This document shows, piece by piece, positions 1-64,000 of a stretch of DNA of 64,000 nucleotides. The stretch is from Parcubacteria group bacterium (GTDB taxonomy: Bacteria > Patescibacteriota > Minisyncoccia > 2-02-FULL-40-12 > IGHO2-01-FULL-4-A): contig JBDRCU010000057.1 of NCBI GenBank assembly GCA_043821485.1, positions 598 to 64,597 of the forward strand, given 5' to 3'. The first letter of the stretch is position 1, and every line of letters begins with the position of its first letter. Below the pieces are notes generated by a model. That model worked only from the letters and a program-made list of their open reading frames with translations, ran no database searches and was not told the origin of the DNA. A program made the position numbers and the translations under genes.

Positions 1-97
1 CAAGGAACTTAAGTGCTTCACCATCAAACCCACTTTTATTAACCCCTGACATTGTTTCACCACTAATTTTGAGTAATACTCTTTTTTGTTTAGACAT
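1..97 (-). CDS. pyrH: UMP kinase (PyrH) N-terminal fragment, gene continues beyond window start
   Basis: Reverse translation from ATG at 97 gives MSKQKRVLLKISGETMSGVNKSGFDGEALKFL, matching the conserved N-terminus of UMP kinases (KRVLLKLSGEAL motif). Confidence 0.5.
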   Translation of the reverse strand, partial: MSKQKRVLLKISGETMSGVNKSGFDGEALKFL

Positions 98-109
98 GTA
101 TTTATTATA

Positions 110-874
110 TCAGTAGCAGGGGCGAGACTCGAACTCGCAACCCCCAGTATATGATACTGGTGCTCTAACCAGTTGAGCTACCCTGCCATTACTATCTGCT
201 TTTATGCTTGATTTTAGTAGGCCATTAAGCAGTCCAAGTATTTTATAGAAGATTTTGGTTCCTTGCAATATCCTGAAATGCAATGTTCCATAATGATCAT
301 CATAGTTTTCGTATACCTTTCTTTGTTTAGATTTTATGAATGTAGTTTTCCTGAATTGTTCGAGGGGCATATTTAGATAATCAGACCAATATTTTTTTAC
401 AATTTGTTCTCGTTTTGTGTGCATTACATTTATAAATACTGTTGGGGCAATTCTTTCATGAGTGATATCAAAGAACTTCATAAACCATTCTATCATAAAT
501 ACAATAACTCTGGGATCTGAGTTGGTGAAACCAAGTCTGCCTTTTGAGCCTTCGCCTAGATAAAGAGCTAAGCCAGCAACAAAAAATTCATTTTTAGACA
601 TTTTAGACATTTGTTCAATGCCTTCTTTCTCATACTCTTGCATAATTGCTATACGTCTATTTTTCTGTTTCAATGCGCCATTTAATTGGCCACGTCTAAT
701 GCCAGCTTGTTTTCGTGCAAGAAGTCTTTGTATCTGGAGCTCAGTTAGCTCTATATCTCTACACCATTCACTAGTAGTGCTTTTTGAGATTGAGACTAAA
801 AGGGCTATTTCTTTTATGCTTTTACCTGTGTGTCTTAATTGTCTGGCTTTTATTCTTTCTTGAGATTTCGCCAT
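110..874 (-). CDS. HTH domain plus putative single-motif LAGLIDADG-like homing endonuclease; 3' end of ORF reads through the tRNA-Met gene, so the true stop is uncertain
   Basis: The 254-aa ORF has an N-terminal helix-turn-helix-like segment (KSIKEIALLVSISKSTTSEWCRDIELT). It is followed by FFVAGLALYLGEGSKGRLGF, resembling the LAGLIDADG motif and following beta strands. The last ~25 codons are the reverse complement of tRNA-Met. Confidence 0.4.
   Translation of the reverse strand: MAKSQERIKARQLRHTGKSIKEIALLVSISKSTTSEWCRDIELTELQIQRLLARKQAGIRRGQLNGALKQKNRRIAIMQEYEKEGIEQMSKMSKNEFFVAGLALYLGEGSKGRLGFTNSDPRVIVFMIEWFMKFFDITHERIAPTVFINVMHTKREQIVKKYWSDYLNMPLEQFRKTTFIKSKQRKVYENYDDHYGTLHFRILQGTKIFYKILGLLNGLLKSSIKADSNGRVAQLVRAPVSYTGGCEFESRPCY
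114..187 (-). tRNA. tRNA-Met or tRNA-Ile2 (anticodon CAU), elongator type
   Basis: Reverse complement folds as a cloverleaf. Acceptor GGCAGGG/CCCUGCU, D-stem GCUC/GAGC, anticodon stem CCAGU/ACUGG with loop AUCAUAU (CAU), T-arm GCGAG-UUCGAGU-CUCGC, discriminator A. CCA not encoded. Confidence 0.8.
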
Positions 875-999
875 AGAACCTAAGAGTTATACCTATATTA
901 AATTATATGTTAGGTTCGTATATATTACAAGTTAAGAACCTTGAGCTTGATTTTTATTATAAATTCCATTATAGTAAGATTTACAATTGAATATATTAT

Positions 1000-1279
1000 C
1001 GCGGGGTGGAGCAGTCCGGTAGCTCGTTGGGCTCATAAGTAATTGTGACCCATTGTAGTAATACAATGTGGAAAAACTCCCGAAATTGCTGGAAACCCTA
1101 ATCTGTTTAAAACAGACGGGCAATCAGCAGCCAAGTCCTGAGAGTAATCGAAGGAAAGGTTCAGAGACTATAATGGGAGGACCCTACTCTTTTGAGGGGT
1201 CGTGGGATAGTCCGAACCTCCGAGTAATCGGAGTAACATTAGAACCCAAAGGTCGTTGGTTCAAATCCAACCCCCGCAA
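1000..1279 (+). tRNA. initiator tRNA-fMet (anticodon CAU) interrupted by a group I intron in the anticodon loop
   Basis: 5' exon 1000..1036 carries acceptor CGCGGGG, D-arm, and anticodon stem UUGGG with loop CUCAU. 3' exon 1243..1279 carries AA-CCCAA, T-arm GUUGG-UUCAAAU-CCAAC, acceptor CCCCGCA and discriminator A. The C1xA72 mismatch and three G-C pairs closing the anticodon stem are bacterial initiator hallmarks. Intron boundaries are uniquely fixed by U at -1 and terminal G. Confidence 0.8.
1037..1242 (+). ncRNA. group I self-splicing intron (206 nt) in tRNA-fMet anticodon loop, no ORF
   Basis: Conserved group I core elements are readable. P-like element AAAUUGCUGGAAACC (1083..1097) and Q-like AAUCAGCAGCC (1122..1132) are present. 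R-like GGUUCAGAGACUAUAA (1158..1173) and S-like GGGAUAGUCCGAAC (1204..1217) are present. P7 pairs GACUA with UAGUC; the intron ends in G after exon-terminal U. Confidence 0.75.
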
Positions 1280-1294
1280 CAAAGCAAATCACCC
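1271..1294. repeat. left copy of 24-nt imperfect direct repeat (CCCCCGCAACAAA-gc-AAATCACCC), spanning the tRNA-fMet 3' end (attL-like)
   Basis: Matches 1828..1851 (CCCCCGCAACAAA-tt-AAATCACCC) at 22/24 positions. Confidence 0.7.
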
Positions 1295-1317
1295 TTATTT
1301 TATAGGGGTGATTTTTG
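1286..1317 (+). terminator. rho-independent terminator after tRNA-fMet
   Basis: Hairpin AAATCACCC-ttattttata-GGGGTGATTT followed by TTTG. A near-identical hairpin follows the tmRNA at 53140..53172. Confidence 0.6.
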
Positions 1318-1394
1318 TAAGGGTATTGATGGTTTGAACTTGTTTGTATCATAAATTGTATCGTGTTATTTTAATTATATTCAAGGAGGCGCAG

Positions 1395-1520
1395 ATGCTC
1401 GAGTTACTCTGGTTTGCTTTCGTCAAGCTTCTTCTTCCAGGAATAATTCTGGGAGCAGTTCTCGGAGCTCTTGTCGTCACATACATCCACCGCAAGCAGT
1501 TGCAGGAGCAGAATGGATGA
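1395..1520 (+). CDS. 41-aa hydrophobic single-TM peptide (MLELLWFAFVKLLLPGIILGAVLGALVVTYIHRKQLQEQNG)
   Basis: AAGGAGG Shine-Dalgarno 6 nt upstream of ATG. GC-rich codon usage unlike the host. Stop overlaps the next start (ATGA). Confidence 0.35.
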   Translation: MLELLWFAFVKLLLPGIILGAVLGALVVTYIHRKQLQEQNG

Positions 1521-1663
1521 AAGACGAAGAGAAAAAGAAACGTGAAAAGCTGTATGAAGAGAGGCTTCGAGCGTGGGATGAACGACTTCGTCCTCAGCAG
1601 GAGGCTCTCGAGAGTAGTGAACGACTGACGGCTGAGGATTACGCCGTTGTCATCAACACATAG
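1517..1663 (+). CDS. 48-aa highly charged helical peptide (MKDEEKKKREKLYEERLRAWDERLRPQQEALESSERLTAEDYAVVINT)
   Basis: Translationally coupled to the upstream mini-ORF by an ATGA overlap and followed by a terminator. Confidence 0.3.
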   Translation: MKDEEKKKREKLYEERLRAWDERLRPQQEALESSERLTAEDYAVVINT

Positions 1664-1694
1664 GAGGGTCTGTATAGTACCAAATCATGACCGC

Positions 1695-1754
1695 CGTAAA
1701 GACCGCCTGAACCTAGAAAGGAGGTAGCGTCAGTACGGGCGGTCTTTACGTTTT
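1695..1754 (+). terminator. 13-bp perfect inverted repeat (CGTAAAGACCGCC / GGCGGTCTTTACG) with 30-nt loop, followed by TTTT
   Basis: Seen directly. It sits immediately after the coupled mini-ORFs. Confidence 0.5.
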
Positions 1755-1827
1755 ATACCTATTCTCTAACAAACTCATACCTCCAATAGCCTATATTCTG
1801 CATTAAACAAGTTCTAAACCTCTCAAT

Positions 1828-1851
1828 CCCCCGCAACAAATTAAATCACCC
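1828..1851. repeat. right copy of direct repeat (attR-like)
   Basis: Matches 1271..1294. It lies about 550 bp downstream of the tRNA, bounding a GC-rich insert. Confidence 0.7.
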
Positions 1852-2018
1852 AAATAGATAGGGAGTATTTCCAAATCCTGAGTTTTTTGTTAGGTTGTTA
1901 TTAAGGACCCAGGAGGTCTTGAGGGGTCTTGTGTACCCCTGTGTGGGTCGCCAGCGTCAACTGGAGGCCCACACATACATTCTATTATTAAATATTGGTA
2001 TAAATTTAGATATATATT

Positions 2019-2591
2019 ATGCAGGAAAAGCCACCCCAAAGGAAAAGCGATAAAAAAGAGAAGGTACTAAGTGCAGGAGATAAGAAACTATTTCAGGATA
2101 AACTAGCCATTATAAAGGGTATGGCTGTGCCAGATGTGCCGCCAGGATATGAAATTACATCTGATCAGGAGGAAGTTTTGAAAGGTTGGAATCTCGAGCC
2201 ACCGCGTACTAAAGCTCTTGCTAAATCTATGATGGAGTATGTAATGAGCGCTGAAGGCATGAGGGGTAAAGATAGTGGATTGAAAGATGAACGAATTCAA
2301 GACATATTGAAACTTCAGGAAGAATATCCGCGAGGGTCTATTGTAGTATGTAAGGAGGGAAAGGAACTCGAACCAGTTGTTGTGCTTGATGTGCTCTGTA
2401 GAAGCCCCAAAAGAAGAAGAGATATTCAACTGTATATGTCTGGTGAAAAGGGAGTTAGATTGAATAATCCAGTTGTTCATTTTGAATTGGTGGTTATGTT
2501 TAGGTCTGATCCTCGAGAACCGAAAATAAAACCAAGATCCTTTTTTAGGATTAGAAAATTAGATCAGGTTTTGGGTTCTGATCAAACGTAA
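2019..2591 (+). CDS. hypothetical protein (190 aa, charged)
   Basis: Long ORF; no recognisable motifs. Confidence 0.45.
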   Translation: MQEKPPQRKSDKKEKVLSAGDKKLFQDKLAIIKGMAVPDVPPGYEITSDQEEVLKGWNLEPPRTKALAKSMMEYVMSAEGMRGKDSGLKDERIQDILKLQEEYPRGSIVVCKEGKELEPVVVLDVLCRSPKRRRDIQLYMSGEKGVRLNNPVVHFELVVMFRSDPREPKIKPRSFFRIRKLDQVLGSDQT

Positions 2592-2654
2592 GTAAATAGA
2601 TATCTGAGTAATATAAAACAGCCCTAAAGGGCTGTTTTATATTGGTCTTATTGG

Positions 2655-4145
2655 TTATTGTGTTGGTGGTTGTTGTGGTGGTACCTGCGGGGGGACTGTA
2701 GGAGGTGCTGGTGGCGGTGATTGAGGAGGCTGTATTTGCTGAGGTGGTATAGTCGGTGGCTGTACTGGAGGTTGTGGCTGTTGTGGCGGCATGCTTGTTG
2801 GTGTACCCGAACCACTACCTCGTTTCATAAGTAGGATGATTACTATGACTATAACGATAACTGCTCCTCCGATGATCAGCCACAGATAGAGAGGTAAGCC
2901 AAGAATTTCTTTTGATAGGCCTGTTTTTTCGTCTGTATCATCTTTGCCATCAATTTCTGCTGTAGGCGTCGGGGAGTTTGTACTTGAAATCGGTTCCCCA
3001 TATTCATCAACGGGTTCTATCTTGAATGACGAATCTTTATGCATCGTTGTATAGTCATTTCCTACAAGGATATACAGAGATGATTCATCTATTTCTAGAT
3101 AGTTGGAAAGGCTATAGAATGGCAATTGGTCTCTTCCTTTCATTCTTCCATCTGCATATTGCACAAAGTATTCAGTTTTACTCCATTCGCCAGTTGACGT
3201 TATTCTTTTTATTTTCTGTCTGTCAGCGATGTGCATTATCATGACTATGCTTGGAGAGGAGCTTTCACTGGCTGGTACGAATGTATCGGTTTTTGCATCG
3301 TATTTTATATGTTCATCCGTATTTCTAAGCGTTATCTTGTATATTGCGTCTGGTTCCATATTAAATTTGAAATAGTCAAAGTCTCCTTCTCTTTGATGGT
3401 GATCTAATTGGTATTCACCGACTGTAACTGGCACTGCATCCGTAAAGCCATTGCCTCCCCTGACTCTTGTTTTCTCTATTGACGGATCTGTACTGGATTT
3501 ATCTATCCCTTGCTCCGTAGTAATAGCTCCGAGACTTGATTGCAGTGAAGCAGTATCACTAGCATCAAAGTATTTACCACATCCTAAATCAGCTACCCCT
3601 TGTAATTGGCTTCTTGTGGCGGAGTCTACTCCGAGACCCACGACGAAGCTTTTAACATTTATCCCTGCATCACATAGCGCCTTGGCTGCTGTTGCTGGAT
3701 TGCCTCCGCATGTCTCAAGGCCATCTGACAGTAGTATTAAAGTATTATCTTCTCCTGGGACAAAGTCATTGGCTGCTTGCTGTAATGCATATGCTGTGGG
3801 AGTATAGTTGCCTACTGCTTGAATACTATTAACCTTGTTTATCACTGATTGGTGGTTTGTAGTAAATGATTGGAGTAAATCAGTAACAATACATGCTTGT
3901 CCTTTATCTGATTTCGATATATGAGCATAAGCTCTTAATCCTGAATTGATTGATGAATCAAATCCTGAAAGAAGATCATTTACAGCTGCTTTAGCTGCAT
4001 CTATACGTGTTGTTCCTCCAAAACTATCAAGCATTGATCCTGATGCATCAAATACGATTAATACATTTTGATTAGCTGCGTTGGCGGTAGAAGATAATGC
4101 AAATCCAGCAATAATGATTATCAGAAATATTATTAATTTTTTCAT
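2655..4145 (-). CDS. secreted von Willebrand factor A (VWA) domain protein with C-terminal TM anchor and Pro/Gln-rich tail
   Basis: Signal peptide MKKLIIFLIIIIAGFALSSTANA. MIDAS motif VLIVFDASGSM, with LILLSDGLETCGG downstream. A TM helix near the C-terminus is followed by a PPQQP repeat tail. Confidence 0.75.
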   Translation of the reverse strand: MKKLIIFLIIIIAGFALSSTANAANQNVLIVFDASGSMLDSFGGTTRIDAAKAAVNDLLSGFDSSINSGLRAYAHISKSDKGQACIVTDLLQSFTTNHQSVINKVNSIQAVGNYTPTAYALQQAANDFVPGEDNTLILLSDGLETCGGNPATAAKALCDAGINVKSFVVGLGVDSATRSQLQGVADLGCGKYFDASDTASLQSSLGAITTEQGIDKSSTDPSIEKTRVRGGNGFTDAVPVTVGEYQLDHHQREGDFDYFKFNMEPDAIYKITLRNTDEHIKYDAKTDTFVPASESSSPSIVMIMHIADRQKIKRITSTGEWSKTEYFVQYADGRMKGRDQLPFYSLSNYLEIDESSLYILVGNDYTTMHKDSSFKIEPVDEYGEPISSTNSPTPTAEIDGKDDTDEKTGLSKEILGLPLYLWLIIGGAVIVIVIVIILLMKRGSGSGTPTSMPPQQPQPPVQPPTIPPQQIQPPQSPPPAPPTVPPQVPPQQPPTQ

Positions 4146-4175
4146 AAAGAATGTTAGTTAACTATTGTTGAGTTA

Positions 4176-4637
4176 TTACTGGACTAAAAGACTTCCAACA
4201 TTTACAGCTGATCCGCAGCCAATTGTTATAGTATAAGGGGTACTGTCGGCTTTTGCCTGGACTATTTTAAATCCAAGTCCGGGTATTTGATACGCAAAGC
4301 CATCCAAGGAAACCCATCTTGCATCCCCTGAACGATTATCAAGCATTATGTTTGTTCCGTTTAGAAGAGACAACCTCCCAGGACTTACCTGACAGTTTGC
4401 GTCAAATTGCAGTCTTGTGCCTGCAAATTGTACGAGTGCTTCCTCATAGGTAAGGCCAGAAGTCTGTGATGAAGGAGCTCGAGGCGTACTAGTCTTAGGG
4501 GGACTGCTAGGTGTCTCCGTTGGAGTCTCAACTAGAGTATCCTCATCTTCATTTGCTGTTCGCTCCGGACCCATAGCCAGAACTATGATAATTGCAAGAA
4601 TTAATATTATTACAATTACTATAAATGATTTGCTCAT
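4176..4637 (-). CDS. hypothetical N-terminally membrane-anchored protein (153 aa)
   Basis: N-terminal TM helix, Pro/Thr-rich linker, then a C-terminal globular part. Confidence 0.5.
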   Translation of the reverse strand: MSKSFIVIVIILILAIIIVLAMGPERTANEDEDTLVETPTETPSSPPKTSTPRAPSSQTSGLTYEEALVQFAGTRLQFDANCQVSPGRLSLLNGTNIMLDNRSGDARWVSLDGFAYQIPGLGFKIVQAKADSTPYTITIGCGSAVNVGSLLVQ

Positions 4638-4707
4638 ATTAAATTACGCCAAAGACGTTTTAGTTATATAGCTATATTTTACAATAGAGTGAAAGATAAA
4701 GGAAATG

Positions 4708-5433
4708 TTATCGAAAGATCGATCCTAATAATAGGTAGTATATCGAAGAAAACAGTGTGCTTGGTATGAGCATCGATTGGTTCTGATTTTGATCGGTTAC
4801 TATTATCGTACCGTTATTAGTTGGATGTAGGTGATCGTGATAATCCCATCTGCCTGCAAATTCAAATTCGAATGTCCATGATTGGCCAGGCTCCATATTA
4901 GTACATGCATCAAATGTACTCATAAGACAGCCATAACGTCCAGGATATGCATCGTGTGTATAATGAGGATTACTTGCAGGTCTTATTGTCTCAAATGAGT
5001 TATTTTTAAATTCTATAGAATCTCCTATTTCTATAGTTACTGTATTTGGTGCAAAGCCATAGCTGGTACGTTCGACTATGATTGTTTGAGGTGTTGGTTC
5101 TGGCGTCGGTGTTATGGTTGGCTCTGGTGTTGATTCTGAAGTGGGCGTAGGTTCGTCAGTTGGCTCTGATGTAAGTGTCGGAGTTGGTATTGGTGTTGCT
5201 TCCGGAGTTGGTTCAGGTGCACTGCTTACTGTTTCTGTAGGAGTTGGAATTTGGGTGGCCTGTGGAGGTGTTTGTGCTGGAACTAGTACTGTCTCGACTG
5301 GAGTCTCTATTGGCTCTTCCGTGTTTAGTGTTGGGGTAAGATCATCTCCTGCTAATTTGTCATCCTTTTGCATAAATACGAAAATCAGCGCTATTACTAT
5401 TACAGCAACTACTATTATGATATTTGTTTTCAT
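4708..5433 (-). CDS. membrane-anchored protein with Pro/Thr-rich linker and C-terminal cupredoxin-like domain (tentative)
   Basis: N-terminal TM, a long TPEPTP-type linker, then FAPNTVTIEIGDSIEFKNN...H...C...HDHLH, reminiscent of plastocyanin/pseudoazurin-type copper sites. Confidence 0.45.
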   Translation of the reverse strand: MKTNIIIVVAVIVIALIFVFMQKDDKLAGDDLTPTLNTEEPIETPVETVLVPAQTPPQATQIPTPTETVSSAPEPTPEATPIPTPTLTSEPTDEPTPTSESTPEPTITPTPEPTPQTIIVERTSYGFAPNTVTIEIGDSIEFKNNSFETIRPASNPHYTHDAYPGRYGCLMSTFDACTNMEPGQSWTFEFEFAGRWDYHDHLHPTNNGTIIVTDQNQNQSMLIPSTLFSSIYYLLLGSIFR

Positions 5434-5442
5434 ACTTCTATT

Positions 5443-8349
5443 CTAATTGCAAACGCCTGTTGTTGCAAAGCAATTTGGGCATGAGTAGCAAGATCCAGCC
5501 CTAAACATTATGGTTCCGCATTCACATGTAGGGGCGTCTGTATGTGATTCTTCTACTTTGAGATTCCAAGGATCGTCTTTTTTACTGGTTGAAGCGAGTG
5601 TTGCAGTAGGAGTACTTGATTCTTTGGTTTTGCCATTTAGTATCTTTCCAAAAAGTTCTTTTTGATCCTCTGCGCTAAGGAATTTAAAGCCTAGGTATGT
5701 AAATATATAGTCTACAAATGAAGTTGAAAACGGAATTTCATTATTTTGTGTTGGTCCCATTGGTTCGAATCTCATATTTTTGAAATGTCTGACTAGTGTT
5801 TTAAGCGGTACTCCTGATTGCAGACAAATTGATGTTAGCTTTGCAATTGCATCCATGAGACCAGAGACCGTACTTCCTTCTTTTGCAATAGTTATGAAAG
5901 TCTCTGCCGGCTTACGGCTTTCTGGATACATTCCCACCGTTATGTACCCTTCGTGTTTGCCAACTGTGAACTTATGAGTAATAGACGGACGTTCGTCTGG
6001 AAGTTTGATTCTGGTATGGCCGTTTATTTGTTCAACGAGTTTTTTTTCTTTATCGCTCGTACTAAGGGCTTGTACGGTTTTGGATCCATCTCTATAGATT
6101 GCCATTGCTTTAAGTCCAAGTTTCCATGATTGTACAAATGCATCACGTACATCTTCTTTGGTAGCATCATTCGGCAGATTGATTGTTTTGGAAATTGCTC
6201 CGGAGATGAAGGGTTGAGCAGCACTCATCATCTTGATGTGTCCGAGATAATCAATGCTTCGCTTTCCTTCTGCTGGTTTGAAAGAACAATCGAACACTGG
6301 CATGTCTTCTTCCTTCATATGTGGTGCGCCTTCAAGCATTCCTTTCTCAAGAATGTATGCAGAAATATCTTTGATGTCCTGTTCTTCGTAACCCAGCTTC
6401 TCAAGAGCTAACGGCACAAGATTGTTAACAAGTTTGAGCGTTCCGCCTCCAACGAGCTTTTTGTATTTAACAAGTGCAAGTTCTGGTTCTATCCCTGTTG
6501 TCGCGCAGTCCATTAAGAAAGATATCGTACCCGTTGGTGCAAGTACTGTTGCTTGTGAGTTACGAAAACCATATTGTTCTCCCAATGCATATGCATTTTT
6601 CCAAATTTGTTCACTTACATCTATTAAATCTGATACCCATGAGCTATTCATTAAAACTATATCTGTTGTAGATGACAATGTTACCGTCGGAGTTGATCCA
6701 TTCATTGTGACACGCGCTACTCCGGGTGAGACGCCATTTCCATTTCCATTGAGATGTCCGTTAGTATCTGTTGCTTTGCGATAATTTTGTGCAAGAGTTT
6801 CCGCTGCACGGCCGTGTTTTTTGATAACTCTAAGCATTTCATTACGATTCATTTCATAGCCATTGAAAGGTCCTATGCGTCCTGCTATTACAGCTGACAT
6901 GCGATAAGCTTCTCCCGACATTATTGATGTTAATGCTGCTGCAATTGTACGTCCTTCGTCAGAATCATAAGGTAGGCCAAGAGCCATAAGGAGCGCTCCT
7001 AAATTAGCATATCCAAGGCCAAGCTGTCGAAAGTCATGCGCGGTTTTTTCTATTTCAGGCGTTGGATATGAAGAATTGCTGATTAGTATCTCTTGAGCTG
7101 TTATCATTGTCTTTGCTGTGTTTTTATATCCTTCGATATCATAAGTTCCATCTTCTTTAAGGAATTTGAGTAGATTTATGGAAGCCAGATTGCAAGCACT
7201 ATTGTCTAAGCTCATATATTCGCTGCAAGGGTTAGACGCATTAATGCGTCCTGAATTTGGACATGTGTGCCAGTCGTTGATTATCGTATCGAATTGCATT
7301 CCTGGATCTGCGGAATGCCAGGCTGCATCTGCAATCCAGTCCATGACCTTGCCTGCTTTAAGAGTCTGAGCTACATTTCCTGTTGTGACTTCATTTAAAT
7401 TCCAATCGGCATCACTTTCTACCGCTTTCATAAATTCATCAGTAACACGTACGGAATTGTTTGCATTTTGATAAGGCAGTAAAGTGTAGGGATCGAACAA
7501 GTCTCCTTCAATTGAATTCTGAACTCCGCTTGCTTCAAGCACCTTTACCATGTCTTCAATATTTCTTTTGCAATATATGAAGTCTTTGATGTCGGGATGA
7601 TCAGCATTTAAAACTACCATTTTTGCTGCGCGTCTTGTTGTTCCGCCAGAACGAATACTATTTGCAACACCATCAGCTCCTTTCATGAATGAAACGGGAC
7701 CGGATGATTTGCCTCCCCTTGAAAGAGATTCCTGTGACGATCGAAGCTTGGAAAGATTTGCTCCTGACCCAGAACCATATTTAAAAATCCATCCCTCATC
7801 ATGATACCACTTTAAGATGGATTCCATTGTGTCTTCTACTGCAAGGATAAAACATGCAGAGCATTGCGGACGTTCATATACTCCGACATTAAACCAAACA
7901 GGACTATTGAAAGCTGCAAATTGATTTATTAAAAGATATTTAAGATCTTGTTTGAAGTTTTCGTAGTCAATTTGTGTTTTGAAATATCCGTCTTTGAATC
8001 CCCATCCTGAAATTGTATTTGCAACACGGTCAACCATGGCACGCGCGCTAGTCTCGCGTTCAGGCGTATCGAGTTTGCCACGGAAGTATTTGGAAGCAAC
8101 AATATCTATTGCTGTTTGCGACCAGAATTCCGGCACCTCAATATCAAGTTGTTCAAAAACAACAGAACCGTCTCCGCGGGTAATTTTTGCATTTCTTTTT
8201 TCCCAAGAGATTGCATCATACGGATCATTGGAGCCGAAAATTCTTTTCCATGTTAATCCTTCTCCGCGTTGAGAGGATGTAAATCGTTCAGAAGAGGCAT
8301 CTGAAGTATCAACGGTGTCGGGATTTTGCAGAGTGTGAGATCTTGTCAT
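5443..8349 (-). CDS. nrdJ: class II (adenosylcobalamin-dependent) ribonucleotide reductase
   Basis: The 968-aa protein has RNR class II core motifs (PCSEYM, NLASINLLKF, and a radical-site Cys/glycyl-free architecture). The C-terminal zinc-ribbon CECG...CYSCPNC is typical of NrdJ. Confidence 0.9.
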   Translation of the reverse strand: MTRSHTLQNPDTVDTSDASSERFTSSQRGEGLTWKRIFGSNDPYDAISWEKRNAKITRGDGSVVFEQLDIEVPEFWSQTAIDIVASKYFRGKLDTPERETSARAMVDRVANTISGWGFKDGYFKTQIDYENFKQDLKYLLINQFAAFNSPVWFNVGVYERPQCSACFILAVEDTMESILKWYHDEGWIFKYGSGSGANLSKLRSSQESLSRGGKSSGPVSFMKGADGVANSIRSGGTTRRAAKMVVLNADHPDIKDFIYCKRNIEDMVKVLEASGVQNSIEGDLFDPYTLLPYQNANNSVRVTDEFMKAVESDADWNLNEVTTGNVAQTLKAGKVMDWIADAAWHSADPGMQFDTIINDWHTCPNSGRINASNPCSEYMSLDNSACNLASINLLKFLKEDGTYDIEGYKNTAKTMITAQEILISNSSYPTPEIEKTAHDFRQLGLGYANLGALLMALGLPYDSDEGRTIAAALTSIMSGEAYRMSAVIAGRIGPFNGYEMNRNEMLRVIKKHGRAAETLAQNYRKATDTNGHLNGNGNGVSPGVARVTMNGSTPTVTLSSTTDIVLMNSSWVSDLIDVSEQIWKNAYALGEQYGFRNSQATVLAPTGTISFLMDCATTGIEPELALVKYKKLVGGGTLKLVNNLVPLALEKLGYEEQDIKDISAYILEKGMLEGAPHMKEEDMPVFDCSFKPAEGKRSIDYLGHIKMMSAAQPFISGAISKTINLPNDATKEDVRDAFVQSWKLGLKAMAIYRDGSKTVQALSTSDKEKKLVEQINGHTRIKLPDERPSITHKFTVGKHEGYITVGMYPESRKPAETFITIAKEGSTVSGLMDAIAKLTSICLQSGVPLKTLVRHFKNMRFEPMGPTQNNEIPFSTSFVDYIFTYLGFKFLSAEDQKELFGKILNGKTKESSTPTATLASTSKKDDPWNLKVEESHTDAPTCECGTIMFRAGSCYSCPNCFATTGVCN

Positions 8350-8360
8350 AAAAATTATTT

Positions 8361-8386
8361 AAATAACTTATTTGAATAAGTTATTT
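8361..8386. promoter_or_regulatory. 10-bp inverted repeat AAATAACTTA-tttgaa-TAAGTTATTT, 12 nt upstream of the nrdJ start codon
   Basis: Perfect palindrome arms seen directly. Position is consistent with an operator or 5'-UTR hairpin. Confidence 0.3.
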
Positions 8387-8546
8387 GTGAATAAAACAAC
8401 ACACTCTGCGTCCTTGAGTATGCTGTTGTATAAAGGCTAACCCGCGAGTCGTTCATCTTCACCCACGACTCATGTCTACCTATTGTACTTCTCAAAGGCA
8501 AGCTATACAACTGTTGATAACCTCGCCTCAATTGAGTAATTTTTAT

Positions 8547-8582
8547 CAAAAAATCAAAAAACACGCGTATTGTGCGTGTTTT
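8547..8582 (-). terminator. rho-independent terminator downstream of ftsZ
   Basis: On the minus strand: hairpin AACACGC-acaatac-GCGTGTT followed by a T-rich run. Confidence 0.6.
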
Positions 8583-8600
8583 CTTAAAAAGGCCTTAAGA

Positions 8601-9749
8601 CTACTTCATCTTCCGTCTTATAAACGCTGGAATATCAAAATCATCTTCGTCATCATTGGCCACAGAGCTGTCTACTACCTCTTTTATAGGTTCTCGTTCT
8701 TCTTTTCTATCAATGATAGGGACTCCGTCTGCCATATCACTATATATGCTTTCTGCCGGGGACCTAGTTAATAGATCTTCTACATGAGCAGTGCCTGTCT
8801 TGAATCCAGCAGCAATAACAGTGATCTTGATTTCGCCCTTTTTAAGAGAGTTATCTTCAACTGCGCCGAATATTACTTTTGCATCGGGATCAATACTTGC
8901 TGTAATGATCTTTGCCGCTTCATTTATTTCTGCCATCGCCAAGTCGCTGCCTCCAGAGACATTGAACAGCACTCCATTTGCTCCGTCTATTGAAACATCA
9001 AGCAAAGGAGAGCTTATGGCATCCTTTGCTGCATCGGCTGCTCTATCTTCTCCGCTTGCAACACCTATTCCCATGAGTGCTGATCCTGAATTTGTTAACA
9101 CTGTTTTTACGTCTGCGAAGTCCACGTTAATAATACCTGGTACGGTAATCAAATCTGAAATTCCTTTTACTCCCTGATGAAGTACGTCGTCTACTTTTTG
9201 GAACGCTTCAAGTAAAGGAGTTTTCCTGTCTATTATTGAAAGTAATCTGTCGTTTGAAATTGTAATCAATGCATCTACTTTATTGCGAAGCACTTCCCAG
9301 CCAGCATCAGCAATGCGTGATCGTGCAGCTCCTTCGAATGAAAATGGTTTTGTTACAACACCAATAGTTAATGCTCCAACATCGCGTGCAATTTCTGCTA
9401 TAACTGGTGAAGCGCCTGTTCCTGTTCCTCCTCCAAGTCCTGCAGTTATGAATACCATGTCAGCGCCTTTTAGCGCATCTGAAATTTCATCCTTATTTTC
9501 CATTGCAGCCTGTTTCCCTATCTCAGGATTCATTCCAGCACCCAAACCGCGGGTGATATTCTTACCTATGAGGATTTTATTAGGCGCGCTAGCAATATTG
9601 AGGTCTTGTGCATCGAGATTTACAGCGACAAATTCAACTCCATGTATCTTAGAGGCCATCATTCGTTGGATTGCCTTGTTTCCACCTCCGCCAATACCAA
9701 CGACTTTTATGCGTGCGAAAGTCTCAAAAGTTGGTTTTACCTGAGTCAT
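8601..9749 (-). CDS. ftsZ: cell division GTPase FtsZ
   Basis: Tubulin signature GGGTGTG (GLGGGTGTGASPVIAE) and N-terminal KVVGIGGGGNKAI. Confidence 0.95.
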   Translation of the reverse strand: MTQVKPTFETFARIKVVGIGGGGNKAIQRMMASKIHGVEFVAVNLDAQDLNIASAPNKILIGKNITRGLGAGMNPEIGKQAAMENKDEISDALKGADMVFITAGLGGGTGTGASPVIAEIARDVGALTIGVVTKPFSFEGAARSRIADAGWEVLRNKVDALITISNDRLLSIIDRKTPLLEAFQKVDDVLHQGVKGISDLITVPGIINVDFADVKTVLTNSGSALMGIGVASGEDRAADAAKDAISSPLLDVSIDGANGVLFNVSGGSDLAMAEINEAAKIITASIDPDAKVIFGAVEDNSLKKGEIKITVIAAGFKTGTAHVEDLLTRSPAESIYSDMADGVPIIDRKEEREPIKEVVDSSVANDDEDDFDIPAFIRRKMK

Positions 9750-9862
9750 AGTGCTACCGGTTTAGCATATCTATCCAGATAAAACAAGACAGAGGCAAAT
9801 GTCCCTGTTTTCTACCTGTGGATAAACCCCTGATTTCTGTGGATATCTGGGATTTTTGAGCT

Positions 9863-11095
9863 TTATGGTAGGAAATTTTTAAACCATTTGCCTGCTCGTT
9901 TTAGAATATTGCTTGTTCCACCGGCTAGTGATCTTCTTGGATGATCTTCTTCTTCAAATCCCCACACAACAAGTCCTACAGCAACTGCAAATGCAGGGTC
10001 AATAACTGCTTCAGAGAGTCCTTCCATGAAATATGAGCCTCCAATTTTGGCTGATAAGCCAAGGCGGTTTTTTGCAAACACATCTATACCTGCTAGATTA
10101 GCTCCGCCACCAGCAAGGACCACTCCAGCGGGCAATACCTTGATACCGGGTGTTTTCTTAAGTTCAGCATCAATAACATCAAAGAGTTCTCCAATACGCG
10201 CATCGATTATTTTCGCAATATGTTTTCGAGGAACAGTCATGTCTTCATTTTGTGTAATGTCTGACAGGTCAATGTTTTCTTTTTTATTATTTTTTTCAGC
10301 AGTTCCAATAAATCCATGCGTGTTTTTGATTAACTCTGCATTATCAATGGAAGTTCTAAATGCAATGGCAAGATCATTTGTAACATGTTTGGCTCCAACA
10401 GGCAGTATAGCTGTATGCATTAAATCTCCTTCGTGGAATAGTGCCATTGAAGTTACTCCTCCCCCGAGATCAAGGAGCAGTACTCCGTATTCTCGTTGGT
10501 GTTTGTCGAGCATTGATTTGGATGCTGCCAAAGGAGAATAGATAAGCTCTGCTATTTCAACTCCATTGTTTTGGACTGCTTTTGTGAGATTATGAATGTA
10601 TGGAGATAACCCTTCTATTAGTAATACCTCTACTTCAAGACGGATTCCTTTCATGCCAAGAGGATTTTTTACTACTTCAGCCCCATCAATGATGAAATTT
10701 TTGGGAATGATATGTATAATTTCGTAATTTTGAGGGAGGCTTACAGTTGAAGCTGCTTCAACTACGCGATCAATATCGTTCTGGGATATTTCGCCGTCAG
10801 CACGCGATACAGCAACTACTCCGCGGGATAATTGTGTTTTTATGTATGGTCCGCTAATGCTTACATATGCGCGGTCAACAGAACCTCCTGACATACGTTC
10901 TGCTTGTGATACAGATTGCTTAATGCTTTTGATAACTTCTTCCATATCAACAACAATCCCTCTGCGTAAGCCATTTGACTGAGCATTGCCAATACCAATA
11001 ATGCGGGGACGTCCTGTCTCTGTATTCATGTCAGCAATTACGGTTTTCACTGATGAATTGCCAATATCAATTCCGCAAACTGTATACTTACTCAT
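9863..11095 (-). CDS. ftsA: cell division protein FtsA (actin-like ATPase)
   Basis: Actin-fold motifs (CGIDIGNSSVK, LLLDLGGGVTSMALF). It sits immediately upstream of ftsZ in the conserved order. Confidence 0.9.
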   Translation of the reverse strand: MSKYTVCGIDIGNSSVKTVIADMNTETGRPRIIGIGNAQSNGLRRGIVVDMEEVIKSIKQSVSQAERMSGGSVDRAYVSISGPYIKTQLSRGVVAVSRADGEISQNDIDRVVEAASTVSLPQNYEIIHIIPKNFIIDGAEVVKNPLGMKGIRLEVEVLLIEGLSPYIHNLTKAVQNNGVEIAELIYSPLAASKSMLDKHQREYGVLLLDLGGGVTSMALFHEGDLMHTAILPVGAKHVTNDLAIAFRTSIDNAELIKNTHGFIGTAEKNNKKENIDLSDITQNEDMTVPRKHIAKIIDARIGELFDVIDAELKKTPGIKVLPAGVVLAGGGANLAGIDVFAKNRLGLSAKIGGSYFMEGLSEAVIDPAFAVAVGLVVWGFEEEDHPRRSLAGGTSNILKRAGKWFKNFLP

Positions 11096-11110
11096 TGTAT
11101 CTATAATATA

Positions 11111-11566
11111 TTAAAGGCTACGTACTATTTTGTCCTGTAATGCGAACATTTGTTTCTCGTTTTTTGATGACCTCTCATGGTCATATTCTAGAAGATGAAG
11201 TAATCCATGAACTGTAAGCAGTATAATCTGGTTTTTGATCTTTTTATTGTCAGTCCCGACTTCGCGGACTACAAAAGGATACGAGATAAATATATCGCCA
11301 AGATTCATTATACCACCTGGATGAGGTTTTGTGCTAATTAAGTCTTTCTGTACTGGAAATGACAATACGTCTGTGGGTTTGTTCTTCCCGCGATGCTTTT
11401 TATTGAGATCAGTTATGCGCTTTAGCCCCACTATATTAATAGATAACTCTATCTTCGGACTTGATATTTGGGCAATAGACAGAGCTTTTTCAATGATTCG
11501 TTCAAAAAACACCCTGTTTAGCACGGTGTTTTTTGAAGTATTCCTGAATACTAGATCTAGTTTCAT
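11111..11566 (-). CDS. ybeY: rRNA maturation endoribonuclease YbeY
   Basis: H3xH5xH zinc motif VHGLLHLLEYDHE. Confidence 0.85.
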   Translation of the reverse strand: MKLDLVFRNTSKNTVLNRVFFERIIEKALSIAQISSPKIELSINIVGLKRITDLNKKHRGKNKPTDVLSFPVQKDLISTKPHPGGIMNLGDIFISYPFVVREVGTDNKKIKNQIILLTVHGLLHLLEYDHERSSKNEKQMFALQDKIVRSL

Positions 11567-12057
11567 TTTGAGCCTAATTCTTTCTTAACGATATTGCTTA
11601 TGAGCCCGCCGTCAGCTTTGCCTTTAAGTGTTTTCATTACTTCCCCCATTACAGACCCTATGTCCTGTATGGTACTGGCTCCAGTTTTTGAAATTGCTTC
11701 TTTGACTATCGTAGTCACATCTTCTTCGTTCATTTGTTCCGGCAAGTATGCACTGATTAATTCAAGTTCGAGTTTTTCTTTGTCTGCAAGGTCAGAACGA
11801 TTGCCTTGAGTAAATTGTTCAATTGATTCTTTGCGCTTTTTGGCTTCGCTGGATAAAACCTCCATGATTTCCTCGTCAGACAGTTTACTGCCTTCTTCAA
11901 GTTTGACAGGATCTGTTTCAGTTTTACTTAAAATCGTCCTCTTGTTCAACTCTTTATTCTGAATTGAAGTTAATATTGCAGCAAGTACAGAACGTTTTAA
12001 TGTATTTCCTGATTTAAGGGCTTCACTGTTCTCTTTTTGAAGTTGGTCTTTTAACAT
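11563..12057 (-). CDS. GatB/YqeY domain protein
   Basis: YqeY-like helical protein in the conserved rpsU-yqeY-ybeY arrangement. Confidence 0.75.
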   Translation of the reverse strand: MLKDQLQKENSEALKSGNTLKRSVLAAILTSIQNKELNKRTILSKTETDPVKLEEGSKLSDEEIMEVLSSEAKKRKESIEQFTQGNRSDLADKEKLELELISAYLPEQMNEEDVTTIVKEAISKTGASTIQDIGSVMGEVMKTLKGKADGGLISNIVKKELGSK

Positions 12058-12061
12058 TTTA

Positions 12062-12319
12062 TTATAGTTTAATTGTACGTTTTACTTTTTGTTTCTCTTC
12101 TTCAAATGTTTCTCTGTCATGTTTGCCCATGCGCTGTAAATGCTTGCGCAATGTGCGTAAATGCGTACGCATAATGGCTCTTCTTTTTTCTGTAAGAAGA
12201 CTCGCCTTTCTTTGCTTGTATTGTTTTGCCTTGGCCTGCTTAGTAGGCTTCTGTGCCAAACGTCCAAAACGGCGTATTAGCGCTCCTGTACTTTCATTTG
12301 GTTTTCTTTTTACTTCCAT
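12062..12319 (-). CDS. rpsU: 30S ribosomal protein S21 (extended C-terminus)
   Basis: GALIRRFGRLAQK resembles the S21 signature (ALRRFKRSCEK). It is a basic protein placed directly before yqeY. Confidence 0.65.
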   Translation of the reverse strand: MEVKRKPNESTGALIRRFGRLAQKPTKQAKAKQYKQRKASLLTEKRRAIMRTHLRTLRKHLQRMGKHDRETFEEEKQKVKRTIKL

Positions 12320-12383
12320 AATTGCCTCCTTTCTAAATATAACAAACTAAGGATAATACAGTACCATAGTTTAATATCTATGT

Positions 12384-12740
12384 CTATCTCACTAATTCGT
12401 CTTCTTTGAATTTTTTGCCTCCAAGAATATGAATATGCAAATGCGGTATGGTCTGTCCTCCATGATATCCTTTATTGATTATTACCCTGTAGCCGTTTTT
12501 TGCTATGCCAGCTTTTTGTGCTATCTCGTCTGTGGCGCGTATCATTCTTCCCAATGTTTCTTCGTCTTCTTTTTTTAAGTCGCCAAGGCCGTCGGCTATG
12601 TGTTTTTTGGGAATAAGTAATACATGTGATGGGGCTTGAGGGTGAATATCATTTATAGCAAACCATTCATCGGTTTCCATGATTTTGTCTACTGGCATTT
12701 TACCTTCAGCCATTTTGCAAAAGATATCTTTCTCACTCAT
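12384..12740 (-). CDS. HIT family hydrolase
   Basis: Histidine triad HLHIHILGG. Confidence 0.85.
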   Translation of the reverse strand: MSEKDIFCKMAEGKMPVDKIMETDEWFAINDIHPQAPSHVLLIPKKHIADGLGDLKKEDEETLGRMIRATDEIAQKAGIAKNGYRVIINKGYHGGQTIPHLHIHILGGKKFKEDELVR

Positions 12741-12750
12741 ATCGTTTCAG

Positions 12751-14130
12751 TTATCTTCCTTTAGTTTTTTGTTTGATTATTTCAATCACTTTTTCGACAG
12801 GCACTGTTTCTTGTACTCCCGTACCCATTTCGCGAATAATTACTGAACCATCCAAAGCTTCTTTCTGGCCCATGATTATTGTGTATGGAATATTAAGGCG
12901 GTTAGAAACCCGAAGTTGTGCCTTTATGCTGTCTCGGCCGAATGATGATTTTGCAGATACTCCTGAACGTCTGAATTCTTCAAACAATGCCAGACTTTTT
13001 CTTTTTGCCAGTTCTCCTAATTGTGCAATAAATACCTTCGGGGGTTTTTTAGATGATGCAGGTTCGATCTTTTGGATTTTTAATGCGAGTATGATTCTTT
13101 CAATTCCCATTCCCCAGCCAATGGCAGGAGTCTTCGGCCCTCCCATGTGTTCAACTAATTTATCGTATCTACCTCCCCCGCCAAGAGCTAGTGGTTCTGA
13201 TTTGGGTTTTTCGTTTTCTTTTTTTGTTTTAATCTTCTTTTCTTCCTCTTCGCCTTCTTTTTTTTCATCTTCTTTTTCTTCTTTCTCATTTTCTTTCTCT
13301 ACTATTATTTCAAAAGTCGTACGAGTATAGTAATCAAGTCCTCGTACCAGCGTATGATCGAGCAGATAAGGAACTTCGAGCTCATCAAGGAATTCGAGAA
13401 CTCCTTTGAAGTGCTTCTTGCAGTCTTCATCCAGATATTCAAGGAATTGAGGAGCGTTCTTAATATGTTCTTGGCAGTCTGGTTTCTTGCAATCTAGAAC
13501 TCGCAAAGGATTTGATTTAATTCTTTTTAGACATTGGGCACATATCCTTTTAGCTGATCCTCTATAGTGATCTTTTAGAGCCTTAATATATTGGGGCCTG
13601 CAATCTGCATCTCCAATGCTATTGAGTTTTACAATGAGGTTCTTGACACCAAGACTTTCAAGGATTTTATATTGAATAAATATTGCTTGTGCATCGGCCG
13701 CAGGCATCTCATCTCCAAATATTTCAAGGTTTAACTGATAGTGCTGTCTTAGGCGTCCGGCTTGAGGATTCTCATGTCTGAACAATGGGCCATGAGTCCA
13801 TAACTGTACAGGGTGAGGCATTGTATGCATACCATGTTCAATGTAGGCGCGTACAATTCCTGCAGTGAATTCCGGGCGAAGCGAAAGTCTATCCCCTCCC
13901 TTGGTGCGCAGATTGTACATTTCTTTTTCTACAATATCAGTTGCTTCGCCGACTGAACGTACGAATAGGTCGGTTTGTTCGAGTATTGGAGTATCAATTC
14001 GTCTGAAACTATAGTCTTCAAAAATACCTTTTGCTTTTTTAATAATAAACTCCCAATACTGCTGATCGTGGGGCAATATATCGTGCATTCCTTTCACTGA
14101 CTGAATCTGTAACTTTTTGACTCTTGGCAT
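12751..14130 (-). CDS. hisS: histidyl-tRNA synthetase with an E/K-rich low-complexity insertion
   Basis: Class II aaRS motifs (MHDILP, RYDKL..., GGGRYD). The start is placed at ATG 14130 (MPRVKK) rather than the ORF-track start at 14196, which would overlap lepB by 40 nt. The insertion EKENEKEEKEDEKKEGEEEEKKIKTKKENEKPKSEP is encoded by a ~130-nt polypurine tract (13200..13330). Confidence 0.85.
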   Translation of the reverse strand: MPRVKKLQIQSVKGMHDILPHDQQYWEFIIKKAKGIFEDYSFRRIDTPILEQTDLFVRSVGEATDIVEKEMYNLRTKGGDRLSLRPEFTAGIVRAYIEHGMHTMPHPVQLWTHGPLFRHENPQAGRLRQHYQLNLEIFGDEMPAADAQAIFIQYKILESLGVKNLIVKLNSIGDADCRPQYIKALKDHYRGSAKRICAQCLKRIKSNPLRVLDCKKPDCQEHIKNAPQFLEYLDEDCKKHFKGVLEFLDELEVPYLLDHTLVRGLDYYTRTTFEIIVEKENEKEEKEDEKKEGEEEEKKIKTKKENEKPKSEPLALGGGGRYDKLVEHMGGPKTPAIGWGMGIERIILALKIQKIEPASSKKPPKVFIAQLGELAKRKSLALFEEFRRSGVSAKSSFGRDSIKAQLRVSNRLNIPYTIIMGQKEALDGSVIIREMGTGVQETVPVEKVIEIIKQKTKGR

Positions 14131-14155
14131 ATTTTTGTTATTTAACCGTATTAAA

Positions 14156-14851
14156 TTAGATATCGTAATCAGGCGTATCAAATCCTGAGATAGCATTCAA
14201 TGGCCATGCCCTGAACCAAACTTCTCCTGTGATCAAGGATTCATTCACAGGTCCCCAGAAACGGGAGTCAGAACTATGTCTGCGATTATCTCCTAATACA
14301 TAATATTCATTGGGATCCAATTTGGTTAAGAGATTTCCAATTGTTTGCTGGTCAGGAGAAAGATAACTGCTTTCATCTAGAGTTACGCCTTCGGGATGCA
14401 AGGTATTGTAGATCGTGACATTGTTGTCTTTAATTTCTATTGTTTCACTTGGAAGACCAATGATTCGTTTTATGAAAAAGTTTTTAGGGTCTTCAGGGAA
14501 TCGGAATATTACTACGTCCCCACGTTCAGGTTCGTCATCTGTAAAGCGATAACTGAATTCATTGATTATGATATAGTCGCCGTCGTGAAAATTTTCTTCC
14601 ATGGAAGCACCTTTTACATAGAATGGTTGGATTATGAAATATCGGATTGGGATAATTATGACAAGAGCAATAATGACTATCTTTATTATCTCCCATATAA
14701 AAGCAAGGCTTTTATAGCCTGTTGTGAAGTCGTCTTTTAGGAATTCTTCATCTGGTGGTCCGGCTTCCGGCGTGCCAGTTGGTGTATCGCCATCTGAATA
14801 TGCACCCAAGCCTGATAGATCAGGACCATTTTTAAGTAGATCTTCTGACAT
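14156..14851 (-). CDS. lepB: signal peptidase I
   Basis: S26 motifs (GASMEENFHDGD, RGDVVIF, YYVLGDNRRHSSDSR). Confidence 0.85.
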   Translation of the reverse strand: MSEDLLKNGPDLSGLGAYSDGDTPTGTPEAGPPDEEFLKDDFTTGYKSLAFIWEIIKIVIIALVIIIPIRYFIIQPFYVKGASMEENFHDGDYIIINEFSYRFTDDEPERGDVVIFRFPEDPKNFFIKRIIGLPSETIEIKDNNVTIYNTLHPEGVTLDESSYLSPDQQTIGNLLTKLDPNEYYVLGDNRRHSSDSRFWGPVNESLITGEVWFRAWPLNAISGFDTPDYDI

Positions 14852-14964
14852 AAATATGTGAAGTGAAGTTAATTATATCATAAAAATTCGTGAAATCAAT
14901 GCGTGTTTTTGGTATAAAAACGAAAACGCCGTGAGAACTGCGACGAATTCGTCGCCGTGCCTTC

Positions 14965-15327
14965 TCACGACGGTAGGTACCTTATCTGATCGGTCTGTTT
15001 GGGACTCCTGTAGAGCCCTTCGAGCAGTTCTGTTCCGGTGATGCCCGCCTCTTTGTAGAGTCGGCAGAACCTAATAGTATCCACTAGAACGGGTCGGTTT
15101 CGTCCCTCTTCTGCTGGCCAGAACCAATGCCAGCGCCTGCAAACCGAGCATTCCAGTGATATGGCTTCGGGCTCGCTACGGCATGGTTTCCATATCGTCG
15201 GAATCTTACACAGCCTCTCTCCGCACATGAGGCAGTACATCGCGACCTCCTTGAATGTTGCAAAGAGCCTAGCACTAGTATCTAAAATTGGAAAGACCCG
15301 TGGGGCCGGCGCGTCAGCGCCGACCAC
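14965..15327 (-). CDS. Cys-rich hypothetical protein (possible zinc-binding) in GC-rich island
   Basis: CLMCGERLC...CSVCRRWHW clusters. GC content is far above surrounding genes. It is co-oriented with the downstream PurM-like gene. Confidence 0.4.
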   Translation of the reverse strand: MVGADAPAPRVFPILDTSARLFATFKEVAMYCLMCGERLCKIPTIWKPCRSEPEAISLECSVCRRWHWFWPAEEGRNRPVLVDTIRFCRLYKEAGITGTELLEGLYRSPKQTDQIRYLPS

Positions 15328-15383
15328 ACGGGCCAGGGTGCTGGTTATGTTGGTATATGTACTGTTCCGGCGTATGCTCCTTC

Positions 15384-16598
15384 TTATTCGCCGGGAGTCT
15401 TCAGGCTCAGCGTTTCACGATCGCTGAATCTGGACTCGATAATGAGCTTTTGATCGGGGACGCCGGCGTGGACAGTTTTCCCCACAACCATAGCCTCGTG
15501 CCCGTCTTTCCATGCCTCCTCACAGATCCTTTGGACATCCGTTGGTTCGCAGATGACGAACATACCACAACCGCCATGGAAGGTGTTGTAGCAGTCGTAG
15601 TCGCTCAGAGGTGAGTCGCCGCACTGTAGTGAGAGGGACTGTGCTTTGAGCAGAACTTCCGGTGCTTCGGGCATCTGGTCCAGGTGTACGCCAATCCCTT
15701 CAGGCAACAGTTCTCCGAGCTTGCTCCATACACCCCCACCGGTGACGTGCGCGATGCCGTGGATGCGGGCCAGTGGTGGGCCGGGTTCGCCATCTTGAGT
15801 CCAGCCCAGGAGTCGTGTGATCGTCCTGGCATAGCTCCGTGAGGGAACAGTGAGCTTTTTCACGTATGCCATGGCGGTTGCATTGTTCGAGATCAAATCG
15901 ATTTCCGGTCCCCACGTGCCCAGGACGATATTGGTCAGGGCTGTACCACCGTTGCAGCGGTAACCGAACTCCCTGAAGCCCACGACTGCCATTCCCGAGT
16001 TGATACTGGAACCGTCGATTCGCAGGTCGGTCCTGGTAAGACCGATGCATGTTCCGCCCCACGTAAGCACGAGTTGACCATCGCTGTCGGTGTCGCAGAA
16101 GGCAGTGATGCTGTGCTTCATGACCGCGGTTTCGCCAGTGATGTTTGCAAGTCCGGCTTGCCGAAGGGCTGCGCCATGGCCGTTCCACAGGGCACGGCAT
16201 AGATGGATGTTTTTGGCGGTGACCCTTTTGACGTTCAGGTCATTCGCCATGATGGCCGGGAAGCCGCCGCCTGCCACAACGTCGTCGGCGTTCATGGTGA
16301 TGATTTCCCAGCCGAGATCGTTGAAGGCTTCCTCTTCGTTCAGAAGCGTGAAGAACTGGGGCTTGCCTCCGGCTCCATCGTTTTGGACCGTCTCGCGGAC
16401 ACGACGATCAATCATCAACTTGAGGATGTGCTCCCTCCAGAGGAATTCGGGCAAGCCACCGCGGAAATGTCCTGTCTGCTGTGGGTAAATCGTCACAGCT
16501 GGACAGTTTCCACTGCTTGCCAAGCAGACTTGATGTCCGAGTCTAGACATCTCATCGCCGGGATTGATTACTTCGGACCTGTAGCTCATTCTTTGCAC
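15384..16598 (-). CDS. PurM-like (AIR synthase-related) ATP-binding protein of unknown function, GC-rich (probably horizontally acquired)
   Basis: PurM superfamily motifs MNADDVVAGGGFPA and HVTGGGVW. Not obviously SelD (no GAGCGCK) or HypE (no C-terminal Cys). Many overlapping shadow ORFs in the ORF track reflect the high GC. Confidence 0.7.
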   Translation of the reverse strand: MQRMSYRSEVINPGDEMSRLGHQVCLASSGNCPAVTIYPQQTGHFRGGLPEFLWREHILKLMIDRRVRETVQNDGAGGKPQFFTLLNEEEAFNDLGWEIITMNADDVVAGGGFPAIMANDLNVKRVTAKNIHLCRALWNGHGAALRQAGLANITGETAVMKHSITAFCDTDSDGQLVLTWGGTCIGLTRTDLRIDGSSINSGMAVVGFREFGYRCNGGTALTNIVLGTWGPEIDLISNNATAMAYVKKLTVPSRSYARTITRLLGWTQDGEPGPPLARIHGIAHVTGGGVWSKLGELLPEGIGVHLDQMPEAPEVLLKAQSLSLQCGDSPLSDYDCYNTFHGGCGMFVICEPTDVQRICEEAWKDGHEAMVVGKTVHAGVPDQKLIIESRFSDRETLSLKTPGE

Positions 16599-16649
16599 CT
16601 CCGTATTTTTGGCTTATTGCCGAAGACCTTGCTTCAAGGGTAATGATTT

Positions 16650-17246
16650 GTGGAAAATAATCAATGGCTGTACACTATTTACATGTTATTAATCGTTGGG
16701 CTTGGGAATCCGGGAGATAAATATATAGGTACGCGGCATAATATTGGTTTTGCTGTGGTGGATGGTTTTGCCAATGAAGTTGGCCTATCTTTTGAATACT
16801 ATAAGAAGCTTGATGCATATATTGCTCGTGGTGACTGGAATGAACATGAATTAATAATTTTGAAGCCAAAGACATTTATGAATAATTCAGGATTGGCAAT
16901 AAAGAAGTTTCTTGATTTCTATAAAAACACTCCTGATAAAATGATTGTTGTTCATGATGATTTGGATTTGCCTTTTGGTACAGTAAAGATGTCGCATTCA
17001 AGTTCTAGTGCAGGACATAATGGAGTGGAGTCAATAGTGGATCATCTTAAGACACAAGAATTTTCAAGATTGCGAATAGGAGTTGCAAATGGTGTACTTG
17101 ATCGTGCACGCAAGCAAGAGCCAGTAGCTGTTAAGAAAAAAGCAGTTGGAGACTTTGTGCTTTCTAAATTTGGATTTTTTGAAAAGGTAAAATTGAAAAA
17201 GGTTTTGGAGCGTGCCATTGAGGCGCTCAAAAATCTTGATACCTGA
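16650..17246 (+). CDS. pth: peptidyl-tRNA hydrolase
   Basis: N-terminal LIVGLGNPGDKYIGTRHNIGF signature. Confidence 0.9.
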   Translation: MENNQWLYTIYMLLIVGLGNPGDKYIGTRHNIGFAVVDGFANEVGLSFEYYKKLDAYIARGDWNEHELIILKPKTFMNNSGLAIKKFLDFYKNTPDKMIVVHDDLDLPFGTVKMSHSSSSAGHNGVESIVDHLKTQEFSRLRIGVANGVLDRARKQEPVAVKKKAVGDFVLSKFGFFEKVKLKKVLERAIEALKNLDT

Positions 17247-18348
17247 CAGAGATAATCTCAAATATCTTAATGCAATAAATATCGTTGTTGACGGTAATGT
17301 TTTGGCGCTTGAGCGGATAAATAGTGCATTTGATGGGGATTGGGAAGGTGCGTGGAGCGCAGATCTTAGTTCATTTATTAGAGATGCTGTGGGTCGTGAG
17401 GGAAGCTTTACTAGTTGTGATAGGGAGCGTCGTAGAAATAGGCAAAGACGTCTCAATATCGAGAGCGAATGGCAGTACCTTGAGCGTGATGGTATTGACA
17501 TGATTACGATTTTGGATAAGGATTACCCGACGTCTTTGAGATCCATACACAATCCCCCGTTTCTATTGTATGTGCGTGGATCACGTAAGGCCTTACAGTC
17601 AGAGTCTTTCGCGGTTGTTGGCACAAGGCTAGTATCTGATTACGGCAAGCAAGCTACAGAGCATATCGTTGGTCCAGTCTCTCGTGCTGGGCTTACCATT
17701 GTAAGCGGTTTGGCTTATGGCATTGATGCTATTGCGCATAAGACTGCATTAGATGAAGGAGGTCTGACTGTAGCAGTTTTAGCTACATATATAGCGGATA
17801 GGTCAATTTGTCCTAGAGTAAATTTTGCTCTAGCACAAAGGATCATCAAACAAGGCGGAGCATTAATATCGGAATTCCCGCGTGGATATCAAACGCAGAG
17901 GTTTTCATTCCCACAACGCAATCGTATAGTCAGTGGTTTGTCGCGTGGAGTGCTTGTGGTTGAAGGGAGTTTTAAAAGCGGAACAATGCTTACTGCTAAA
18001 CATGCCATTGATCAGAATAGAGATGTTTTCGCAGTGCCCGGATCTATTTTTAAAAAGAATTCACAGGGTACTAATTGGTTAATTAATAGAGGAGCAAAGC
18101 TTGTGACAAGCAGTGAAGATATATTGGAAGATTATGGATTAATTCAGGAGCAAAAACAGCTTGAAGTCGAACCAGAAGACGAAAACGAGAAAAAGATTTT
18201 AGCAGTTATCAAGCAAAACTCCTTGACAGCAGATGAGATAGTAAGGGAAACTGGTTTAAGTACATCAATTGTCAGTGCAACTTTGATGATAATGGAAATG
18301 GATAAGAAGGTTCGCAATACGAATGATGGAAAGTATGAAATGTTTTAA
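17212..18348 (+). CDS. dprA: DNA processing protein DprA (Smf); true start may be downstream of 17212
   Basis: Rossmann-like DprA core (VVGTRLVSDYGKQ, VVEGSFKSGTMLTA, AVPGSI) and a C-terminal winged helix. Confidence 0.85.
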   Translation: MPLRRSKILIPDRDNLKYLNAINIVVDGNVLALERINSAFDGDWEGAWSADLSSFIRDAVGREGSFTSCDRERRRNRQRRLNIESEWQYLERDGIDMITILDKDYPTSLRSIHNPPFLLYVRGSRKALQSESFAVVGTRLVSDYGKQATEHIVGPVSRAGLTIVSGLAYGIDAIAHKTALDEGGLTVAVLATYIADRSICPRVNFALAQRIIKQGGALISEFPRGYQTQRFSFPQRNRIVSGLSRGVLVVEGSFKSGTMLTAKHAIDQNRDVFAVPGSIFKKNSQGTNWLINRGAKLVTSSEDILEDYGLIQEQKQLEVEPEDENEKKILAVIKQNSLTADEIVRETGLSTSIVSATLMIMEMDKKVRNTNDGKYEMF

Positions 18349-18361
18349 AAATTTTTAAGAT

Positions 18362-20542
18362 ATGAAATTAGTTATAGTGGAGAGCCCTACCAAGGCTCGT
18401 ACAATTTTGAAGTTTTTATCTAAAGACTACAACGTATTGTCTTCTTTTGGACATGTCAGAGATTTGCCGAAACGCGATATGGGAGTTGATATTGAACATG
18501 GCTTTAAACCCAAGTACGTTATTCCAACCAAAGCCCGTAAAGCAATAAAGGCATTGAAAGAAGCAGCTGCTAAGTCAGATGAAATAATAATGGCTACTGA
18601 TAAGGATCGTGAAGGTGAAGCTATTGCATGGCATTTAACATATATATTGAAGCAAGATCCAAAGACTGTTAAGAGAATCGTTTTTCATGAGATTACCAAG
18701 AGTGCTATTGAGGATGCATTAGCACATCCGCATGGGATAGACAGCAATTTGGTTGAGGCACAGCAAGCCAGACGCATTCTGGATAGATTGGTGGGTTATG
18801 AGCTATCGCCGTTTTTGTGGAAGAAAGTTCGTTATGGTTTATCGGCAGGACGAGTACAAAGTGTTGCAGTACGCCTTGTTGTTGAACGTGAACGTGAGAT
18901 TGAAGCATTTAATGCACAAGAATATTGGACCATTGAAGCAGACCTTGCAAAGAAGGGAGACGATCAATCTTTTCGTGCACGCCTTACCAAAGAAGACGGC
19001 AAAGCATTAGATAAACTTGAGATCAAAGACGGAGATCATGCTAAGAAAATCCTAGACACTCTTGAAGGAGCCAATTACAAAGTAATCGATATTCAAAAGA
19101 AAGAAGTAAAACGTAATCCCTCTCCCCCATTTATTACCTCTACTCTTCAGCAAGAGGCTGCACGCAAATTAGGACTGTCAGCAAAACAAACAATGATGAT
19201 TGCACAGAAACTTTATGAAACAGGACTCATAACATATATGAGAACGGATAGTCTGAATATGGCGGAAAGTGCATTGTCTCAAGCACATGAAGTTATTACA
19301 AAAACATTCGGAGCCAAATACGCATTGGATACTCCGCGTAGATACAAAACTAAATCCAAAGGAGCACAAGAAGCACACGAAGCTATTAGGCCAACTAATT
19401 TATCGAAGAGCGCAGAAGATTTAAGGGGCGGGGATAGCGTTAATAAAAGGTTATATGACCTTATCTGGAAGCGTACTCTTGCAACGCAGATGGCTGTTGC
19501 TGTTTTTGATCAGACTGCAGTTGATATTGAAGCTGGGAAGTATACATTCAGAGCCAATGGTCAGGTTGTGAAGTTTGATGGCTTTATTCGTGTATATACT
19601 GAAGGCAGAGATGATGGAAATGGTAGTGACATTGAAGGTCAATTGCCGGAATTATCCAAAGATGAAGAGCTCAATCTTGAGAAATTGGAAAATATACAGC
19701 ATTTTACTGAACCACCTCCAAGATACAGTGATGCGACATTGATTAAAGCACTTGAAGCGAATGGTATTGGTAGACCGTCCACTTATGCTCCAACATTGAG
19801 CACGATTCAGGATCGTGATTATGTTGAAAAAGAAGAGAAGAGATACAAGCCAACTGAAGTAGGTTTTCTTGTGAATGATATTCTGGTTGAACATTTTCCT
19901 GAAATCGTAGATATGAACTTTACATCGCATATTGAAGAGGAGCTTGATGATATTGCAGAGGGCAAACTTAGTTGGTCAACAGTTCTTAAGGAATTTTATC
20001 AGCCATTTAAAAAGAATCTTGAATTAAAGAAAGAAAGTGTGGAGAAAGTAGAAGAAGAATCAGATGTTAAGTGTGAACATTGCAGTGAGAATATGATGAT
20101 TAAGTTTGGACGTAATGGTAAATTTCTTGCTTGTCCCGATCCAGAGAGTAAGATAACCAAGCCCTTGCCAGAAGAGCAGGAACAGCTTGATGCTCTCGCA
20201 ATCCAAACCAAAGACGAAATATGTCCCGAGTGCAAGGGTCCTATGAAAGTCCGCAAAGGACGTTTTGGATATTTTCTTGGATGTGTAGATTATCCCAAGT
20301 GCAAAGGCATAGCCAAAATCGTAACAAGGATCGGTTTTGACTGCCCTAATTGTGGTAAAGGCGAACTTATTGAACGCAAGTCTCGCGGACGCGGTAAACT
20401 GTTCTACGGATGCTCTGCTTATCCTGATTGTTCATTTTTGATTAATGAAATACCTGAAAGTAAAGAAAGACTATTTGATATGTTGGAAGAATGGAAAGTT
20501 AAACCAAAACGCAAATCAAGAGTTGTAAGAAGGAAGAAATAG
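18362..20542 (+). CDS. topA: DNA topoisomerase I with C-terminal zinc ribbons
   Basis: Toprim N-terminus (KLVIVESPTKARTI), the active-site Tyr region, and three C4 zinc ribbons at the C-terminus. Confidence 0.95.
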   Translation: MKLVIVESPTKARTILKFLSKDYNVLSSFGHVRDLPKRDMGVDIEHGFKPKYVIPTKARKAIKALKEAAAKSDEIIMATDKDREGEAIAWHLTYILKQDPKTVKRIVFHEITKSAIEDALAHPHGIDSNLVEAQQARRILDRLVGYELSPFLWKKVRYGLSAGRVQSVAVRLVVEREREIEAFNAQEYWTIEADLAKKGDDQSFRARLTKEDGKALDKLEIKDGDHAKKILDTLEGANYKVIDIQKKEVKRNPSPPFITSTLQQEAARKLGLSAKQTMMIAQKLYETGLITYMRTDSLNMAESALSQAHEVITKTFGAKYALDTPRRYKTKSKGAQEAHEAIRPTNLSKSAEDLRGGDSVNKRLYDLIWKRTLATQMAVAVFDQTAVDIEAGKYTFRANGQVVKFDGFIRVYTEGRDDGNGSDIEGQLPELSKDEELNLEKLENIQHFTEPPPRYSDATLIKALEANGIGRPSTYAPTLSTIQDRDYVEKEEKRYKPTEVGFLVNDILVEHFPEIVDMNFTSHIEEELDDIAEGKLSWSTVLKEFYQPFKKNLELKKESVEKVEEESDVKCEHCSENMMIKFGRNGKFLACPDPESKITKPLPEEQEQLDALAIQTKDEICPECKGPMKVRKGRFGYFLGCVDYPKCKGIAKIVTRIGFDCPNCGKGELIERKSRGRGKLFYGCSAYPDCSFLINEIPESKERLFDMLEEWKVKPKRKSRVVRRKK

Positions 20543-20582
20543 CTGGATTTATCCCAGAAATTAGGTATAGTATAGGTGCATT

Positions 20583-20673
<91 letters not shown>

Positions 20674-20767
20674 ATTGTATTTTTGAATATAAGTAGATTC
20701 TATCTGTGTATAACTTTTTTACATAAGTTATTGACAAAGTTTTTTACATCAGTTATACTGGTGTATT

Positions 20768-21547
20768 ATGTTTGGAAAGCTTATACGACAACAACGCAAA
20801 AAATTTAATCTCTCGCAGGAATATCTTGCATTAGAGCTTGGTATCTCCCGCCCTACCCTTGTGCAGATTGAGCGTGGAGAGCGAGATTTGACTATAAATG
20901 AAGCGAGAAAGATTGCAGATGTTTTTGCTATGAGATTTGAAGACTTCATTGCTGGCAAAACGAGCAAGGTGCCGAAGCGGGAAGTGATTATAGAGAAAGG
21001 AAAGAGCAGACTAAAGCAGGTTGATCTTAAGATTCGCGTAACTAGTAAGAATCTGGATAAGTTTAAGCAGATACTTTTGTATATACTTGGGAAGATCGGC
21101 GGGAAACCCAATGTTGGCGAAACGGTTTTACACAAATTACTCTACTTTATTGATTTTGACTATTATGAAAAGTTTGAAGAAAACCTGATGGGTGCAACAT
21201 ACATTAAAAATCATCACGGGCCCACTTCAGTTGAGCTAGGTCCCATAATCAAAGACATGCAGGCAGATAAAGAGATAGAAACCGTGAACAGCAAATACTT
21301 TAAATATGAACAAAAGAAGTATCTTCCGCTTAAGCGCCCTGATCTTGGCAGGCTCACAGCCCGTGAAGTTGAGCACATTGATGATGTGCTTGCGCGCCTT
21401 TCGGACAAGAATGCAAAAGAAATAGAGAATTATTCGCATGGAGACATTCCGTGGAAAACGGCTGAGCGTGGCGAGCCTCTTTCATATGAAAGTGTCTTTT
21501 ATCGTGACGAAAGGTATTCCGTGAGAAATTACGATGATGAACTTTGA
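20768..21547 (+). CDS. XRE-family HTH fused to Panacea (DUF4065, SocA-like) domain: putative antitoxin
   Basis: N-terminal HTH (LSQEYLALELGISRPTLVQIERGERD). The central TVLHKLLYFIDFDYYEKF segment is typical of Panacea/DUF4065. A 14-nt overlap with the downstream RelE-like ORF. Confidence 0.65.
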   Translation: MFGKLIRQQRKKFNLSQEYLALELGISRPTLVQIERGERDLTINEARKIADVFAMRFEDFIAGKTSKVPKREVIIEKGKSRLKQVDLKIRVTSKNLDKFKQILLYILGKIGGKPNVGETVLHKLLYFIDFDYYEKFEENLMGATYIKNHHGPTSVELGPIIKDMQADKEIETVNSKYFKYEQKKYLPLKRPDLGRLTAREVEHIDDVLARLSDKNAKEIENYSHGDIPWKTAERGEPLSYESVFYRDERYSVRNYDDEL

Positions 21548-21866
21548 CGAGCTGCCGGAATTTGTAAAAGAATTCAAAAGGCTTTTGAAAAAATACAGGT
21601 CTCTTCAGGGTGACTTGAATGAATTTAAACGTATTGTTTCTGTTCTGCCCCTGGGTACGGGAAGGCATTTTAATGTTGTTTCAAGTATTGGAAACGTAGA
21701 CGTAGTAAAGGCGCGTCTTTTTTGTAGGTATCTGAAAGGGTCGTCTCTTCGGATTATTTATGCATACATCAGGGAGCAGAAAAGGATCGAATTCATAGAA
21801 ATATACTTCAAGGGTGATAAAGAGAACGAAGACCGTGGCAGGATTGTAGGATATTTGGAATCGTAG
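21534..21866 (+). CDS. RelE/ParE-superfamily toxin-like protein
   Basis: 110 aa with a RelE-like C-terminal segment (RIIYAYIREQKRIEFIEIYFKGDKENED). Paralogous to the ORF at 23323..23673 (shared LKKYRSL and YFKGDxE motifs). Confidence 0.6.
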   Translation: MMNFDELPEFVKEFKRLLKKYRSLQGDLNEFKRIVSVLPLGTGRHFNVVSSIGNVDVVKARLFCRYLKGSSLRIIYAYIREQKRIEFIEIYFKGDKENEDRGRIVGYLES

Positions 21867-21895
21867 TAGAATGGATTTTTTGTTATAATACCCAT

Positions 21896-22459
21896 ATGCC
21901 TAATATCAGCCGTACGCTAAAAGTCTTATTCTTCTATAATTCGATTTTTATGTTTGCGGCCAAATTACTTGGTCCGCTCTATGCTATTTTTGTAGGAGGT
22001 ATTGGAGGTAGTGTAATGATGGTAAGTGTTTCCTGGGCTGTATTCATAGGTTCAGCTACATTTTTTTCAATAATAATTGCGCGCATAGGAGATAGGATCC
22101 GTCATAAAAGAAAACTTCTTGCAATGGGTTATCTTGTAAGCGCTATTGCATGGTTCGGATATCTTTTTGTAGGTTCGATTACTGGTCTTTTGATAGTGCA
22201 GATTATTCTTGGGCTTGGAGATGCTTTGGCAATCCCTTCTTTTGATACAATTTTTGCAGAACATATAGACAAAAAGATCGATGTAAGAGAATATGCCGAT
22301 TGGAATATTATTCTAAATATCGCTGTTATGATAGGCACCCTTGTAGGAGGGCTTATCGTAACACGCTTTGGATTTGATCATCTGTTTACAGTAATGGGGG
22401 TTCTTGCATTGCTAGCATCTATAGGCGTGGCGATTCAACCGAGACATGTATTAGATTGA
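21896..22459 (+). pseudogene. MFS transporter half (6 TM), probable gene fragment
   Basis: 187 aa with MFS motif-A-like loop GDRIRHKRKLL, but only about half the length of a 12-TM MFS permease. Confidence 0.4.
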
Positions 22460-22470
22460 GTTGTTTGGGT

Positions 22471-22818
22471 TTAATCTAATTCTTCCCAGCTCCCATCAAG
22501 ATTTACGAAGAATGCTCTGACTGTGCGGTTAGAGTGTTTTTGTTTTGTACGATTGAAGGCTTTAATTAGATCGTCTTTCGTTGCACCAGCACCGCAGTCT
22601 TCATGCACTGTGAGTACTATTGTGTTTGGTTCATGAAGTTTGCATGAAAGGTCGCACCATTCATCGACGAGTTGAGGCTGTTTGCCTGCTCCCCCAGGTA
22701 TGGATACGCGGTCTGCAGTCTCTATATTTAGAGACTTAAGCAGTTCTGCTAGGGTATTTTGTATTCTCCAGTCTATACATTGGACCAAGACACCATTGCA
22801 TTTGTGAATTTTTGACAT
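22471..22818 (-). CDS. small beta-carbonic-anhydrase-like protein (tentative)
   Basis: CxDxR (CIDWR) and HxxCG (HEDCGAG) motifs in the beta-CA arrangement. At 115 aa it is too short for a canonical beta-CA. Confidence 0.3.
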   Translation of the reverse strand: MSKIHKCNGVLVQCIDWRIQNTLAELLKSLNIETADRVSIPGGAGKQPQLVDEWCDLSCKLHEPNTIVLTVHEDCGAGATKDDLIKAFNRTKQKHSNRTVRAFFVNLDGSWEELD

Positions 22819-23005
22819 AGATATTTATGTTAAACTATAAGTATGAACAAAACAATATTAATTTCAGGATGAGGTTAGACTCTGGAATATGTACTACAAT
22901 GATTTGGAACATTGTGGGTTAAATGGTAAAACACCTAATCAAGTCCTTGGTCTAATCTAGGTGCAATATGTTTATACCTAAAACATGTGACAGTCTAGCA
23001 ATCTC

Positions 23006-23034
23006 TTGACAGTGGAGATCTCAAAATGTTAGCA
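23006..23034 (+). promoter_or_regulatory. sigma70-like promoter (TTGACA-17-TTAGCAT) plus tandem direct repeats TCCATATATAA/TCCATATATCA (23044..23065), candidate operator of the RHH antitoxin
   Basis: Consensus -35 hexamer, 17-nt spacer, A/T-rich -10 region. Two 11-nt direct repeats lie immediately before the antitoxin start. Confidence 0.4.
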
Positions 23035-23064
23035 TATATAAGATCCATATATAATCCATATATC

Positions 23065-23319
23065 ATGCCTATTGTGAATTTTACAGTACCGACCACCCTC
23101 GAGAGAAGAATCGTTAGTGGTATTAAGAAAAACGGCTTTTCCAGTAAAGCTGAATTTTTTCGTATGGCAGCACTTCGCTATTTACAGGAGCTTGAAATGT
23201 TAGGTATGACGTCAGATCAACGGAGAAGTTATCTCGTAAAACAAATTGATAAGCATATGACCAGACTGTACAAAGGCAAAAAGATTCCGTCGCTCGAAGA
23301 GCAGCTTGCGGATATCTGA
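23065..23319 (+). CDS. ribbon-helix-helix (CopG/Arc-like) antitoxin
   Basis: MPIVNFTVPTTLERRIV beta-strand N-terminus typical of RHH. The start is chosen at the internal ATG 23065 because the upstream part of the ORF is tandem repeats. Confidence 0.55.
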   Translation: MPIVNFTVPTTLERRIVSGIKKNGFSSKAEFFRMAALRYLQELEMLGMTSDQRRSYLVKQIDKHMTRLYKGKKIPSLEEQLADI

Positions 23320-23322
23320 CAT

Positions 23323-23673
23323 ATGCCCAGAGTTGTCATACTCCCCTATTTTTTAAAAAGTGCTAAGGGTTACCTAAAGAAGTATCGCAGTTTAGAGCGT
23401 ACTATTGTTGATGTCTTGGGAAGATTCAGCCCATCCCATCACGTTCATCTAGGTAACAATATTTATAAAGTACGTTTTTCAATTAAAGAAATTACAAAGG
23501 GAAAAAGCAAAGTATTCAGATTGATACTGCGTCTTACTTCGGATCATAAATTTTTGATACCCGTATTTATGTATTTCAAAGGAGATCGTGAGACTGTAAG
23601 TGATAATGAGATAAATGAACATCTCTCAGAGATATTATTAGAGCTTAAAGAATTCGAGAGAACTTTGAATTAG
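23323..23673 (+). CDS. RelE/ParE-superfamily toxin-like protein (paralog of 21534..21866)
   Basis: Shared motifs with the first toxin-like ORF. It starts 4 nt after the RHH gene. Confidence 0.6.
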   Translation: MPRVVILPYFLKSAKGYLKKYRSLERTIVDVLGRFSPSHHVHLGNNIYKVRFSIKEITKGKSKVFRLILRLTSDHKFLIPVFMYFKGDRETVSDNEINEHLSEILLELKEFERTLN

Positions 23674-23763
23674 ATAGGCTATAAAACGAATCAGCGCCGG
23701 GTCCCGTAATGGGAGCCCGGCGCTTGAGGTTCTAGGGGACGACGACCTTACTGTCGTCCGGAT

Positions 23764-24486
23764 TTAGTGTTGCGCCCACATGTCGTAGCAGGTCTTGCCG
23801 CCGGTTTCGCAGTCCAGCGACGCGACGTTATTGGTCTTGGCGGAATAGTGGTAGCAGGTGTAGTAGCACTGCCATATGCTTCCGTAGATACGATAAGGGC
23901 CGCAGGGTAGGTCGTTGAGCCTGCGGAATGTCACCTTGGCCTTTGCTTGGGCTGGCAGATATACGTACCCCAGGTAGTAGTACCTGGAGCACTCTACATT
24001 GAGGACCCAGAGGTCAACGTAGCTTCCGGCGTAGTATTCCTCTTTGCCGAATTTTTTAAACAGCTTGATCGTGATTTTCTTCCGGTTCATCCGGAAGTCT
24101 TCGATCCTGAACATCTCCCAGTTTGTCTCATCTACCGCGTTGGCGGTCTGGGCGGTGTCGCCGTTCAGGACGAGAGCCGAGGAGGCAGTGGACAGGCTGT
24201 CCATCTTCGCCTCGAATTCGTTCTTCGCCACGGTGGCCCCGGGCATCAGTCCGAAGACCTCATCAGGGCGATCCGTTTTTCCTTCGAATTCCTGTTCGTT
24301 CAGGAGTTCGATGTCGCGGAAGCTTCCCTGTTCGCCGTCAGTGAAGGGGGTGGGCGCGTGGTCGGCGGTCAGGTTGCTGCCGATTTCCCCGAGCGTGTCG
24401 GGGGTGACCGGATTCGAGCTGCAAGCTGCGAACGTCATCATCGCTACCACGATCAAGATCTGGAAACCGAAACCGTTCTGTCTCAT
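23764..24486 (-). CDS. lipoprotein of unknown function, GC-rich (foreign)
   Basis: Signal peptide with lipobox FAAC. Multiple C-terminal Cys (CGPYRIYGSIWQCYYTCYHY...C...C). GC content far above the host. Flanked by GC hairpins at 23690..23725 and 23740..23765. Confidence 0.55.
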   Translation of the reverse strand: MRQNGFGFQILIVVAMMTFAACSSNPVTPDTLGEIGSNLTADHAPTPFTDGEQGSFRDIELLNEQEFEGKTDRPDEVFGLMPGATVAKNEFEAKMDSLSTASSALVLNGDTAQTANAVDETNWEMFRIEDFRMNRKKITIKLFKKFGKEEYYAGSYVDLWVLNVECSRYYYLGYVYLPAQAKAKVTFRRLNDLPCGPYRIYGSIWQCYYTCYHYSAKTNNVASLDCETGGKTCYDMWAQH

Positions 24487-24620
24487 TTTCTACCTCCGGC
24501 TTGATAGCCAGTTTAGGGGCGTTTTTCTACGTAAAAGGCGCCTATAAAGCGCCTAACTATAAAGACACCTTACCATATATAACGGGTAAAGTCAAGATGT
24601 GTGACTTTGTCTAAAATAGC

Positions 24621-26150
24621 CTAAATACTCTCCATTATTTCAATATCAGCCCCTATGCTTTGAAGGCGGGTTACGAGATCTTCATATCCCCTATTTATTG
24701 AATAAACATTTCTTAATATTGAAGTACCTTCTGCTGCAAGCATGCCGATAAGTATTATTGCTGTTGGGCGAAGTGCTGGTGGCGAGACGATTTGAGATGC
24801 TTTGAGTTTGGTTGGGCCGTCTATAAAGACTCTGTGCGGATCAGCAAGCGTGATTTCAGCTCCAAGCTTATTCATATCTGTATAGTAGATAGCTCGTTGT
24901 TCATAAATCCAGTCATGGATTAATGTTTTACCTTTTGCTTGCGTTGCAATAGGTACAAAGAAAGGTAAATTATCTGGATTTATGCCAGGATAAGGTAGCG
25001 GATGGATGCTGTCTTGAGGCGCTACTAATTTGGAGGGCAAGGTTTTAATATCCATTAATTTAGTGTAACCATTCCTGCCCTTGTAGCGTTTAAGAATTTT
25101 GTATTTAAAGCCCATTTTAGACATATGTAGGAGTTCCAACTCGAGAAAATCAATAGGGCATTGGGTAATAGTGATCGTTGAATTGGTTGTTGCGGCAAGA
25201 GACAAAAAGAGCATGGACTCAATAGGGTCTTGCATGATTGGATACGAGATGTCTTTTTTGATTTTGGTTTTGCCATGGATGACTAGCGTGGAAGTACCGA
25301 TGCCGTCGATCTTTATGCCGAGCTTTTCAAGGAAATAACATAAGTCTTGAACCATATAGTTAGAAGATGCGATTTTGATTGTGGTTTTACCCGGAACAAG
25401 TGTTGAAGCCATTATGATGTTTTCAGTCGCAGTAACACTCGCTTCATACATTATAATTTCTTGATCCTTTTTGAGACGGGATGCTTGTACGTGATATGCA
25501 GTGTCAGTTGTTTTGATTTTGATTCCGAGTTTTTCAAGTGCAAATAAATGAGGCCTGACAGTTCGTTTGCCTAATTTGCAACCGCCTGCATTCGGTAGCT
25601 CGAAGTTTTTAAAATGGTGTACCAATGGGCCTATCATCATTAATACGCTTCTAGTGCGTTTGGCAGATTTCTTGTTTAGTTTATCGAGCTTAATGCGTCT
25701 TGGAGGCGTGATTTCAAGTTTGTCTCCTATCCATTTGATTGACACACCTATACTTTGAAGAACTTCTATAATCCGAAAGACCTCTTCAATGCGAGGCATA
25801 TATTCAAGTGTTGTTTTGCCTTTATTGAGAAGCGAAGCAATCAGGATTGAAAGGGCTGCATTCTTAGCAGTGTTGGTTGTAATAGTACCTGATAGTTTCT
25901 TGCCTCCGGTTATTCGGAAGTTCATAGTTGAGCCAGTGAGTTTAATCAGACTTCTATGGAGTACATGTCCCATGCGAAAAAGCATTTCCGTACTTAAATT
26001 CTGTTCGCCTTTTTCCATGCGGGCAACTGCGCTTTGGCTTGTTTTGAGAGCTTTGGCAAATTCTCCTTGCGTCATCCTGCGCTGTTCGCGTAGCCATGCA
26101 ATTAGATGGCCAATCTTTTGTTGTTGAGGGAAATCTGATTTTTTAGACAT
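24621..26150 (-). CDS. murA: UDP-N-acetylglucosamine 1-carboxyvinyltransferase (MurA) fused to an N-terminal XRE-type HTH domain
   Basis: The N-terminal 70 aa are HTH (RMTQGEFAKALKTSQSAVARMEKGEQ). The remaining ~430 aa are MurA with the catalytic loop NAGGCKLGKRTVRPH (Cys) and a C-terminal YEDLVTRLQSIGADIE. Confidence 0.8.
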   Translation of the reverse strand: MSKKSDFPQQQKIGHLIAWLREQRRMTQGEFAKALKTSQSAVARMEKGEQNLSTEMLFRMGHVLHRSLIKLTGSTMNFRITGGKKLSGTITTNTAKNAALSILIASLLNKGKTTLEYMPRIEEVFRIIEVLQSIGVSIKWIGDKLEITPPRRIKLDKLNKKSAKRTRSVLMMIGPLVHHFKNFELPNAGGCKLGKRTVRPHLFALEKLGIKIKTTDTAYHVQASRLKKDQEIIMYEASVTATENIIMASTLVPGKTTIKIASSNYMVQDLCYFLEKLGIKIDGIGTSTLVIHGKTKIKKDISYPIMQDPIESMLFLSLAATTNSTITITQCPIDFLELELLHMSKMGFKYKILKRYKGRNGYTKLMDIKTLPSKLVAPQDSIHPLPYPGINPDNLPFFVPIATQAKGKTLIHDWIYEQRAIYYTDMNKLGAEITLADPHRVFIDGPTKLKASQIVSPPALRPTAIILIGMLAAEGTSILRNVYSINRGYEDLVTRLQSIGADIEIMESI

Positions 26151-26278
26151 AATATATATTTAGGTAATAGGATTTCAATATATCACATGTGATATATTCG
26201 TGTAAAGGGTTATTCTTGATGGCAATTTAGTATCGCGGGGTTTGCGTATGTGTCCGGCTCATATATACTGGAATTACT

Positions 26279-27226
26279 ATGAAAACAATTGTAGTAACAG
26301 GAGGTGCGGGATTCATTGGATCTAATCTTGTTGATCGATTAATATCTGATGGATTTAGAGTTGTAGTAATAGATGACTTTTCTGAGGGTAAAGAAGAGAA
26401 CCTTGCTCAACACAAAGACAATGATGTGACGATATACAGACGCAGTATTACAGAAGATTTGAATGATATATTTGAAAAAGAGAGGCCCGAAGCGATTATG
26501 CATCTTGCAGCGCTTGCACGAGTACCCCTATCTATTGCTAAACCGCGTGAGACCAACGATGTAAATTTGAATGGGACACTTAATCTGTTAATCACTGCGA
26601 ATGACCATGGAGTAAAAAGATTTGTGAATTATGGAAGCTCATCTGAATACGGTGATCCACCAACACGGCCTTTTAAGGAAGATATGGTGCTCCAACCCCT
26701 ATCCCCTTATGGATTGCAGAAGCTTGCCGCGGATCACTATGCAAGACTTTTCCATATTATGCATGGCATGGAAACCATCACATTGCGTCCTTTCAATGTA
26801 TTTGGACGACGCATGAATCATGAAGGAGCATATGCATTGCTTATTGGCAAAGTTCATGCTTGGCTGTTTAATGGAGCTAGGTTTTTCATAAATGGAGACG
26901 GAGAACAGACAAGGGATTTTACATATATTGACGATGTAATAGAGGCAACAATGATTGCTATGATGACCGATAATGAAAAATGCTTTGGACAGTCATTTAA
27001 TGTGGGAGGAGGTCGCGCACATATAGTGAATGAAGTTGTGGATAAGATTATAATTTTCAGCGGTAAAAGCATATCGCCTGAGCATGGTCCTGCGCTTATT
27101 GAGCCTCATGACACTCTTGCAGATGTATCCAAGAGTAAGGAGTTATTGGGATGGGAGGCTAAAGCGGATTTTGACGAAGGATTGAAAAAAACATTTGAAT
27201 ATTTTAAAGAATTGTTTAATAAATAG
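26279..27226 (+). CDS. NAD-dependent nucleotide-sugar epimerase/dehydratase
   Basis: Rossmann motif VTGGAGFIGSNL and the YxxxK catalytic pair region (YGLQKLAADHY). Confidence 0.85.
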   Translation: MKTIVVTGGAGFIGSNLVDRLISDGFRVVVIDDFSEGKEENLAQHKDNDVTIYRRSITEDLNDIFEKERPEAIMHLAALARVPLSIAKPRETNDVNLNGTLNLLITANDHGVKRFVNYGSSSEYGDPPTRPFKEDMVLQPLSPYGLQKLAADHYARLFHIMHGMETITLRPFNVFGRRMNHEGAYALLIGKVHAWLFNGARFFINGDGEQTRDFTYIDDVIEATMIAMMTDNEKCFGQSFNVGGGRAHIVNEVVDKIIIFSGKSISPEHGPALIEPHDTLADVSKSKELLGWEAKADFDEGLKKTFEYFKELFNK

Positions 27227-27229
27227 ACT

Positions 27230-28528
27230 ATGGATCATGAAGCATTAAAACAGGATATGGATGTCTACAATGCTTTGTCTGGCGAGCAGAATCGTGTTCG
27301 AGATGGCATTGAGCTAATACCTTCAGAGAACTATGTTTCCCGTGCTGTACTTGAGGCATTGGGTTCGGTTTTTACCAATAAATATGCTGAAGGGTATCCA
27401 GGGAGGAGGTATTATGGAGGTAATAAATATACGGATATTATTGAAACTCTTGCTATTGAGCGTGCCAAGAAGATTTTTAAATCCGATCATGCCAATGTTC
27501 AGCCTTTGTCCGGCTCTCCAATGAATCAGGCGGTATATCTGGCTTTGCTTCAACCCGGAGACACAATAATGGGTATGGATTTAACTCATGGAGGGCATCT
27601 TACGCATGGTCATCCAGTTAGTCATATGGGTAAGCTATTTAATTGGATTAGGTATAAGACTCATCCGGAGAATGAGGGCAAAATTGATTTTGATGAATTG
27701 ATGGAGCTTGCTAAGAAGCATAAACCCAAGATAGTTTTGTGCGGTTATACCAGCTATCCGCGGGATTATGACTATGCTGATTTTAAACGTGTTGCAGATG
27801 AAGTCGGAGCTTTTGCTATGGCAGATGTTGCACATATCGGAGGCCTTATTGCAGGAGGCGTAATGCGAAATCCATTTGATTACGGTTTTGATATTGTTAA
27901 TACAACAACACATAAGACTTTGCGCGGTCCAAGAGGCGGTATAATTTTGACCAAAGGTAAGCCGGGCAATCCTTTGAAAAAAGTTGAGATAAGTAAAGAG
28001 AATTTGCCCGTGATTATGGATAGATCTGTATTCCCAGGTCTTCAAGGAGGTCCGCATATGAATAATATAGCAGGTATTGCTGTGGCCTTGGGCGAAGCAT
28101 TGAAACCGGAATTTAAGGAATACACAAAGCAAATACTTGTTAATGCTAAGGCATTAGCTGATGAGTTAATGAAGCGTGGAGCAGTGCTTGTAACAGGTGG
28201 TACGGATAATCATATGATGGTGATTGACTGTGTTAAGTCATTTAATATGGATGGAGGTAAAGTTGAGAAGATCCTTGATTTAGTTGGGATTACTACGAAT
28301 AAGAGTCCTGTGCCAGATGATACCAATCCTCCGTTTACTCCAAGCGGTCTTCGAATAGGCACGCCAGCAGCGACTACGCGAGGGATGAAAGAGGACGATA
28401 TGCGGTGTTTGGCAGGATGGATTATTGAAGTTATTGAGCATAATAAAGAACAGGCTAATCTTGATAGATTACAAAAAGAAATTAAAGACTTTTGTCATCA
28501 GTTTTCAATACCGGGGATAGAGTCTTAG
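27230..28528 (+). CDS. glyA: serine hydroxymethyltransferase
   Basis: PLP-lysine motif TTTHKTLRGPRGG and overall SHMT length and signature. Confidence 0.95.
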   Translation: MDHEALKQDMDVYNALSGEQNRVRDGIELIPSENYVSRAVLEALGSVFTNKYAEGYPGRRYYGGNKYTDIIETLAIERAKKIFKSDHANVQPLSGSPMNQAVYLALLQPGDTIMGMDLTHGGHLTHGHPVSHMGKLFNWIRYKTHPENEGKIDFDELMELAKKHKPKIVLCGYTSYPRDYDYADFKRVADEVGAFAMADVAHIGGLIAGGVMRNPFDYGFDIVNTTTHKTLRGPRGGIILTKGKPGNPLKKVEISKENLPVIMDRSVFPGLQGGPHMNNIAGIAVALGEALKPEFKEYTKQILVNAKALADELMKRGAVLVTGGTDNHMMVIDCVKSFNMDGGKVEKILDLVGITTNKSPVPDDTNPPFTPSGLRIGTPAATTRGMKEDDMRCLAGWIIEVIEHNKEQANLDRLQKEIKDFCHQFSIPGIES

Positions 28529-28556
28529 ATTACGATGCTACTGTCTCTAAATGCGA

Positions 28557-28578
28557 AAACCGCCCGAAGGCGGGTTTC
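28557..28578. terminator. bidirectional terminator hairpin AAACCGCCC-gaag-GGCGGGTTT
   Basis: Seen directly between the convergent glyA and ORF 28594..28920. Confidence 0.6.
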
Positions 28579-28593
28579 AGCCTTGGGCGGGTT

Positions 28594-28920
28594 CTACGGA
28601 AGGAACTGTACTGGATCTCGGACAACGAAATGAGATAGATTCTCGCCGACGTGGCTTTTGAGAAAGAGCCTACTGAAGACGTCCTTAGCTGTCGTAGGCA
28701 CGTCTTTATTGTCCCATGCCACCATCCAGTCATGTTTGCCTGTAGGTACTTCTCCTGGATTGAAGGTTTGGAGATGAATCTTTATGATCTTCTCACCCTT
28801 CCTGTAGAAGAAGGTGTACACACAGCCGATTCTGACTGAAACAAGTTGCACCTCTAGGGTTTCTGGCTTATCCTCGCGGACTTTTGCGAGGAATGTTTCA
28901 GGAGTAAGCATTGTATTCAT
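28594..28920 (-). CDS. hypothetical protein (108 aa)
   Basis: ORF with moderately elevated GC; no motifs recognised. Confidence 0.4.
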   Translation of the reverse strand: MNTMLTPETFLAKVREDKPETLEVQLVSVRIGCVYTFFYRKGEKIIKIHLQTFNPGEVPTGKHDWMVAWDNKDVPTTAKDVFSRLFLKSHVGENLSHFVVRDPVQFLP

Positions 28921-29035
28921 TCTGTCCTCCTCGGTTTATATACAAGTATCAGTCATATACCATATTTAGCAAGTCCGTTCTGTAGATATCTATATTAATG
29001 TTGGTTGATTTGTGTACATGTAGTAAAATATATCT

Positions 29036-29575
29036 ATGAAAGAAGATATAGATTATAGTGCATATGGAATGGATGAAGATGTGGCTATAGGCGAGCCGCA
29101 GTTTATCTTTCCTCCTGAATCAGCATCATGGTCAGGTCCGCTTTACTATGTTCGCGGACATAGGCGCAATACGATAATTACGGCAATCGTGCTTTTTGCA
29201 ATTGCTGGTTTAGTTTATATCTTTGACAGCAATCTATTGACTACAGTCGTCATTGCTTTGCTTGGTGTACTTATCCTTGTCACCTCTCATAAGAAGGCAC
29301 CTATTGTTGAATTTGAGGTCTCGAGTGTAGGAGTATCAGTTGATGATAAAGCGTATTTAATTAATGATCTTGAATCATTTTGGATAGATTATGTTCCAGA
29401 ACTGGATGTATATGAATTGAGTCTGCAATTGAAGCAATGGCATAAATCTTATGTAAAAATTCCTCTTCAGGCGCAGGATCCTGTTCAAATTAGGGATATT
29501 CTGCTAGAGTTCGTACCCGAAGAAGAACATCATGTAACTCTTGAAGAAAAGCTTCGCCATAAGATTGGGATATAG
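29036..29575 (+). CDS. hypothetical membrane protein (2 TM)
   Basis: Two hydrophobic helices; no motifs. Confidence 0.5.
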   Translation: MKEDIDYSAYGMDEDVAIGEPQFIFPPESASWSGPLYYVRGHRRNTIITAIVLFAIAGLVYIFDSNLLTTVVIALLGVLILVTSHKKAPIVEFEVSSVGVSVDDKAYLINDLESFWIDYVPELDVYELSLQLKQWHKSYVKIPLQAQDPVQIRDILLEFVPEEEHHVTLEEKLRHKIGI

Positions 29576-29579
29576 TATT

Positions 29580-29651
29580 GCACCCATAGTTTAACGGATA
29601 GAACGCGGACTTGCGGAGTCCGTGATCGAGGTTCGATTCCTCGTGGGTGCA
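29580..29651 (+). tRNA. tRNA-Arg (anticodon GCG)
   Basis: Acceptor GCACCCA/UGGGUGC, anticodon stem CGGAC/GUCCG with loop UUGCGGA, T-arm CGAGG-UUCGAUU-CCUCG, discriminator A; CCA not encoded. Confidence 0.75.
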
Positions 29652-29717
29652 CTAGACTCATTGAACTCATTGCGATACAGTATTACTAGGTCGTATGTAT
29701 TTAATTTACTATATTAT

Positions 29718-29967
29718 TATGGCCAAGAAATTAGGAGAGGTGACCCATTGGTATGATAAGCTTGGAGTTGCAGTACTTAAGCTTACTGCCAATTTGAACA
29801 AAGGAGACGCCATTAAAGTCGTACGCGGTGATGCTGAATTTGAAGATACTGTATCTTCAATGCAGGTAGATCACGAAGATGTAGAGTCTGCGAAAAAAGG
29901 CGATGAAGTGGCTCTTAAGCTTTCACAGAAAGCAAAGCAAGGGTCTGAAATATACCTTTCCGAATAA
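29718..29967 (+). CDS. small EF-Tu domain-2-like beta-barrel protein (translation elongation factor-like small protein)
   Basis: MAKKLGEVTHWYDKLGVAVLKL...GDAIKVVRG...VSSMQVDHEDVESAKKGDEVALKL matches the common ~80-aa standalone family. The start is placed at the internal ATG 29718. Confidence 0.5.
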
Positions 29968-29985
29968 TTATTTAACTAGAATATT

Positions 29986-30663
29986 ATGAAAGTATTATTC
30001 ATATTGATACTTATTATTGTTGCGCTTACGTTGTGGTTTGGATTCATCAAAGATGATGGCGGAGACGTAGTTGTTGATGGTATGCATACTGAAACACCCA
30101 CGCCAGCAGATACCGAAACACCTGATGATATTGCCACGCCTGTGCCTCCGGGTACGCCTTCAGATGACGAGGATGATGACCAAGGTGGCGATATAATCTC
30201 GGATACATCTGATTGGCAGGTTATTACGAATGAACGCGAAGGGTATGAAGTAAAAATCCACCCATGGTGGTGGTGGAGCAGATATTATAATGTAGATGAC
30301 GAGACAGTGAGTATTCTTGGTTTTGATACATCTTCATTGGAAGACAAACCCTATTCTTCTGCGCCAATCCAGATACGTACTACAACAGATGAGAGATATT
30401 TAGATGATGTTGCACCGCAGTGTCTGAAATCGTACGACAGAGATTATTGTATGTTACTGATTGAATCAAGTGAAAATATTAAAGTTGATGGTGTCTCTGG
30501 AAAACGTTTTCTTAACAGAGGAGATAGTAATGAAGCATGGGGATTGCATAGGGTTGTTGTGGAACATGACGATTTGATCTATGAGTTTTCTTTTAATGAA
30601 TCGGGCGGAGATCACTTGGATATCTTCAACACCATAGTAGATAGTTTTAGATTCTTAGACTAA
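29986..30663 (+). CDS. hypothetical membrane-anchored secreted protein with acidic Pro-rich linker
   Basis: N-terminal TM, TPxP linker, D/E-rich. Confidence 0.5.
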   Translation: MKVLFILILIIVALTLWFGFIKDDGGDVVVDGMHTETPTPADTETPDDIATPVPPGTPSDDEDDDQGGDIISDTSDWQVITNEREGYEVKIHPWWWWSRYYNVDDETVSILGFDTSSLEDKPYSSAPIQIRTTTDERYLDDVAPQCLKSYDRDYCMLLIESSENIKVDGVSGKRFLNRGDSNEAWGLHRVVVEHDDLIYEFSFNESGGDHLDIFNTIVDSFRFLD

Positions 30664-30680
30664 ATTAAGCCAAATATCAT

Positions 30681-30704
30681 AAAAGCCGCCAGAAGGCGGC
30701 TTTT
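30681..30704. terminator. terminator hairpin AAAAGCCGCC-agaa-GGCGGCTTTT
   Basis: Seen directly. Confidence 0.6.
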
Positions 30705-30723
30705 ATGATACAATAATCCCATA

Positions 30724-32889
30724 ATGATAGACCTCGATTCTTCAATTGATACATTGAGCCGCATTGGGCCTAAGGCTGTGCCTAAGTTTAAACGTCTTGG
30801 GATTGAGACCATACGAGATCTATTATGGCATTTCCCTTCGCGGTATGAGGACTTTAGCCAACTTACTGAAATTGCAGATATTACTGATAAAGGGCAGGTG
30901 GTGAGTGTGCGTGGAGTAATACGGTCTATCGAGGTAAGTCGTGCGTGGAGACGGCGCATGGTCATCGTGAATGCAGAGGTTGAAGACGATACGGGAAGCA
31001 TTCGAGTTGTGTGGTTCAATCAGCCATATATCGCAGATATGCTGTCTGAAGGCACTGTAGTGAGCCTGTCAGGCAAGGTGACATTGGATAAGCAGGGACT
31101 TTGTCTATCCAGCCCGTCATATGAGAAGGCAACAACCGATCTTAAGCATACAGGCAGACTCGTACCAGTTTATCCAGAGACTCAAGGAATCACTTCCAAG
31201 TACATACGTTTCCTTCTTAAACCAATCTTAAACTACCTCAAAACAATTCCCGATCCCCTACCAGAGGGCATCATTAAAAAGTATAAATTTCCAGAGGCAC
31301 TTAAGGCACTCCGCGATATCCATTTTCCAGATGAGATAGATGAGAACGAAAAGGCACGCAATAGGTTTGCATTTCAGGAGCTTATGCTGTTTCAACTTCG
31401 TGCTTTGCTTACCCGTAAAAAGATGCACACTCTCAAGGCTTCGCAGATAAAATTTGATAAAGACCTTGTAGCTGATTTTGTAAAAAAGCTTCCATTTAAG
31501 TTAACAGACGATCAGCGTGTGGCGACTTTTGAGATATTGCAGGATATTGAAAAGACTTATCCAATGAATAGATTACTCAATGGTGATGTAGGTGCTGGCA
31601 AGACTATCGTTGCCCTTATTGCAGCATATCAGGTGGTTCAAACAGAGCATCAGACAGTACTTATGGCTCCCACTGAAATTCTTGCCAAGCAACATTTTAA
31701 TACGATCATTTCCATTTTGACAGGAGGTTCAAAGAGGACAAAAATACCTAATATTAAGGTCGGATTATTGACCGGATCCCATGCTCGACAGTGGCCGACA
31801 GATGAGATTACAGAAGAAAAGATTTCCAAAAAGCTCATGCATGAAAAGATCAAAAATGGCGAGTTTGATATTGTAATTGGCACTCATGCTGTTATCCAAA
31901 AGGATGTTGCATTTAAGAGCCTCGGACTGGTTGTAATTGACGAACAGCATAGATTCGGTATTGAACAGCGTATGAAATTAGTTAAGACTAAGGGCTTAGT
32001 TCCTCACTTGCTATCAATGACTGCTACTCCGATACCCCGCAGTCTGGCACTTACAATATATGGGGATTTGGATGTGTCATTAATAAAGCAAAAGCCTCAA
32101 GGTAGGCGTGAAATATCTACAAAAGTGATATCGAATAAGAAACGAGATGAAGCTTATAAATCTATAGATAAGGAAATTGCTTCTGGTCGGCAAGTTTTTG
32201 TGATTTGTCCGAGAATTGAGCTATCGAAAGTAAATGGTAGCAGTAATGGCGATGAACTTGATCCTTCTAAGCCAGTTTCGCAAGCAAAACTTATGTGGGC
32301 AGAGGTCAAAGCTGTCACAGATGAATTTGAAAAATTATCTAAAAACATATTCCCCCACCGCAGACTTGCCATGCTCCATGGTAAGCTCAAGCCTAAGGAA
32401 AAAGAAAAAATCATGAGTGATTTTCGCGACGGAGTATACGATATGCTGGTTTCAACATCCGTAATAGAAGTTGGGGTTGATGTGCCTAATGCAACAATAA
32501 TGATGATTGAGTCAGCTGAACGATTCGGTCTTGCCCAGCTTCATCAGTTCAGGGGGCGCGTAGGCAGAGGTGAACATCAGTCTCACTGTCTGCTTTTTAC
32601 AAGTTCAGGAAATGGTATTTCAGGTCAAAGACTACGATCAATGGAAAAAATAAGTAGTGGCTTTGAGCTTGCAGAAATTGACCTTAAGCTCCGTGGTCCG
32701 GGTGAGTTTGCAGGTGTTAAACAATCAGGCATGCCTGACTTAACTATGTCATCTTTGGCAAATTTAGAGCTTATCAAAAAGACCCGTGCAGAAGCACAGG
32801 CATTACTCAAACAAGATCCAACCCTCAAAAAACATCCGTTACTGCTAATCGAACTTTCCAAGATGCAGAGAATGGTACACTTTGAATAA
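30724..32889 (+). CDS. recG: ATP-dependent DNA helicase RecG
   Basis: Wedge/OB N-terminal region. Helicase motifs GDVGAGKT, DEQHRFG, and a TATPIPRS-type motif. Confidence 0.9.
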   Translation: MIDLDSSIDTLSRIGPKAVPKFKRLGIETIRDLLWHFPSRYEDFSQLTEIADITDKGQVVSVRGVIRSIEVSRAWRRRMVIVNAEVEDDTGSIRVVWFNQPYIADMLSEGTVVSLSGKVTLDKQGLCLSSPSYEKATTDLKHTGRLVPVYPETQGITSKYIRFLLKPILNYLKTIPDPLPEGIIKKYKFPEALKALRDIHFPDEIDENEKARNRFAFQELMLFQLRALLTRKKMHTLKASQIKFDKDLVADFVKKLPFKLTDDQRVATFEILQDIEKTYPMNRLLNGDVGAGKTIVALIAAYQVVQTEHQTVLMAPTEILAKQHFNTIISILTGGSKRTKIPNIKVGLLTGSHARQWPTDEITEEKISKKLMHEKIKNGEFDIVIGTHAVIQKDVAFKSLGLVVIDEQHRFGIEQRMKLVKTKGLVPHLLSMTATPIPRSLALTIYGDLDVSLIKQKPQGRREISTKVISNKKRDEAYKSIDKEIASGRQVFVICPRIELSKVNGSSNGDELDPSKPVSQAKLMWAEVKAVTDEFEKLSKNIFPHRRLAMLHGKLKPKEKEKIMSDFRDGVYDMLVSTSVIEVGVDVPNATIMMIESAERFGLAQLHQFRGRVGRGEHQSHCLLFTSSGNGISGQRLRSMEKISSGFELAEIDLKLRGPGEFAGVKQSGMPDLTMSSLANLELIKKTRAEAQALLKQDPTLKKHPLLLIELSKMQRMVHFE

Positions 32890-32890
32890 G

Positions 32891-33883
32891 TTATCCATTG
32901 ATTGAGAAGATAAATTGATACAAGCCGTCTTTGAGGTCTATCATGCCGTTTTTGGAATTGAGCTCCAGTTCTTGGAGCTTACAGAAATGTTTTTTGAGGT
33001 CATTTAAATCGAAGTTTCGTACTTGTGTTGAAGTCTTTTGGATAACGAATGGGTGTAGTCTGGTTTTGTTGATTATTCCTGGTTGAGCTATGCCTTCTGC
33101 CATCATGCTTTTGATTTTTAACATATTTCTGAATTGATAGACCAGCATGGAGTGCAGATAATATGGGTCCATTCCTTTTTCCAATTGGCTGTAGAGCATC
33201 TTGGTTGCTACTCCCCTTTTGCGGGATGCTACGGCATCAGTGAAAGCAAATATATTAGGATTTATTATTGGTATAACAAGATTTTCTATGTCTTCAATCG
33301 TTGCCTTCTTGTCTTTGTTATTGTGTTTAGAATTTGCAATCTTTGCGAGTTCAGTTGCAATATGCCATGTGCGATCAGGCTTAGTGTCCTTGGCCATTTT
33401 ATTTTTATCCTGATTGGTGAGAGAATCTATGAGTTTCTGAGCAACATATCTGTCTATAATCAGCCCCATATTTAATGCCTCTTTAATAACCCATGAATTA
33501 AGACGCGTACCATCCAATGGTTCTATCTCTGTGGCAATAGCCTTCGAAGCAAGGTATTCAAATAGGTCTTTATTTTTCTTTTTGAGTTCAGCTTGATTTG
33601 AGCTCTCTGTGATTATTAATAAACGATCTTTGTCCTTGTCTACGTCATATTGTTTGAGCAGATCGAGTAATTTTTTATGTAAAAATCCATTGCGAATTAC
33701 GAGAATTTCTTTATCTGAAAAGAGTCCTGTTACTTTGATTTTTTCTTCGAGTTTTAGATAATCTTCATTTTCTTCGAGATTAAGATAGGACGTACCTGTG
33801 CCGTCTTTGGCGTGTTTTTTAGCAAGTTCTTTCGCCTTTTGCTTGATGCGATAAGCATCTTTTCCGTAAAGAAAGATGATCAT
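32891..33883 (-). CDS. holA: DNA polymerase III delta subunit
   Basis: N-terminal MIIFLYGKDAYRIKQK typical of HolA; helical clamp-loader fold length. Confidence 0.65.
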   Translation of the reverse strand: MIIFLYGKDAYRIKQKAKELAKKHAKDGTGTSYLNLEENEDYLKLEEKIKVTGLFSDKEILVIRNGFLHKKLLDLLKQYDVDKDKDRLLIITESSNQAELKKKNKDLFEYLASKAIATEIEPLDGTRLNSWVIKEALNMGLIIDRYVAQKLIDSLTNQDKNKMAKDTKPDRTWHIATELAKIANSKHNNKDKKATIEDIENLVIPIINPNIFAFTDAVASRKRGVATKMLYSQLEKGMDPYYLHSMLVYQFRNMLKIKSMMAEGIAQPGIINKTRLHPFVIQKTSTQVRNFDLNDLKKHFCKLQELELNSKNGMIDLKDGLYQFIFSING

Positions 33884-33890
33884 TGTGAGA

Positions 33891-34868
33891 TTAGTCTATA
33901 ACAATCTCTATCCAAATGCTACCATCTGCAAAAATCATTTCATCTCCATTTTCGTCATGGAACATGAGACTGCCTAAGTGTGATTTCTTTTCCCATCTGC
34001 CATTAATAAATTCCCCATTTTTGTAGAGGGTGGCATCTCCTGATCCAATAGTATCTACGCGGATATAGTCTACGCTTATCGGCGACCATGAAGTTCTCAT
34101 TATCATGACATTTGCTACCTCAACTTGTTCATCTGTATTTTTGTCTATTTCTGGCGTTCCTGCACGTATTCTGCTGTATGCATTAGTTTCTGCGTCATAA
34201 GACCATGACACTTCAAAATCATCTGTATATAGCACTGGAGGTTCGAGTGTTCCCTCACTTTCACTTTTTTCGTATTTGTAATCAATTCTTTCATCTGTTG
34301 TGCTATATCCTAAGTCTCGAGCCTTATCTATGAGATTATCATGTGTTGTAAAACCATCATGAGGCATTGGAATTCCATCCTTGCGATAGTAAACTGTTCC
34401 GTCGTATATCAAGCCATTAACATTATCTGTAACTCCGGCATTGAGCTGTTTAAGAGCTTCTGCCTCTCCTCCCCAGTGCGCATATATTGCATCAAGTCCC
34501 TGAACTAGAGGGATAAAATCCAGCCTTGCTGATCTGATTGATCCAATCTCTTTGGGATGTTCGCATTGATAAATTGCCATCATGCGGGTAACTCCTCCTT
34601 CTGTCACCGGCATTTCAAAAACAATATCTGCCTGACCGATTCCAGACAACGGACGGGGCTCCGGATCTGAAGAAAGCATTATGGCAACTGGCCGGCTGGT
34701 TGGGTTTTTACAATCTGATGGGGCGAATTTATCAAGCAGGCTGCCGTTATTATTGCCAATTTCAATGGTTTGCCTTCCGGCATCCGACAGAAGAAATGCA
34801 AGTAAAGCCAATGCTATAATGACAAAAATCCAGATATATAGTTTTGTTTTTGATATTCTTAATCTCAT
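33891..34868 (-). CDS. DUF3048-like secreted/membrane-anchored protein
   Basis: N-terminal TM. The architecture resembles the YerB/DUF3048 family (recalled similarity, low certainty). Confidence 0.5.
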   Translation of the reverse strand: MRLRISKTKLYIWIFVIIALALLAFLLSDAGRQTIEIGNNNGSLLDKFAPSDCKNPTSRPVAIMLSSDPEPRPLSGIGQADIVFEMPVTEGGVTRMMAIYQCEHPKEIGSIRSARLDFIPLVQGLDAIYAHWGGEAEALKQLNAGVTDNVNGLIYDGTVYYRKDGIPMPHDGFTTHDNLIDKARDLGYSTTDERIDYKYEKSESEGTLEPPVLYTDDFEVSWSYDAETNAYSRIRAGTPEIDKNTDEQVEVANVMIMRTSWSPISVDYIRVDTIGSGDATLYKNGEFINGRWEKKSHLGSLMFHDENGDEMIFADGSIWIEIVID

Positions 34869-37501
34869 TCTAATGGCTTCATTTCTTTCCAGTTAGTGCC
34901 TTGTTTAATATCTACGATTAATGGGACATCTAGCTTGTAAACTTTTTCCATTATAGCTTTTATTTCTGGAGCGACCTTGTTTATAATATCTTTTTGAACT
35001 TCAAATACAAGCTCATCATGCACCTGAAGCAGTGTGCGTATTTTATCAGTATTGTATTTCTCTTGGAGGTGTTTGTATACCTTTATCATGGCAAGCTTAA
35101 CAATATCTGCTGCAGTGCCTTGTATAGGCATGTTTATTGCCATACGTTCAGCTTGAGCGCGAAGTTGTTGAATACCAGAATCAATATTTGGGAAATATCT
35201 TCTGTGGCCGAAGATCGTTTCTACATAGCCTTTGCTATAAGCTTGATTCTTCGTATTTTCCATGTATTCTGCTATGCCTGAAAATTCTGCAAAGTACTTG
35301 TCCATAAACTCTCTGGCTTGAGCCTGATCTACTCCTGCAGTACGTGCAAAGCCTCTCACACCCATGCCATAGAGAATGCCGAAGTTGAGTACCTTGGCCT
35401 GTCGTCTGATGTCTTTGGTGACTTGCGATTCTGTAATTCCAAGCACTTCCATAGCAGTTCGCGTATGGATATCTTCCCCGTTTTTGAATGCTCTGATCAT
35501 CTTTTTATCCCCTGCTACATGCGCTGCTATACGCAAATCAATTTGAGAATAATCGAATGAAAGAAGTCTATAACCGCGTTCAGGGATGAATGCTTTTCTG
35601 AATTCTCTGCCGAGTTCCGTGCGTACTGGGATGTTTTGTAAGTTAGGATCTTTTGAAGAAAACCTTCCAGTTACAGTGCCTGTTTGATTGTATGTTGTAT
35701 GGATTCTTTCATCCTCATCTATCCATTCAGGAAAGGGTTCTATATAGGTTGTTTTCAGTTTCTGGAGCTCTCTGTATTGTAAAATCGGGTCAATTATTGG
35801 ATGCTCATCGCGGATTTTTTCTAACTCCGGAGCTGCTGTTGAGAGTGCTCCCCCGCTTGTTTTGCGTACCTTTGTTTTGAGTTTGAGGTTTTCAAAAAGC
35901 ACTGATCCAAGCTGTTGAGGAGAATTAATATTAAACTCACTCCCAGCAAGTTTATAGATTCGTCGCTCAAGTTTGGAGAGCTCGCTTTTTGTGATTGTAA
36001 GCAGGTCAGCTAATATTTTGGTATCGATCTTAATGCCATTTAATTCCATGTCAGCAAGTACGGGAATTAAAGGTAATTCGATTTCTTCAAAGGCTTTTTT
36101 TGATGTACTGGACTGGAGTTTTTTGTCCAGATATTTTTTGAGTTGTAATATGCGGATGGGGAATTCTTGGGCTGATGTATTTGGTGGTATGGATTTGCCA
36201 AGTTCGCTTTGGCATAGATCAGACAGTTCATATTTGCCACTGCCGAGGTTTAGCATGTATGCGGCAATCATTGTATCAAAGAATTTTTTAGGCTGGATTT
36301 TTTGTTTTATAAAATGTTTCACGATTTGTTTCACGTCGTGTCCTATTATCGTAATATCAGGGTTATTTAGCACTTCTTTGATTGGTTTTGGTATAGGATT
36401 ATCCAATACAAAACAGCTTTTTCCATCCGAGCATCCATAAAGTTTCTCTTCCTTCTGTTCCATGTGGAACGCTGCTTCTTTTTGTTTTTTGATGCTGGTT
36501 GCTATTTTTTCCGGAGAGTCTTGAGATAAAGGTACTTCAGTCTTTGGTTTATTGAATCCCTTTGACGAAGATGACCCCATATCAAGTGTTGCTTGTGTGC
36601 CAAGACCGATGTTATCCAGACGTTTCATTAAACTTGAAAATCCATATTGGCGGAATAGATTTTCTATTTCAGTTCTATTTAGACGTTTTCTCCATTCGCT
36701 GTCTTTCATTGAAAATTTAATATCTACATCTGTAACAATAGTGGATAGTTGTTTGGAAAACATTGCCTGATCCTTATGCTCTCGAAGATTCTCTTGAAGC
36801 TTTTCTGAAACCTTGTCCTTTGATATCCCTGTTTTTGATTCAAGTTTTTTGTAGAGATTATCCAATGTCCCAAATTCCTGTATTAGTGCGGTTGCAGTTT
36901 TTTCTCCAATTCCAGGTACTCCGGGGATATTGTCAGACGGATCACCCTTAAGACCCTTGAAGTCATTCATTTGATCCGGCCTAAGACCATAGCGTGCTTT
37001 TACTGCTTTGTCGTCGTAAATGACTGTATCTCCCATTCCCCTCTTCATTGTTAGTATAATTACTTTTGTACCGTCAACTAATTGAAGCGTATCCAAATCC
37101 CCTGTTGCTACAATGATTTGAGTGTCTTTCTCCTTCTTGGCATTTTTAACAATGGTTCCGATTACGTCATCAGCTTCAAAACCCTGCTTTTCATAGATTG
37201 GTATTCCAAATGCTTTAACAATATCTTTGACTATTGGAAGCTGATCATAGAGTTCTTGAGGGGCTTTAACTCGATGTTCTTTGTATTCGGCAAATTCCTC
37301 ATGGCGAAAAGTTGGTCCTGCCAGATCAAAGGTTGCAACAATATAGTCAGGATTTAGATCCTTGATTGTCCGTATTAGTATTGAGCTAAAGCCAAAAGCA
37401 GCATTAGTAACCATGCCCGAGGGTCCGGTTAAAGGAGGCAAAGCGTGAAAAGCCCTATGTACCAAGGCATTCCCGTCAATCAATATTAGTTTCTTCTTCA
37501 T
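34865..37501 (-). CDS. polA: DNA polymerase I
   Basis: 5'-3' exonuclease N-terminus (LILIDGNALVHRAFHA) and polymerase motifs (DYSQIDLRIAAH, KVLNFGILYGMG, QVHDELVFE). Confidence 0.95.
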   Translation of the reverse strand: MKKKLILIDGNALVHRAFHALPPLTGPSGMVTNAAFGFSSILIRTIKDLNPDYIVATFDLAGPTFRHEEFAEYKEHRVKAPQELYDQLPIVKDIVKAFGIPIYEKQGFEADDVIGTIVKNAKKEKDTQIIVATGDLDTLQLVDGTKVIILTMKRGMGDTVIYDDKAVKARYGLRPDQMNDFKGLKGDPSDNIPGVPGIGEKTATALIQEFGTLDNLYKKLESKTGISKDKVSEKLQENLREHKDQAMFSKQLSTIVTDVDIKFSMKDSEWRKRLNRTEIENLFRQYGFSSLMKRLDNIGLGTQATLDMGSSSSKGFNKPKTEVPLSQDSPEKIATSIKKQKEAAFHMEQKEEKLYGCSDGKSCFVLDNPIPKPIKEVLNNPDITIIGHDVKQIVKHFIKQKIQPKKFFDTMIAAYMLNLGSGKYELSDLCQSELGKSIPPNTSAQEFPIRILQLKKYLDKKLQSSTSKKAFEEIELPLIPVLADMELNGIKIDTKILADLLTITKSELSKLERRIYKLAGSEFNINSPQQLGSVLFENLKLKTKVRKTSGGALSTAAPELEKIRDEHPIIDPILQYRELQKLKTTYIEPFPEWIDEDERIHTTYNQTGTVTGRFSSKDPNLQNIPVRTELGREFRKAFIPERGYRLLSFDYSQIDLRIAAHVAGDKKMIRAFKNGEDIHTRTAMEVLGITESQVTKDIRRQAKVLNFGILYGMGVRGFARTAGVDQAQAREFMDKYFAEFSGIAEYMENTKNQAYSKGYVETIFGHRRYFPNIDSGIQQLRAQAERMAINMPIQGTAADIVKLAMIKVYKHLQEKYNTDKIRTLLQVHDELVFEVQKDIINKVAPEIKAIMEKVYKLDVPLIVDIKQGTNWKEMKPLE

Positions 37502-37525
37502 AGTTCTGCTATCACTTTAACACGG

Positions 37526-38002
37526 TTAGAGACTGATTTGTATATTTCTGGTTGTGATGTCCTTGTGATCGATTTTGATGGTTATACTGTTTTTTGGGAT
37601 GAGCTTGCCTAGCTTCTCTGGCCATTCTATGAGAACGATATTAGAAGGGTCGTTCAGAAATTCTTCGATGTTTAGAGTCTCGATATCTTCCTTGGTATCC
37701 ATGCGATAAGCATCAATATGGATTAGCTGTTTAAAGCCGGATTTCTGTTTATCTCTCTCACCTCTTTGTGGAACATTATATTGTTTCACAATAACGAATG
37801 TTGGGCTAGTGATATGGTTTTGTATACCTAATGCCTTGGCAAAAGCTTTGGCAAATGTAGTTTTACCAGTGCCAAGATCGCCTTGTAGGCGAATGATTTG
37901 GGCCTTAGTACGAGAGGCAGTAGAGTCATCTTTAAGTATCTGTAGTGCTATTTCCTTGACTAATTGATCTACCTGCTTAAGATCATATGTTCCATTTTTC
38001 AT
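37526..38002 (-). CDS. tsaE: tRNA threonylcarbamoyladenosine biosynthesis ATPase TsaE
   Basis: P-loop LQGDLGTGKTTF; TsaE-typical length of 158 aa. Confidence 0.8.
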   Translation of the reverse strand: MKNGTYDLKQVDQLVKEIALQILKDDSTASRTKAQIIRLQGDLGTGKTTFAKAFAKALGIQNHITSPTFVIVKQYNVPQRGERDKQKSGFKQLIHIDAYRMDTKEDIETLNIEEFLNDPSNIVLIEWPEKLGKLIPKNSITIKIDHKDITTRNIQISL

Positions 38003-38092
38003 ATATTTATCTTAGCATTTTAACGATTTTTTCAAAGGAGGGTTGCGAGAAATAATGATAATGATAAAATTGGGATTAAAGGAGAATTCGCC

Positions 38093-38377
38093 ATGGGAGA
38101 ACAGGGTGAGCCCGGTGGGGGCGAACGTTTAGTCGTTCGCCTTGGGTTGCTGGCTGGTAAGGGTATGGAAGTTGATAGAGATGATGAGGTGCCGCATGAG
38201 GATATCAAGTGTTTCTGCGGATCAAACCTCCAAGTCACCGAAGATGGAACCAAGTGCCCAACCTGTAAAAAGGAGTCAATTGCAATCGAGTGTCCGGAGT
38301 GCACCGTCGAACTCAAGGTCATACAAGGAAAGGCGCAGTGCTCTGCCGGACATTTTCGCATCGACCTCCGGAAGTGA
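38093..38377 (+). CDS. small zinc-ribbon protein (4 Cys pairs), GC-rich
   Basis: AGGAG 8 nt upstream of ATG. CFCGSN...CPTC...CPEC...C..H pattern. Competing overlapping ORFs on both strands; this one has the best RBS. Confidence 0.4.
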   Translation: MGEQGEPGGGERLVVRLGLLAGKGMEVDRDDEVPHEDIKCFCGSNLQVTEDGTKCPTCKKESIAIECPECTVELKVIQGKAQCSAGHFRIDLRK

Positions 38378-38487
38378 TTTTTCAGAAGTACTAACCATTG
38401 GGTGGCCCAGAAGAGACGTATTTAGTATACTGTGGCCGCCCACAACCAAAAGAGTATCACGATGTGGTGCTTTTTTGATTCTGGTGG

Positions 38488-38868
38488 CTAGCTGTATGAC
38501 TCTGCTACATTCTTGAAATGAAGTATTCGTGCTTTGTGTGTGAGGCGGTTGAGTGTGACAGAGATGATATCTATTTGCCATTTAGCGTTTGGATTGCCTT
38601 GTTCATGTTCAAGATATAGCTTAGCTGTTTTGGTGATCTTTGCAATTTTGTTTGGATTGACTCGTTTTTCTGGTGAGAATTCTATGCCGTAATCTTTGTC
38701 ATTCGCTTTGACCTCAACAAAGATAAAGACGTTGTTCTTCTTGGCTATAATATCTATCTCTCCCCAGGCTTTACGGTAGTTACGCATCACTATTTTATAC
38801 TCCATATTTTTGAGATAGTGTGTGGCAATATTTTCGCCTAAAAAGCCCAATTTTTGATGTTTTTGCAT
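38488..38868 (-). CDS. yraN: YraN family (UPF0102) endonuclease
   Basis: GEIDIIA...FVEVK motif of PD-(D/E)xK YraN proteins. Confidence 0.75.
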   Translation of the reverse strand: MQKHQKLGFLGENIATHYLKNMEYKIVMRNYRKAWGEIDIIAKKNNVFIFVEVKANDKDYGIEFSPEKRVNPNKIAKITKTAKLYLEHEQGNPNAKWQIDIISVTLNRLTHKARILHFKNVAESYS

Positions 38869-39049
38869 ATTTTATCAACTATCTCCTTGACGATTTGAGT
38901 TAAAAGGAGTAAGCTTCCTCCACGTTCTCGAAGGAGGACGTTTTGCTTTAACTAGCCATAAATTTATTATTACGCAGTTCAAAAACTTCTTTAAGAAACT
39001 ATCAATTCCAACATTTATTAAGAGCGACCGTGTCGGGCTGGTTTTTGTT

Positions 39050-40033
39050 TTGGTGCTTGCTTTCGTAGTCGTGGCAGGTAAGGGAAATGCGCTTGAAGGA
39101 GGATATTCATCCTATGCTTCAAACTCAGTAGATAGTGTAGAGCTTACAGCTTCCATGGCTTCACTTAAGGGTAATATCGGTACTGTCTTTGATGTAGGAG
39201 ATCTGTCGAGTAATGGAGAAATGCCATCAGCAACTATCTATGATAGCACTCTTATTGCAGGCAATTTTACGATAAGTGATCCAACTAGGGTGGCAGAAGA
39301 GACAAGGGGAGACAAGATTATTACATATGCTGTTGAGGAAGGAGATACATTATCTGGTATAGGTTCAAAATTCGATATTGAGATTCAGACTGTTTTGTGG
39401 GCCAATAATATAAGTAATGCTAATTTCATTAAACCAGGTATGCGGCTTAAGATTTTGCCAGTTGATGGCGTACTTCATAAGGTTTCTAATGGTGATACTG
39501 TTTCTGGTATTGCTGGTGAATATGATGTTGATACAGAGGATATAGTCGCATTTAATAGGCTTTCGGATGCAGGCGACCTTAAGATAGGACAGGAGATTAT
39601 GGTGCCCGAAGGTAAGATTACGCCCAAATATGCCGCAAGTTCGAGGGTTACATATAAGGCAAGTACGACTCTTGTGAGTGCAGATGGATATTTCATTCAT
39701 CCGGTTCCCGCATCTGTAAGAACACAGGGATTGCATGGTTATCGTTATAATGCCGTTGATTTCGGAGCTGCTTGTGGAACTCCAATCCGTGCTGTTGCTT
39801 CAGGAATTGTCAGTGATGCGCGATATTCAGGATGGAATAGTGGATATGGTCTTATGGTTCAAATAGACCATCCAAATGGAATGCAAACTCTCTATGCACA
39901 TGCCAGTAAGGTTTTCGTGTCTGCTGGCCAGTGGGTTAATCAAGGTGATACGATAATGTTGATGGGAACAACGGGTCAATCTACCGGATGCCATCTGCAC
40001 TTTGATATTATTGGAGCAAAGAATCCTTTTTAG
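39050..40033 (+). CDS. LysM domain plus M23 family metallopeptidase
   Basis: Two LysM-like repeats (YAVEEGDTLSGI, HKVSNGDTVSGI). M23 motifs HxxxD (HGYRYNAVDFGA) and HxH (CHLHFDI). Confidence 0.85.
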   Translation: MVLAFVVVAGKGNALEGGYSSYASNSVDSVELTASMASLKGNIGTVFDVGDLSSNGEMPSATIYDSTLIAGNFTISDPTRVAEETRGDKIITYAVEEGDTLSGIGSKFDIEIQTVLWANNISNANFIKPGMRLKILPVDGVLHKVSNGDTVSGIAGEYDVDTEDIVAFNRLSDAGDLKIGQEIMVPEGKITPKYAASSRVTYKASTTLVSADGYFIHPVPASVRTQGLHGYRYNAVDFGAACGTPIRAVASGIVSDARYSGWNSGYGLMVQIDHPNGMQTLYAHASKVFVSAGQWVNQGDTIMLMGTTGQSTGCHLHFDIIGAKNPF

Positions 40034-40129
40034 ATAATTGTATTAACAATTGAATAGTTCGATAGGCGTTTTTTATTGGAATTGTTCCGCACGGAACAAT
40101 GTTTCATGCGGAACAATTAGATGCTAAAC

Positions 40130-41695
40130 CTATGTGCTGACGGTGGTGCGGTAACTTATTGCTTCTGCAACATGATGTTTTTGGATTATGTCTTCTTCAT
40201 CTATATCTGCTATTGTTCGTGATAACTTTAAAATTTTATGGTATCCGCGTCCTGAGACGAATCTTTCAGTGATAGATTTTTTTATAAAATTGTGAGCATC
40301 AGGCGTTAGTATACAGATATCTTCAATAAGAGAAGGTCCGATTTGATTATTTGTTTTAATTCCATGCTTTTTTAATCGTTTCATTTGTATGTTTCTGACA
40401 CGAGACACCTCTTTCGTGATTTCCCTACTGGTTAATCCATAGGATTTGCCAGATAGTTTTTCAAATGTTTCACACGGAACATTTACCTGTAAATCAATTC
40501 TATCGAGCAGGGGACCGGATAGTTTCTTTTGATAACGGTAGACATCACTTGCAGAACAAGTGCATGCTTCTGATTCACTGCCATATTTACCGCATGGACA
40601 TGGATTCATTGCTACTATTAGCATGAAGCGAGCAGGGAAGGTAATAGTGCCTGAAACTCGTGCAATACTTATGGAGCCTGTTTCAAGAGGTTCTCTTAGT
40701 GCTTCTATGGCATCTCTGCGGAATTCTGGGAATTCATCCAGAAATAGTACTCCGTGATGGGCAAGTGATATCTCTCCCGGCAATGGCCATGATCCACCTC
40801 CTGTAAGGGCTATTGATGATGAGGTGTGATGCGGAGAACGAAAGGGCTTATCTTTGAGTAGGGATATGTTGCGAGTAAGCCCGCGTACACTGTATATTTT
40901 GGTTACCTCTATAGATTCTTCATAATCCATTTTAGGTAATATCCCAGGCAAACAGCGCGCAAGCATTGTTTTGCCTGATCCTGGAGGGCCATGAAGTAAT
41001 ATATTATGCTCACCACAGGCAGTTACGAATAAAGCTCGTTTGGCATTCTCAAGACCTTTAATACCGGACAAATCATGGACATTTATTTTGTCCGGTATTT
41101 TTGTCCAGTGTTGTCCGGTATTTGTCCGGTATTTTTGTCCACGAAAAGGGGATATGACCATACTGCCATTTATATGTTCTGTGGCCTCGGATAGGCTCTT
41201 AACTCCAATAACATCAATGCCTTTTACTACTCCTGCTTCTGGAGCGTTATCATAAGGCACTATTATCTCATCAAAGCCATTAGATACAGCAAGAGAGGCA
41301 TATAGTAGTGCGCCATTAATTCTTCTGACCGAGCCATCAAGTGAGAGTTCGCCAAAGAATATTTGGCGTTTTTTGTGCTTTTGATCCTTTGTATTTTCTC
41401 TGATTTGCTTGGTTGCATAAAGGTAGCCAAGCGCTATGGGCAGATCATAAGAAGATCCCTGCTTGCGGATATCCGCTGGTGCGAGATTTACAATAACTCT
41501 AATATTCTTTTGTTTGGGTCCGATATAGCCAGAGTTTTTGACTGCTGAAGCAATGCGATTTTTGGATTCTTCTACTGTTTTATCAGGAAGGCCTATAATA
41601 CTAAAAAATTGCAGACCAGGAGAGGTGTCTACTTCAACTTCAACTACCAGGGCATTGAGTCCCTGTATGGCACCGGAGGAGACGCTAATTGGCAT
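40130..41695 (-). CDS. comM: Mg-chelatase-like AAA+ ATPase ComM/YifB, with internal tandem-repeat insertion
   Basis: Lon-like N domain, Walker A GPPGSGKT, Walker B VLFLDE. The tandem DNA repeat TTGTCCGGTATTT x3 (41095..41150) encodes an in-frame TNTGQHWTKIPDK segment. Confidence 0.9.
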   Translation of the reverse strand: MPISVSSGAIQGLNALVVEVEVDTSPGLQFFSIIGLPDKTVEESKNRIASAVKNSGYIGPKQKNIRVIVNLAPADIRKQGSSYDLPIALGYLYATKQIRENTKDQKHKKRQIFFGELSLDGSVRRINGALLYASLAVSNGFDEIIVPYDNAPEAGVVKGIDVIGVKSLSEATEHINGSMVISPFRGQKYRTNTGQHWTKIPDKINVHDLSGIKGLENAKRALFVTACGEHNILLHGPPGSGKTMLARCLPGILPKMDYEESIEVTKIYSVRGLTRNISLLKDKPFRSPHHTSSSIALTGGGSWPLPGEISLAHHGVLFLDEFPEFRRDAIEALREPLETGSISIARVSGTITFPARFMLIVAMNPCPCGKYGSESEACTCSASDVYRYQKKLSGPLLDRIDLQVNVPCETFEKLSGKSYGLTSREITKEVSRVRNIQMKRLKKHGIKTNNQIGPSLIEDICILTPDAHNFIKKSITERFVSGRGYHKILKLSRTIADIDEEDIIQKHHVAEAISYRTTVST

Positions 41696-42072
41696 TAGGT
41701 GAGTTGGGGTCTATTTTTGACGCAGTTTATACACTTTGTGCTGGCAGGAATTGCTTTCAATCGCTTCATATTGATCTCGGCTTTACATGTTTGGCATTTA
41801 CCATAATCTTTAGTTTCGATGTTTTTAAGAGCATTCTTTACCTCCTTGAGCCGTGTTTCAAGTTCCTGCTCTATTGCGCGCTGTCGCTCCCATGTAGTTA
41901 CGTTTTGGGCTTGTTCGTCCAGAGTATTGGAAGAGTCCATCTTTTTAAAATTTGCCTGCCAATCATCCTCCACATTAGGATTCTTACGGGCAATTTGTTT
42001 TAACTGTTTTTCGATTGCTTTACTTTCTTCCTCTAGAGCTTTTTTAAGTTGTTTTACGTGTTTCGCGTCCAT
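41695..42072 (-). CDS. DksA/TraR family C4-type zinc finger protein
   Basis: C-terminal CQTCKAEI...CINC zinc finger after a coiled coil. Confidence 0.7.
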   Translation of the reverse strand: MDAKHVKQLKKALEEESKAIEKQLKQIARKNPNVEDDWQANFKKMDSSNTLDEQAQNVTTWERQRAIEQELETRLKEVKNALKNIETKDYGKCQTCKAEINMKRLKAIPASTKCINCVKNRPQLT

Positions 42073-42164
42073 ATTGCAAGTTTATATTTGCGAGGTAAAG
42101 ATACCAGAAACTGGATTTTTTTGCAATGTTTCACGGACTATTAGATTGATTAAATAACTAAGTT

Positions 42165-43361
42165 TTATTTGCCAAGGACTTCGCCTCCAAGATTGTCTAG
42201 TATTGAGAACATATGATCTCTAGAATTTGTGACGATTAAGTAGGAGCCGTTACTTGACAAGGTTACAGTTGCATGGTCTATGGATTTCAACGGTGTCGAG
42301 TAGTTATTGTATCGTACGTCTGTGCCCCTGTGGTTCATATTTATAAATTCTTGAGATATTGCCTGACTTGGATCAAGTAGAAACAAATCTCTTATGTCGT
42401 CTGCAAGAGTAGTCTCCCACTGACGTATTCCATTGTTCGCAAGACTCATATTGGTCAATCCTACTATAAAACCGCGACTTATTGTTCCATCTGAATTGCC
42501 GAATAAAGTATAGTAGAATTCTGTATCATTTACTGCTGTTGATATTTCTGATGGAGGATTTAGTAACATTTTGTCTGCGAAATGACTGAACGTATAACGA
42601 TTTTGGGACTGATCATCGGAATCAACTAAATAGTATACTGCCAAATCTCCGGGTAAGGGAGGATTTTCGTCTGTTGCCTGTGTAATACCTGATATTGCAT
42701 CTGTTTCTGCGGGAATTATCAGGATATTGATAGGGGATAGCAGGTCATTTAGTGAAATAGGCGTTGGTGTCGGAGTCGCTGTAGGTATAGGCGTTGGCGT
42801 TGACTTCGGTTCTGAATCACGAATTACAAAAAACCAAACTAATACAGCTATGATAGCGATTAATAAAACTGCAGTAATAATTATTGTAGCCTTGGATCCG
42901 CTGTTTGGTTTGGGCGGTTTTATTCCGCCGATTGGAGCGCCTATCAGCGGCGGAGTAATGCCAGGCTTAGGTCTTGGCAGAGGCGGTGTAATCCCTGATG
43001 CGGGCATTGGCGGTACTCCAACTGGTTTGGATGGCGGGCCCATAGAAGATTTATCGCCTCCAAAAAGCGGTGGCGGGCTACCAACTGGCTTAGGCATTGG
43101 TCTATGAGATATGTTGGGAGCTGGTATTCTCGGTGCAGGGGCTATCGGAGGAGCCATTGGAGGTTTAGGTGGAGCTGGTGGAGCAGAAGGTGCTGGTGTT
43201 GGAATATTTGATGGAGCCCCCGCTCTGCCTGCAATATCATCACTCATTGTCCTTATTGACGATTGTAATGTAAGAGGCTTGCCCTGTTGTGGGGGCGGCT
43301 GTGGAGGGGCTAGAGGCTTAGCTCCTTGTCCTCCTATTTGTGGTTGTGGTGTATCTGCCAT
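42165..43361 (-). CDS. hypothetical Pro-rich membrane protein
   Basis: Pro/Gly-rich N-terminal half (PPxP repeats), one TM, then a C-terminal globular part. Confidence 0.5.
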   Translation of the reverse strand: MADTPQPQIGGQGAKPLAPPQPPPQQGKPLTLQSSIRTMSDDIAGRAGAPSNIPTPAPSAPPAPPKPPMAPPIAPAPRIPAPNISHRPMPKPVGSPPPLFGGDKSSMGPPSKPVGVPPMPASGITPPLPRPKPGITPPLIGAPIGGIKPPKPNSGSKATIIITAVLLIAIIAVLVWFFVIRDSEPKSTPTPIPTATPTPTPISLNDLLSPINILIIPAETDAISGITQATDENPPLPGDLAVYYLVDSDDQSQNRYTFSHFADKMLLNPPSEISTAVNDTEFYYTLFGNSDGTISRGFIVGLTNMSLANNGIRQWETTLADDIRDLFLLDPSQAISQEFINMNHRGTDVRYNNYSTPLKSIDHATVTLSSNGSYLIVTNSRDHMFSILDNLGGEVLGK

Positions 43362-43404
43362 ATATTTTGAGACATCATAATGTCTCGTTAATACACCGGA
43401 GACA

Positions 43405-45513
43405 TTAGGATGCCTTAGTAAGCATAGTTAAGTTTATTCTACCATACTCGTCTACGTTTTTCACACTAACATGTACACTTTGACCGACTTTTAGAACGTC
43501 AGAAGGCTTGTTTATCCTTTTTTCTCGGGAGATCTCGCTTACGTGAACTAAACCTTCTTTATCAGGCATGTATTCAACAAAAGCACCAAAGTCTAGAAGT
43601 CTTGTTACTTTGCCCTCGAATTCATCTCCAGCTTTTGGTTCATATGTAATAGCATTGATCATTTTAAGAGCTGCATCAAAATCTCCTGTACCTCCTTCAG
43701 AAGTTACGAATACCATTCCATCATCCTCTATGTCGATGTTAACTCCGGTTTTATCTATAATGCCATTTATGGTCTTGCCATGGGGGCCTATTAAGAGACC
43801 AATCTTTTCCGGATTGATATTTAATGTAATTATTTTTGGTGCTCGTGCAGATAGTTCTTTACGCGGTTCGCCGATTACCTTGGTGATTACTTCCAGTATC
43901 TCCATGCGAGCTTTACTTGCTTGTTTGAGGGTCTTAAGCAATATTTCATGATCAATTCCCTCGACTTTTACATCCATTTGAAGCGCTGTAATTCCATCTT
44001 TGGTGCCGGCTACCTTTAGATCCATATCTCCATAGTGATCTTCGGGACCTTGTATATCTGTTAATACCTTATGATTATTACCGTCCTTATCAAGCATTAA
44101 TCCCATAGCAATGCCCGCTGCAGGGGATTTAATTGGTACGCCGCCATCCATAAGCGCAAGAGTGGAACCGCAAACAGAAGCCATAGACGAAGATCCGTTT
44201 GAAGATAGGATTTCAGAAACAACCTGTATCGTATAGGGGAAGTCTTCTTTTGAGGGAATTAATGGCAGTAGAGCTTTTTCTGCTAATGCTCCATGTCCGA
44301 TTTCACGGCGTCCTGGGAATCCTACGCGTCCTGTTTCTCCTACGCAGAAAGGAGGAAATACATAGTGGTGCATGAATCGTTTCTTAGTCAGATCCATCTC
44401 CATTGTCTCTACCCATTGTTCCATGCCAGGCGATGCTAGTGTCAGGATTGAAAGAGCCTGTGTTGCGCCTCTATTGAATATTGCTGAACCATGTGAACGA
44501 GGCAATGCTCCAATCTCTGCATTTAGCTCTCTTATCTCATCTATCTTTCTGCCGTCCAATCTTTTCTCGCTTTTTACTATATTTTCATGCACTATGCGAT
44601 CTACTTCTTGTTCTAATATTGTTTCTGTTTCTTTGAGTTTAGTCTTAAAATCTGGATCCTCTGCAAAGGTATTTTTTACAAATTCTTCCATTTCTTCCTT
44701 TGTAGTATTCATACCTTTTTTGCGGTCTTGTTTTGTGCCTCCGTACATGCGTTCTTCAAGTTTTGGAGCAATAAACTCGCGTACCTTAGCAGCAAATTCA
44801 GCATCAGGTTCACTGATCTTAGCCTCTTGTTTCTCTAATTTATTCTCTCCATATATCTCATTCTGGAATTGAATGATTGTCTGCAGAGTTTCAAATCCTT
44901 TTGATATGGCATCTGCAGTGTCTTCCTCGGATACGATATTGAGTCCTGCTTCAAGCATGTTCATCTTATTAGCTGTACCAGCAACAAGAATATCAAAGTC
45001 GCTTTGTTTGCGTTGTTCGTAGTTAGGATTGAATACTAATTTTCCGTCTATTCTTCCTACGCGCACGCCTCCAATAGGCCCATCAAATGGGATATCGGAA
45101 ATCATGAGTGCCAGGGATGAGCCGAAGATAGCTGGTATGTCAGGGTCATTCTCTCCGTCGAATGAGAACACAGTAGCAATGACTTGAATTTCATTACGGA
45201 CTCGACTGTCGAATCTAGGCCTTAATGCGCGGTCTATAACACGGCCTGACAGTATTGCTTCGTCAGATGGACGCGTTTCACGTTTGATCCACTTGGATCC
45301 TTTTATCTTTCCGGCTGCATAATAGCGTTCTTCATACGCTACAGTGAGAGGGAAGTAGTCAGTATCTCTTGGTCCTGACATTGTGGCAGTTACCAATACG
45401 GTGGTTTCCCCATACTGTACGAGACAGGAGCCATTTGCCTGTTGGGCTAATTTGCCCAAAGTAACAGTTAGCGGTTTACCCGCATACTCTTTGGTATATA
45501 CTTTTGTTTCCAT
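43405..45513 (-). CDS. pnp: polynucleotide phosphorylase
   Basis: Two RNase PH domains followed by KH and S1 (GKVTRLLDFGAFVEY). Confidence 0.95.
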   Translation of the reverse strand: METKVYTKEYAGKPLTVTLGKLAQQANGSCLVQYGETTVLVTATMSGPRDTDYFPLTVAYEERYYAAGKIKGSKWIKRETRPSDEAILSGRVIDRALRPRFDSRVRNEIQVIATVFSFDGENDPDIPAIFGSSLALMISDIPFDGPIGGVRVGRIDGKLVFNPNYEQRKQSDFDILVAGTANKMNMLEAGLNIVSEEDTADAISKGFETLQTIIQFQNEIYGENKLEKQEAKISEPDAEFAAKVREFIAPKLEERMYGGTKQDRKKGMNTTKEEMEEFVKNTFAEDPDFKTKLKETETILEQEVDRIVHENIVKSEKRLDGRKIDEIRELNAEIGALPRSHGSAIFNRGATQALSILTLASPGMEQWVETMEMDLTKKRFMHHYVFPPFCVGETGRVGFPGRREIGHGALAEKALLPLIPSKEDFPYTIQVVSEILSSNGSSSMASVCGSTLALMDGGVPIKSPAAGIAMGLMLDKDGNNHKVLTDIQGPEDHYGDMDLKVAGTKDGITALQMDVKVEGIDHEILLKTLKQASKARMEILEVITKVIGEPRKELSARAPKIITLNINPEKIGLLIGPHGKTINGIIDKTGVNIDIEDDGMVFVTSEGGTGDFDAALKMINAITYEPKAGDEFEGKVTRLLDFGAFVEYMPDKEGLVHVSEISREKRINKPSDVLKVGQSVHVSVKNVDEYGRINLTMLTKAS

Positions 45514-45554
45514 ATTGTTTCACAAACTTGCACGAAGTTGAGCGATGTGGATCT

Positions 45555-45585
45555 GGCCGGCCCTTTGCAGAACAAAAGGCCGGCC
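45555..45585 (-). promoter_or_regulatory. strong GC hairpin (GGCCGGCCCTTTG-cagaa-CAAAAGGCCGGCC) in the pnp 5' leader
   Basis: 13-bp stem seen directly, 40-130 nt upstream of the pnp start codon on the coding strand. Confidence 0.4.
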
Positions 45586-45711
45586 AAAGCCCCATATCAA
45601 AGCATAACGCACCACTTCACACAGAAATGTGATTTATATTACTAACGGGATTATATCACGATTTTTGAGAAAAACCAGGCTCTGCCCAAACCTCCATTTA
45701 TTTTATTTTCA

Positions 45712-46968
45712 CTAAGGAATGTATATCGGAGCAGTAACTACTTTCCATTCGCCATCTATCTCTTTAACTCCAAAGGTGAATTCACTTGTAGGTATATAAT
45801 CTTCCTCTACCTGCATGCCACAGCATGGACCAATCTCTAATATACTGCCATCGTCTTTCCTAAACTGTACACTCAATACATATAGGTCTGGATCTTCTTT
45901 TCGAATGGTCAATACTTCTACTGACAAAAAACAGTTAAGGTCGTGACAATAACTCTCTAGAACTTTTGCCTTATTGTCTCTATGCTCTAATGGTGCGAAT
46001 GCCTTCATACCCTCCCATACTGGGCCCCTCAAGATTGTACTACCCTGTTCAAACTGAGGTTCAAATATTGCTACAGCTTTTTCGAACTGCTTATTGTTCA
46101 GAAAATCGAAGAAATCAGTTAATACGGTCTTTGCAGAATCTATTTCTGATATTGTAAGAGGGACTGACGCAAAAGATGGAGAAGTGAATTTAATTGAATT
46201 GATAGTTTGGGAAATAATACCAGCCTCTCTTACTGCCCATTGAGGAATCTTTTCTGTCGGCATTGATCCGTCGAAATATTTAATATCGGATTCACCTGAC
46301 CCTTCTCCTTCCGGACTCTCATAGCTCTCAGTTATTTGCATCCAGGTGCCCTCGTGCATTTTTATATAAGTTTTTATGTCTATAGTACCCTTGTAATATT
46401 CCTGATAAGGGGGAAGTTGAATTCCTTTTTTCTCGCCGATTTCTATTATAGTGCATTCTACTTCGTTTTTGCCTGCGTCGAGTGGGTATCCGTTAACTTT
46501 TAGAGAGCATTTTCCTTCGACTGGCATTTGTAATGCCTTATTCATATTTTCCGGGGACGAATAGACATTTGGGAGAGAGCCTTCTTCGGCGTCGCAATTT
46601 GATAGATTATAATTGCGATCCTCTTCTGTCCATATTCTTATCTCTAACAATGAATGTATTGGTGAGGGTACGTTCCATCTGTGGGAGTAATTACCGCAAT
46701 TAATTGGTGGTCCATAATAGTATACATCTTTGTTGTTATTTTGGACCGGATACTTTATCTCAAATCCAAATTCTTCATTTCTATAGGTCTGCCAGTCAGA
46801 GGTGTCTAGGGATTTCATAAATGGCCATATGCCGACAATCCATGAGAGGATAAGATAAATTATCACAAGAACCAATAGGCTCATCAGACACGCCTTTACG
46901 TTGTTTTTGTGAGGAGCAGTGTCACTTATTGTTTGTTCCATCGGTTGTTCGTTTTGTAGTGTTTCCAT
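45712..46968 (-). CDS. hypothetical membrane-anchored protein (418 aa)
   Basis: N-terminal TM; no motifs. Confidence 0.5.
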   Translation of the reverse strand: METLQNEQPMEQTISDTAPHKNNVKACLMSLLVLVIIYLILSWIVGIWPFMKSLDTSDWQTYRNEEFGFEIKYPVQNNNKDVYYYGPPINCGNYSHRWNVPSPIHSLLEIRIWTEEDRNYNLSNCDAEEGSLPNVYSSPENMNKALQMPVEGKCSLKVNGYPLDAGKNEVECTIIEIGEKKGIQLPPYQEYYKGTIDIKTYIKMHEGTWMQITESYESPEGEGSGESDIKYFDGSMPTEKIPQWAVREAGIISQTINSIKFTSPSFASVPLTISEIDSAKTVLTDFFDFLNNKQFEKAVAIFEPQFEQGSTILRGPVWEGMKAFAPLEHRDNKAKVLESYCHDLNCFLSVEVLTIRKEDPDLYVLSVQFRKDDGSILEIGPCCGMQVEEDYIPTSEFTFGVKEIDGEWKVVTAPIYIP

Positions 46969-46974
46969 AATATT

Positions 46975-47499
46975 TTATTTTATTAAATACTTTTTAGGAT
47001 TTTGGTCTAAGTCTCGGAACAGATCAACTACCTCTTTGAGCTTGCTTGATGTGCTTCTGCCGAAGGATGAAGCTTCCACGCGAAGACCTTTATTGATACG
47101 GAGGTACTCTACTAGCGGTATAAAGTCGCCATCTCCTGTTACTAGAATTGCTGCGTCTATTTTATCCGCAAGAATTACTGTATCCATTGCCATCCCAACA
47201 TCCCAGTCGGCTTTTTTCATGCCTCCTGAAAAGACTTGCAGGTCTTTGACCTTAATTTCAAATCCGCTTTTTTCGAGGGCTTCTATGAATGCACGCTCCT
47301 CACCGCTTTCTGTTTTAATTACATAAACAAAGGCTCGGATTAGCTTGCGTTTGCCAACTAAATCATCGAGCAAGCGTTTGAAATTAAATTTGGCTTGATA
47401 GAGGTTCTTGGCTGAATGGTAGATATTTTGGGCATCAATAAAAACACCTACACGCTGGTGTTGAGTTTCTGCTGAAGAAGATTGATTTATTCGGGGCAT
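46975..47499 (-). CDS. NYN domain (LabA-like) protein
   Basis: VFIDAQNIYHS and ILVTGDGDFIPLV motifs. Confidence 0.75.
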   Translation of the reverse strand: MPRINQSSSAETQHQRVGVFIDAQNIYHSAKNLYQAKFNFKRLLDDLVGKRKLIRAFVYVIKTESGEERAFIEALEKSGFEIKVKDLQVFSGGMKKADWDVGMAMDTVILADKIDAAILVTGDGDFIPLVEYLRINKGLRVEASSFGRSTSSKLKEVVDLFRDLDQNPKKYLIK

Positions 47500-47512
47500 T
47501 ATGGAAATTTTT

Positions 47513-47779
47513 TTACTTTTTCAAACCTAGCTGTTTCACTATTTTAACATGTCTTTCAGGAAAGTCTCGTTTTAAAAGCTCAAGCAGTCTGCGACGCTTC
47601 GCAACCATCTTCAAAAGTCCGCGTCTGGAACTATTATCTTTCTTATGTTTCTTAAGATGTTTGGACAATTGCTCAATTTCTTCGCTAAAAAGTGCAATCT
47701 GAACTTCAGGAGAACCAGTATCTCCTTCTTTGGGTGCGTATTTGGTTATGATTTTGCTTTTCTTCTGAGTCGTTAGCAT
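47513..47779 (-). CDS. rpsO: 30S ribosomal protein S15
   Basis: S15 signature (GDTGSPEVQIALFSEEIEQLSKHLKKHKKDNSSRRGLLKMVAKRRRLL). Confidence 0.9.
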   Translation of the reverse strand: MLTTQKKSKIITKYAPKEGDTGSPEVQIALFSEEIEQLSKHLKKHKKDNSSRRGLLKMVAKRRRLLELLKRDFPERHVKIVKQLGLKK

Positions 47780-47824
47780 AGGACAAAAATATCACAAAAA
47801 CCCATAAAATGCAAGTCCATCTTA

Positions 47825-48772
47825 TTGTGCGACACAGCTATATATTGCTATACTATATATGTGAATATCAAAGATCTCAAAAACCAATTCCTTGAACATC
47901 TAGAAATTGAGAAAAATAGATCCCCCAAAACAGTAGAAAATTACGATCACTATTTATCTAGATTCTTTATTTTTGCAAAAATAGACAAACCCTCACAGCT
48001 CACTGAAGAGTTGATCCGCAAATTCAGACTGCATCTCAATAGAATGACCGATAACAAAGACAAATCACTTAAGAAGGTAACTCAAAATTATCACATTATT
48101 GCGCTTAGGGCTTTTTTGAAATATCTATCGAAGCGGGATATACAAACTGTTCCGGCAGAGAAAGTAGAGCTTGGCAAGCAAGAAGAGCGACAAGTTGAAT
48201 TCCTTGAAGAAGGCGAGTTAAAGAAGTTTTTGGATTCTCCAAAGATGAATACGCTTGCAGGACTTCGTGATAAATCAATTCTTGAGACTCTTTTTTCAAC
48301 CGGGCTTCGCGTATCAGAGTTATGTTCACTAGATCGAGACTCAATTGATCTTGATAGGGGAGAGTTCTCTGTAAAAGGCAAAGGCAGTAAGATACGGTTG
48401 GTCTTTTTATCTGATGATGCCAAGTCTACGATTATTCAATATCTAGATAAACGAGTTGATGCTGATGAGGCGCTTTTCATACGAGTTCCTAAGGATGAAA
48501 AATTTGAAAAATACGAAAACCTTCGTCTCACTCCACGCAGTATACAGAGAGTCATTAAAAAGTATGCAATTGAATCAGGCATTGTAGGCAAGAAGGTCTC
48601 GCCTCATACATTACGCCATAGCTATGCAACAGACCTTCTTCGCAATGGTGCTGACATCCGTTCAGTGCAGGCTATGCTTGGACATTCATCTGTAACAACA
48701 ACTCAAATTTACACTCACGTGACAGACAAGCAGTTACGAGAGGTGCATAAGAAGTTCCACGATAAAAAGTAG
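47825..48772 (+). CDS. xerC: tyrosine recombinase XerC/XerD family
   Basis: C-terminal catalytic region HTLRHSYATDLLRNGADIRSVQAMLGHSSVTTTQIYTHV. The true start may be the GTG giving MNIKDLK. Confidence 0.85.
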   Translation: MCDTAIYCYTIYVNIKDLKNQFLEHLEIEKNRSPKTVENYDHYLSRFFIFAKIDKPSQLTEELIRKFRLHLNRMTDNKDKSLKKVTQNYHIIALRAFLKYLSKRDIQTVPAEKVELGKQEERQVEFLEEGELKKFLDSPKMNTLAGLRDKSILETLFSTGLRVSELCSLDRDSIDLDRGEFSVKGKGSKIRLVFLSDDAKSTIIQYLDKRVDADEALFIRVPKDEKFEKYENLRLTPRSIQRVIKKYAIESGIVGKKVSPHTLRHSYATDLLRNGADIRSVQAMLGHSSVTTTQIYTHVTDKQLREVHKKFHDKK

Positions 48773-48790
48773 GTGGTATAATGAATACAT

Positions 48791-49777
48791 ATGGAAGAAC
48801 AAATAAACAACCAGGAGCATAAGATAGGTATTTGGCCGATGATTGCAGGCGTAGTGATTTTGATTATTTTAATAATTGTGGTTGCGTGGCTCTACAACAG
48901 AGACGATGGTATCTCAACCCCTACGCCATCAGTTTCGCCCGAGATATCAAATATTGAACAAACGTCTTTTCTTTTTGGTAATCCATATGATGCTACCTAT
49001 GCAGATTGGGTTGAAGTTTTAAATGAAAATGATGTCCCATGCGAGGGTATGAACGATGCGTATAATCCGATATCAATACATGAATCGGACAACGGTATAC
49101 TGGTAACAATACTTTGTTATTCTGCGGCATATAACAGTGAATTTATAGCTGTTTATTCGGACGAGGGAGGAAATTTTACAGTTCTGTCATTTCCGATACC
49201 TCTAGATGATGGCATCTGGAGAAATGATGAGATAGTTTGGGGGCTTAGATTTAATGAGAATAATAATATATTAAGTACTATTATGATGGGACGCGGACTA
49301 GGAGACTGTGGAGAGTCAGGAGAGTATATTTTAGATGAGACTCAATCTAAAGTTGAGATACTTGAATATAGGAGAAAGCCTGAATGTGATGAGTACTATG
49401 GTTTTTGGCCTATTGTATATCCTGATACTGAAGGTTATAGATACTACAACATGGATAGAAATGGTTCTAATTCTTTTCTAATGCTTAGATCGGTTCACGA
49501 TTCTGATCAATATATTGTTGAATTAAAAGGTAGCGGAGGGTCTTCTGAAATGGCTCCAGCAGACTGCTACATAAGTGCTAGAGGAGAACCGTATGATGAT
49601 GATACTCTAAGAGCTAAATTTGATCTGGCAAATCCTCTTGACGAAGAGAGGATACTTGAGATGAATTATAGTTACAATGAGGTAGAAATCACTAGAGCAG
49701 ATACTTTCGGTTATTGTAGTTTAGGGACGAATTTTTTGGGCACCTATCGTTATATAGAACCTCCTATATATGATTAG
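48791..49777 (+). CDS. hypothetical membrane-anchored protein (328 aa)
   Basis: N-terminal TM; no motifs. Confidence 0.5.
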   Translation: MEEQINNQEHKIGIWPMIAGVVILIILIIVVAWLYNRDDGISTPTPSVSPEISNIEQTSFLFGNPYDATYADWVEVLNENDVPCEGMNDAYNPISIHESDNGILVTILCYSAAYNSEFIAVYSDEGGNFTVLSFPIPLDDGIWRNDEIVWGLRFNENNNILSTIMMGRGLGDCGESGEYILDETQSKVEILEYRRKPECDEYYGFWPIVYPDTEGYRYYNMDRNGSNSFLMLRSVHDSDQYIVELKGSGGSSEMAPADCYISARGEPYDDDTLRAKFDLANPLDEERILEMNYSYNEVEITRADTFGYCSLGTNFLGTYRYIEPPIYD

Positions 49778-49789
49778 TACTGATTACAC

Positions 49790-50449
49790 TTGACGTTAAA
49801 GAATATGGTTAAAAAAAATGGTTCAAGTTTGAGTGCATTATTTCTTTTGATTTTAGTTAATCTGATTCCTTTGTTTGGGGTATTATATTTGGATTGGGGT
49901 GTAGTCACGATTTTGGTTTTGTATTGGATGGAGAGTGTGGTAATAGGGTATTTCGGATACAAGAAGATTTTTAAAGTTACTGGAAATAGGCCCAAAAAAC
50001 ATTTTTTTGGACTCCTTTTTGGACTCCTCGGGCCTGCAAGTTATTTTCTTTTCAATTTTATCGTATTCATATTAGTAGACGCTCTTTTTTTGGTAATCCT
50101 TTTAGTTATCTTTTTACTTCAGACTCCAACAAGTTTTATAGAATATGATTTATCGTTTTCGTATTTGATAATCGGGTTTATAGGATTCTGGATAAGCCAT
50201 TGGTATTCTTATCGTTCTAACTTCTTAGGACGTGAAGAATATTTGAAATATACGCCAAAGAGCGTTACGCGCGCTCCATATAAAAGAATTTGGGTCATGC
50301 ATGCTTTCATAATAGTTGCAGGAGGAATCATGGCTTGGACGTGGTCGCTTGTCTCGCTTCTTCTAGTCTTGGTTGTATTAAAAATTGTTGCAGATATTAC
50401 ACTGCATCTAATGGAACACAACTTTTATCGTAATAATAAAGAGCAGTAG
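49790..50449 (+). CDS. hypothetical polytopic membrane protein
   Basis: 5-6 predicted TM helices. Confidence 0.5.
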   Translation: MTLKNMVKKNGSSLSALFLLILVNLIPLFGVLYLDWGVVTILVLYWMESVVIGYFGYKKIFKVTGNRPKKHFFGLLFGLLGPASYFLFNFIVFILVDALFLVILLVIFLLQTPTSFIEYDLSFSYLIIGFIGFWISHWYSYRSNFLGREEYLKYTPKSVTRAPYKRIWVMHAFIIVAGGIMAWTWSLVSLLLVLVVLKIVADITLHLMEHNFYRNNKEQ

Positions 50450-50478
50450 TATAATTAACCTCAATCTCTTAGCATAAT

Positions 50479-50510
50479 AAAACATGCAGTTATAGAACTG
50501 CATGTTTTAT
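50479..50510. terminator. bidirectional terminator AAAACATGCAGT-tataga-ACTGCATGTTTT
   Basis: 12-bp perfect stem between convergent genes. Confidence 0.65.
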
Positions 50511-50539
50511 TTAGATATTTTTTGTCTATAGAGGCTGGT

Positions 50540-50917
50540 CTATTTTAATATCTTCATTCCTCCAATGATAGGGAGTTCTTTCATCTCATTGTTTGCGCCA
50601 TGCATTATGCCTATGATCCACAATATAAATAGTATTAGATTGATTGCCATCCATGCCAGCCAGCCAAGGAATGGGATGAAAAGAAGTATCCATCCCGCTA
50701 TTGATGCTATGACGGCAGCTAGGAATAGTATGAGTTGTTGGTTGGCGTGAAATCGTTCTGTCTGTCCTTTGAGATTTAGGAAAAACAAAATTGGAATCAC
50801 ATACCCTAAAATAATCAGCGTATGTGAATTATTAGCTCCTTGTGGTTGCTGTGGCTGCTGCTGATATTGTTGGTTAGGTGGCGGTCCTTGTTGAGGCTGT
50901 TGTTGATTCATATCCAT
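50540..50917 (-). CDS. small membrane protein with Gln/Pro-rich N-terminus (DUF4870-like)
   Basis: QQPQQ-rich N-terminus then three TM helices. Confidence 0.5.
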   Translation of the reverse strand: MDMNQQQPQQGPPPNQQYQQQPQQPQGANNSHTLIILGYVIPILFFLNLKGQTERFHANQQLILFLAAVIASIAGWILLFIPFLGWLAWMAINLILFILWIIGIMHGANNEMKELPIIGGMKILK

Positions 50918-51106
50918 AATATTTCTCTTAGGACACGGTGATCTATGCCATCGTGTATTCGAGTTTTAATTCTATAACTATGACATGTATTCTATCATTT
51001 TAAGGGTTTTAGGTTATCAACATTGCTTTTCTGACATTATTACTGTGATTAGGCTATAAAAGTGGTATTATAGAGTAATTGATTTATATAATTTAAATAA
51101 AATATT

Positions 51107-52684
51107 ATGGAAACACAAAATACACCAAATCCTTCAACGGTCCCAGTTATTGCAGGAGGTTCTTTTAGTGCAACTCAGATTGTTATAGCAGTTGTTGTTC
51201 TTCTGGCAGTTGGAGGCGTAGCATGGGCAGGATATTCGTATTTGGGAAGCAAGACTGAACAAAAATTACTTGTAGATGTAATTGAGAGTATGGAGGAAGT
51301 TGATTCTATGACTTTTGAAGCGTCATTTAACATTTTGATTACTGATAATAGTTACTCTTCAGGCCTTCTTGGTGGCCTTGCTAATACTTTTGGAGTATTT
51401 ATGGGGGATGAGATTTCTGATGATTTGGCCTTATCTCCTATCATTCCATCGAGTCGGGAGATCTCATTTACTGTTGATATCAATGGTGCTTCTGATACCA
51501 CGGATATTGATAATCAAAAGTTTGAAATGAATATGGATGTTGGGGTAGAAGGAGCTGATCTTGAATATATGACAGGAACAGATGAGCCACTCTCAATAAG
51601 TATGCAGATGAAAGGAATAGGAGATGTCGTATATGTGAAGCTTGATAGAATCGGAGGTATGTCACCTTTGGGTATTAGTATAAGTACAGACAAGTGGATT
51701 AAGATAGACCCTAAAGATCTTGCAGAACTTGAGGAACTCACAGGTTCTCTTGGAGCTCCGACATATGACGATATAGATGAAGAGCGTTTGAATGCTTTGT
51801 TGGAACCATATATGGATCAATTCGTCGATATTATGGGTAAGTATGACATCGTTAAGGTTTTGAGTTCTGGTTCTGGTCCTGAGATAGAAGGGGAGGAGAC
51901 AACTAGTTCCAAATTTACAGTGAACAAAGAAGAGACTGTGGATTTTTGGATAGAAGCAATGCCTGTTTTCACGGAAATGATGGATAAAATATATTTTGAA
52001 TTATTTGGAATTGAAAATATGATACTTGGAGATGCAGATCTTTCGGACTTTACAGATGAAGAAATAGCAGAGGGGAAGGCAGAGATATTGAAGATGTTAG
52101 AAAGTGTAAGTTTAGAGGGTTCAGCTACTATTGGAAATGATAGTGCAATTCCGTATGATATGGAATTTAATCTAGATATAGATGTAGAAAATTTGGGCTC
52201 TATGGAGACATCCTTTGATTTTCACATGAGAGATATTAATGAGCCTGTTATAGTAGAAGAACCGGAAGACTATATTACATTGATTGAGTTTATTGAGGGG
52301 ATGGATGGAATGGATTCTGGTTATGATTATAATAATTCTGCAGCAGATGATGTAAAGAGGGTGGCAGATGTGAACAATCTCCGTACTGCAATAGAGATGT
52401 ATTATGATGATTTCGGTGAATATCCAGATATGCTTGGAGATTTGGTTACAGAAGGATACTTGATGGAAGAACCTTATGATCCATTCTGGGATTGGTCTTA
52501 TGATTATGCTAGTTCTGGTAATAAGTATCAGATATCTGCAGACCTTGATAGTGGTTATCCTGATGAAGGGAATCTCGCTAATGATAGCGATATTGATGCA
52601 TCATCTTGGGGAGGAGTAGATGGTAATCTTGAGGAATGTTCTGGATTTGGCTGGGATTGTTTCTTTGATCTGGGATCGGAATAA
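51107..52684 (+). CDS. large N-terminally anchored protein with C-terminal pseudopilin/GspG-like domain
   Basis: N-terminal TM. The C-terminal LRTAIEMYYDDFGEYPDMLGDLV...YDPFWDWSYDY resembles the GspG/type IV pilin globular domain signature (ALxMYxLDNGxYP...DPWG..Y). Confidence 0.55.
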   Translation: METQNTPNPSTVPVIAGGSFSATQIVIAVVVLLAVGGVAWAGYSYLGSKTEQKLLVDVIESMEEVDSMTFEASFNILITDNSYSSGLLGGLANTFGVFMGDEISDDLALSPIIPSSREISFTVDINGASDTTDIDNQKFEMNMDVGVEGADLEYMTGTDEPLSISMQMKGIGDVVYVKLDRIGGMSPLGISISTDKWIKIDPKDLAELEELTGSLGAPTYDDIDEERLNALLEPYMDQFVDIMGKYDIVKVLSSGSGPEIEGEETTSSKFTVNKEETVDFWIEAMPVFTEMMDKIYFELFGIENMILGDADLSDFTDEEIAEGKAEILKMLESVSLEGSATIGNDSAIPYDMEFNLDIDVENLGSMETSFDFHMRDINEPVIVEEPEDYITLIEFIEGMDGMDSGYDYNNSAADDVKRVADVNNLRTAIEMYYDDFGEYPDMLGDLVTEGYLMEEPYDPFWDWSYDYASSGNKYQISADLDSGYPDEGNLANDSDIDASSWGGVDGNLEECSGFGWDCFFDLGSE

Positions 52685-52753
52685 GTTGCGCTAGTTTCTT
52701 GAACTCGCTTGACTTAAAATTGACTTAAATTTGAAAAATGGTATAATGCAATC

Positions 52754-53133
52754 GGGCTTGAAAGGCTTCGATGGAGGTTCATTTACAGGATTGAGCACGT
52801 CGAGTTTACCGATGTCTCGTAAATAATGTCGGTGCAAGATAAGTGCAAACACATCTTATCAAATGCCATCTATGGCAGGAATGTCACAAATGGCAGTAGC
52901 ATAACTTTTTAGTATAGCTACCGTCTTACCTCGGATTCTCGCTAGGGGGATAAGGCGTCATTAGCGAGAAACTTTGCCTGCTATTACTATGACGGCAGAA
53001 CATCGCAATTCCCATAGTACATTGCCTGAGCTTTTGTTCATTCCTTATCAGGCGGTGTAAATCGGAATGAACTAAACGTGTAGTATCATCTTGTATCAAC
53101 TTTCAGACGGGGGTTCGATTCCCCCCGAGTCCA
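52754..53133 (+). ncRNA. ssrA: tmRNA (ssrA)
   Basis: 5' GGGCUUGAAAGGCUUCGAUGGAGG resembles the tmRNA 5' end. The acceptor stem GGGCUUG/CGAGUCC contains a G3:U pair. T-arm GGGGGUUCGAUUCCCCC, discriminator A. The candidate tag reading frame 52845..52904 encodes ANTSYQMPSMAGMSQMAVA then a UAA stop. Confidence 0.8.
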
Positions 53134-53137
53134 CAAA
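53124..53137. repeat. left copy of 14-nt direct repeat CCCGAGTCCACAAA (tmRNA 3' end, attL-like)
   Basis: Identical copy at 53919..53932. Confidence 0.7.
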
Positions 53138-53139
53138 CG

Positions 53140-53172
53140 AAATAACCCTTATTTTACGGGGGTTATTTTTGT
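53140..53172 (+). terminator. terminator hairpin after tmRNA (AAATAACCC-ttattttac-GGGGGTTATTTTT)
   Basis: Near-identical (28/32) to the hairpin after tRNA-fMet at 1286..1317. Confidence 0.6.
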
Positions 53173-53286
53173 TGACTCCCAGGGATATTTGAACCTTTTC
53201 AAACAAAAAAGCGTCACAGGTGTGATGCTCTTTTGATTCTGGGCGACCCCTGATTGCTCGTGTGAGCAGGGGTCGCCCATCTGTAC

Positions 53287-53670
53287 TTACTGGGCGGTAG
53301 CAGCCGCCCGGCTTTCGACCCACTCTCTACTCACCACATGGGCGAGCAAGTAGTTCACGGCCTCCTGTAACGCGGAGGCCCTCATGAACTCGTAGGTGGG
53401 GTCCTTTTGGACCCCGAGCTTCATCGCCGAGAGGCCGTAGCCCAGGGCATTGACGCCCTTTAACTGGCCTCTGCCGTTGCTGTCCAAGCACTTGTCAATG
53501 TGCTTGGTGGCATTGTCGACGAGTTTCAGGAACTCATCGACATCGACGTCGTACTTGGCCAGGACATCCATTGCCTTGGCCAGATCATCTATTGGGTTAC
53601 CATGGACCATGAGGACCATGGCAGAGAGGGAGCTGAGCTCCCGTTTTGTGGTGTGATGCACGTAGGCCAT
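53287..53670 (-). CDS. hypothetical protein (127 aa), GC-rich, inside tmRNA-associated insert
   Basis: ORF with GC content far above the host; no motifs. Confidence 0.45.
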   Translation of the reverse strand: MAYVHHTTKRELSSLSAMVLMVHGNPIDDLAKAMDVLAKYDVDVDEFLKLVDNATKHIDKCLDSNGRGQLKGVNALGYGLSAMKLGVQKDPTYEFMRASALQEAVNYLLAHVVSREWVESRAAATAQ

Positions 53671-53918
53671 TTTTGGCCTCCTTTTTTAAAGTACCCCACC
53701 CCTAACGAGGTTTCGGGGTTAATTTTTGCTTTTCGCTATAGACACAATGCCTATGCGAGTACAGCCCCCTTCCCGGGTCTTCTGTCAATTTAATGTATAT
53801 TATAACATATAATATATTCTTTTGTCAACCTCATATATAGTAGATTCAAACTTCAATTACACCACCCAATTCCCAAAAACCCCTCATCTCCCTCACCAAA
53901 AGGTTCATATTAAAACAT

Positions 53919-53932
53919 CCCGAGTCCACAAA
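53919..53932. repeat. right copy of 14-nt direct repeat CCCGAGTCCACAAA (attR-like), followed by a second terminator-like hairpin 53941..53967
   Basis: Exact match to the tmRNA 3' end. Followed by TAAAACACCC-ttttg-GGTGTTTTATA. Confidence 0.7.
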
Positions 53933-54004
53933 GAAAAAATATAAAACACCCTTTTGGGTGTTTTATATTGGAATAAATTGGATGCTTAATGATATAATTA
54001 ATCT

Positions 54005-57000
54005 ATGCTTGATCCTCAACTAATAACTTACATATCTCAACAACGCCAAGCGGGTATTCCAGATGATCAAATACGATCCAGTCTTTTGTCTTCAGGATGG
54101 CAGGCTACAGACATCGATACGGCTCTTGGTGGGGGACAAGCTCAACCTGCTCAAACAACGCAACCTGTTCAGCCCACTCAACAACCTCAACCAGTGCAAC
54201 AACCCCAACCAACCTCTTCAAAGAAAACTCTTATCCTAATCATAGTCATGACTGTACTCATCATAGCTCTCATAGCTTCGTACTTCCTTTTCTTCAGAGA
54301 TTCATCTTCTGATCCAACCCCAACTCCTCAATCCCCAACCAAGCGAACAACAATCAATGCATATGGTACTACCATAACTCCGGGAGTAGATTACTATGAA
54401 GGATTGATAGTATTCAGTCTCAGAAATGATAAAAGATTGACTTATCAAAATGGAACTGATCTTCCTGAAGGGTTAACGCCCATCGATCAATTAGATGATA
54501 CTAACCCTAATTCTCTAATATCTCTATTCAATCAATATAACTCTACAGACTTAGAAAGAAACTATAGAGGAATAGATGAACAAAGCACTTCATATACATT
54601 ACATATACCAGAAGACACAGATATCCTTGAGATAATGACTGATTTGCAGAGGACATCAGAAGTTAGATTTGCTGAACCTAGGTATATACCATATCTAGAT
54701 GATGCGCCATCAGATCCATTTTTTCGTTCAAAAGGGTCATTAGGGGGCGATTATGATGATCAATGGAATTTTAAACTCATAAATATGGAACAGGCATGGG
54801 AGATATCGAAGGGAGAAGGAGTTACAGTAGCTGTGATAGACTCGGGCGTGGATCATGAACACCCTGATTTAGAGGGGAACGTTCAAGAGGGCTATTATTA
54901 TAGCTACGGATGGAAGGATACCGATATAAAACCTCGAGGTATTCATAAGGGATGGGTAGGCGATTGTACTCAGACTCATGGTACAATGGTTTCTTCTATT
55001 CTGGCAGCCAAGAATGATGGCAAGGGTATGGTGGGTGTAGCACCAAAAGCAAAGATTATACCAATAGTGGGTATAAGATCAGTTTCTTGCAATGGCATAG
55101 AGGGTGAATCTTTAGGTTATGAAATGTCCATAAGGAAAGCAGCCGATTTGAATGTGGATGTAATAAATATGAGTTTGGGTTATCGAGTTCCTCTTGTATC
55201 TGCTGATCTTACTGAGGCAGTACTCTATGCGGTAAATAAGGGAACGGTGTATGTTACTTCTGCAGGTAATGATCATAGAGACACGACTTTTGGCTCCCCT
55301 GAAAATATTCATGAAGCAATAGTTGTCGCAGCAGTAGATGAGAATGATAAAAAAACAGATTATTCTAACTATGGACCAACAATTGATGTGACTGCTCCAG
55401 GCGGAACTTGGAAGAGACCCATATTAGGAGCATGGTCTACAATGTTCCCAGGTGATGCGACATATGATAAAGAGGAATCTGTAGTCGATGAGAAAGGGCT
55501 ATATGCAGGGACAACGGGAACCTCCTTTTCTGCCCCTACTGTAGCAGGTGTAGCAGCTCTTGTTATAGCTCAGGATAAAACCTTAACACCAAGTGAAGTG
55601 GAATGTGCATTGAAGCTCGGAGCAAAAGATGTAGAAGAGCCAGGATTCGATCCAAAGTCAGGATTTGGGAGAGTAGATGCATATAAGTCACTACTTTTAT
55701 CCAAGGATGACTTAAAGCCATTTGATGAAGAAGGTAATCCTACAGAAGCAGAAAAATGTTTTGAGCAGGTAGCGATAACATATCCTGGGATAAATGAAGG
55801 TATAAATGCAACAAGATTAGAGCCACTAGGAATTAGAGGTTTAGTATCTATTACAGATATTGACTATTATGTCCTGGAATATCTTAAAGAAGGAGCTAAT
55901 CCAAAGACAGGATGGATAGAGATATTTAGGGATACTAAAGAAGTAAAAGATGGGATTTTAGGACAATGGGACATAAAGGATTTAGAGGAAGGGAATTACC
56001 AATTGCGTCTGCATGCATTTAATAAGTCCGGTAAGCGATACGAAAATGAAGTATCTTTCTATATATATAAAACCGTTGCATGTTTTATTGACGGAATTAC
56101 CAGCATTGATGGGACTACAAGGAATCTAGTAGAGCCTACGAGATGTAAAATTATGACGGAATTAAGCTCTTCTAGTCCACTTTGGCTAACATTTAAAGAT
56201 AAGAGTTGGCAGATAGTTTATCCCATACCAGGTGATGGTCGAATTGTAACCTATGATGATAAGACTCACTATCTATATGTAGATAAGAAAAGTTGTGATG
56301 ATAATAATCCTGAACACGAATTTCGTGTAAATTGTAGTTGTATTGATAAGTATCCAGCTGAAAGTATATGCGTAGAAGAGGAGTATACATTTACTGATAA
56401 ATCAGGTGTAAGGAAATCAAATACGAGTGCCTACGGTATATTATCTCATTGGCAAGAGAATGATCCAGGTAAGGTAACATGTGAGGCAGTAGATGATTTA
56501 GCAGATGATACTGATCTTAGTAGTCCATTTAATTTTGAGCACGACAATGAGTTCTTATGTGAAGAGAAGGAGGATACGCCGGAACCAGTTGTATCAGATG
56601 AGAGTATACTTTGTACTTTTTCATCTGAAGAAAGAAAAGAAGGAGATTTCATTTCACATGCACAATCAAGAGGTATGGTTAGTAGTGGGGGGAGTATCGA
56701 AGGTATATCCCTTAGTTATGAAGAGAGAACTGTGTTTAAAAATGGTAAGGTATATCTTGCTTCGGATTTTTTTGGATCATTTGATTCAGGAGGTGGAGTC
56801 GATGATTGTAAATGGGTTTATGCTGATTATCCTTCAGATAAATTTGGTCTATTATCTAAAGAAGAGATAGATATCGAGATGATGCATTCAGATAGAAGAC
56901 TTGATGATGAGTTGGGACTACCGCCAATATTACCGAAAGATCTATGCACAAGGGATGTCTCTTCTGAACTTTTTGAAACGCCAGGTAAAGAATGCAGTAT

Positions 57001-57160
57001 AGAAGAGTATGAAAACGCTGTAGTAAAAAAAGCCGAAGACAGATTTCCACCAGGAGAGCTGGATACGGTAAAGAGCGAACTTAGGAAAGTGGGGATAGAT
57101 TTTAGAGAGTCCGTAATAGAGGACGCTCCAAGTATATGGGAGTTTGTTCAAAAGCCATGA
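54005..57160 (+). CDS. membrane-anchored subtilisin-like (S8) serine protease with N-terminal cytoplasmic module and ~500-aa Cys-rich C-terminal extension
   Basis: N-terminal 45-aa module (ITYISQQRQAGIPDDQIRSSLLSSGWQATDIDTALGG), a Q/P linker, and a TM helix. S8 triad motifs VAVIDSGVDHEHPDL (Asp), HGTMVSSILAA (His) and GTSFSAPTVAGVAAL (Ser). Confidence 0.85.
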   Translation: MLDPQLITYISQQRQAGIPDDQIRSSLLSSGWQATDIDTALGGGQAQPAQTTQPVQPTQQPQPVQQPQPTSSKKTLILIIVMTVLIIALIASYFLFFRDSSSDPTPTPQSPTKRTTINAYGTTITPGVDYYEGLIVFSLRNDKRLTYQNGTDLPEGLTPIDQLDDTNPNSLISLFNQYNSTDLERNYRGIDEQSTSYTLHIPEDTDILEIMTDLQRTSEVRFAEPRYIPYLDDAPSDPFFRSKGSLGGDYDDQWNFKLINMEQAWEISKGEGVTVAVIDSGVDHEHPDLEGNVQEGYYYSYGWKDTDIKPRGIHKGWVGDCTQTHGTMVSSILAAKNDGKGMVGVAPKAKIIPIVGIRSVSCNGIEGESLGYEMSIRKAADLNVDVINMSLGYRVPLVSADLTEAVLYAVNKGTVYVTSAGNDHRDTTFGSPENIHEAIVVAAVDENDKKTDYSNYGPTIDVTAPGGTWKRPILGAWSTMFPGDATYDKEESVVDEKGLYAGTTGTSFSAPTVAGVAALVIAQDKTLTPSEVECALKLGAKDVEEPGFDPKSGFGRVDAYKSLLLSKDDLKPFDEEGNPTEAEKCFEQVAITYPGINEGINATRLEPLGIRGLVSITDIDYYVLEYLKEGANPKTGWIEIFRDTKEVKDGILGQWDIKDLEEGNYQLRLHAFNKSGKRYENEVSFYIYKTVACFIDGITSIDGTTRNLVEPTRCKIMTELSSSSPLWLTFKDKSWQIVYPIPGDGRIVTYDDKTHYLYVDKKSCDDNNPEHEFRVNCSCIDKYPAESICVEEEYTFTDKSGVRKSNTSAYGILSHWQENDPGKVTCEAVDDLADDTDLSSPFNFEHDNEFLCEEKEDTPEPVVSDESILCTFSSEERKEGDFISHAQSRGMVSSGGSIEGISLSYEERTVFKNGKVYLASDFFGSFDSGGGVDDCKWVYADYPSDKFGLLSKEEIDIEMMHSDRRLDDELGLPPILPKDLCTRDVSSELFETPGKECSIEEYENAVVKKAEDRFPPGELDTVKSELRKVGIDFRESVIEDAPSIWEFVQKP

Positions 57161-57202
57161 TGAATGCAGGTTTTGATGATATATTAATCTTAATATCCCT
57201 CT

Positions 57203-60200
57203 ATGTCTAGTCCTCAACTCACAACCTACATCTCTCAACAACGCCAAGCTGGTATTTCAGATGATCAAATACGATCTAGTCTTCTATCTTCAGGATGGCA
57301 GGCTGGGGATGTAGATATAGCTCTTGGTGGGGGACGATCTCGACCCGTTCAGCCAGTTCAATCCCAGCAGCCAACAGCGACCCCGAAAAGCAATAAGAGA
57401 TGGTTGACCATACTAATAGCAGTAATAGTGGTAATTTTAGTTGTAGCATCCCTATTCTGGTATCTAAAGAATAAAGATACAGGCGTTCCTCAAGAGTTAA
57501 CTCAATTGAATGAGCAGCTCCTAGATTATCAATCTAGAGAAGAATTAATACAAGCTATAGATATACTGAAGAATCATAAAAATTCAGATAATGAATATTT
57601 TCAAGAAGAGAAGAAGTTTTTAGAATCTAAATTGGTAATTTTGGATTTTCAAAATGCGATGAAGGATATGAAAGATAATGACTTTAAATGTAGTGATAGA
57701 GAAGGGTTCTTTCAAACAATAAGGAATGCACAAGAGATAACGTCACAGACAAACCCCGAGCTATTAGAAGAGATAGAAGTGTCTAGTAGTTTAGACCTAT
57801 TTCTTCCAGATCAAGATAGCTGGCAATTGATAGAGAGATTTTATGAAGACGTGTATAGACATACATGTGTAAACCCTGTTTCAACAGATTTGCCGGTGTC
57901 TACAACAGGAGAAATAACGATGCTTGTAGAAAGAATTATGTCTGAAAAAGGTGCCACTGAAGAAGCAATGGTATCGCAGTGGGACGATGTAGTGGGCCCT
58001 AGTAATGATATACGTACAGGAGCGGGTATCCCTATAGCATTAGACAGGGATTACTGGTTCTATTTCATTGATTATGATCCAGGAGCAATGTTTGCACATG
58101 ATGTACTTTATCTATTCATTGATAAAGATTCTGGTGATTACATAGCGTTAGAAGAACAATGGTATCCAGTAATAGACGGTAATGCATTTTTGGGTGTAAT
58201 TGAAGAGGATCAATTAACAGTAGAAGAACAAATTTCAGTAATGGAACCAAGTCGAGATTCAGGGAACGTACTGGGAGTATTAAATCCTTGGTCTGTACCA
58301 GAGGCATCTGCCCAAGAGCTTGCAGAAGGAAATGAAAAATACGCAATCTTGATTGCAGGTTCTGGAGATCTGACTGCTTTTCAAAATGAAGCAGCGATCT
58401 TTTATCATTTAGTAAAAGATCGAGGATATAAGGATGAGAATATAGAATATTTGTCATGGTCTAGAGAAGAGTTTGAAAGAATAAGGCCAGACTTATTGCC
58501 CCATACCCCGTGGCTTTTTGAGGGAACAGATGCACTGACTAGTAAAGCCAATTTCCGTAGTGCAGTAAATAAAATAGCAAATAAGATTCAATGTGGAGAC
58601 GATTTTTTTCTGTCTTATGGAGGGCATGGAAGTAATACTGGCATCGATGGACATTGGATTAATAAGAAAACAGGAGAAAATATTTGGACTGTATTGCCAG
58701 AGGAGCCACCAAGTCGGGACTTATGGGAGCTGATGAATACATCTGAAGTATGGACATTTGATATCGGTAAAGACTCTGATGGTACTATGATCGCTGCCAG
58801 TTCAAACGAGATAATCCATGCTTTAAATAAAATGGACAGTTGTAATAAAATGCTTGTATTAGATTCGTGTTTTTCTGGTAAGGGAATGGCAGAGATAGTA
58901 GCTGATAGTCCTGGAACTACGGTGCTGGCAGCAACTAAAGCCGACGAAGTAGGTAGATTTTCCTGGCCTCTTGTCATAGGAAGTAATTATGTAAAAGATT
59001 ACAAAAATAGGGGGGATGAAAGCATTGGGATAATAGGGCCAGGCATGTTTATACTTAAACTTTATGAAGCAATCGATAAGAATGGTGAGAATCTTTTTGA
59101 GGATTTAAATAATGCATTCAGTGTAGTCCAAACTCAAGGGATTAGTCGTCATACTCCTCAAAGAGCTGAATCCACTCTTGCTTGTACCTGCGAAGGCTGC
59201 TATATAGGCTCTCTTAATCTCGATAAGCCAACAACTTGTACCAAAGAAGCAAACGATGGCATAGGAATAGACCTATCTTTTAAAGATGGTTCTTGGAGAA
59301 TGAAATATCAAGATAATGGTCCAATGAGTGAGATCGTATACAAAGATAACAATATCTATGAATACCAAGGAGATTGTATAAATGACTCAAACGAACAACA
59401 AGGAATAGACTGTGGATGTTATGAAAGACTACCAGGACAAAGCATATGTCCAGAATCAGAATATACATATACAAAAAATGGTGCATCAAAAATCAATGCT
59501 AGTGCATATGGAATAATAGAGCATGGCTTAGAAGATAATGAAATATCATGTAAACAAGATACTGATATATCAGATCAGGAATTTGTGATTAGTGAGATAG
59601 ATATATGTCACAGTCAAGAGAGTCCAAATCCAACTCCAGTATTAGAAGTAACCCCAGCTCCCGCTGGCTGTAGTAGATTCCTTACTGGAGAACAGGCAAG
59701 TTCTATAATGGGGCGTCCTATGGTTCCATTGGAAGTTTATCTGTCAGATACAGATAGAGACCGCACCGGCTATAACTATGCAAAGCAATATGCAGGTTTC
59801 AGGATAGATTTTTGTGAATACGGAGAAGAGGACATAAGGGATAGGGCCAAGGAAGGAGCATTGGTAATTGAGCTAGAGATTAAAACAATGGTTGATAGTT
59901 TGTTAACTGTATCTAATCCTGATGTAGACAAAAGAACTGGTGCAGAGCTTCTATTACATACATTCAAATTGGAAGGATACACATTCGAGGAAATAATGGC
60001 ATTTGGAGGGGAATCACCCATACCAAAAGTATCGGGCGTTTCAGAGGGGTATTATAGTAATGAGAGAGGAGAAGGAGCTATGATTGTTAATTATGATCAA
60101 TATTTTATTAAAGTTTATCAGGATGAAGCAAGATGGCCTGAAGCTAAAAGAATTATGGATAAATCCCAGACTAGCGCAATAATGAGGCGGATAGAAGCTA

Positions 60201-60208
60201 ATCTATAG
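57203..60208 (+). CDS. membrane-anchored caspase-fold (legumain C13 / clostripain C11-like) cysteine peptidase, paralogous architecture to the upstream subtilase
   Basis: Same N-terminal module (LTTYISQQRQAGISDDQIRSSLLSSGWQAGDVDIALGG) then a TM helix. His-Cys dyad context YAILIAGSGD ... LSYGGHGS ... LVLDSCFSG. The C-terminal Cys-rich segment shares the C.C...P..SIC.E.EYTxT....N.SAYGI motif with the upstream gene. Confidence 0.65.
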   Translation: MSSPQLTTYISQQRQAGISDDQIRSSLLSSGWQAGDVDIALGGGRSRPVQPVQSQQPTATPKSNKRWLTILIAVIVVILVVASLFWYLKNKDTGVPQELTQLNEQLLDYQSREELIQAIDILKNHKNSDNEYFQEEKKFLESKLVILDFQNAMKDMKDNDFKCSDREGFFQTIRNAQEITSQTNPELLEEIEVSSSLDLFLPDQDSWQLIERFYEDVYRHTCVNPVSTDLPVSTTGEITMLVERIMSEKGATEEAMVSQWDDVVGPSNDIRTGAGIPIALDRDYWFYFIDYDPGAMFAHDVLYLFIDKDSGDYIALEEQWYPVIDGNAFLGVIEEDQLTVEEQISVMEPSRDSGNVLGVLNPWSVPEASAQELAEGNEKYAILIAGSGDLTAFQNEAAIFYHLVKDRGYKDENIEYLSWSREEFERIRPDLLPHTPWLFEGTDALTSKANFRSAVNKIANKIQCGDDFFLSYGGHGSNTGIDGHWINKKTGENIWTVLPEEPPSRDLWELMNTSEVWTFDIGKDSDGTMIAASSNEIIHALNKMDSCNKMLVLDSCFSGKGMAEIVADSPGTTVLAATKADEVGRFSWPLVIGSNYVKDYKNRGDESIGIIGPGMFILKLYEAIDKNGENLFEDLNNAFSVVQTQGISRHTPQRAESTLACTCEGCYIGSLNLDKPTTCTKEANDGIGIDLSFKDGSWRMKYQDNGPMSEIVYKDNNIYEYQGDCINDSNEQQGIDCGCYERLPGQSICPESEYTYTKNGASKINASAYGIIEHGLEDNEISCKQDTDISDQEFVISEIDICHSQESPNPTPVLEVTPAPAGCSRFLTGEQASSIMGRPMVPLEVYLSDTDRDRTGYNYAKQYAGFRIDFCEYGEEDIRDRAKEGALVIELEIKTMVDSLLTVSNPDVDKRTGAELLLHTFKLEGYTFEEIMAFGGESPIPKVSGVSEGYYSNERGEGAMIVNYDQYFIKVYQDEARWPEAKRIMDKSQTSAIMRRIEANL

Positions 60209-60226
60209 ATAGGATTTATGTAAACA

Positions 60227-60258
60227 AAATACCGCCGGGCGAAGCCCGGCGGTATTTT
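60227..60258. terminator. bidirectional terminator AAATACCGCCGGGC-gaag-CCCGGCGGTATTTT
   Basis: 14-bp stem between convergent genes. Confidence 0.7.
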
Positions 60259-60294
60259 AATTTAAGTCTTTTAGTGACTTATAAGTCTTGCGAC

Positions 60295-60561
60295 TTATGC
60301 TGCTGGTCGATCTTCTCTTGGTCGTGCTTCATTGACCTTAAGTGGTCTGCCACTGAATTCTTGTTCATCGAACATTTCAATAGCCTTTGTAGCATCTTCA
60401 TCGGTTACCATTGTAACAAAACCGAATCCTTTGCTACGTCCACTAAACTTGTCAGTGATGACAACAGCTTCTTCAACTTCACCAGCTGCGGAGAACTGCT
60501 CCTTAAGCTGTTCAGAAGTCGTTTCGTAGGCAAGGTTGCCTACATATAATTTCTTAGCCAA
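60295..60561 (-). CDS. RRM-type RNA-binding protein
   Basis: RNP2 KLYVGNL and RNP1 KGFGFVTM motifs. Confidence 0.85.
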   Translation of the reverse strand: MAKKLYVGNLAYETTSEQLKEQFSAAGEVEEAVVITDKFSGRSKGFGFVTMVTDEDATKAIEMFDEQEFSGRPLKVNEARPREDRPAA

Positions 60562-60712
60562 AGTATTTTCTGCTTAGATTCTAATATTTTCCTGCCCGAC
60601 CGAAAGGGTAACCCACTTTCGAGACATAACGGGCTAACCTTTTGGGGGACCGCTCTGTCACTAACAGGTTTAGATACGGTAGCATAGGTCATGCTTTTTT
60701 GCAAGAGGTATT

Positions 60713-61156
60713 TTAGTATTGTTTGACTACTCTATCTTTCCTTCGTTTAAACTCCTTTTCTTTGATCTTTTCGCGTTTATCATATTTCTTTTTGCCTCGG
60801 GCAATGCCAATTTCCAGCTTTACCAGACCACGTGTTCCATAGAGTTTAGTGGGTACAAGAGTTATGCCTTTTTCTTCGGTTTTGCCAATGAGGTGCTTGA
60901 GTTGAGTCTTGGTAACGAGGAGTTTGCGACTGCGTTGCTGATCATAATCCTTGGGAGTATTACCCGGTTGATAAGGGGAGACAGTGGCTCCAATGAGCCA
61001 GAGCTCTCCACTCATTATTTTTACGTAAGCTCCTTTGATAGATGCTTTCCCAGCTTTGATTGCTTTGGTCTCAAATCCTTTCAAAACCAAACCAGCCTCA
61101 ATGGTATCGAGGATTTCGTAATCATATGAAGCTTTTCGATTGGTAGCGTAGGACAT
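60713..61156 (-). CDS. smpB: SsrA-binding protein SmpB
   Basis: SmpB signature (YDYEILDTIEAGLVLKGFE...LLVTK) and basic C-terminal tail. Confidence 0.9.
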   Translation of the reverse strand: MSYATNRKASYDYEILDTIEAGLVLKGFETKAIKAGKASIKGAYVKIMSGELWLIGATVSPYQPGNTPKDYDQQRSRKLLVTKTQLKHLIGKTEEKGITLVPTKLYGTRGLVKLEIGIARGKKKYDKREKIKEKEFKRRKDRVVKQY

Positions 61157-61174
61157 ACTATTACAATAAGCTTA

Positions 61175-61202
61175 TTGACAGGTTTTGTAAATCATCTATA
61201 AT
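61175..61202 (+). promoter_or_regulatory. near-consensus sigma70 promoter TTGACA-16nt-TATAAT with no downstream ORF
   Basis: Exact consensus hexamers seen at 61175..61180 and 61197..61202. Confidence 0.5.
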
Positions 61203-61208
61203 TAGATC

Positions 61209-61266
61209 ATTAATCACTAGGGAGAGGCACGCTTGTAGGTTTTGTCCTACCGGGGTGCTTTTTCAT
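61209..61266 (+). ncRNA. candidate small RNA (~55 nt) defined by orphan promoter and intrinsic terminator
   Basis: Consensus promoter followed ~25 nt later by hairpin GCACGCUUGUAGG-uuuugu-CCUACCGGGGUGC and UUUUUCAUUUUC. No plus-strand ORF lies in between. Confidence 0.35.
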
Positions 61267-61775
61267 TTTCGGTATTTCAGAAGTTCTTTTGTTGATTCAA
61301 GAAAATCAAGTTTTGATTTAGCAGTTTTTTTAAGGAGCACGGAACATTTTTTGCGATTTACACTGAGTACTTTGCAAAGTTTATCTTTTTCATAAAGATA
61401 TTTTACTAAGCATTGAAAATCACCATCGCTGGTAACTATTATCGCTTTGTCGTATTTCTCATATTCAATCATTACTTTCAAGACAAGATCGGCATCCACG
61501 TTACCTTTCGGCTTGTTTTGTTGTTCATTCTGAATGATAGGTTTGAATATCAGGATGAATCCGACCCTTCTTAAGAAAGTATAGAGATTTTGATTTTTTG
61601 GGATAAATCCAATAAATATATAAGCTTTCTTAATGCCATATTTTTCACGAAGATATATTCTGAAACGTTTCCAATCTAAATGTCAACCCAAGTCTCTAAT
61701 ACCAAGATTTATGTTCTGGCTATCTATAAACGCGTAATTATTTGAAGATGTGTCTATGAGGTATCCATATTGTAC
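61263..61775 (-). pseudogene. NYN domain (LabA-like) pseudogene: in-frame TGA at 61683..61685 and no start codon after the htrA stop
   Basis: The single frame reads VQYGYLIDTSSNNYAFIDSQNINLGIRDLG-[TGA]-HLDWKRFRIYLREKYG...IIVTSDGDFQCLVKYL, a complete NYN domain interrupted by TGA. The nearest ATG upstream is out of frame (MDTS-stop). TGA is used as a stop by pth and the Panacea gene in this window. Confidence 0.5.
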
Positions 61776-62846
61776 CTATTTCCTCTCTGTCAGCTTAACC
61801 TTTGTGCGTAATTCTTTGTCTTTGCGAAGTATTTTGAGTTCTACTATATCTCCAACCTTGTGGCGATCAACCATATCTGCAAGTTCATTTTTTTCTGTTA
61901 ACTTGCGTCCATCTATTGTGAGGATTACATCATTTTCTTTTATATCAGCCTTGTCAGCAGGGGAGTCCTTAACTACTGCAGTCGAACCCGGCATATGGTC
62001 TTTGATGACAAGCGCCCCATAGTCCACATCCAGTTCGTATTGTTCTTTTAGTTCTTTATTAAGCGTCACATATCGAAGTCCGATATATGGGCGTATTATG
62101 CGTCCATGTTCGTTGAGGTCCGCTATGTCAGCTTTTGCCCAATTTATAGGAATGGCGAAGCCAATATTTTGCGCTCCGTAGATCACAGCCGTGTTAATGG
62201 CAATAACTTTGCCTTGAAGATTTGCTAAAGGTCCTCCTGAATTACCTTGATTGATTGCTACGTCAGTTTGCATAACATGACGCAAATTCTCAACTTGTCC
62301 TTTGCCAAGAGATGCAGAAACTTTTCGGCTCAAGCCTGAAATTATTCCTTTTGAAACTGTATTATTAAAAACTCCCAAAGCATTACCAATCGCAATAGCA
62401 GTCTGGCCAAGTTCCACGCCATCTGAATCTCCAAGTTCTGCCACAGGCAGTCCTTTGACATCTATTTTTAAAATCGCAACGTCATTGATTGGATCGCGCG
62501 TAATTACGCGTCCTGTATATTCATGCTCGTCATTTGTTATAACTGTATATTGTGCATCAGCATCGTAGACCACATGTTTATTCGTAACAATTAATCCATC
62601 AGAGCTTACTATAAAACCAGATCCGCCACCCACTTTGACGCGATGTTTAAGATTGTCCGGTATATTATTATTCGGATCATCTGTAAGATCTTGTTCAGGC
62701 AATGGTATGCCAAATTGCCCCAAAGGATTAAGAGTAGGGGAGGCAAGCTTTTTCTTGTCCTGAATAAATTTGCTGATGACAATGCTTACAACGCAGGGAA
62801 TGATTTTTCTAACTGTTTCAATGGTTTGTTTTTCTTCATCGAACAT
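61776..62846 (-). CDS. htrA: HtrA/DegP family serine protease with PDZ domain
   Basis: N-terminal TM. Catalytic motifs (TNKHVV, D..., GNSGGPL) and a C-terminal PDZ. Confidence 0.9.
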   Translation of the reverse strand: MFDEEKQTIETVRKIIPCVVSIVISKFIQDKKKLASPTLNPLGQFGIPLPEQDLTDDPNNNIPDNLKHRVKVGGGSGFIVSSDGLIVTNKHVVYDADAQYTVITNDEHEYTGRVITRDPINDVAILKIDVKGLPVAELGDSDGVELGQTAIAIGNALGVFNNTVSKGIISGLSRKVSASLGKGQVENLRHVMQTDVAINQGNSGGPLANLQGKVIAINTAVIYGAQNIGFAIPINWAKADIADLNEHGRIIRPYIGLRYVTLNKELKEQYELDVDYGALVIKDHMPGSTAVVKDSPADKADIKENDVILTIDGRKLTEKNELADMVDRHKVGDIVELKILRKDKELRTKVKLTERK

Positions 62847-62917
62847 GGTTTTATTGTATCATGAACAAAGATAAGGCAACAAGAATTTTTTGTTAAAAAT
62901 GTTACAATAGTATATAT

Positions 62918-64000
62918 ATGATTAAGGATAAAATACGACAACTCATTATTAATAGTGTAGCCAAGGTGGCTCCTGACTTTGAATTGGGGGATATCGTTAT
63001 AGATAAGCCTAAATCAGATTTTGGGGATTATGCGACCAATGTTGCTTTTGTTTCGGCTAAGGAATTAAAAAAAGATCCTAAGGAAGTGGCTGGAATATTG
63101 GTTGAAGCAATGCTTAAGGCTAAGACAGTGGAGGATGGAATAGCAGATATTAAAGTCGAAGGAGGGTATATTAACTTTTTTCTTGACGATGCATTAGCAG
63201 TGAGTGAGCTTGAGCGTATCGCAGAGGATGATAATTATGGCAGTAATGATACTTTTGCCGGCAAGAAAGTAATGATTGAGTTTACTGATCCGAACCCTTT
63301 TAAAGAGTTCCACGTAGGACACCTTATGAGCAATGCGATAGGGGAGAGTATATCTAGGCTCTATGATGCTTCTGGTGCGGAAGTCCTACGTGCTAACTAT
63401 CAGGGAGATGTTGGTGTTCATGTTGCAAAGGCTGTGTGGGGTATGATGCAATTACCTGACAAGATGCCTGCTGATAATGAAGAACTTGCAATCAAGGTGG
63501 CATATATGGGTAAGGCGTACGCTCAAGGCAACAATGCTTATGAAGATGATCCGAAGGCCAAGGAGGAAATAGACGAACTAAATCAAAAAATTTACAAAAG
63601 AGAAGGCAGTGAGATAAATGATCTTTATGACAAAGGCAGAGAATGGTCTTTGGCATATTTTGAAACAATATATCAGCGTCTTGGAACAAAGTTTGAACAC
63701 TATTTCTTTGAAAGTGAAATGAGTGATGCAGGACTTGAGATTGTGAATGCTAATCCCGATGTATTTCCGGAAAGTCAGGGTGCGCGCATTTTTAAGGGGG
63801 AGGATTATGGATTACATACTAGAGTTTTTGTCAGTTCTAAGGGATTACCTACATACGAGGCGAAAGAATTGGGGCTTAATAAGATTAAGTTTGAAAAATA
63901 TCATCCTGATATTTCTTTGATTGTCACGGGTAATGATATTGTTGAATACTTTAAAGTTACATTGAAAGCAATGGAACAAATTATGCCTGATATAGCGAAG
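62918..64000 (+). CDS. argS: arginyl-tRNA synthetase, 3' end beyond window
   Basis: Open frame from ATG 62918 to the window end. N-terminal Arg-tRNA-synt-N-like domain and class I HIGH motif (HVGH in FKEFHVGHLMSNAIGESI). Confidence 0.85.
   Translation, partial: MIKDKIRQLIINSVAKVAPDFELGDIVIDKPKSDFGDYATNVAFVSAKELKKDPKEVAGILVEAMLKAKTVEDGIADIKVEGGYINFFLDDALAVSELERIAEDDNYGSNDTFAGKKVMIEFTDPNPFKEFHVGHLMSNAIGESISRLYDASGAEVLRANYQGDVGVHVAKAVWGMMQLPDKMPADNEELAIKVAYMGKAYAQGNNAYEDDPKAKEEIDELNQKIYKREGSEINDLYDKGREWSLAYFETIYQRLGTKFEHYFFESEMSDAGLEIVNANPDVFPESQGARIFKGEDYGLHTRVFVSSKGLPTYEAKELGLNKIKFEKYHPDISLIVTGNDIVEYFKVTLKAMEQIMPDIAK

Follow-up and report, generated by a model that had tools for sequence, protein, structure and literature searches.

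Partial tRNA copies are standard by-products of integration (PMC9897764), and att-flanked remnants that lack an integrase are described for two systems: CIMEs, which are decayed ICE or IME derivatives that have kept attL and attR and lost the genes for integration and transfer (PMC5704250), and the tycheposon islands of Prochlorococcus, where tyrosine-recombinase elements at tRNA genes leave behind elements in tandem, degenerate remnants and partial tRNAs at scattered positions (bioRxiv 10.1101/2020.12.28.424599). The window, by which we mean the whole 64-kb stretch of Parcubacteria DNA that was analyzed, contains two short inserts, one at a tRNA-fMet gene and the other at the tmRNA gene (Table 1). 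In each of them the flanking direct repeat includes the 3′ end of the target RNA gene, and in both the attL- and attR-like repeats are retained and genes for integration and transfer are absent, as in CIMEs. We consider it likely, with some reservation, that both inserts were left as footprints by a single family of elements, one that integrates site-specifically at the 3′ ends of small stable RNA genes, and they are best read as CIME-like, non-autonomous or decayed, and thus as a known kind of feature at an unusually small size. To our knowledge the mobile elements of CPR/Patescibacteria are poorly described, and it is believed that few routes of gene gain are available to such genomes.

Table 1. 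Features of the two inserts and their surroundings, in window positions.
Feature	Position	Strand	Remarks
tRNA-fMet (CAT), target of first insert	1000..1279	+	exon 1 1000-1036, group I intron 1037-1242, exon 2 1243-1279; CCA not encoded
Left direct repeat (attL-like core), first insert	1271..1294	+	last ~9 nt of tRNA-fMet + 15 nt of 3′ flank
40-nt module with terminator hairpin term1, tRNA-fMet locus	1279..1318	+	stem 1286-1314, -15.8 kcal/mol
Left inverted repeat, first insert, ATTGATGGTTTGAACTTGTTT	1325..1345	+	pairs with 1805-1827
41-aa single-pass TM peptide ORF	1395..1520	+	hydropathy peak 2.66
48-aa ORF, member of an unnamed small-protein family	1517..1663	+	absent from NCBI annotation
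Hairpin after the ORF pair	1695..1750	+	perfect 13-bp stem extending to 15 bp, -28.1 kcal/mol, then TTTTAT
Right inverted repeat, first insert, AAACAAGTTCTAAACCTCTCAAT	1805..1827	+	abuts right direct repeat
Right direct repeat (attR-like core), first insert	1828..1851	+	displaced fragment of tRNA-fMet 3′ end
Decayed terminator hairpin copy after right repeat	1843..1873	+	weak similarity ATAGGG.GT.ATTT; fold only -4.0 kcal/mol
term2 copy	2610..2645	+	follows ORFan gene 2019-2591
tmRNA gene, target of second insert	52754..53134	+	ARAGORN; Rfam 128 bits
Left direct repeat, second insert	53124..53142	+	tmRNA 3′ end + 8 nt
term1 module copy, tmRNA locus	53133..53172	+	homologous to 1279-1318
Left inverted repeat, second insert, ATTTGAACCTTTT	53187..53199	+	p about 0.007
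127-aa ORF, sole cargo of second insert	53287..53670	-	GC 57%, GC3 0.77
Right inverted repeat, second insert, AAAAGGTTCATAT	53898..53910	+	p about 0.007
Right direct repeat, second insert	53919..53937	+	17/19 identical to left copy
Terminator hairpin term2	53938..53971	+	directly after right repeat of second insert

The tRNA-fMet gene is split by a group I intron of 206 nt (Rfam RF00028, Intron_gpI, at 1025-1234, 75.8 bits), a feature absent from the first-pass annotation of this DNA. The unspliced gene is not called by ARAGORN because the intron interrupts it. When the intron was removed in silico, ARAGORN folded a canonical initiator tRNA-Met(cat) ending at about position 1279, with a C1/A72 mismatch and an anticodon stem that contains three G-C pairs, and by this fold the target gene remains intact despite the insert. 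The first-pass annotation had described a direct repeat at the 3′ end of this gene, with a spacing of 557 bp and a left copy made up of the tRNA end and half of a terminator hairpin, and on both points it was borne out. The copies (CCCCCGCAACAAA..AAATCACCC, 1271-1294 and 1828-1851) are identical at 22 of 24 positions and are the only matches to the repeat in the 64 kb at up to three mismatches, where none was expected (100 shuffles); the left copy joins about 9 nt of tRNA to the 5′ arm of the terminator. Gapless extension widens the pair to 1266-1294 and 1823-1851. The term1 hairpin at the tRNA-fMet gene is far more stable than the decayed copy on the right (-15.8 vs. -4.0 kcal/mol).

At the second locus the tmRNA gene is full length after insertion (Rfam, 128 bits), and the copies of the repeat (CCCGAGTCCACAAACGAAA, 53124-53142 vs. 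53919-53937) are identical at 17 of 19 positions, both this repeat core and that at tRNA-fMet ending in C(A/C)ACAAA. The second insert measures about 0.8 kb, compared with about 0.5 kb for the first, and the 127-aa ORF that it carries had no Pfam, PHROG or NCBIfam match. The two loci are homologous in the 40-nt module that contains the term1 hairpin (34/40 identical; blastn E = 1e-5 within the window): the alignment score of 25 stands against a null maximum of 14.5, the stem shows a compensatory change of C..G to A..T between the loci, and the window holds no copy of the module beyond these two RNA loci. As a possible lineage-conserved counterpart of term1, the terminator after tRNA-fMet at L003 was considered and rejected, as its score of 9.0 lies below the 99th percentile of noise (10). 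An intact and different terminator, term2, follows the right repeat at tmRNA, as expected if term1 is element-borne and term2 belongs to the native flank. Another copy of term2 lies 760 bp beyond the right end of the first insert; the two copies agree at 31 of 36 positions, show a compensatory G..C indel and have no further match in the window. A simple model with two boundaries does not account for this other copy, which may show where the variable region at tRNA-fMet truly ends on the right; upstream of term2 the two loci have no significant homology. No flanking repeats were found around the other GC-rich genes of the window (15384-16598 and 23764-24486).

Both inserts also have inverted repeats near their ends. 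In the first insert, the left one (1325-1345) matches the reverse complement of the right one (1805-1827) in 20 of 23 columns, a score that is equaled by about 0.1% of position-matched random pairs, and at both loci the sequence TTTGAAC begins 14-15 nt after the term1 module (1333 vs. 53188). The right inverted repeats abut the direct repeat or lie within 8 nt of it. The left ones are 30-44 nt from the repeat core, and because of this separation we can only infer their role. The architecture that had been proposed on the first pass, an integrative element of miniature scale that targets a tRNA gene and has no integrase, is thus strengthened by the tmRNA insert, by the common 40-nt module and by the inverted repeats at the ends.

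The combination of inverted repeats near each end with direct repeats on the flanks would also suit MITE-like derivatives of a TIR transposon, or of a casposon-type element, that had inserted beside tRNA genes with a long target-site duplication. Casposons target the 3′ ends of tRNA genes and make duplications of 14-15 bp. Such an origin appears very improbable, however: the inverted repeats do not abut a short duplication on both sides, since the 30-44 nt of the terminator module part the left one from its direct repeat and only the right one abuts; a duplicated term1 would be expected after the right repeat at tmRNA, where term2 is found instead; and the direct repeats are unequal in length (24 vs. 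19 nt) and longer than usual duplications, those of casposons included. Neither a transposase nor Cas1, the family to which the casposase belongs, was found among the longer ORFs of the window, a subset of which was scanned against Pfam.

Integration is also indicated by base composition, to a degree that depends on the measure used. The first insert had been described as much more GC-rich than its host, which was an overstatement for overall GC, where the signal is modest (43.5% for 1295-1827 vs. 40.4% for the window, in the top 13% of equal-sized windows), but the third codon positions do stand out. The GC3 values of the 41-aa and 48-aa ORFs (0.52 and 0.49) compare with a host mean of 0.356, and of the 51 longer ORFs in the window 48 have lower values; the ORF pair as a whole has 49% GC, in the top 6% of equal-sized windows, and the gene just beyond the right repeat (2019-2591) has a host-like GC3 of 0.31. 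These values bear on a non-mobile explanation, a local rearrangement in which slippage or illegitimate recombination duplicated the tRNA end and its terminator on either side of ordinary host DNA. That the overall GC of the insert is barely above that of the host and that no integrase was found would agree with this, yet we regard it as extremely unlikely: the DNA between the repeat copies is unique and therefore not a tandem duplication, its ORFs have the atypical GC3 given above, and the architecture recurs with the 40-nt module 52 kb away, at an RNA gene that is not linked to the first. The tRNA sequence within the repeat, the unique and atypical DNA between its copies, and the presence of term2 after the right repeat at tmRNA rule out that the terminator was simply duplicated in place, an explanation that the first-pass annotation had allowed for.

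Site-specific integration remains our preferred reading. In the first insert, the two tiny coupled ORFs reported on the first pass are both present. An AAGGAGG at 1383-1389 lies 5 nt before the ATG of the 41-aa ORF, and the 48-aa ORF shares an ATGA overlap with the latter and is preceded, at a distance of 8 nt, by an AGGAG of its own. (The NCBI annotation has a 58-aa version of the first ORF with a TTG start at 1344, ABH833_03930.) The 13-bp inverted repeat reported downstream of the pair is likewise there, with a stem of 13-15 bp, and is probably the terminator of the two-gene cassette, its loop of about 20 nt being long for an intrinsic terminator. As judged from its sequence, then, the cargo is an intact, translationally coupled pair that encodes a membrane peptide with a single pass and a helical protein of 48 aa. 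For neither of the two was there a match to a Pfam, NCBIfam, PHROG or PADLOC family (below the threshold, Pfam gave only the unrelated TauE, at 17 bits, and DUF6132), Rfam had no match within 1280-1851, and exact-protein look-ups returned no record for either peptide, for the 190-aa ORF or for FtsZ. Sequence relatives of the 41-aa peptide were not found, and no copy of the cargo was present in any other genome among 5.8 billion proteins. The suggestion that the pair resembles a small membrane toxin module gained no support from these family searches; neither homology to a known toxin nor an overlapping antisense RNA was found, and the family of the charged partner mostly occurs without a TM partner.

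That family can now be described, which rescues the previously unannotated 48-aa gene. We define it as proteins of 45-90 aa with the C-terminal core Y..a..W(D/x).+L.P..dA(I/V)..SER(L/I)TA.D.A..I(N); the family motif is WD.+L.P..dAI..SERLTAEDYAV.IN, of which SERLTAEDYAVxIN is the C-terminal part, and the corresponding C-terminal motif of the 48-aa protein is SERLTAEDYAVVIN. Profile searches at E <= 1e-3 identified 31 representatives among 1.84 billion proteins and 68 family proteins among 5.8 billion. The 48-aa protein aligns over its full length to 28 of the representatives with 29-60% identity and belongs to this conserved family, for which there is no entry in Pfam, NCBIfam or PHROGs. An AF2 model (pLDDT 84) has a helix at residues 2-35 followed by the motif in extended form, and a profile search of the PDB yielded no more than a marginal similarity, to SARAH coiled-coil helices (E = 0.03). 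The family is widespread: its members come from bacteria and CPR as well as from DPANN-like and possibly phage-derived contigs, their surroundings are chromosomal, archaeal or virus-like, and the TM partner is mostly missing; an analogous TM peptide is coupled upstream of the family gene in one distant, possibly phage-derived contig (L013). As a general tRNA-linked cargo the family gene was considered and dismissed: a tRNA lies within ~0.6 kb at only 4 of 14 distinct loci, and linkage to tRNA is therefore not a rule. A repeat array at L012/L021 was similarly rejected as a set of tRNA-derived att sites, its similarity to the 3′ end of tRNA-Gln not being significant.

The ORFs of 41, 48 and 127 aa are the only ones inside the inserts, and no integrase lies in or adjoining either of them, so that neither has the internal integrase of tRNA/tmRNA islands. 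The only tyrosine recombinase in the 64 kb is of the Xer type (47825-48772), ~4 kb upstream of the tmRNA 5′ end. Searches for a parent element were negative in the viral contig collection for the att core, the right inverted repeat, the term1 module, the 48-aa family and the 127-aa ORF; the 48-aa peptide had no match in phage or plasmid records, and no attP-bearing contig was found in that collection or in those records. Scans for close relatives anchored on RNR gave only three genomes, at 65-67% RNR identity, and nothing in metagenomes. In these three the tRNA-fMet gene directly follows RNR on the same strand, as compared with three extra genes and an inverted tRNA in the window, and they were set aside as empty-site comparisons for being too distant.

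From their size of 0.5-0.8 kb, their content of one or two small genes and the lack of a recombinase, it follows that the inserts are either mini-elements, non-autonomous and served in trans, or remnants left by internal deletion. Under the former option they would be live, still excising and integrating by means of an integrase elsewhere in the genome, a helper element or the host Xer. Several observations agree with this: both inserts have kept both ends (cores of 22/24 and 17/19, together with the inverted repeats), the 64 kb contain two small members of one family at different targets, the cargo has intact ORFs with intact signals, and an Xer-type recombinase is present in the window. We nevertheless think current activity unlikely. 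No helper element was found, and the cargo has no copy elsewhere among the proteins searched. With no more than 85% identity between the term1 copies and two mismatches in each repeat, the insertions are not recent. Furthermore, the sites occupied are 3′ ends of RNA genes and not a chromosomal dif, where IMEX integrate, and the att cores, as read directly from the sequence, are unlike dif sites in having no dyad symmetry.

Whether the inserts are active or decayed, integration by the proposed family could have proceeded as follows. A circular element would have carried an att site that copied the last ~10 nt of the RNA gene and a few flanking bases, with C(A/C)ACAAA as the candidate crossover segment. 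Recombination would have placed the element directly after the RNA gene, such that the element's own term1 would now end that gene, and the original 3′ fragment and native flank would have been pushed to the far end. The inverted repeats with TTTGAAC / GTTC.AA just inside the junctions are candidate binding sites for the recombinase. In this scheme it is the flank with term1 that would be element-derived.

Two related cassettes with att-type flanks, one at tRNA-fMet and one at tmRNA and each shorter than 1 kb, suggest that site-specific integration has shaped this genome. If they can be mobilized, few known integrative units would be smaller. A broader proposal is that Patescibacteria carry miniature recombinase-less cassettes of 0.5-0.8 kb, each with an att core that copies the 3′ end of a stable RNA gene, a terminator of its own that heals this gene, inverted binding sites and one or two small genes, which are moved in trans by an unlinked integrase. 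We put this forward as a doubtful but tangible possibility; were it true, such a family would be a minimal vehicle for the exchange of small genes (including those of the SERLTAEDYAV family and its TM-peptide partner) among ultra-small genomes. If the inserts are only decayed remnants, they represent an ordinary textbook integration scar, mainly of use for annotation.

With regard to known systems, the 41-aa peptide is like type I toxins in being a single-pass hydrophobic peptide with a basic tail, and is unlike them in having no homology to known toxins, no evidence of an antisense RNA and a partner whose family mostly occurs without a TM peptide. Classical prophages and islands at tRNA and tmRNA genes (Williams 2002 and Reiter 1989, cited in PMC9897764; Islander-type islands) share with the inserts a repeat that corresponds to the 3′ end of the RNA gene, the restoration of that gene by the element and the displacement of the 3′ fragment. 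The inserts differ from them in being ~two orders of magnitude smaller, in having no integrase, and in a repeat that comprises only the last ~10 nt and some flank. Compared with tycheposons, they are two small units in a host of an unrelated phylum and have no integrase or replication module of the tycheposon type; alike are the streamlined genome, the small cargo beside tRNA genes, the partial RNA-gene copies as bounds and the existence of integrase-less remnants. CIMEs are several kb in length, as opposed to 0.5-0.8 kb here, and are found in Firmicutes rather than in a Parcubacteria (Patescibacteria) MAG; no autonomous element related to the inserts is known. The inserts resemble CIMEs in having att-type repeats of which the 3′ end of the target gene forms a part, in the absence of an integrase and in the tRNA-type site, and at the tRNA-fMet locus accretion in a tandem arrangement, too, is possible.

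The insert at the 3' end of the tRNA-fMet gene is one of two such units in the window (Table). A second insert, at the tmRNA gene, came to light when each tRNA and tmRNA gene of the window was checked for copies of its 3' end further downstream, and we think it probable that one family of site-specific integrative elements hit two stable-RNA genes, leaving the inserts as integration footprints. The first-pass annotation had described the tRNA-fMet unit as having a miniature, integrase-less, tRNA-targeting architecture, which was essentially right and extends to the tmRNA locus.

Table. Features of the window, and loci carrying genes of the SERLTAEDYAV family
Feature	Position or locus	Details
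ORF, 254 aa	110-874 (-)
tRNA-fMet	1000-1279	intron 1037-1242, directly after the anticodon
First insert, direct repeats	1271-1294 / 1828-1851	22/24
tRNA-fMet terminator hairpin	1286-1314	-15.8 kcal/mol
First insert, inverted repeats	1325-1345 / 1805-1827	ATTGATGGTTTGAACTTGTTT vs reverse complement of the right copy, ATTGAGAGGTTTAGAACTTGTTT; 20/23 columns
ORF, 41 aa	1395-1520	AAGGAGG upstream at 5-nt spacing; GC3 0.52
ORF, 48 aa	1517-1663	ATGA overlap, own AGGAG; GC3 0.49
Probable inverted-repeat terminator	1695-1750	13-15 bp, T-tract, -28.1 kcal/mol
Three-hairpin structure	1880-2000	MFE -46.2 kcal/mol, z = -3.8
ORFan, 190 aa (ABH833_03935)	2019-2591	GC3 0.31
40-nt modules with term1	1279-1318 / 53133-53172	34/40
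term2 hairpins	2610-2645 / 53938-53971
Atypical genes	15384-16598 (-), 23764-24486 (-)	GC 56-57%, GC3 0.66-0.77, sharp GC boundaries
tRNA-Ser region	20583-21866	HTH_3 + SocA/Panacea-domain gene 20768-21547
Xer-type recombinase	47825-48772	Phage_integrase 145 bits; XerD 243, XerC 240, XerA_Arch 233 bits
tmRNA gene	52754-53134	target of second insert
Second insert, direct repeats	53124-53142 / 53919-53937	CCCGAGTCCACAAACGAAA vs CCCGAGTCCACAAAGAAAA; 17/19, 795 bp apart
Second insert, inverted repeats	53187-53199 / 53898-53910	12/13, p about 0.007
ORF, 127 aa	53287-53670 (-)	57% GC, GC3 0.77
Paralogues, ~1000 aa	54005-57160 (+), 57203-60208 (+)	adjacent
Family gene	L005, L018	after secF; one contig a Pacebacteria MAG
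Family gene	L016, putatively archaeal contig	after PolD-like gene (judged from protein N-terminus)
Family gene	L001	tandem copies after pyrG
Family gene	L009, L012, L017	beside tRNA genes
Family gene	L015, L019	adjoining excisionase- or XRE-like genes (translations judged by eye)
Family gene	L007 = L013	47-kb contig, mostly unknown small genes, putatively virus-like

The 24-nt direct repeat of the first insert occurs at only these two sites in the window and had no match in shuffled versions of it. As first proposed, it combines the tRNA's final ~9 nt with the 5' arm of the terminator, and past its right copy the hairpin recurs in decayed form (-4.0 kcal/mol). Inverted repeats scoring as high as those at the insert's ends were found in ~0.1% of position-matched random pairs, self-hits among them; the right one abuts the right direct repeat, and the left one lies 30 nt past the left direct repeat, beyond the terminator. 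The earlier description of the insert as much more GC-rich than its host was overstated, its GC content being 43.5% versus 40.4% for the window (top 13% of windows). More telling is GC3, which in both small ORFs is above the host mean of 0.356 and exceeds that of 48 of the 51 longer ORFs; the 190-aa gene immediately beyond the right repeat is host-like. Inverted repeats likewise lie near the ends of the second insert, whose sole ORF between the direct repeats, encoding 127 aa, had no match in family searches. Directly downstream of this insert are two paralogous genes with near-identical N-termini (M..PQL.TYISQQRQAGI.DDQIRSSLLSSGWQA.D.D.ALGGG).

The 40 nt after the RNA gene, which carry the terminator hairpin term1, are homologous at the two loci (alignment score 25 versus a null maximum of 14.5), with a compensatory C..G to A..T change that keeps the stem, and no further copies of this module were found in the window. 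At both loci TTTGAAC begins 14-15 nt past the module, and the repeat cores terminate in C(A/C)ACAAA, exactly at the RNA 3' processing site. A perfect hairpin unlike term1, which we call term2, directly follows the right repeat at the tmRNA locus, and its sole other copy in the window follows the 190-aa ORFan. Insertion of DNA inside the core would necessarily leave the native downstream flank beyond the right repeat, with element-derived sequence immediately after the left one. Term1, which follows the left repeat at both of these unlinked loci, would then be a terminator brought in by the element to heal the RNA gene, and term2 beside the tmRNA right repeat would be native flank. A long target-site duplication comprising core and terminator is excluded at the tmRNA locus by the presence of this different hairpin. 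The inverted repeats might also suggest a TIR transposon or casposon-like origin, which we regard as very unlikely.

The stretch 1852-2609 holds a structured leader and the ORFan gene and could be an older accreted unit that has since lost its right repeat; upstream of term2, the two loci show no significant sequence similarity. Between the right repeat and the ORFan is a GC-rich three-hairpin structure that is more stable than any of its shuffles and has no match in Rfam.

Scanning one genome per species with RNR as anchor gave three loci (65-67% identity), which are too far diverged to act as empty sites; the corresponding metagenome scan gave none. In all three relatives tRNA-fMet is directly downstream of RNR on the same strand, whereas in the window (1279-8349) it has the opposite orientation, and four genes, namely three for secreted or membrane proteins and the ORFan, lie between it and RNR, indicating a rearrangement at this locus. 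That a purely local rearrangement produced the inserts is scarcely credible to us, as the term1 module also follows the tmRNA gene.

Both units were left behind without a recombinase, none being found inside either insert. The sole recombinase among the window's longer ORFs is Xer-type (its XerA_Arch score is above the model's cut-off) and lies outside both inserts, ~4 kb upstream of the 5' end of the tmRNA gene. Searches of viral contigs, phage records and plasmids yielded no parent element. The insertion events seem not to be recent, given that the term1 copies differ by 15% and the repeats contain mismatches. We doubt that the units, which may be fixed scars, are currently mobilised in trans.

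Strongly atypical composition was also seen in two other genes, one of them AIR-synthase-related with a PHROG "moron/auxiliary metabolic gene" match; neither has flanking direct repeats. Immediately after tRNA-Ser is an HTH_3 and SocA/Panacea-domain gene, overlapped by a 110-aa ORF with a PHROG match, a toxin-antitoxin-like pair at the tRNA 3' end; no repeat of that end was found within 20 kb.

The window derives from a Parcubacteria-group (CPR/Patescibacteria) MAG (NCBI contig, 85,969 bp), and its tRNA-fMet gene is missed by ARAGORN when unspliced because a 206-nt group I intron (Rfam RF00028, 1025-1234, 75.8 bits) splits the anticodon loop. With the intron deleted, ARAGORN folds a canonical initiator tRNA(CAT) with its 3' end near 1279; C1 and A72 are mismatched, the anticodon stem contains three G-C pairs, and CCA is not encoded. 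Group I introns in tRNA genes of Patescibacteria were recently described (PMC13011429). Among the three relatives, an intron occupies the same site in L004 (12065-12349), and L002 and L003 lack one. Adjoining the window's tRNA-fMet gene in divergent orientation is the 254-aa ORF, whose product has an HTH at its N-terminus (weak matches in Pfam and PHROG) and a motif resembling LAGLIDADG (FVAGLALYLGEGS). The reading frame stays open into tRNA-Met (113-187, same strand), whose gene supplies its last ~25 codons. The ORF may represent a free-standing gene of the homing-endonuclease type, for which PDB and family comparisons gave no confirming match.

The cargo of the first insert, two coupled small ORFs followed by a probable terminator, was borne out as first annotated. 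NCBI annotates a 58-aa TTG-start version of the first ORF (ABH833_03930) and proceeds directly to ABH833_03935, and thus the 48-aa gene is unannotated, although it belongs to a conserved family. The first relative was a 78-aa Logan protein with the exact SERLTAEDYAV block in common, and a profile of two sequences matched 31 of 1.84 billion representatives (E <= 1e-3), nearly all of them 49-81 aa long. Their alignment defines a clear family with a C-terminal Y..a..W(D).+L.P..dA(I/V)..SER(L/I)TAEDYAV.IN, of which the window's protein is near the minimal version. The family profile matched 68 proteins (E <= 1e-3), all "hypothetical" or unnamed and none with a Pfam domain; NCBIfam, PHROGs and PADLOC gave no match. 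In the structure predicted by AlphaFold2 from 41 sequences (mean pLDDT 84), residues 2-35 form a single long helix and the conserved motif after it is extended; a profile search of the PDB turned up no more than marginal similarity to the dimerising SARAH helices (E = 0.03).

Among 5.8 billion proteins the 41-aa peptide matched its own annotated 58-aa version and nothing else. Genomic contexts of the family genes are heterogeneous. On the putatively virus-like contig the family gene is coupled to a TM peptide as in the window: the TM partner there has 33 aa, a single pass and a basic tail, and it overlaps both its neighbours, the preceding gene by ATGA and the start of the family gene by GTGA; a C1-family peptidase follows. 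This recurrence, at 2 of 14 distinct loci, argues that both small ORFs are real genes whose products can work together, though the TM partner is not obligatory. Nothing ties the pair to toxin-antitoxin systems, leaving the suggested small membrane toxin unsupported.

One family member lies in a cassette-array-like structure (L021 9900-15400 = L012 4900-10150; JGI 3300079305 Ga0643772_0000001, 544 kb) that begins one gene past tRNA-Gln. Here an intergenic repeat, TTCCAACATCGTNCCRGRCGGCCAG, occurs in ten copies (seven close, three degenerate), all on the same strand, with a single small gene in most intervals. Similarity of the repeat to the tRNA 3' end is not significant, and no integrase is present within 10 kb.

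The main interest of these findings lies in possible minimal integrative cassettes in CPR genomes and in the newly delineated small-protein family. The inserts are small-scale versions of an already familiar type of feature. Integration in general is recognised to leave partial tRNA copies behind (PMC9897764), and leftover units without a recombinase have been described as CIMEs (PMC5704250) and, in tycheposon islands, as degenerate remnants accompanied by partial tRNAs (bioRxiv 10.1101/2020.12.28.424599). What is unusual here is their size of 0.5-0.8 kb, the CPR host, the term1 module common to both units and the fact that each unit keeps both its ends, with inverted repeats.

Follow-up and report, generated by a model that had tools for sequence, protein, structure and literature searches.

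Within the 64,000-nt window analysed here, the whole stretch of Parcubacteria group DNA introduced above, an islet of ~1.75 kb occupies the divergent spacer between two host genes: lepB (signal peptidase I; ORF at 14156..14851, minus strand; 43-64% identical to its relatives) on the left and pth (peptidyl-tRNA hydrolase; ORF at 16683..17246, plus strand) on the right, the latter beginning with MLLIVGLGNPG and aligning with its relatives from residue 1. The islet spans 14907..16658 (no strand assigned), with boundaries that are approximate to ~30 nt and were placed from the GC profile, GC at third codon positions (GC3) and spacer length. It holds two minus-strand genes, a 401-aa member of a PurM-related clade, here called PurM*, and a 91-aa orphan. 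GC content is 0.55-0.57 in the islet versus 0.40 in the rest of the window (0.566 versus ~0.40 elsewhere at the 1-kb scale), and in 100-nt windows it rises from 0.31 (14850-14949) to 0.49-0.65 over 14900-16600 and drops to 0.36 at 16600, with shadow ORFs on both strands. Codon positions gave the same picture, with a GC3 of 0.66 for PurM* and 0.60 for the small ORF versus 0.29-0.35 for hisS, lepB, pth, dprA and topA. PurM* lies 3.1 sd above the host mean of 0.357, a mean calculated from the 54 long ORFs of the window that still contains two other outliers.

Comparison with related genomes identified this islet as an insertion. The gene order topA-dprA-pth-lepB-hisS-HIT is kept in relatives, and the pth/lepB spacer measures 47-279 bp in 43 of 45 of them (median across all 45, 82 bp) versus 1831 bp here; the islet is therefore a real gene transfer, compositionally foreign and acquired. 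A sequence-only reading of this DNA had already reported the sharp compositional shift and the shadow ORFs and had proposed an acquired island, and all three points were borne out. It had also named the case in which homologues of both genes would be present throughout the lineage, and no PurM-like or small-gene match was found in any of the 55 related loci searched.

Just outside the left edge lies a promoter-like site for lepB (TTGATT, 16 nt, TG-TATAAT; 14872..14899, minus strand; 10 of 12 matches in a consensus scan). The islet is bracketed by an imperfect 13-nt direct repeat (repeat D6), with a left copy AATCAATGCGTGT at 14894..14906 and a right copy AATCAATGGCTGT at 16659..16671, both on the plus strand, and zero-mismatch occurrences of the degenerate 13-nt pattern are confined to these two sites. 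As a target-site duplication the repeat was not significant, an 11/13 match being obtained in 11% of shuffled flanks. The islet thus shows two features of site-specific integrative islands, in that its composition is foreign and relatives lack it at this site, but none of the other hallmarks (integrase or recombinase, tRNA or tmRNA target, significant flanking direct repeats). Neither of its two genes encodes a recombinase, and no integrase or transposase was found to explain the insertion. Similarly, it resembles islets at tRNA and tmRNA 3' ends in its foreign composition, intergenic position and self-contained promoter, gene and terminator, and PurM* genes elsewhere are enriched beside tRNA genes (see below), but it does not lie at a tRNA (the nearest is 4 kb away), it lacks an integrase, and the 11/13 match of its flanking repeat is no better than chance allows. 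A search of 14000-17500 with Rfam at a permissive threshold returned no RNA element, and PADLOC defence-system models matched neither islet protein (E up to 1), which speaks against a known defence system. Two more high-GC single-gene islets were observed in the same window. One of them, 795 bp long and located at the 3' end of the host tmRNA gene, is bracketed by an exact, att-type repeat of 14 nt that duplicates this end, a match that none of 400 shuffles reached.

PurM* (15384..16589, minus strand) was annotated from Pfam, homologues, an AF2 model and fold matching as a predicted ATP-dependent FGAM cyclo-ligase (AIR synthetase). The 404-aa PurM-superfamily frame of the sequence-only reading is present as the longest reading of this ORF (15384..16598, minus strand), with the motifs quoted for it and AIRS/AIRS_C domains, but translation likely starts at the ATG at 16589, giving 401 aa. 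The GTG at 16598 falls within the apparent ribosome-binding site GGAGGTG (16596..16602, minus strand, 6 nt before the ATG), and homologues align from the Met at 16589. Downstream of the gene, a 17-bp GC-rich hairpin that resembles a terminator and runs into a U-rich stretch (15281..15334, minus strand) provides PurM* with a predicted terminator of its own. RNA folding of 15241-15400 on this strand yielded -59.2 kcal/mol (z -3.4), a stability that none of 200 shuffles reached.

The second gene (14965..15240, minus strand) had been described as a 120-aa Cys-rich frame upstream of PurM*; it instead lies downstream (3') on the minus strand, and it most likely starts at Met30 of that frame, which leaves 91 aa. 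This start is preceded by 4 nt by a candidate ribosome-binding site, AAGGAGGT (15245..15252, minus strand; ATG at 15240), the alignment with the only homologue begins at residue 1 of the shorter protein, and the 29 extra codons of the longer frame overlap the strong terminator hairpin. The protein comprises a four-Cys zinc ribbon (C3, C6, C31, C34) and three helices, modelled by AF2 as four strands, then three helices (pLDDT 69), and it had no Pfam, PHROG, PADLOC or PDB fold match and no phage match. A single homologue, P0121 (87 aa, 42% identity, E 6e-11), was recovered among 1.84 billion representatives, and the Cys residues are invariant; a nucleic-acid-binding or regulatory role would be a guess. 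Members of this homologue group sit in arrays of small orphan genes with no PurM-like neighbour. A tRNA-derived reading of the ~85-nt repeat units of such arrays (L116, L007) was withdrawn because ARAGORN found no tRNA and the stems were unpaired.

At the 3' end of the small gene are nested palindromes followed by UUUUCGUUUUU (14914..14972, minus strand; inverted repeats I8 and I9). A perfect 16-bp palindrome, GCGACGAATTCGTCGC at 14940-14955, present once in the window versus 0.02 times expected, is nested within a second inverted repeat (14927-14937 / 14962-14972). The region folds with -28.9 kcal/mol (z -3.0) into a stem-loop, and a U-run comes after it when the coding strand is read. The nesting and the perfect palindrome had thus been correctly described, but as structures bounding the island, whereas this arrangement is that of a predicted rho-independent terminator of the small gene and not of an island-boundary recombination structure.

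To place PurM* among its relatives, we considered sequence models, fold and residue conservation. Homologues with 50-58% identity to the protein number at least 425 and form a conserved clade without a curated model in Patescibacteria, Nanoarchaeota and Micavibrio/Bdellovibrionales MAGs. Both Pfam domains scored above cut-off (AIRS, PF00586, 34.5 bits; AIRS_C, PF02769, 41.8 bits). Matches to NCBIfam were limited to purM (TIGR00878), at 90.1 bits and under the equivalog cut-off of 236.35, and a trace of thiL (TIGR01379), at 16.3 bits versus a cut-off of 184; all 37 family members tested fell below the purM cut-off (best E 4.3e-28), and only 5 of the 37 gave any match to the ThiL model, which leaves the family outside ThiL. 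SelD had no NCBIfam match, nor did HypE at E up to 1. A PDB profile search returned AIR synthetases (two entries carrying no more specific label than AIR synthase or putative PurM), and with the AF2 model (pLDDT 92.8) the top 31 Foldseek matches were without exception PurM entries (three bearing just a "putative" label), led by E. coli 9jzw (E 4e-24, TM 0.85), whereas ThiL, SelD and HypE begin at E 4.5e-13 with TM <= 0.67 (best SelD match, E 2e-12, TM 0.47-0.58). The nearest relative of PurM* by sequence and fold is therefore canonical PurM, not ThiL, SelD or HypE. This agrees with the sequence-only reading as to the missing SelD and HypE signatures. Together with the purN-purL and purD-purN-purL clusters of the family (see below), it also largely goes against that reading, which had named clustering of the protein within canonical PurM/ThiL as a refutation.

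PurM* shares the two-domain AIRS/AIRS_C fold of PurM (EC 6.3.3.1; TIGR00878; PDB 1CLI, 9JZW, 2BTU) over its full length. Residue alignment with the E. coli and B. anthracis enzymes showed that DG-G-K (D71-G72-x-G74-x-K76), D-x4-G-x-x-P (D103-x4-G108-x-x-P111), GETA-M (G152-E153-T-A155-x-M157), the Asn of HSNG (N213) and the His of AHxTGGG (H281) are all kept, and we take the N-terminal Y...PGD region to be comparable to YKDAGVD of E. coli PurM. However, PurM* is just 20-25% identical to characterised PurMs and ~55 residues longer, with family-specific insertions near residues 157-175 and 262-275. In the HSNG motif, E. coli His190 and Ser191 are replaced by Arg211 and Cys212, a change that is invariant across the clade, and the Asn of FNCG is replaced by His338. 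Across 37 family members, this protein included, 80 columns are invariant. Uncharacterised "putative PurM" proteins of Bacteroidetes (PDB 3KIZ, 3MDO; 367-389 aa) are similar in length and fold (E ~5e-18), but at 16-19% identity they are more distant than bona fide PurMs and form a separate clade.

Gene neighbourhoods of the family were read over 6-10 kb on each side of 46 loci. As expected of PurM, family members adjoin purL, purN and purD: a large purL occurs in 15 of the 46 loci (14 distinct, L003 and L009 being the same contig), mostly directly adjacent, and these include L018, a member of the window protein's own subclade. A purN-type formyltransferase is found in four loci, with purN-purL-PurM* clusters among the arrangements and the order purD-PurM*-purN-purL in L042. 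PurL and PurM* have matching GC3 within each locus, and canonical purM is absent from every locus over the distance read. Unlike PurM, PurM* is often a lone, horizontally moving gene: 31 of the 46 loci, this window's included, have no other pur gene within 6 kb, and a tblastn search of the 64-kb window with PurL and PurN-like proteins encoded beside family members revealed neither purL nor purN. In literature on CPR with purL and purM, we found no paper on this clade.

Several observations point to horizontal mobility of the family. In most loci PurM* has a higher GC3 than the genes around it (median difference +0.07; more than +0.10 in 16 of 46), a neighbour-joining tree of the family scrambles taxonomy, and tRNA genes are about four-fold enriched <=500 bp from PurM* genes. 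In one locus (L021), 21-nt and 16-nt copies of the tRNA-Thr 3' end lie on either side of the PurM* gene; as general flanks of the family, such tRNA 3' fragments were convincing in this locus only and absent in 10 others. Auxiliary metabolic purM genes of cyanophages (PHROG 1207), which likewise place a PurM-type protein on mobile DNA and gave the best phage-family match (E 2e-19), are canonical and 28% identical to PurM*. They were the only INPHARED matches, PLSDB held only canonical purM at ~25% identity, and no clade member was present in IMG/VR, INPHARED or PLSDB, which argues against PurM* as phage or plasmid cargo.

Taken together, we favour, at a probability of roughly 0.6, a recently acquired 1.75-kb islet that carries a divergent PurM (probably an AIR synthetase) alongside an orphan zinc-ribbon gene unrelated to it. 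The insertion would have taken place in a low-GC, Parcubacteria-type reduced genome, in the short stretch of divergent promoters that separates pth from lepB, and would have brought in from a higher-GC donor two genes whose expression would be separately terminated, the zinc-ribbon gene being carried along on the same DNA. PurM* belongs to a deep, conserved PurM branch whose distribution in Patescibacteria, some Nanoarchaeota and some predatory Proteobacteria is patchy and reflects vertical as well as horizontal descent. It is most likely an AIR synthetase because its nearest relative is canonical PurM, most residues of the ATP and catalytic motifs are kept, purL adjoins it in a third of family loci and no canonical purM lies beside it. 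The predicted enzyme would bind Mg-ATP via the D-x4-G-x-x-P and DG-G-K loops, phosphorylate the formyl oxygen of FGAM and close the imidazole ring to give AIR, i.e., step 5 of purine synthesis, right after PurL.

An alternative that we regard as possible, although unlikely, is that PurM* is a neofunctionalised PurM paralogue, which would apply the same ATP-dependent carbonyl activation to another substrate, possibly together with a co-mobile large PurL, in host-dependent organisms lacking the remainder of purine synthesis. The scores of all 37 members under the equivalog cut-off, the invariant His190 to Arg and Ser191 to Cys changes, the repeated horizontal transfer and the 31 of 46 loci in which PurM* stands alone would fit such a shift, as would its hosts: Patescibacteria, Nanoarchaeota, Micavibrio and Bdellovibrionales are lineages known to depend on other cells. 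Moreover, most Patescibacteria are reported (bioRxiv 10.64898/2026.09.16.751625) to be missing a large part of de novo purine synthesis, so that a lone AIR synthetase would be without substrate. Yet in the purN-purL-PurM* and purD-PurM*-purN-purL clusters the gene occupies the exact position of purM, at no locus does a canonical purM stand beside it, the Asn and His mutated in Pyrococcus PurM according to PDB entry titles are kept, and IMG names members purM. An extension of this idea, which we consider speculative and distinctly doubtful, would see in PurM*, with or without the large PurL, the hallmark enzyme of a mobile module circulating among host-dependent microbes such as Patescibacteria, DPANN and Micavibrio/Bdellovibrio-like predators, its Arg/Cys site serving a scavenged or non-canonical substrate. 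The islet may also exemplify a type of high-GC single-gene cassette that has no integrase and enters intergenic and tRNA/tmRNA-adjacent sites of these tiny genomes, three such cassettes being present in this window.

Two further explanations, both very improbable, concern the islet itself and the pairing of its genes. The insertion might not be real, reflecting either an assembly chimera or an ancestral gene pair of odd composition, since the source is a contig of a metagenome-assembled genome with the locus-tag prefix ABH833, and no second contig is known to encode the exact protein, MFH1769800.1. Both junctions, however, fall within a single contig, with syntenic host genes on either side; the insert sits exactly in an intergenic spacer that is empty in 43 of 45 relatives, and it has its own ribosome-binding sites and terminators. 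Two other high-GC single-gene islets share the window, and the exact 14-nt duplication at the tmRNA islet shows that islet insertions in this genome are genuine. Least credible of all is the proposal of the sequence-only reading that PurM* and the Cys-rich protein constitute a HypE/HypC-like two-component system for maturation or modification. In its favour are the adjacency of the genes on one strand, their common foreign composition and the conserved Cys residues, and HypE does have a PurM-superfamily fold and ATP-dependent chemistry, with HypC as a small partner. Absent co-occurrence largely refutes this pairing: the small protein belongs to one rare homologue group in unrelated contexts, and an HMM built from the pair of small proteins known so far, run against all 7665 ORFs >=30 aa of every locus retrieved, matched nothing but itself, none of ~55 PurM* loci encoding a relative. 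In addition, a strong terminator separates the genes, the small protein combines a zinc ribbon and helices rather than the OB-fold of HypC, and PurM* matches no HypE or SelD model, ends in ...SLKTPGE without the C-terminal Cys motif, matches the HypE fold far worse than that of PurM (E 9e-12 and TM 0.54-0.67 versus 4e-24 and 0.85) and has lepB and pth, but no hyp genes, as neighbours.

What had been suspected to be a new maturation system is thus, for this window, an ordinary but clear-cut instance of genes recently acquired by a reduced genome, and its well-defined empty site in relatives lets it illustrate the piecemeal gain of metabolic genes by such genomes. Whether the clade supplies step 5 of purine synthesis also affects metabolic reconstructions of Patescibacteria and DPANN, which hinge on the nucleotide-pathway steps present. 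The invariant active-site changes and the co-transfer with purL make the clade, whose members are labelled "AIR synthase-related" by NCBI and purM by IMG, a cheap target for complementation.

The segment at about 14907–16658, between lepB and pth, differs sharply in composition from its surroundings, in a genome of about 40% GC. GC content per 100-nt window rises from 0.31 to 0.49–0.65 over about 14900–16600 and returns to 0.36, the jump lying between the start codons of lepB (14851) and pth (16683). ORF calling placed HIT, hisS and lepB to the left on the minus strand, and pth, dprA and topA to the right on the plus strand. Third-position GC (GC3) reaches 0.66 in the large ORF of this islet and 0.60 in the small one, against 0.29–0.35 in the five flanking genes and a mean of 0.357 across the 51 other long ORFs of the window, hence the shift is not an amino-acid effect. 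The GC profile and this contrast bear out the GC-rich island proposed in the sequence-only reading, and the many shadow ORFs it mentioned were found among the listed ORFs.

A LepB scan of JGI metagenome contigs recovered 55 related loci (LepB identity 43–64%, up to 75% on partial matches), among which the order topA-dprA-pth|lepB-hisS-HIT is conserved. Across the 45 loci holding both genes, the divergent pth and lepB start codons are separated by a median of 82 bp, and by 47–279 bp in 43 of them, compared to 1831 bp in the window; the two exceptional spacers (629 and 1181 bp) are filled with unrelated host-like sequence. No PurM-like or small-protein match was detected in any of the 55 related loci. 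Taken together, the spacer length, the empty sites in relatives and the GC3 contrast point to a recent acquisition of about 1.75 kb, and the earlier suggestion that the island was acquired rather than ancestral is upheld by this contrast and by the lack of islet genes in the 55 relatives. No recombinase gene was identified among the islet genes, and the nearest tRNA is 4 kb away. The imperfect 13-nt direct repeat bracketing the islet (14894–14906 and 16659–16671) does not exceed chance, since 11% of shuffled flanks match equally well. The islet is an ordinary, though unusually clean, horizontal acquisition. Insertions of host composition also occur in the pth|lepB spacer of two related loci, L073 (3834–5016, a 332-aa gene with a membrane anchor) and L108 (2849–3479, a 73-aa ORF); this spacer tolerates insertions.

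Both islet genes lie on the minus strand, each with its own translation and termination signals, forming a foreign two-gene islet within a promoter spacer. The PurM-like gene (15384–16589, hereafter PurM*, also used for its clade) was confirmed, although its product is most likely 401 rather than 404 aa: GGAGGTG precedes the ATG at 16589, and every homologue aligns from that codon. The identical protein has been deposited from a MAG assigned to "Parcubacteria group bacterium" (P0001, MFH1769800.1). The Cys-rich ORF also exists, but it sits 3′ of PurM*, not upstream, and most likely encodes 91 aa (14965–15240) instead of 120. AAGGAGGT stands ahead of Met30 of the longer reading, the sole homologue aligns from this same Met30, and the first 29 codons overlap a terminator hairpin. 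The nested palindromes previously described as bounding the island are real inverted repeats (14927–14972, minus strand; 11-bp outer and 6-bp inner stem; −28.9 kcal/mol, z −3.0), with the unique perfect palindrome (14940–14955) falling within the inner stem. Read on the coding strand, they are directly followed by UUUUCGUUUUU, and the stop codon of the small gene falls inside the outer stem; stem and tail are the intrinsic terminator of this gene rather than an island-end structure. A second, stronger hairpin with a U-rich tail (15295–15334) separates PurM* from the small gene, and the 160-nt stretch holding it folds at −59.2 kcal/mol, with none of 200 shuffles equally stable. With a hairpin after each gene, both have their own ribosome-binding site and terminator.

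Database comparisons consistently linked PurM* to AIR synthetases. The protein includes the Pfam domains AIRS and AIRS_C, its only NCBIfam match besides a trace of thiL is purM (TIGR00878, 90 bits vs. a cut-off of 236), its best PHROG match is a phage purM, and PADLOC returned no match. A sequence profile search of the PDB yielded AIR synthetases, two of these entries being labelled only AIR synthase or putative PurM. Searching 5.8 billion clustered proteins identified at least 425 homologues, from Patescibacteria and one Nanoarchaeota MAG, the best 120 sharing 48–58% identity over the full length. Most are unnamed; where a name exists, NCBI has "AIR synthase-related protein" and IMG "phosphoribosylformylglycinamidine cyclo-ligase". 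When GTDB was scanned with one genome per species, PurM* turned up in 49 loci: across many classes of Patescibacteria, in single MAGs of Nanoarchaeota, Micavibrio and Bdellovibrionales, and in several binned MAGs labelled "uncultured Gammaproteobacteria". The hosts outside Patescibacteria at L040 (Bdellovibrionales), L041 (Micavibrio) and L019 (Nanoarchaeota) are described as predatory bacteria and a DPANN archaeon. All 37 aligned members, which share 80 invariant columns, match the purM model only, each far below its cut-off; the clade has no curated model. The clade is uncharacterised, its members are plentiful in public data, and one pipeline already labels them purM.

The AlphaFold model of PurM* (pLDDT 92.8, pTM 0.91) had PurM entries as its 31 best Foldseek matches, three of them labelled only "putative", whereas matches to ThiL, SelD and HypE start at E 4.5e-13 with TM ≤0.67. 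The alignment to E. coli PurM (9JZW; E 4e-24, TM 0.85 on target) extends over 390 columns and therefore covers the N-terminal region too. Residue-level alignments with the PurM of B. anthracis, E. coli and P. horikoshii indicated that PurM* keeps DG-G-K (D71, G72, G74, K76), the D-x4-G-x-x-P ATP motif (D103...P111), GETA-M, the Asn of HSNG (N213) and the His of AHxTGGG (H281). The latter two most likely correspond, by alignment, to N186 and H239 of Pyrococcus abyssi PurM, picked for mutagenesis according to PDB entry titles. The His and Ser of HSNG (E. coli H190 and S191) are replaced by invariant Arg211 and Cys212, the Asn of FNCG by invariant His338, and the clade carries specific insertions of about 15–20 residues relative to PurM. 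In fold, motifs and neighbourhood PurM* resembles PurM, and in the broad sense it belongs to the PurM family. Its score falls short of the curated equivalog threshold, and two residues of a catalytic motif are changed; a divergent PurM clade, as opposed to canonical PurM, is the appropriate classification.

We called ORFs in 46 PurM* loci and clustered the neighbours. The sole strongly recurrent one is a large PurL (~1270–1316 aa; precomputed Pfam: FGAR-AT_N, linker, two AIRS_C, GATase_5), found in 15 loci (14 distinct, one contig being listed as both L003 and L009), usually 40–170 bp from PurM*. One of these, from the same subclade as the window protein (L018), has purL 151 bp upstream. A PurN-type formyltransferase is present in 4/46 loci, and at L042 the order is purD (GARS_N/A/C), PurM*, purN, purL. 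Together these genes account for de novo purine synthesis from step 2 to step 5, PurM* standing where purM would be expected. A tblastn search with E. coli PurM (residues 53–345, taken from the printed alignment) matched only PurM* in these loci, i.e., none has a canonical purM. Because its neighbours are purL, purN and purD and no canonical purM stands beside it, PurM* is a probable AIR synthetase, mainly on gene neighbourhood. The protein, presumably a homodimer as in PurM, would bind Mg-ATP and FGAM, form an iminophosphate at the formyl oxygen of FGAM, and cyclise it to AIR as PurM does; we put the probability of this activity (FGAM to AIR) at roughly 0.6.

Other pur genes are not near PurM* in 31 of the 46 loci, nor in the window, where tblastn, queried with PurL and PurN-like neighbours from the family, matched neither purL nor purN. 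Substantial portions of the purine pathway are reportedly missing from most Patescibacteria, with exceptions (bioRxiv 10.64898/2026.09.16.751625). These lone loci and pathway gaps argue against an AIR synthetase, and the main rival is that PurM* is a paralogue that has neofunctionalised through a changed pocket, which we consider less likely given the purL, purN and purD neighbours.

Across the family, PurM* GC3 spans 0.26–0.83 and largely tracks the host, hence many copies are old and ameliorated. Its median excess over neighbours is 0.07, and the excess is >0.10 in 16/46 loci, the window copy being the extreme (about +0.3). Adjacent purL and PurM* have nearly equal GC3, both usually 0.05–0.15 above neighbours (L003, L018, L020, L026, L031, L034, L035, L037, L041, L042, L044), which suggests that they transfer as one module. 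A neighbour-joining tree intermingles Saccharibacteria, Buchananbacteria, Nanoarchaeota and proteobacterial MAGs. Within 500 bp of PurM*, tRNA genes are enriched about four-fold (10 in 44.5 kb vs. ~0.06/kb farther out; 47 family loci from L001–L060), and at L021, PurM* is flanked by a 21-nt and a 16-nt copy of the 3′ end of a tRNA-Thr, one on each side. No member was detected in the viral contigs, phage genomes or plasmids searched. At L059, a two-gene unit (109-aa and 61-aa products) occurs as direct copies on both sides of PurM* (8843–9750 and 12758–13665), at a spacing of 3.9 kb, suggesting a duplication or composite mobile segment.

The small zinc-ribbon protein has no significant Pfam or PDB match and a modest AlphaFold model (pLDDT 69; four short strands, then three helices). 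When 1.84 billion representatives were searched exhaustively with phmmer, the protein had a single homologue group of 87-aa proteins (P0121–P0123; P0121, 42% identity, E 6e-11), sharing five cysteines (C3, C6, C20, C31, C34); nucleic-acid binding would be our guess. These homologues are encoded on Patescibacteria-like contigs within arrays of small orphan genes, with no PurM-like gene nearby, and relatives are absent from all of the roughly 55 PurM* loci. The two genes were therefore brought together in the window by a single case of co-transfer and do not form a conserved system, and we rejected the HypE/HypC-like logic proposed for a PurM-like ATPase and a Cys-rich partner: the suspected new maturation system is absent from the islet. 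The arrays hold at least six small orphan genes (L116, 6050–9910; L007, 322–1272; also L008 and L117) and no tRNA. Upstream of every gene lies a repeated unit (~63–85 nt, 60–85% identity) with promoter-like boxes TTGAC-N17-TGGTAT, and one 87-aa gene is shared by L007 and L008 with different upstream neighbours.

The PurM* clade and a pattern of mini-islets represent modest leads. A second high-GC islet in the window (53138–53932, ~795 bp, GC3 0.77) immediately follows the 3′ end of the tmRNA gene (52754–53136). An exact direct repeat of 14 nt, CCCGAGTCCACAAA, flanks it (53124–53137, the tmRNA 3′ end, and 53919–53932) and was reached in none of 400 shuffles. A near-consensus promoter (TTGACA, 17 nt, TATAAT) and hairpin terminators accompany its one gene (53287–53670, minus strand), whose 127-aa product is an ORFan, 5.8 billion proteins having yielded no homologue. 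The islet has no integrase and resembles a minimal integrative cassette. A third high-GC islet (23764–24486, minus strand; GC 0.56, GC3 0.77), for which no flanking repeat was found, consists of a single gene with a promoter-like site, a ribosome-binding site and a double hairpin terminator of its own. The 240-aa product carries a lipoprotein-type signal peptide and has no Pfam match. Adjoining this islet is a small gene pair (23026–23673, plus strand), one member of which is weakly RelE-like (E 0.007).

What the first reader, a model, noticed from the sequence alone, without database searches (positions are those of the whole stretch)
24621..26150. MurA with an N-terminal XRE-type helix-turn-helix domain
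The enolpyruvyl transferase has an intact catalytic Cys loop (NAGGCKLGKRTVRPH). It carries a ~70-aa DNA-binding-type HTH at its N-terminus in one continuous ORF.

A committed cell-wall enzyme fused to a transcription-factor-like domain is unusual. It could couple peptidoglycan precursor synthesis to autoregulation, or be a moonlighting DNA-binding enzyme.

The gene is divergent from an epimerase/glyA pair, with a 128-bp shared upstream region where such a regulator could bind.
Basis: seen in the sequence. Interest (0 to 1): 0.55.

Follow-up and report, generated by a model that had tools for sequence, protein, structure and literature searches.

The report
Self-repressing MurA enzyme with fused HTH
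In this Parcubacteria genome, and across much of the Patescibacteria (CPR), the first enzyme of cell-wall precursor synthesis (MurA) carries a DNA-binding domain. A matching palindromic operator sits inside its own promoter, so the enzyme most likely represses its own gene, which has not been described for cell-wall synthesis.

Summary
ORF 24621..26150 (-) encodes a 509-aa protein in one frame. It has an XRE-type HTH (Pfam HTH_3, residues 17-68) joined by about 5 flexible residues to a complete MurA with all catalytic residues.

It is not an assembly artefact. All 240 listed homologues from independent assemblies (Parcubacteria, Doudnabacteria, Saccharibacteria) have the same architecture, as do 77 of 80 metagenome loci.

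The new finding is a perfect 22-bp palindrome at 26177-26198 (core ATATCACATGTGATAT), the longest in the window. It lies between and over the -35/-10-like elements of the murA promoter.

- The same dyad precedes HTH-murA in most related loci: 52 strict hits in 13 kb of upstream DNA against 5 in 457 kb elsewhere.
- It was recovered in 6 of 8 hold-out loci.
- It is absent from the one nested subclade that lost the HTH.
- Its half-site changes together with the recognition helix.
- In 14 loci the dyad also abuts a divergent murB.

Best reading: a bifunctional "trigger enzyme" that represses its own promoter, and murB in some lineages. DNA binding, enzyme activity and any ligand control are untested. 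I found no paper describing it. I rate it a new variant of a known kind.

The parts
24621..26150 (-). HTH-MurA gene: 509 codons plus the stop, one continuous frame
   Evidence: An identical protein is in NCBI.
25935..26126 (-). XRE-type helix-turn-helix domain, residues 9-72. Predicted helices are 9-23, 28-34, 39-46, 54-64 and 69-72.
   Evidence: Pfam HTH_3 at residues 17-68, E 6.4e-11. AF2 model with pLDDT 64-88. Column identity is 0.76 across 48 homologues.
26013..26036 (-). Predicted recognition helix, residues 39-46 (QSAVARME), preceded by T37-S38
   Evidence: Helix 39-46. Residues 36-52 have 0.91 column identity. Variants of this segment co-vary with the operator half-site.
25923..25943 (-). 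Short flexible linker between the HTH and MurA, residues 70-76
   Evidence: Residues 70-74 have pLDDT below 50. Column identity is 0.57.
24624..25922 (-). MurA (UDP-GlcNAc 1-carboxyvinyltransferase) domain, residues 77-509
   Evidence: NF006873 scores 348.7 against a cut-off of 297. HMMER against PDB MurAs gives E 3e-57. Foldseek TM-score, normalised to the target, is 0.85-0.92 against solved MurAs.
25578..25580 (-). Codon of the catalytic Cys191, equivalent to E. coli Cys115
   Evidence: Invariant in 82 of 82 sequences.
26177..26198 (.). Predicted operator: perfect 22-bp palindrome AATATATCACATGTGATATATT. The conserved 16-bp core ATATCACATGTGATAT is at 26180-26195.
   Evidence: - Found.
- Longest perfect palindrome in the 64-kb window. 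Only 3 of 200 simulated windows reach 22 bp anywhere.
- Conserved upstream of HTH-murA in related loci.
- No second copy in the window at up to 3 mismatches.
26201..26206 (-). -35-like hexamer TTTACA of the murA promoter
   Evidence: This is a consensus match only.
26177..26182 (-). -10-like hexamer TATATT with an upstream TG, formed by the promoter-proximal arm of the palindrome
   Evidence: The same geometry is seen in 56 of 62 related sites.
24536..24554 (-). Terminator-like hairpin about 70 nt after the murA stop: 8-bp stem AGGCGCUU/AGGCGCCU, then UUU. It suggests murA is monocistronic here.
   Evidence: fold. It is below the threshold of the scan, so only a candidate.
26279..27226 (+). 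Divergent neighbour, an NAD-dependent epimerase/dehydratase followed by glyA at 27230-28528. It shares the intergenic region, and co-regulation is possible but unsupported.
   Evidence: The dyad ends 83 nt before its ATG. This neighbour is not conserved next to murA in the other loci.

Best explanation
The gene encodes a bifunctional protein, a catalytically competent MurA whose N-terminal XRE-type HTH makes it the repressor of its own promoter.

**Proposed mechanism**
- Two HTH domains, from a dimer or from two molecules that pair on DNA, bind the two half-sites of the dyad ATATCAyATrTGATAT. The half-site centres are 10 bp apart, one helical turn.
- The dyad fills the spacer and overlaps the -10 element of the murA promoter, so occupancy excludes RNA polymerase.
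- MurA concentration therefore feeds back on murA transcription. This holds the first committed step of peptidoglycan precursor synthesis at a set level without a separate regulator.
- In one Parcubacteria subclade the same single dyad lies between back-to-back murA and murB promoters, and would control both first steps of the pathway.

**What is shown and what is inferred**
- Shown by sequence and comparative analysis: the fusion, its conservation, the operator, its promoter position, its co-loss with the HTH, and helix/half-site covariation.
- Inferred: DNA binding, repression rather than activation, and enzyme activity.
- More speculative: that DNA binding changes with the ligand state of the MurA domain (open or closed, UDP-GlcNAc, PEP, UDP-MurNAc).
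For: 1. **One ORF, both domains significant**. The HTH is predicted as helices 9-23, 28-34, 39-46, 54-64 and 69-72 with a flexible 5-residue tether.
2. **Same architecture widely.** It is present in all 120 listed homologues of the window protein, named Parcubacteria, Doudna-, Lipton- and Colwellbacteria and Paceibacterota. It is present in all 120 listed homologues of a distant member, named Saccharibacteria or Saccharimonadales. It is present in 77 of 80 metagenome loci. A query spanning the junction finds 136 clusters at 50% identity with E <= 1e-10.
3. **The HTH is conserved like the enzyme.** Column identity is 0.76 for the HTH, 0.91 for the recognition helix and turn, and 0.80 for MurA.
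4. **Operator in the window.** A perfect 22-bp palindrome at 26177-26198 is the longest in the window. It lies inside TTTACA-18-TGaTATATT.
5. **Operator elsewhere.** Strict dyad matches number 52 in 13.4 kb of murA-upstream DNA and 5 in 457 kb elsewhere. Four of those 5 are still upstream of murA. 51 of 74 HTH loci pass the strict score and most others carry degenerate copies.
6. **Hold-out test.** In 8 newly fetched loci the best-scoring 16-mer of the whole 4.5-kb locus lies just upstream of the murA ATG in 6.
7. **Co-loss.** The 4 HTH-less MurAs form one clade nested inside the HTH clade, and none has the dyad.
8. **Covariation**. TSQSAxAR pairs with ATATCA, TSQSSxPR with ATCTCA, TTQSxxAR with ATAGCA, and SQSAxNR with ATACC/ATATC.
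9. **Promoter framing.** 56 of 62 dyads are framed by -35/-10-like pairs with the dyad in the spacer or over the -10.
10. **Catalytic residues.** K22, N23, R91, C115, R120, D305, R371 and R397 (E. coli numbering) are invariant in 82 of 82 sequences. The fold matches solved MurAs.
11. **Nearest solved HTHs** are the DNA-binding repressors CylR2 and PezA.
Against: - No experiment supports any step. DNA binding, repression and catalysis are all inferred.
- Promoter calls are sigma-70 consensus matches in AT-rich DNA, and the dyad itself contains a TATAAT-like sequence. Part of its conservation could therefore reflect promoter conservation. The symmetric left arm and symmetric compensatory changes argue against that as the whole explanation.
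- Covariation classes largely follow clades, so the number of independent switches is small. There are exceptions: L020 has a TTQS helix with an ATATCA site, and L077 has an NR helix with ATATCA.
- About a quarter of loci have only degenerate sites. One hold-out locus (L082) has two weak sites only.
- MurA is generally regarded as monomeric (own knowledge), so how two HTHs are brought together is unknown.
- I could not check whether these genomes carry a second, HTH-less murA. None is present in the 64-kb window.
Confidence: 0.75

Rival explanations
1. The HTH does bind the dyad, but the MurA domain acts as a built-in metabolite sensor as well as an enzyme. Binding of UDP-GlcNAc, PEP or the downstream product UDP-MurNAc shifts the enzyme between open and closed states. 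That shift changes HTH pairing or affinity, so murA (and murB) transcription tracks the precursor pool, as biotinyl-AMP does for BirA. This refines the best explanation rather than contradicting it.
For: - The tether between the HTH and the first MurA strand is only about 5 residues, so the enzyme's conformation could plausibly be transmitted.
- Solved MurAs exist in unliganded, UDP-GlcNAc-bound and UDP-MurNAc plus PEP-adduct states (entries listed: 1naw, 3kqj, 3su9, 3swd, 8d84). The domain therefore has distinct ligand states, including one that binds a downstream product.
- Described trigger enzymes work this way (PMC8249747 and PMC5397151).
Against: - Nothing in the sequence data distinguishes ligand-modulated binding from constitutive autorepression.
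- The model gives no confident HTH-MurA interface, and the linker has pLDDT below 50.
- One subclade lost the HTH and the operator without visible change to MurA, so the coupling is dispensable.
Confidence: 0.35
2. The HTH-MurA binds the dyad but activates rather than represses, or the dyad is bound by a different, separately encoded regulator while the fused HTH has another target.
For: - Direction of regulation cannot be read from sequence alone.
- The window encodes other HTH_3 proteins, for example at 20768-21547.
Against: - The dyad lies in a 16-18-bp spacer and over the -10, which is the classic position for steric repression. Activators normally sit at or upstream of -35 (own knowledge).
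- The dyad travels with the fused HTH across phylum-level lineages whatever the neighbouring genes are.
- It disappears when the HTH is lost.
- It co-varies with the fused HTH's recognition helix.
Confidence: 0.07
3. The MurA domain is a catalytically inactive ligand-binding module of a transcription factor, and the working MurA is encoded elsewhere in the genome.
For: - The TIGR01072 equivalog score is below its cut-off, 334 against 392.7.
- Asp369 (E. coli numbering) is replaced by Pro or Ala throughout the clade.
- Whole genomes could not be searched for a paralogue.
Against: - All residues known to be needed for catalysis are invariant in 82 of 82 sequences.
- The subfamily model NF006873 passes its cut-off.
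- The enzyme domain is as conserved as a housekeeping enzyme.
- The HTH-less members of the same clade are plain MurAs.
- There is no second murA in the window.
Confidence: 0.05
4. The HTH is a protein-protein docking module, as in RodZ, whose XRE-like HTH binds MreB. It would tether MurA to the cytoskeleton or the divisome and would not bind DNA.
For: - RodZ is a precedent for an XRE-type HTH used for protein binding (PMC9804626, listed, not read; the MreB-binding role of the HTH is own knowledge).
- mreB is a frequent neighbour of HTH-murA, divergent in about 9 loci.
Against: - There is no Pfam HTH_25 (RodZ-type) hit at E <= 0.1.
- A protein-docking role does not predict a conserved dyad in the gene's own promoter, its co-loss with the HTH, or helix/half-site covariation.
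Confidence: 0.03
5. Assembly or gene-calling artefact: two adjacent genes, an XRE regulator and murA, were merged by a frameshift or chimeric contig.
For: None beyond the a priori possibility. Raw reads cannot be inspected here.
Against: The same in-frame junction occurs in hundreds of independently assembled sequences from NCBI, JGI, ENA and Logan, with a conserved short linker. No split form was seen among the 89 loci fetched.
Confidence: 0.01

Closest known systems
PutA (proline utilisation A) of E. coli and Salmonella, a trigger enzyme
   Same: [quoted passage not shown] HTH-MurA appears to have the same logic at murA, and at the murA/murB spacer in 14 loci.
   Different: - PutA uses a ribbon-helix-helix domain rather than an XRE HTH (own knowledge).
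- It is catabolic, and it switches by membrane association in the presence of proline.
- There is no sequence relationship to MurA.
- The switch for HTH-MurA, if any, is unknown.
BirA, the group II biotin protein ligase and bio repressor
   Same: An N-terminal HTH is fused to an essential enzyme. HTH-bearing (group II) and HTH-less (group I) forms both occur naturally (PMC4016012, abstract). This parallels the HTH-less MurA subclade. The enzyme's own ligand state controls operator binding (own knowledge).
   Different: - BirA has a winged HTH.
- In E. coli it regulates the bio operon rather than its own gene (own knowledge).
- Its co-repressor is its reaction intermediate. No co-repressor is established for HTH-MurA.
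RbkR (archaeal riboflavin kinase/regulator) and NadR
   Same: These are DNA-binding domains fused to pathway enzymes. They were recognised by comparative genomics, by finding conserved operators upstream of pathway genes, and some lineages have lost the DNA-binding domain (PMC5397151).
   Different: According to that paper, all described trigger enzymes act in vitamin/cofactor or amino-acid metabolism. None acts in cell-wall synthesis.
Canonical MurA (E. coli, E. cloacae, C. jejuni; PDB 1uae, 1naw, 5ujs)
   Same: - Same fold, with TM-score 0.85-0.92.
- Same catalytic Lys, Cys, Arg and Asp residues.
- Passes the NCBIfam MurA subfamily cut-off.
   Different: - It has an added 75-residue HTH and linker.
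- It is only about 28% identical.
- It has an insertion of about 11 residues (KRYKGRNGYTK...) relative to 5ujs.
- Asp369 is not conserved.
- It scores below the TIGR01072 equivalog cut-off.
Small XRE-family repressors (CylR2, PDB 1utx; PezA; 434 Cro/cI type)
   Same: The HTH_3 domain has similar length and helix order. These are the nearest solved sequences. Such proteins bind short dyad operators overlapping promoters as dimers (own knowledge).
   Different: - The match is weak, E about 0.008.
- Those proteins are stand-alone or carry a dedicated dimerisation element.
- Here the only partner domain is an enzyme.

Membership tests
MurA (UDP-N-acetylglucosamine 1-carboxyvinyltransferase) | Scores above a curated MurA family cut-off | tested here: met
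   NF006873 scores 348.7 bits against a cut-off of 297. The stricter equivalog TIGR01072 scores 334 against 392.7, so it is a divergent member.
MurA (UDP-N-acetylglucosamine 1-carboxyvinyltransferase) | Two-lobed EPSP-synthase/MurA fold | tested here: met
   Pfam PF00275 at residues 81-495. The AF2 model has pLDDT 87. Foldseek against solved MurAs gives E 1e-38 to 1e-33 and target-normalised TM-score 0.85-0.92.
MurA (UDP-N-acetylglucosamine 1-carboxyvinyltransferase) | Catalytic loop Cys115 plus Lys22, Arg91, Arg120, Asp305 and Arg397 (E. coli numbering) | tested here: met
   The equivalents are C191, K96, R167, R196, D393 and R487. All are invariant in 82 of 82 sequences and in A1. The motif alignment to PDB 5ujs agrees.
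MurA (UDP-N-acetylglucosamine 1-carboxyvinyltransferase) | Enolpyruvyl transfer from PEP to UDP-GlcNAc | not testable with these tools
   Needs an enzyme assay or complementation.
XRE-family HTH (Pfam HTH_3) DNA-binding regulators | Significant HTH_3 match above the gathering score | tested here: met
   42.6 bits against 23, E 6.4e-11, residues 17-68.
XRE-family HTH (Pfam HTH_3) DNA-binding regulators | Compact four- to five-helix fold with helix 2-turn-helix 3 | tested here: met
   DSSP helices at 9-23, 28-34, 39-46, 54-64 and 69-72, with pLDDT 64-88.
XRE-family HTH (Pfam HTH_3) DNA-binding regulators | A conserved dyad-symmetric candidate operator associated with the regulator gene | tested here: met
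   A 16-bp dyad is enriched about 350-fold upstream of HTH-murA. It was recovered in hold-out loci and co-varies with helix 3.
XRE-family HTH (Pfam HTH_3) DNA-binding regulators | Sequence-specific DNA binding | not testable with these tools
   Needs EMSA, footprinting or ChIP.
Trigger enzymes with a fused DNA-binding domain (BirA, PutA, NadR, RbkR type) | A catalytic domain and a DNA-binding domain in one polypeptide | tested here: met
Trigger enzymes with a fused DNA-binding domain (BirA, PutA, NadR, RbkR type) | Operator located at genes of the enzyme's own pathway | tested here: met
   The dyad is in the promoter of murA itself. In 14 loci it is 9-10 nt from the ATG of a divergent murB.
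Trigger enzymes with a fused DNA-binding domain (BirA, PutA, NadR, RbkR type) | DNA binding switched by the substrate or product state of the enzyme | not testable with these tools
   No computation available here addresses it.
RodZ-type HTH (protein-binding XRE-like HTH) | HTH_25-type domain followed by a transmembrane segment and a periplasmic domain | tested here: not met
   No HTH_25 hit at E <= 0.1. The HTH is followed directly by MurA, with no membrane segment.

The most novel reading that the evidence does not exclude
HTH-MurA is a one-protein feedback circuit for cell-wall precursor supply. The MurA domain senses the UDP-sugar and PEP pool through its open-to-closed transition, including the UDP-MurNAc-bound dormant state. 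It transmits this through a 5-residue tether to the HTH. Operator occupancy at murA, and at the murA/murB divergent promoter in some lineages, would then follow flux through the pathway. This would be the first trigger enzyme in peptidoglycan synthesis and a major regulator in regulator-poor Patescibacteria.
Probability: 0.3. Interest if true: 0.8.

Novelty: new variant of a known kind. Interest (0 to 1): 0.66.

Why it matters
- **A concrete regulator in a poorly understood phylum.** Patescibacteria (CPR) make up a large share of bacterial diversity. They have tiny genomes and few recognisable regulators, and almost nothing is known about how they control transcription (own knowledge). This analysis gives a regulator-operator pair with a defined 16-bp site, a predicted promoter architecture and a natural loss-of-function clade. 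All of it is directly testable with a purified protein and a 22-bp oligonucleotide.
- **A new setting for trigger enzymes.** It would extend the trigger-enzyme principle from vitamin and amino-acid metabolism (PMC5397151) to the committed step of peptidoglycan synthesis. MurA is the fosfomycin target, and in model bacteria it is controlled quite differently, by proteolysis or feedback inhibition (own knowledge).
- **A small specificity code.** The natural helix/half-site covariation offers a recognition code for an XRE HTH.
- **Compact promoter design.** The back-to-back leaderless murA/murB promoters sharing one dyad are an unusually compact regulatory arrangement.

Tried and rejected
- **Genome-contig scan.** Searching with the single protein returned only one locus.
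- **Regex gene finder.** My first finder missed half the loci. I replaced it with tblastn-anchored start calling. A few start codons remain uncertain (L012, L037, L039, L060, L086), which shifts the reported site-to-ATG distances for those loci.
- **Second operator in the window.** None at up to 3 mismatches, so there is no evidence for a wider regulon here.
- **Second murA in the window.** None found. Whole genomes could not be searched.
- **Literature.** Seven full-text searches found no description of an HTH-MurA fusion. The library lacks most subscription journals, so this is absence of evidence only.
- **RodZ-like docking role.** Considered and rejected; see the rival explanations.
- **RNA structure role for the palindrome.** Rejected because the dyad lies upstream of the inferred transcription start, overlapping the -10.
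- **Solved relative of the HTH.** Only marginal hits, E about 0.008.
- **Internal start giving an HTH-less isoform.** Rejected as a conserved feature. Met76 of the window protein is Val, Ile or Ala in most homologues.
- **Co-regulation of the epimerase/glyA pair in the window.** Not supported. The scan reported no + strand promoter directed at the epimerase that overlaps or follows the dyad, and the epimerase is not a recurrent neighbour.
Full report
**1.

The window has one uninterrupted ORF on the minus strand, 24621..26150, 509 aa, starting at ATG. Pfam finds HTH_3 at residues 17-68 (E 6.4e-11, 42.6 bits against a gathering score of 23). It finds EPSP_synthase at 81-495 (E 2.7e-47). NCBIfam places residues 77-506 in the MurA subfamily model NF006873 (348.7 bits, cut-off 297). 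The stricter equivalog TIGR01072 is missed (334 against 392.7), so this is a divergent MurA. The quoted catalytic loop NAGGCKLGKRTVRPH is present, with the Cys codon at 25578-25580. The upstream genes are divergent: an NAD-dependent epimerase at 26279-27226 and SHMT/glyA at 27230-28528.

**2. It is not an artefact, and not a peculiarity of this genome**

The identical protein is in NCBI as a "Parcubacteria group bacterium" MAG protein. All 120 best homologues (60-73% identity, about 505 aa, from NCBI, JGI, ENA and Logan) carry HTH_3 plus EPSP_synthase. Their source names include Parcubacteria, Patescibacteria, Doudnabacteria, Liptonbacteria, Colwellbacteria and Paceibacterota.

A profile-guided scan of metagenome contigs returned 80 loci, and 77 have the HTH in frame. 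A search starting from the most distant of these (L075) again gave 120 of 120 fusions, this time named Saccharibacteria or Saccharimonadales. A 124-residue query spanning the junction finds 136 clusters at 50% identity with E <= 1e-10, most of them aligned across residues 10-124. No solved structure covers the N-terminal part.

**3. Anatomy of the protein**

An AlphaFold2 model built on 48 homologues has mean pLDDT 87 and pTM 0.81. It shows helices at 9-23, 28-34, 39-46, 54-64 and 69-72, the XRE pattern with helix 39-46 as the recognition helix, at pLDDT 64-88. A low-confidence tether follows at residues 70-74, and the first MurA strand begins at residue 75.

The MurA part superposes on solved MurAs with target-normalised TM-scores of 0.85-0.92. 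Residues equivalent to E. coli K22, N23, R91, C115, R120, D305, R371 and R397 are invariant in all 82 sequences examined. The motif alignment to PDB 5ujs agrees. Asp369 is not conserved (Pro or Ala), and there is an insertion of about 11 residues relative to 5ujs. Only motif-level statements rest on it.

The HTH is conserved about as strongly as the enzyme. Column identity is 0.76 for the HTH and 0.80 for MurA, and it reaches 0.91 for residues 36-52. The nearest solved HTH sequences are the repressor CylR2 and the antitoxin/repressor PezA, at marginal E-values.

**4. A palindromic operator lies in the promoter**

The 128-bp spacer contains a perfect 22-bp palindrome, AATATATCACATGTGATATATT, at 26177-26198. 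It is the longest perfect palindrome in the 64-kb window; the next longest is 16 bp. Only 3 of 200 Markov-simulated windows contain one of 22 bp or more anywhere.

On the murA strand it lies inside TTTACA-18 nt-TATATT, with a TG one base upstream of the -10. It therefore fills the spacer and forms the -10. No second copy occurs in the window at up to 3 mismatches.

**5. The operator is conserved with the fusion**

I anchored gene starts by tblastn and scored every 16-mer for dyad symmetry plus the core pattern AT..CA.A/T.TG..AT.
- Strict hits numbered 52 in the 13.4 kb lying -150 to +20 of murA starts, against 5 in the remaining 457 kb. Four of those 5 are still upstream of murA, at -156 to -338.
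- 51 of 74 HTH loci with at least 60 nt of upstream sequence pass the strict score. Most of the others show recognisable degenerate copies.
- As a hold-out test I fetched eight further loci through exact-protein look-ups: named Doudna-, Lipton- and Colwellbacteria, Paceibacterota, Saccharibacteria, and contigs of 1.21 Mb and 669 kb. In six, the best-scoring 16-mer of the whole 4.5-kb locus lies just upstream of the murA ATG. One has a degenerate site at -19. One (L082) has two weak sites.

**6. Loss of the HTH goes with loss of the operator**

Four loci (L001, L056, L061, L071) encode MurA of the same clade, 65% identical in the enzyme part, without the HTH. None has the dyad. In a neighbour-joining tree of the MurA domain they form a single clade nested inside the HTH-bearing sequences. 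This indicates one secondary loss of the domain and the site together.

**7. The recognition helix and the half-site co-vary**

| Recognition-helix class | Half-sites found |
|---|---|
| TSQSAxAR | ATATCA in 26 of about 31 half-site equivalents |
| TSQSSxPR | ATCTCA in 12, ATATCA in 5 |
| TTQSxxAR | ATAGCA in 8.5 of about 12 |
| SQSAxNR (Saccharibacteria type) | ATACC or ATATC arms with a variable centre |

Changes are usually mirrored in both arms. The classes largely follow clades, so independent events are few. However, TS and TT helices are interleaved within one larger clade and their sites switch with them. Exceptions exist (L020, L077).

**8. Promoter geometry**

In 56 of 62 non-identical sites a -35/-10-like pair with a 16-18-nt spacer frames the dyad, which occupies the spacer and overlaps the -10. 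These are consensus matches in AT-rich DNA, not evidence of function on their own. The recurrent arrangement is nevertheless the classic position of a repressor. In 27 of the 56, the -10 ends 6-9 nt before the ATG, which implies leaderless murA mRNAs. In the window the gap is 26 nt.

**9. Neighbours**

What lies next to murA varies. Upstream neighbours are divergent murB (14 loci), mreB (about 9), glyA (9 Saccharibacteria-type loci plus two hold-out loci), parB or tRNAs. Twelve loci have miaA downstream.

The murB case is informative. The murB ATG lies 9-10 nt from the first base of the dyad in most of the murB loci examined, including those where the murA ATG is 122-140 nt away. On the murB strand the sequence reads TGATATAAT-TGCAAT-ATG, an extended -10 followed six bases later by the start codon. 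In that subclade a single dyad therefore sits between two back-to-back promoters for the first two committed steps of the pathway.

In the window the divergent neighbour is an epimerase. The dyad ends 83 nt before its ATG, and I have no evidence that it is co-regulated.

**10. Interpretation**

The best-supported model is a bifunctional protein of the trigger-enzyme type. An active MurA uses its fused XRE HTH to bind a dyad operator in its own core promoter and repress it, giving negative autoregulation of the first committed step of peptidoglycan precursor synthesis.

The closest analogues are PutA, BirA and RbkR/NadR:
- PutA is an enzyme-repressor that binds only the spacer between putA and putP (PMC8249747).
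- BirA occurs in HTH-bearing and HTH-less groups (PMC4016012).
- RbkR and NadR are covered in PMC5397151, which notes that all described trigger enzymes act in vitamin/cofactor or amino-acid metabolism.

Whether operator binding responds to the ligand state of the MurA domain is open. MurA does have well-separated unliganded, substrate-bound and UDP-MurNAc/PEP-adduct states in solved structures, and the tether is very short. Nothing here tests the coupling.

**11. Limits**

- No step has experimental support.
- Patescibacterial promoters are uncharacterised.
- The related loci were selected by similarity: the best 80 of at least 575.
- Some start codons are uncertain.
- I could not search complete genomes for extra operators or a second murA.
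- Raw reads could not be inspected.
- Seven literature searches found no description of this fusion, in a library that lacks most subscription journals.

**12. Verdict**

- The architecture is common in Patescibacteria but, as far as I could find, functionally undescribed.
- I rate it a new variant of a known kind (trigger enzymes), with interest 0.66.

Noticed in passing
L013, L015, L017, L023, L029, L059 and other loci of the murB cluster (14 loci in all): A divergent murB lies next to HTH-murA. In 6 of the 8 murB loci measured, its ATG is 9-10 nt from the first base of the dyad (TGATATAAT-TGCAAT-ATG on the murB strand), even where the murA ATG is 122-140 nt away. This implies a leaderless murB and one operator shared by two back-to-back promoters.
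   Followed up: partly
Related loci L002-L081; for example L015, L024, L053, L075: In 27 of 56 sites the -10-like hexamer ends 6-9 nt before the murA ATG. This points to leaderless murA transcripts in many Patescibacteria. In the window the gap is 26 nt.
   Followed up: partly
L001, L056, L061, L071: A single nested subclade of the same MurA clade has lost both the HTH domain and the upstream dyad. It is a natural deletion control.
   Followed up: yes
window 27230-28528; L065-L079, L086, L087: glyA (SHMT) is divergently adjacent to HTH-murA in Saccharibacteria-type loci. In the window it is also adjacent, with an epimerase inserted between. This may be an old synteny. No functional link was examined.
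   Followed up: no
window 23700-24600: A GC-rich island (0.51-0.62 against 0.40 for the window) holds ORF 23764-24486 (-). The ORF is 240 aa, has a lipoprotein-like N-terminus (..MTFAACSS) and no Pfam match. It may have been acquired horizontally.
   Followed up: no
window 24536-24554 (-): An 8-bp GC-rich hairpin followed by UUU lies about 70 nt after the murA stop. It looks like a terminator but is below the scan threshold.
   Followed up: partly
window 20768-21547 (+), 23026-23319 and 23323-23673 (+): An HTH_3 plus SocA/Panacea antitoxin-type protein is at 20768-21547. A tightly spaced pair of small genes without Pfam hits looks like a toxin-antitoxin module.
   Followed up: no
window 21896-22459 (+): A 187-aa ORF matches only the first 166 of 347 positions of the MFS_1 profile. 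It is probably a truncated transporter gene.
   Followed up: no
window 52754-53134 (+); 113-187, 20583-20672, 29580-29652: The window holds a tmRNA with tag peptide ANTSYQMPSMAGMSQMAVA and three tRNA genes.
   Followed up: no
window residues 458-461 and 352-372 of the protein (about 24770-24780 and 25035-25097): This MurA clade replaces Asp369 (E. coli numbering) with Pro or Ala. It also has an insertion of about 11 residues (KRYKGRNGYTK...) relative to solved MurAs. The consequences for catalysis or fosfomycin sensitivity are unknown.
   Followed up: no
L004, L007, L009, L082: A Doudnabacteria-like subclade carries two degenerate dyads instead of one perfect dyad. One is distal, right after a terminator-like hairpin, and one is close to the ATG.
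   Followed up: partly
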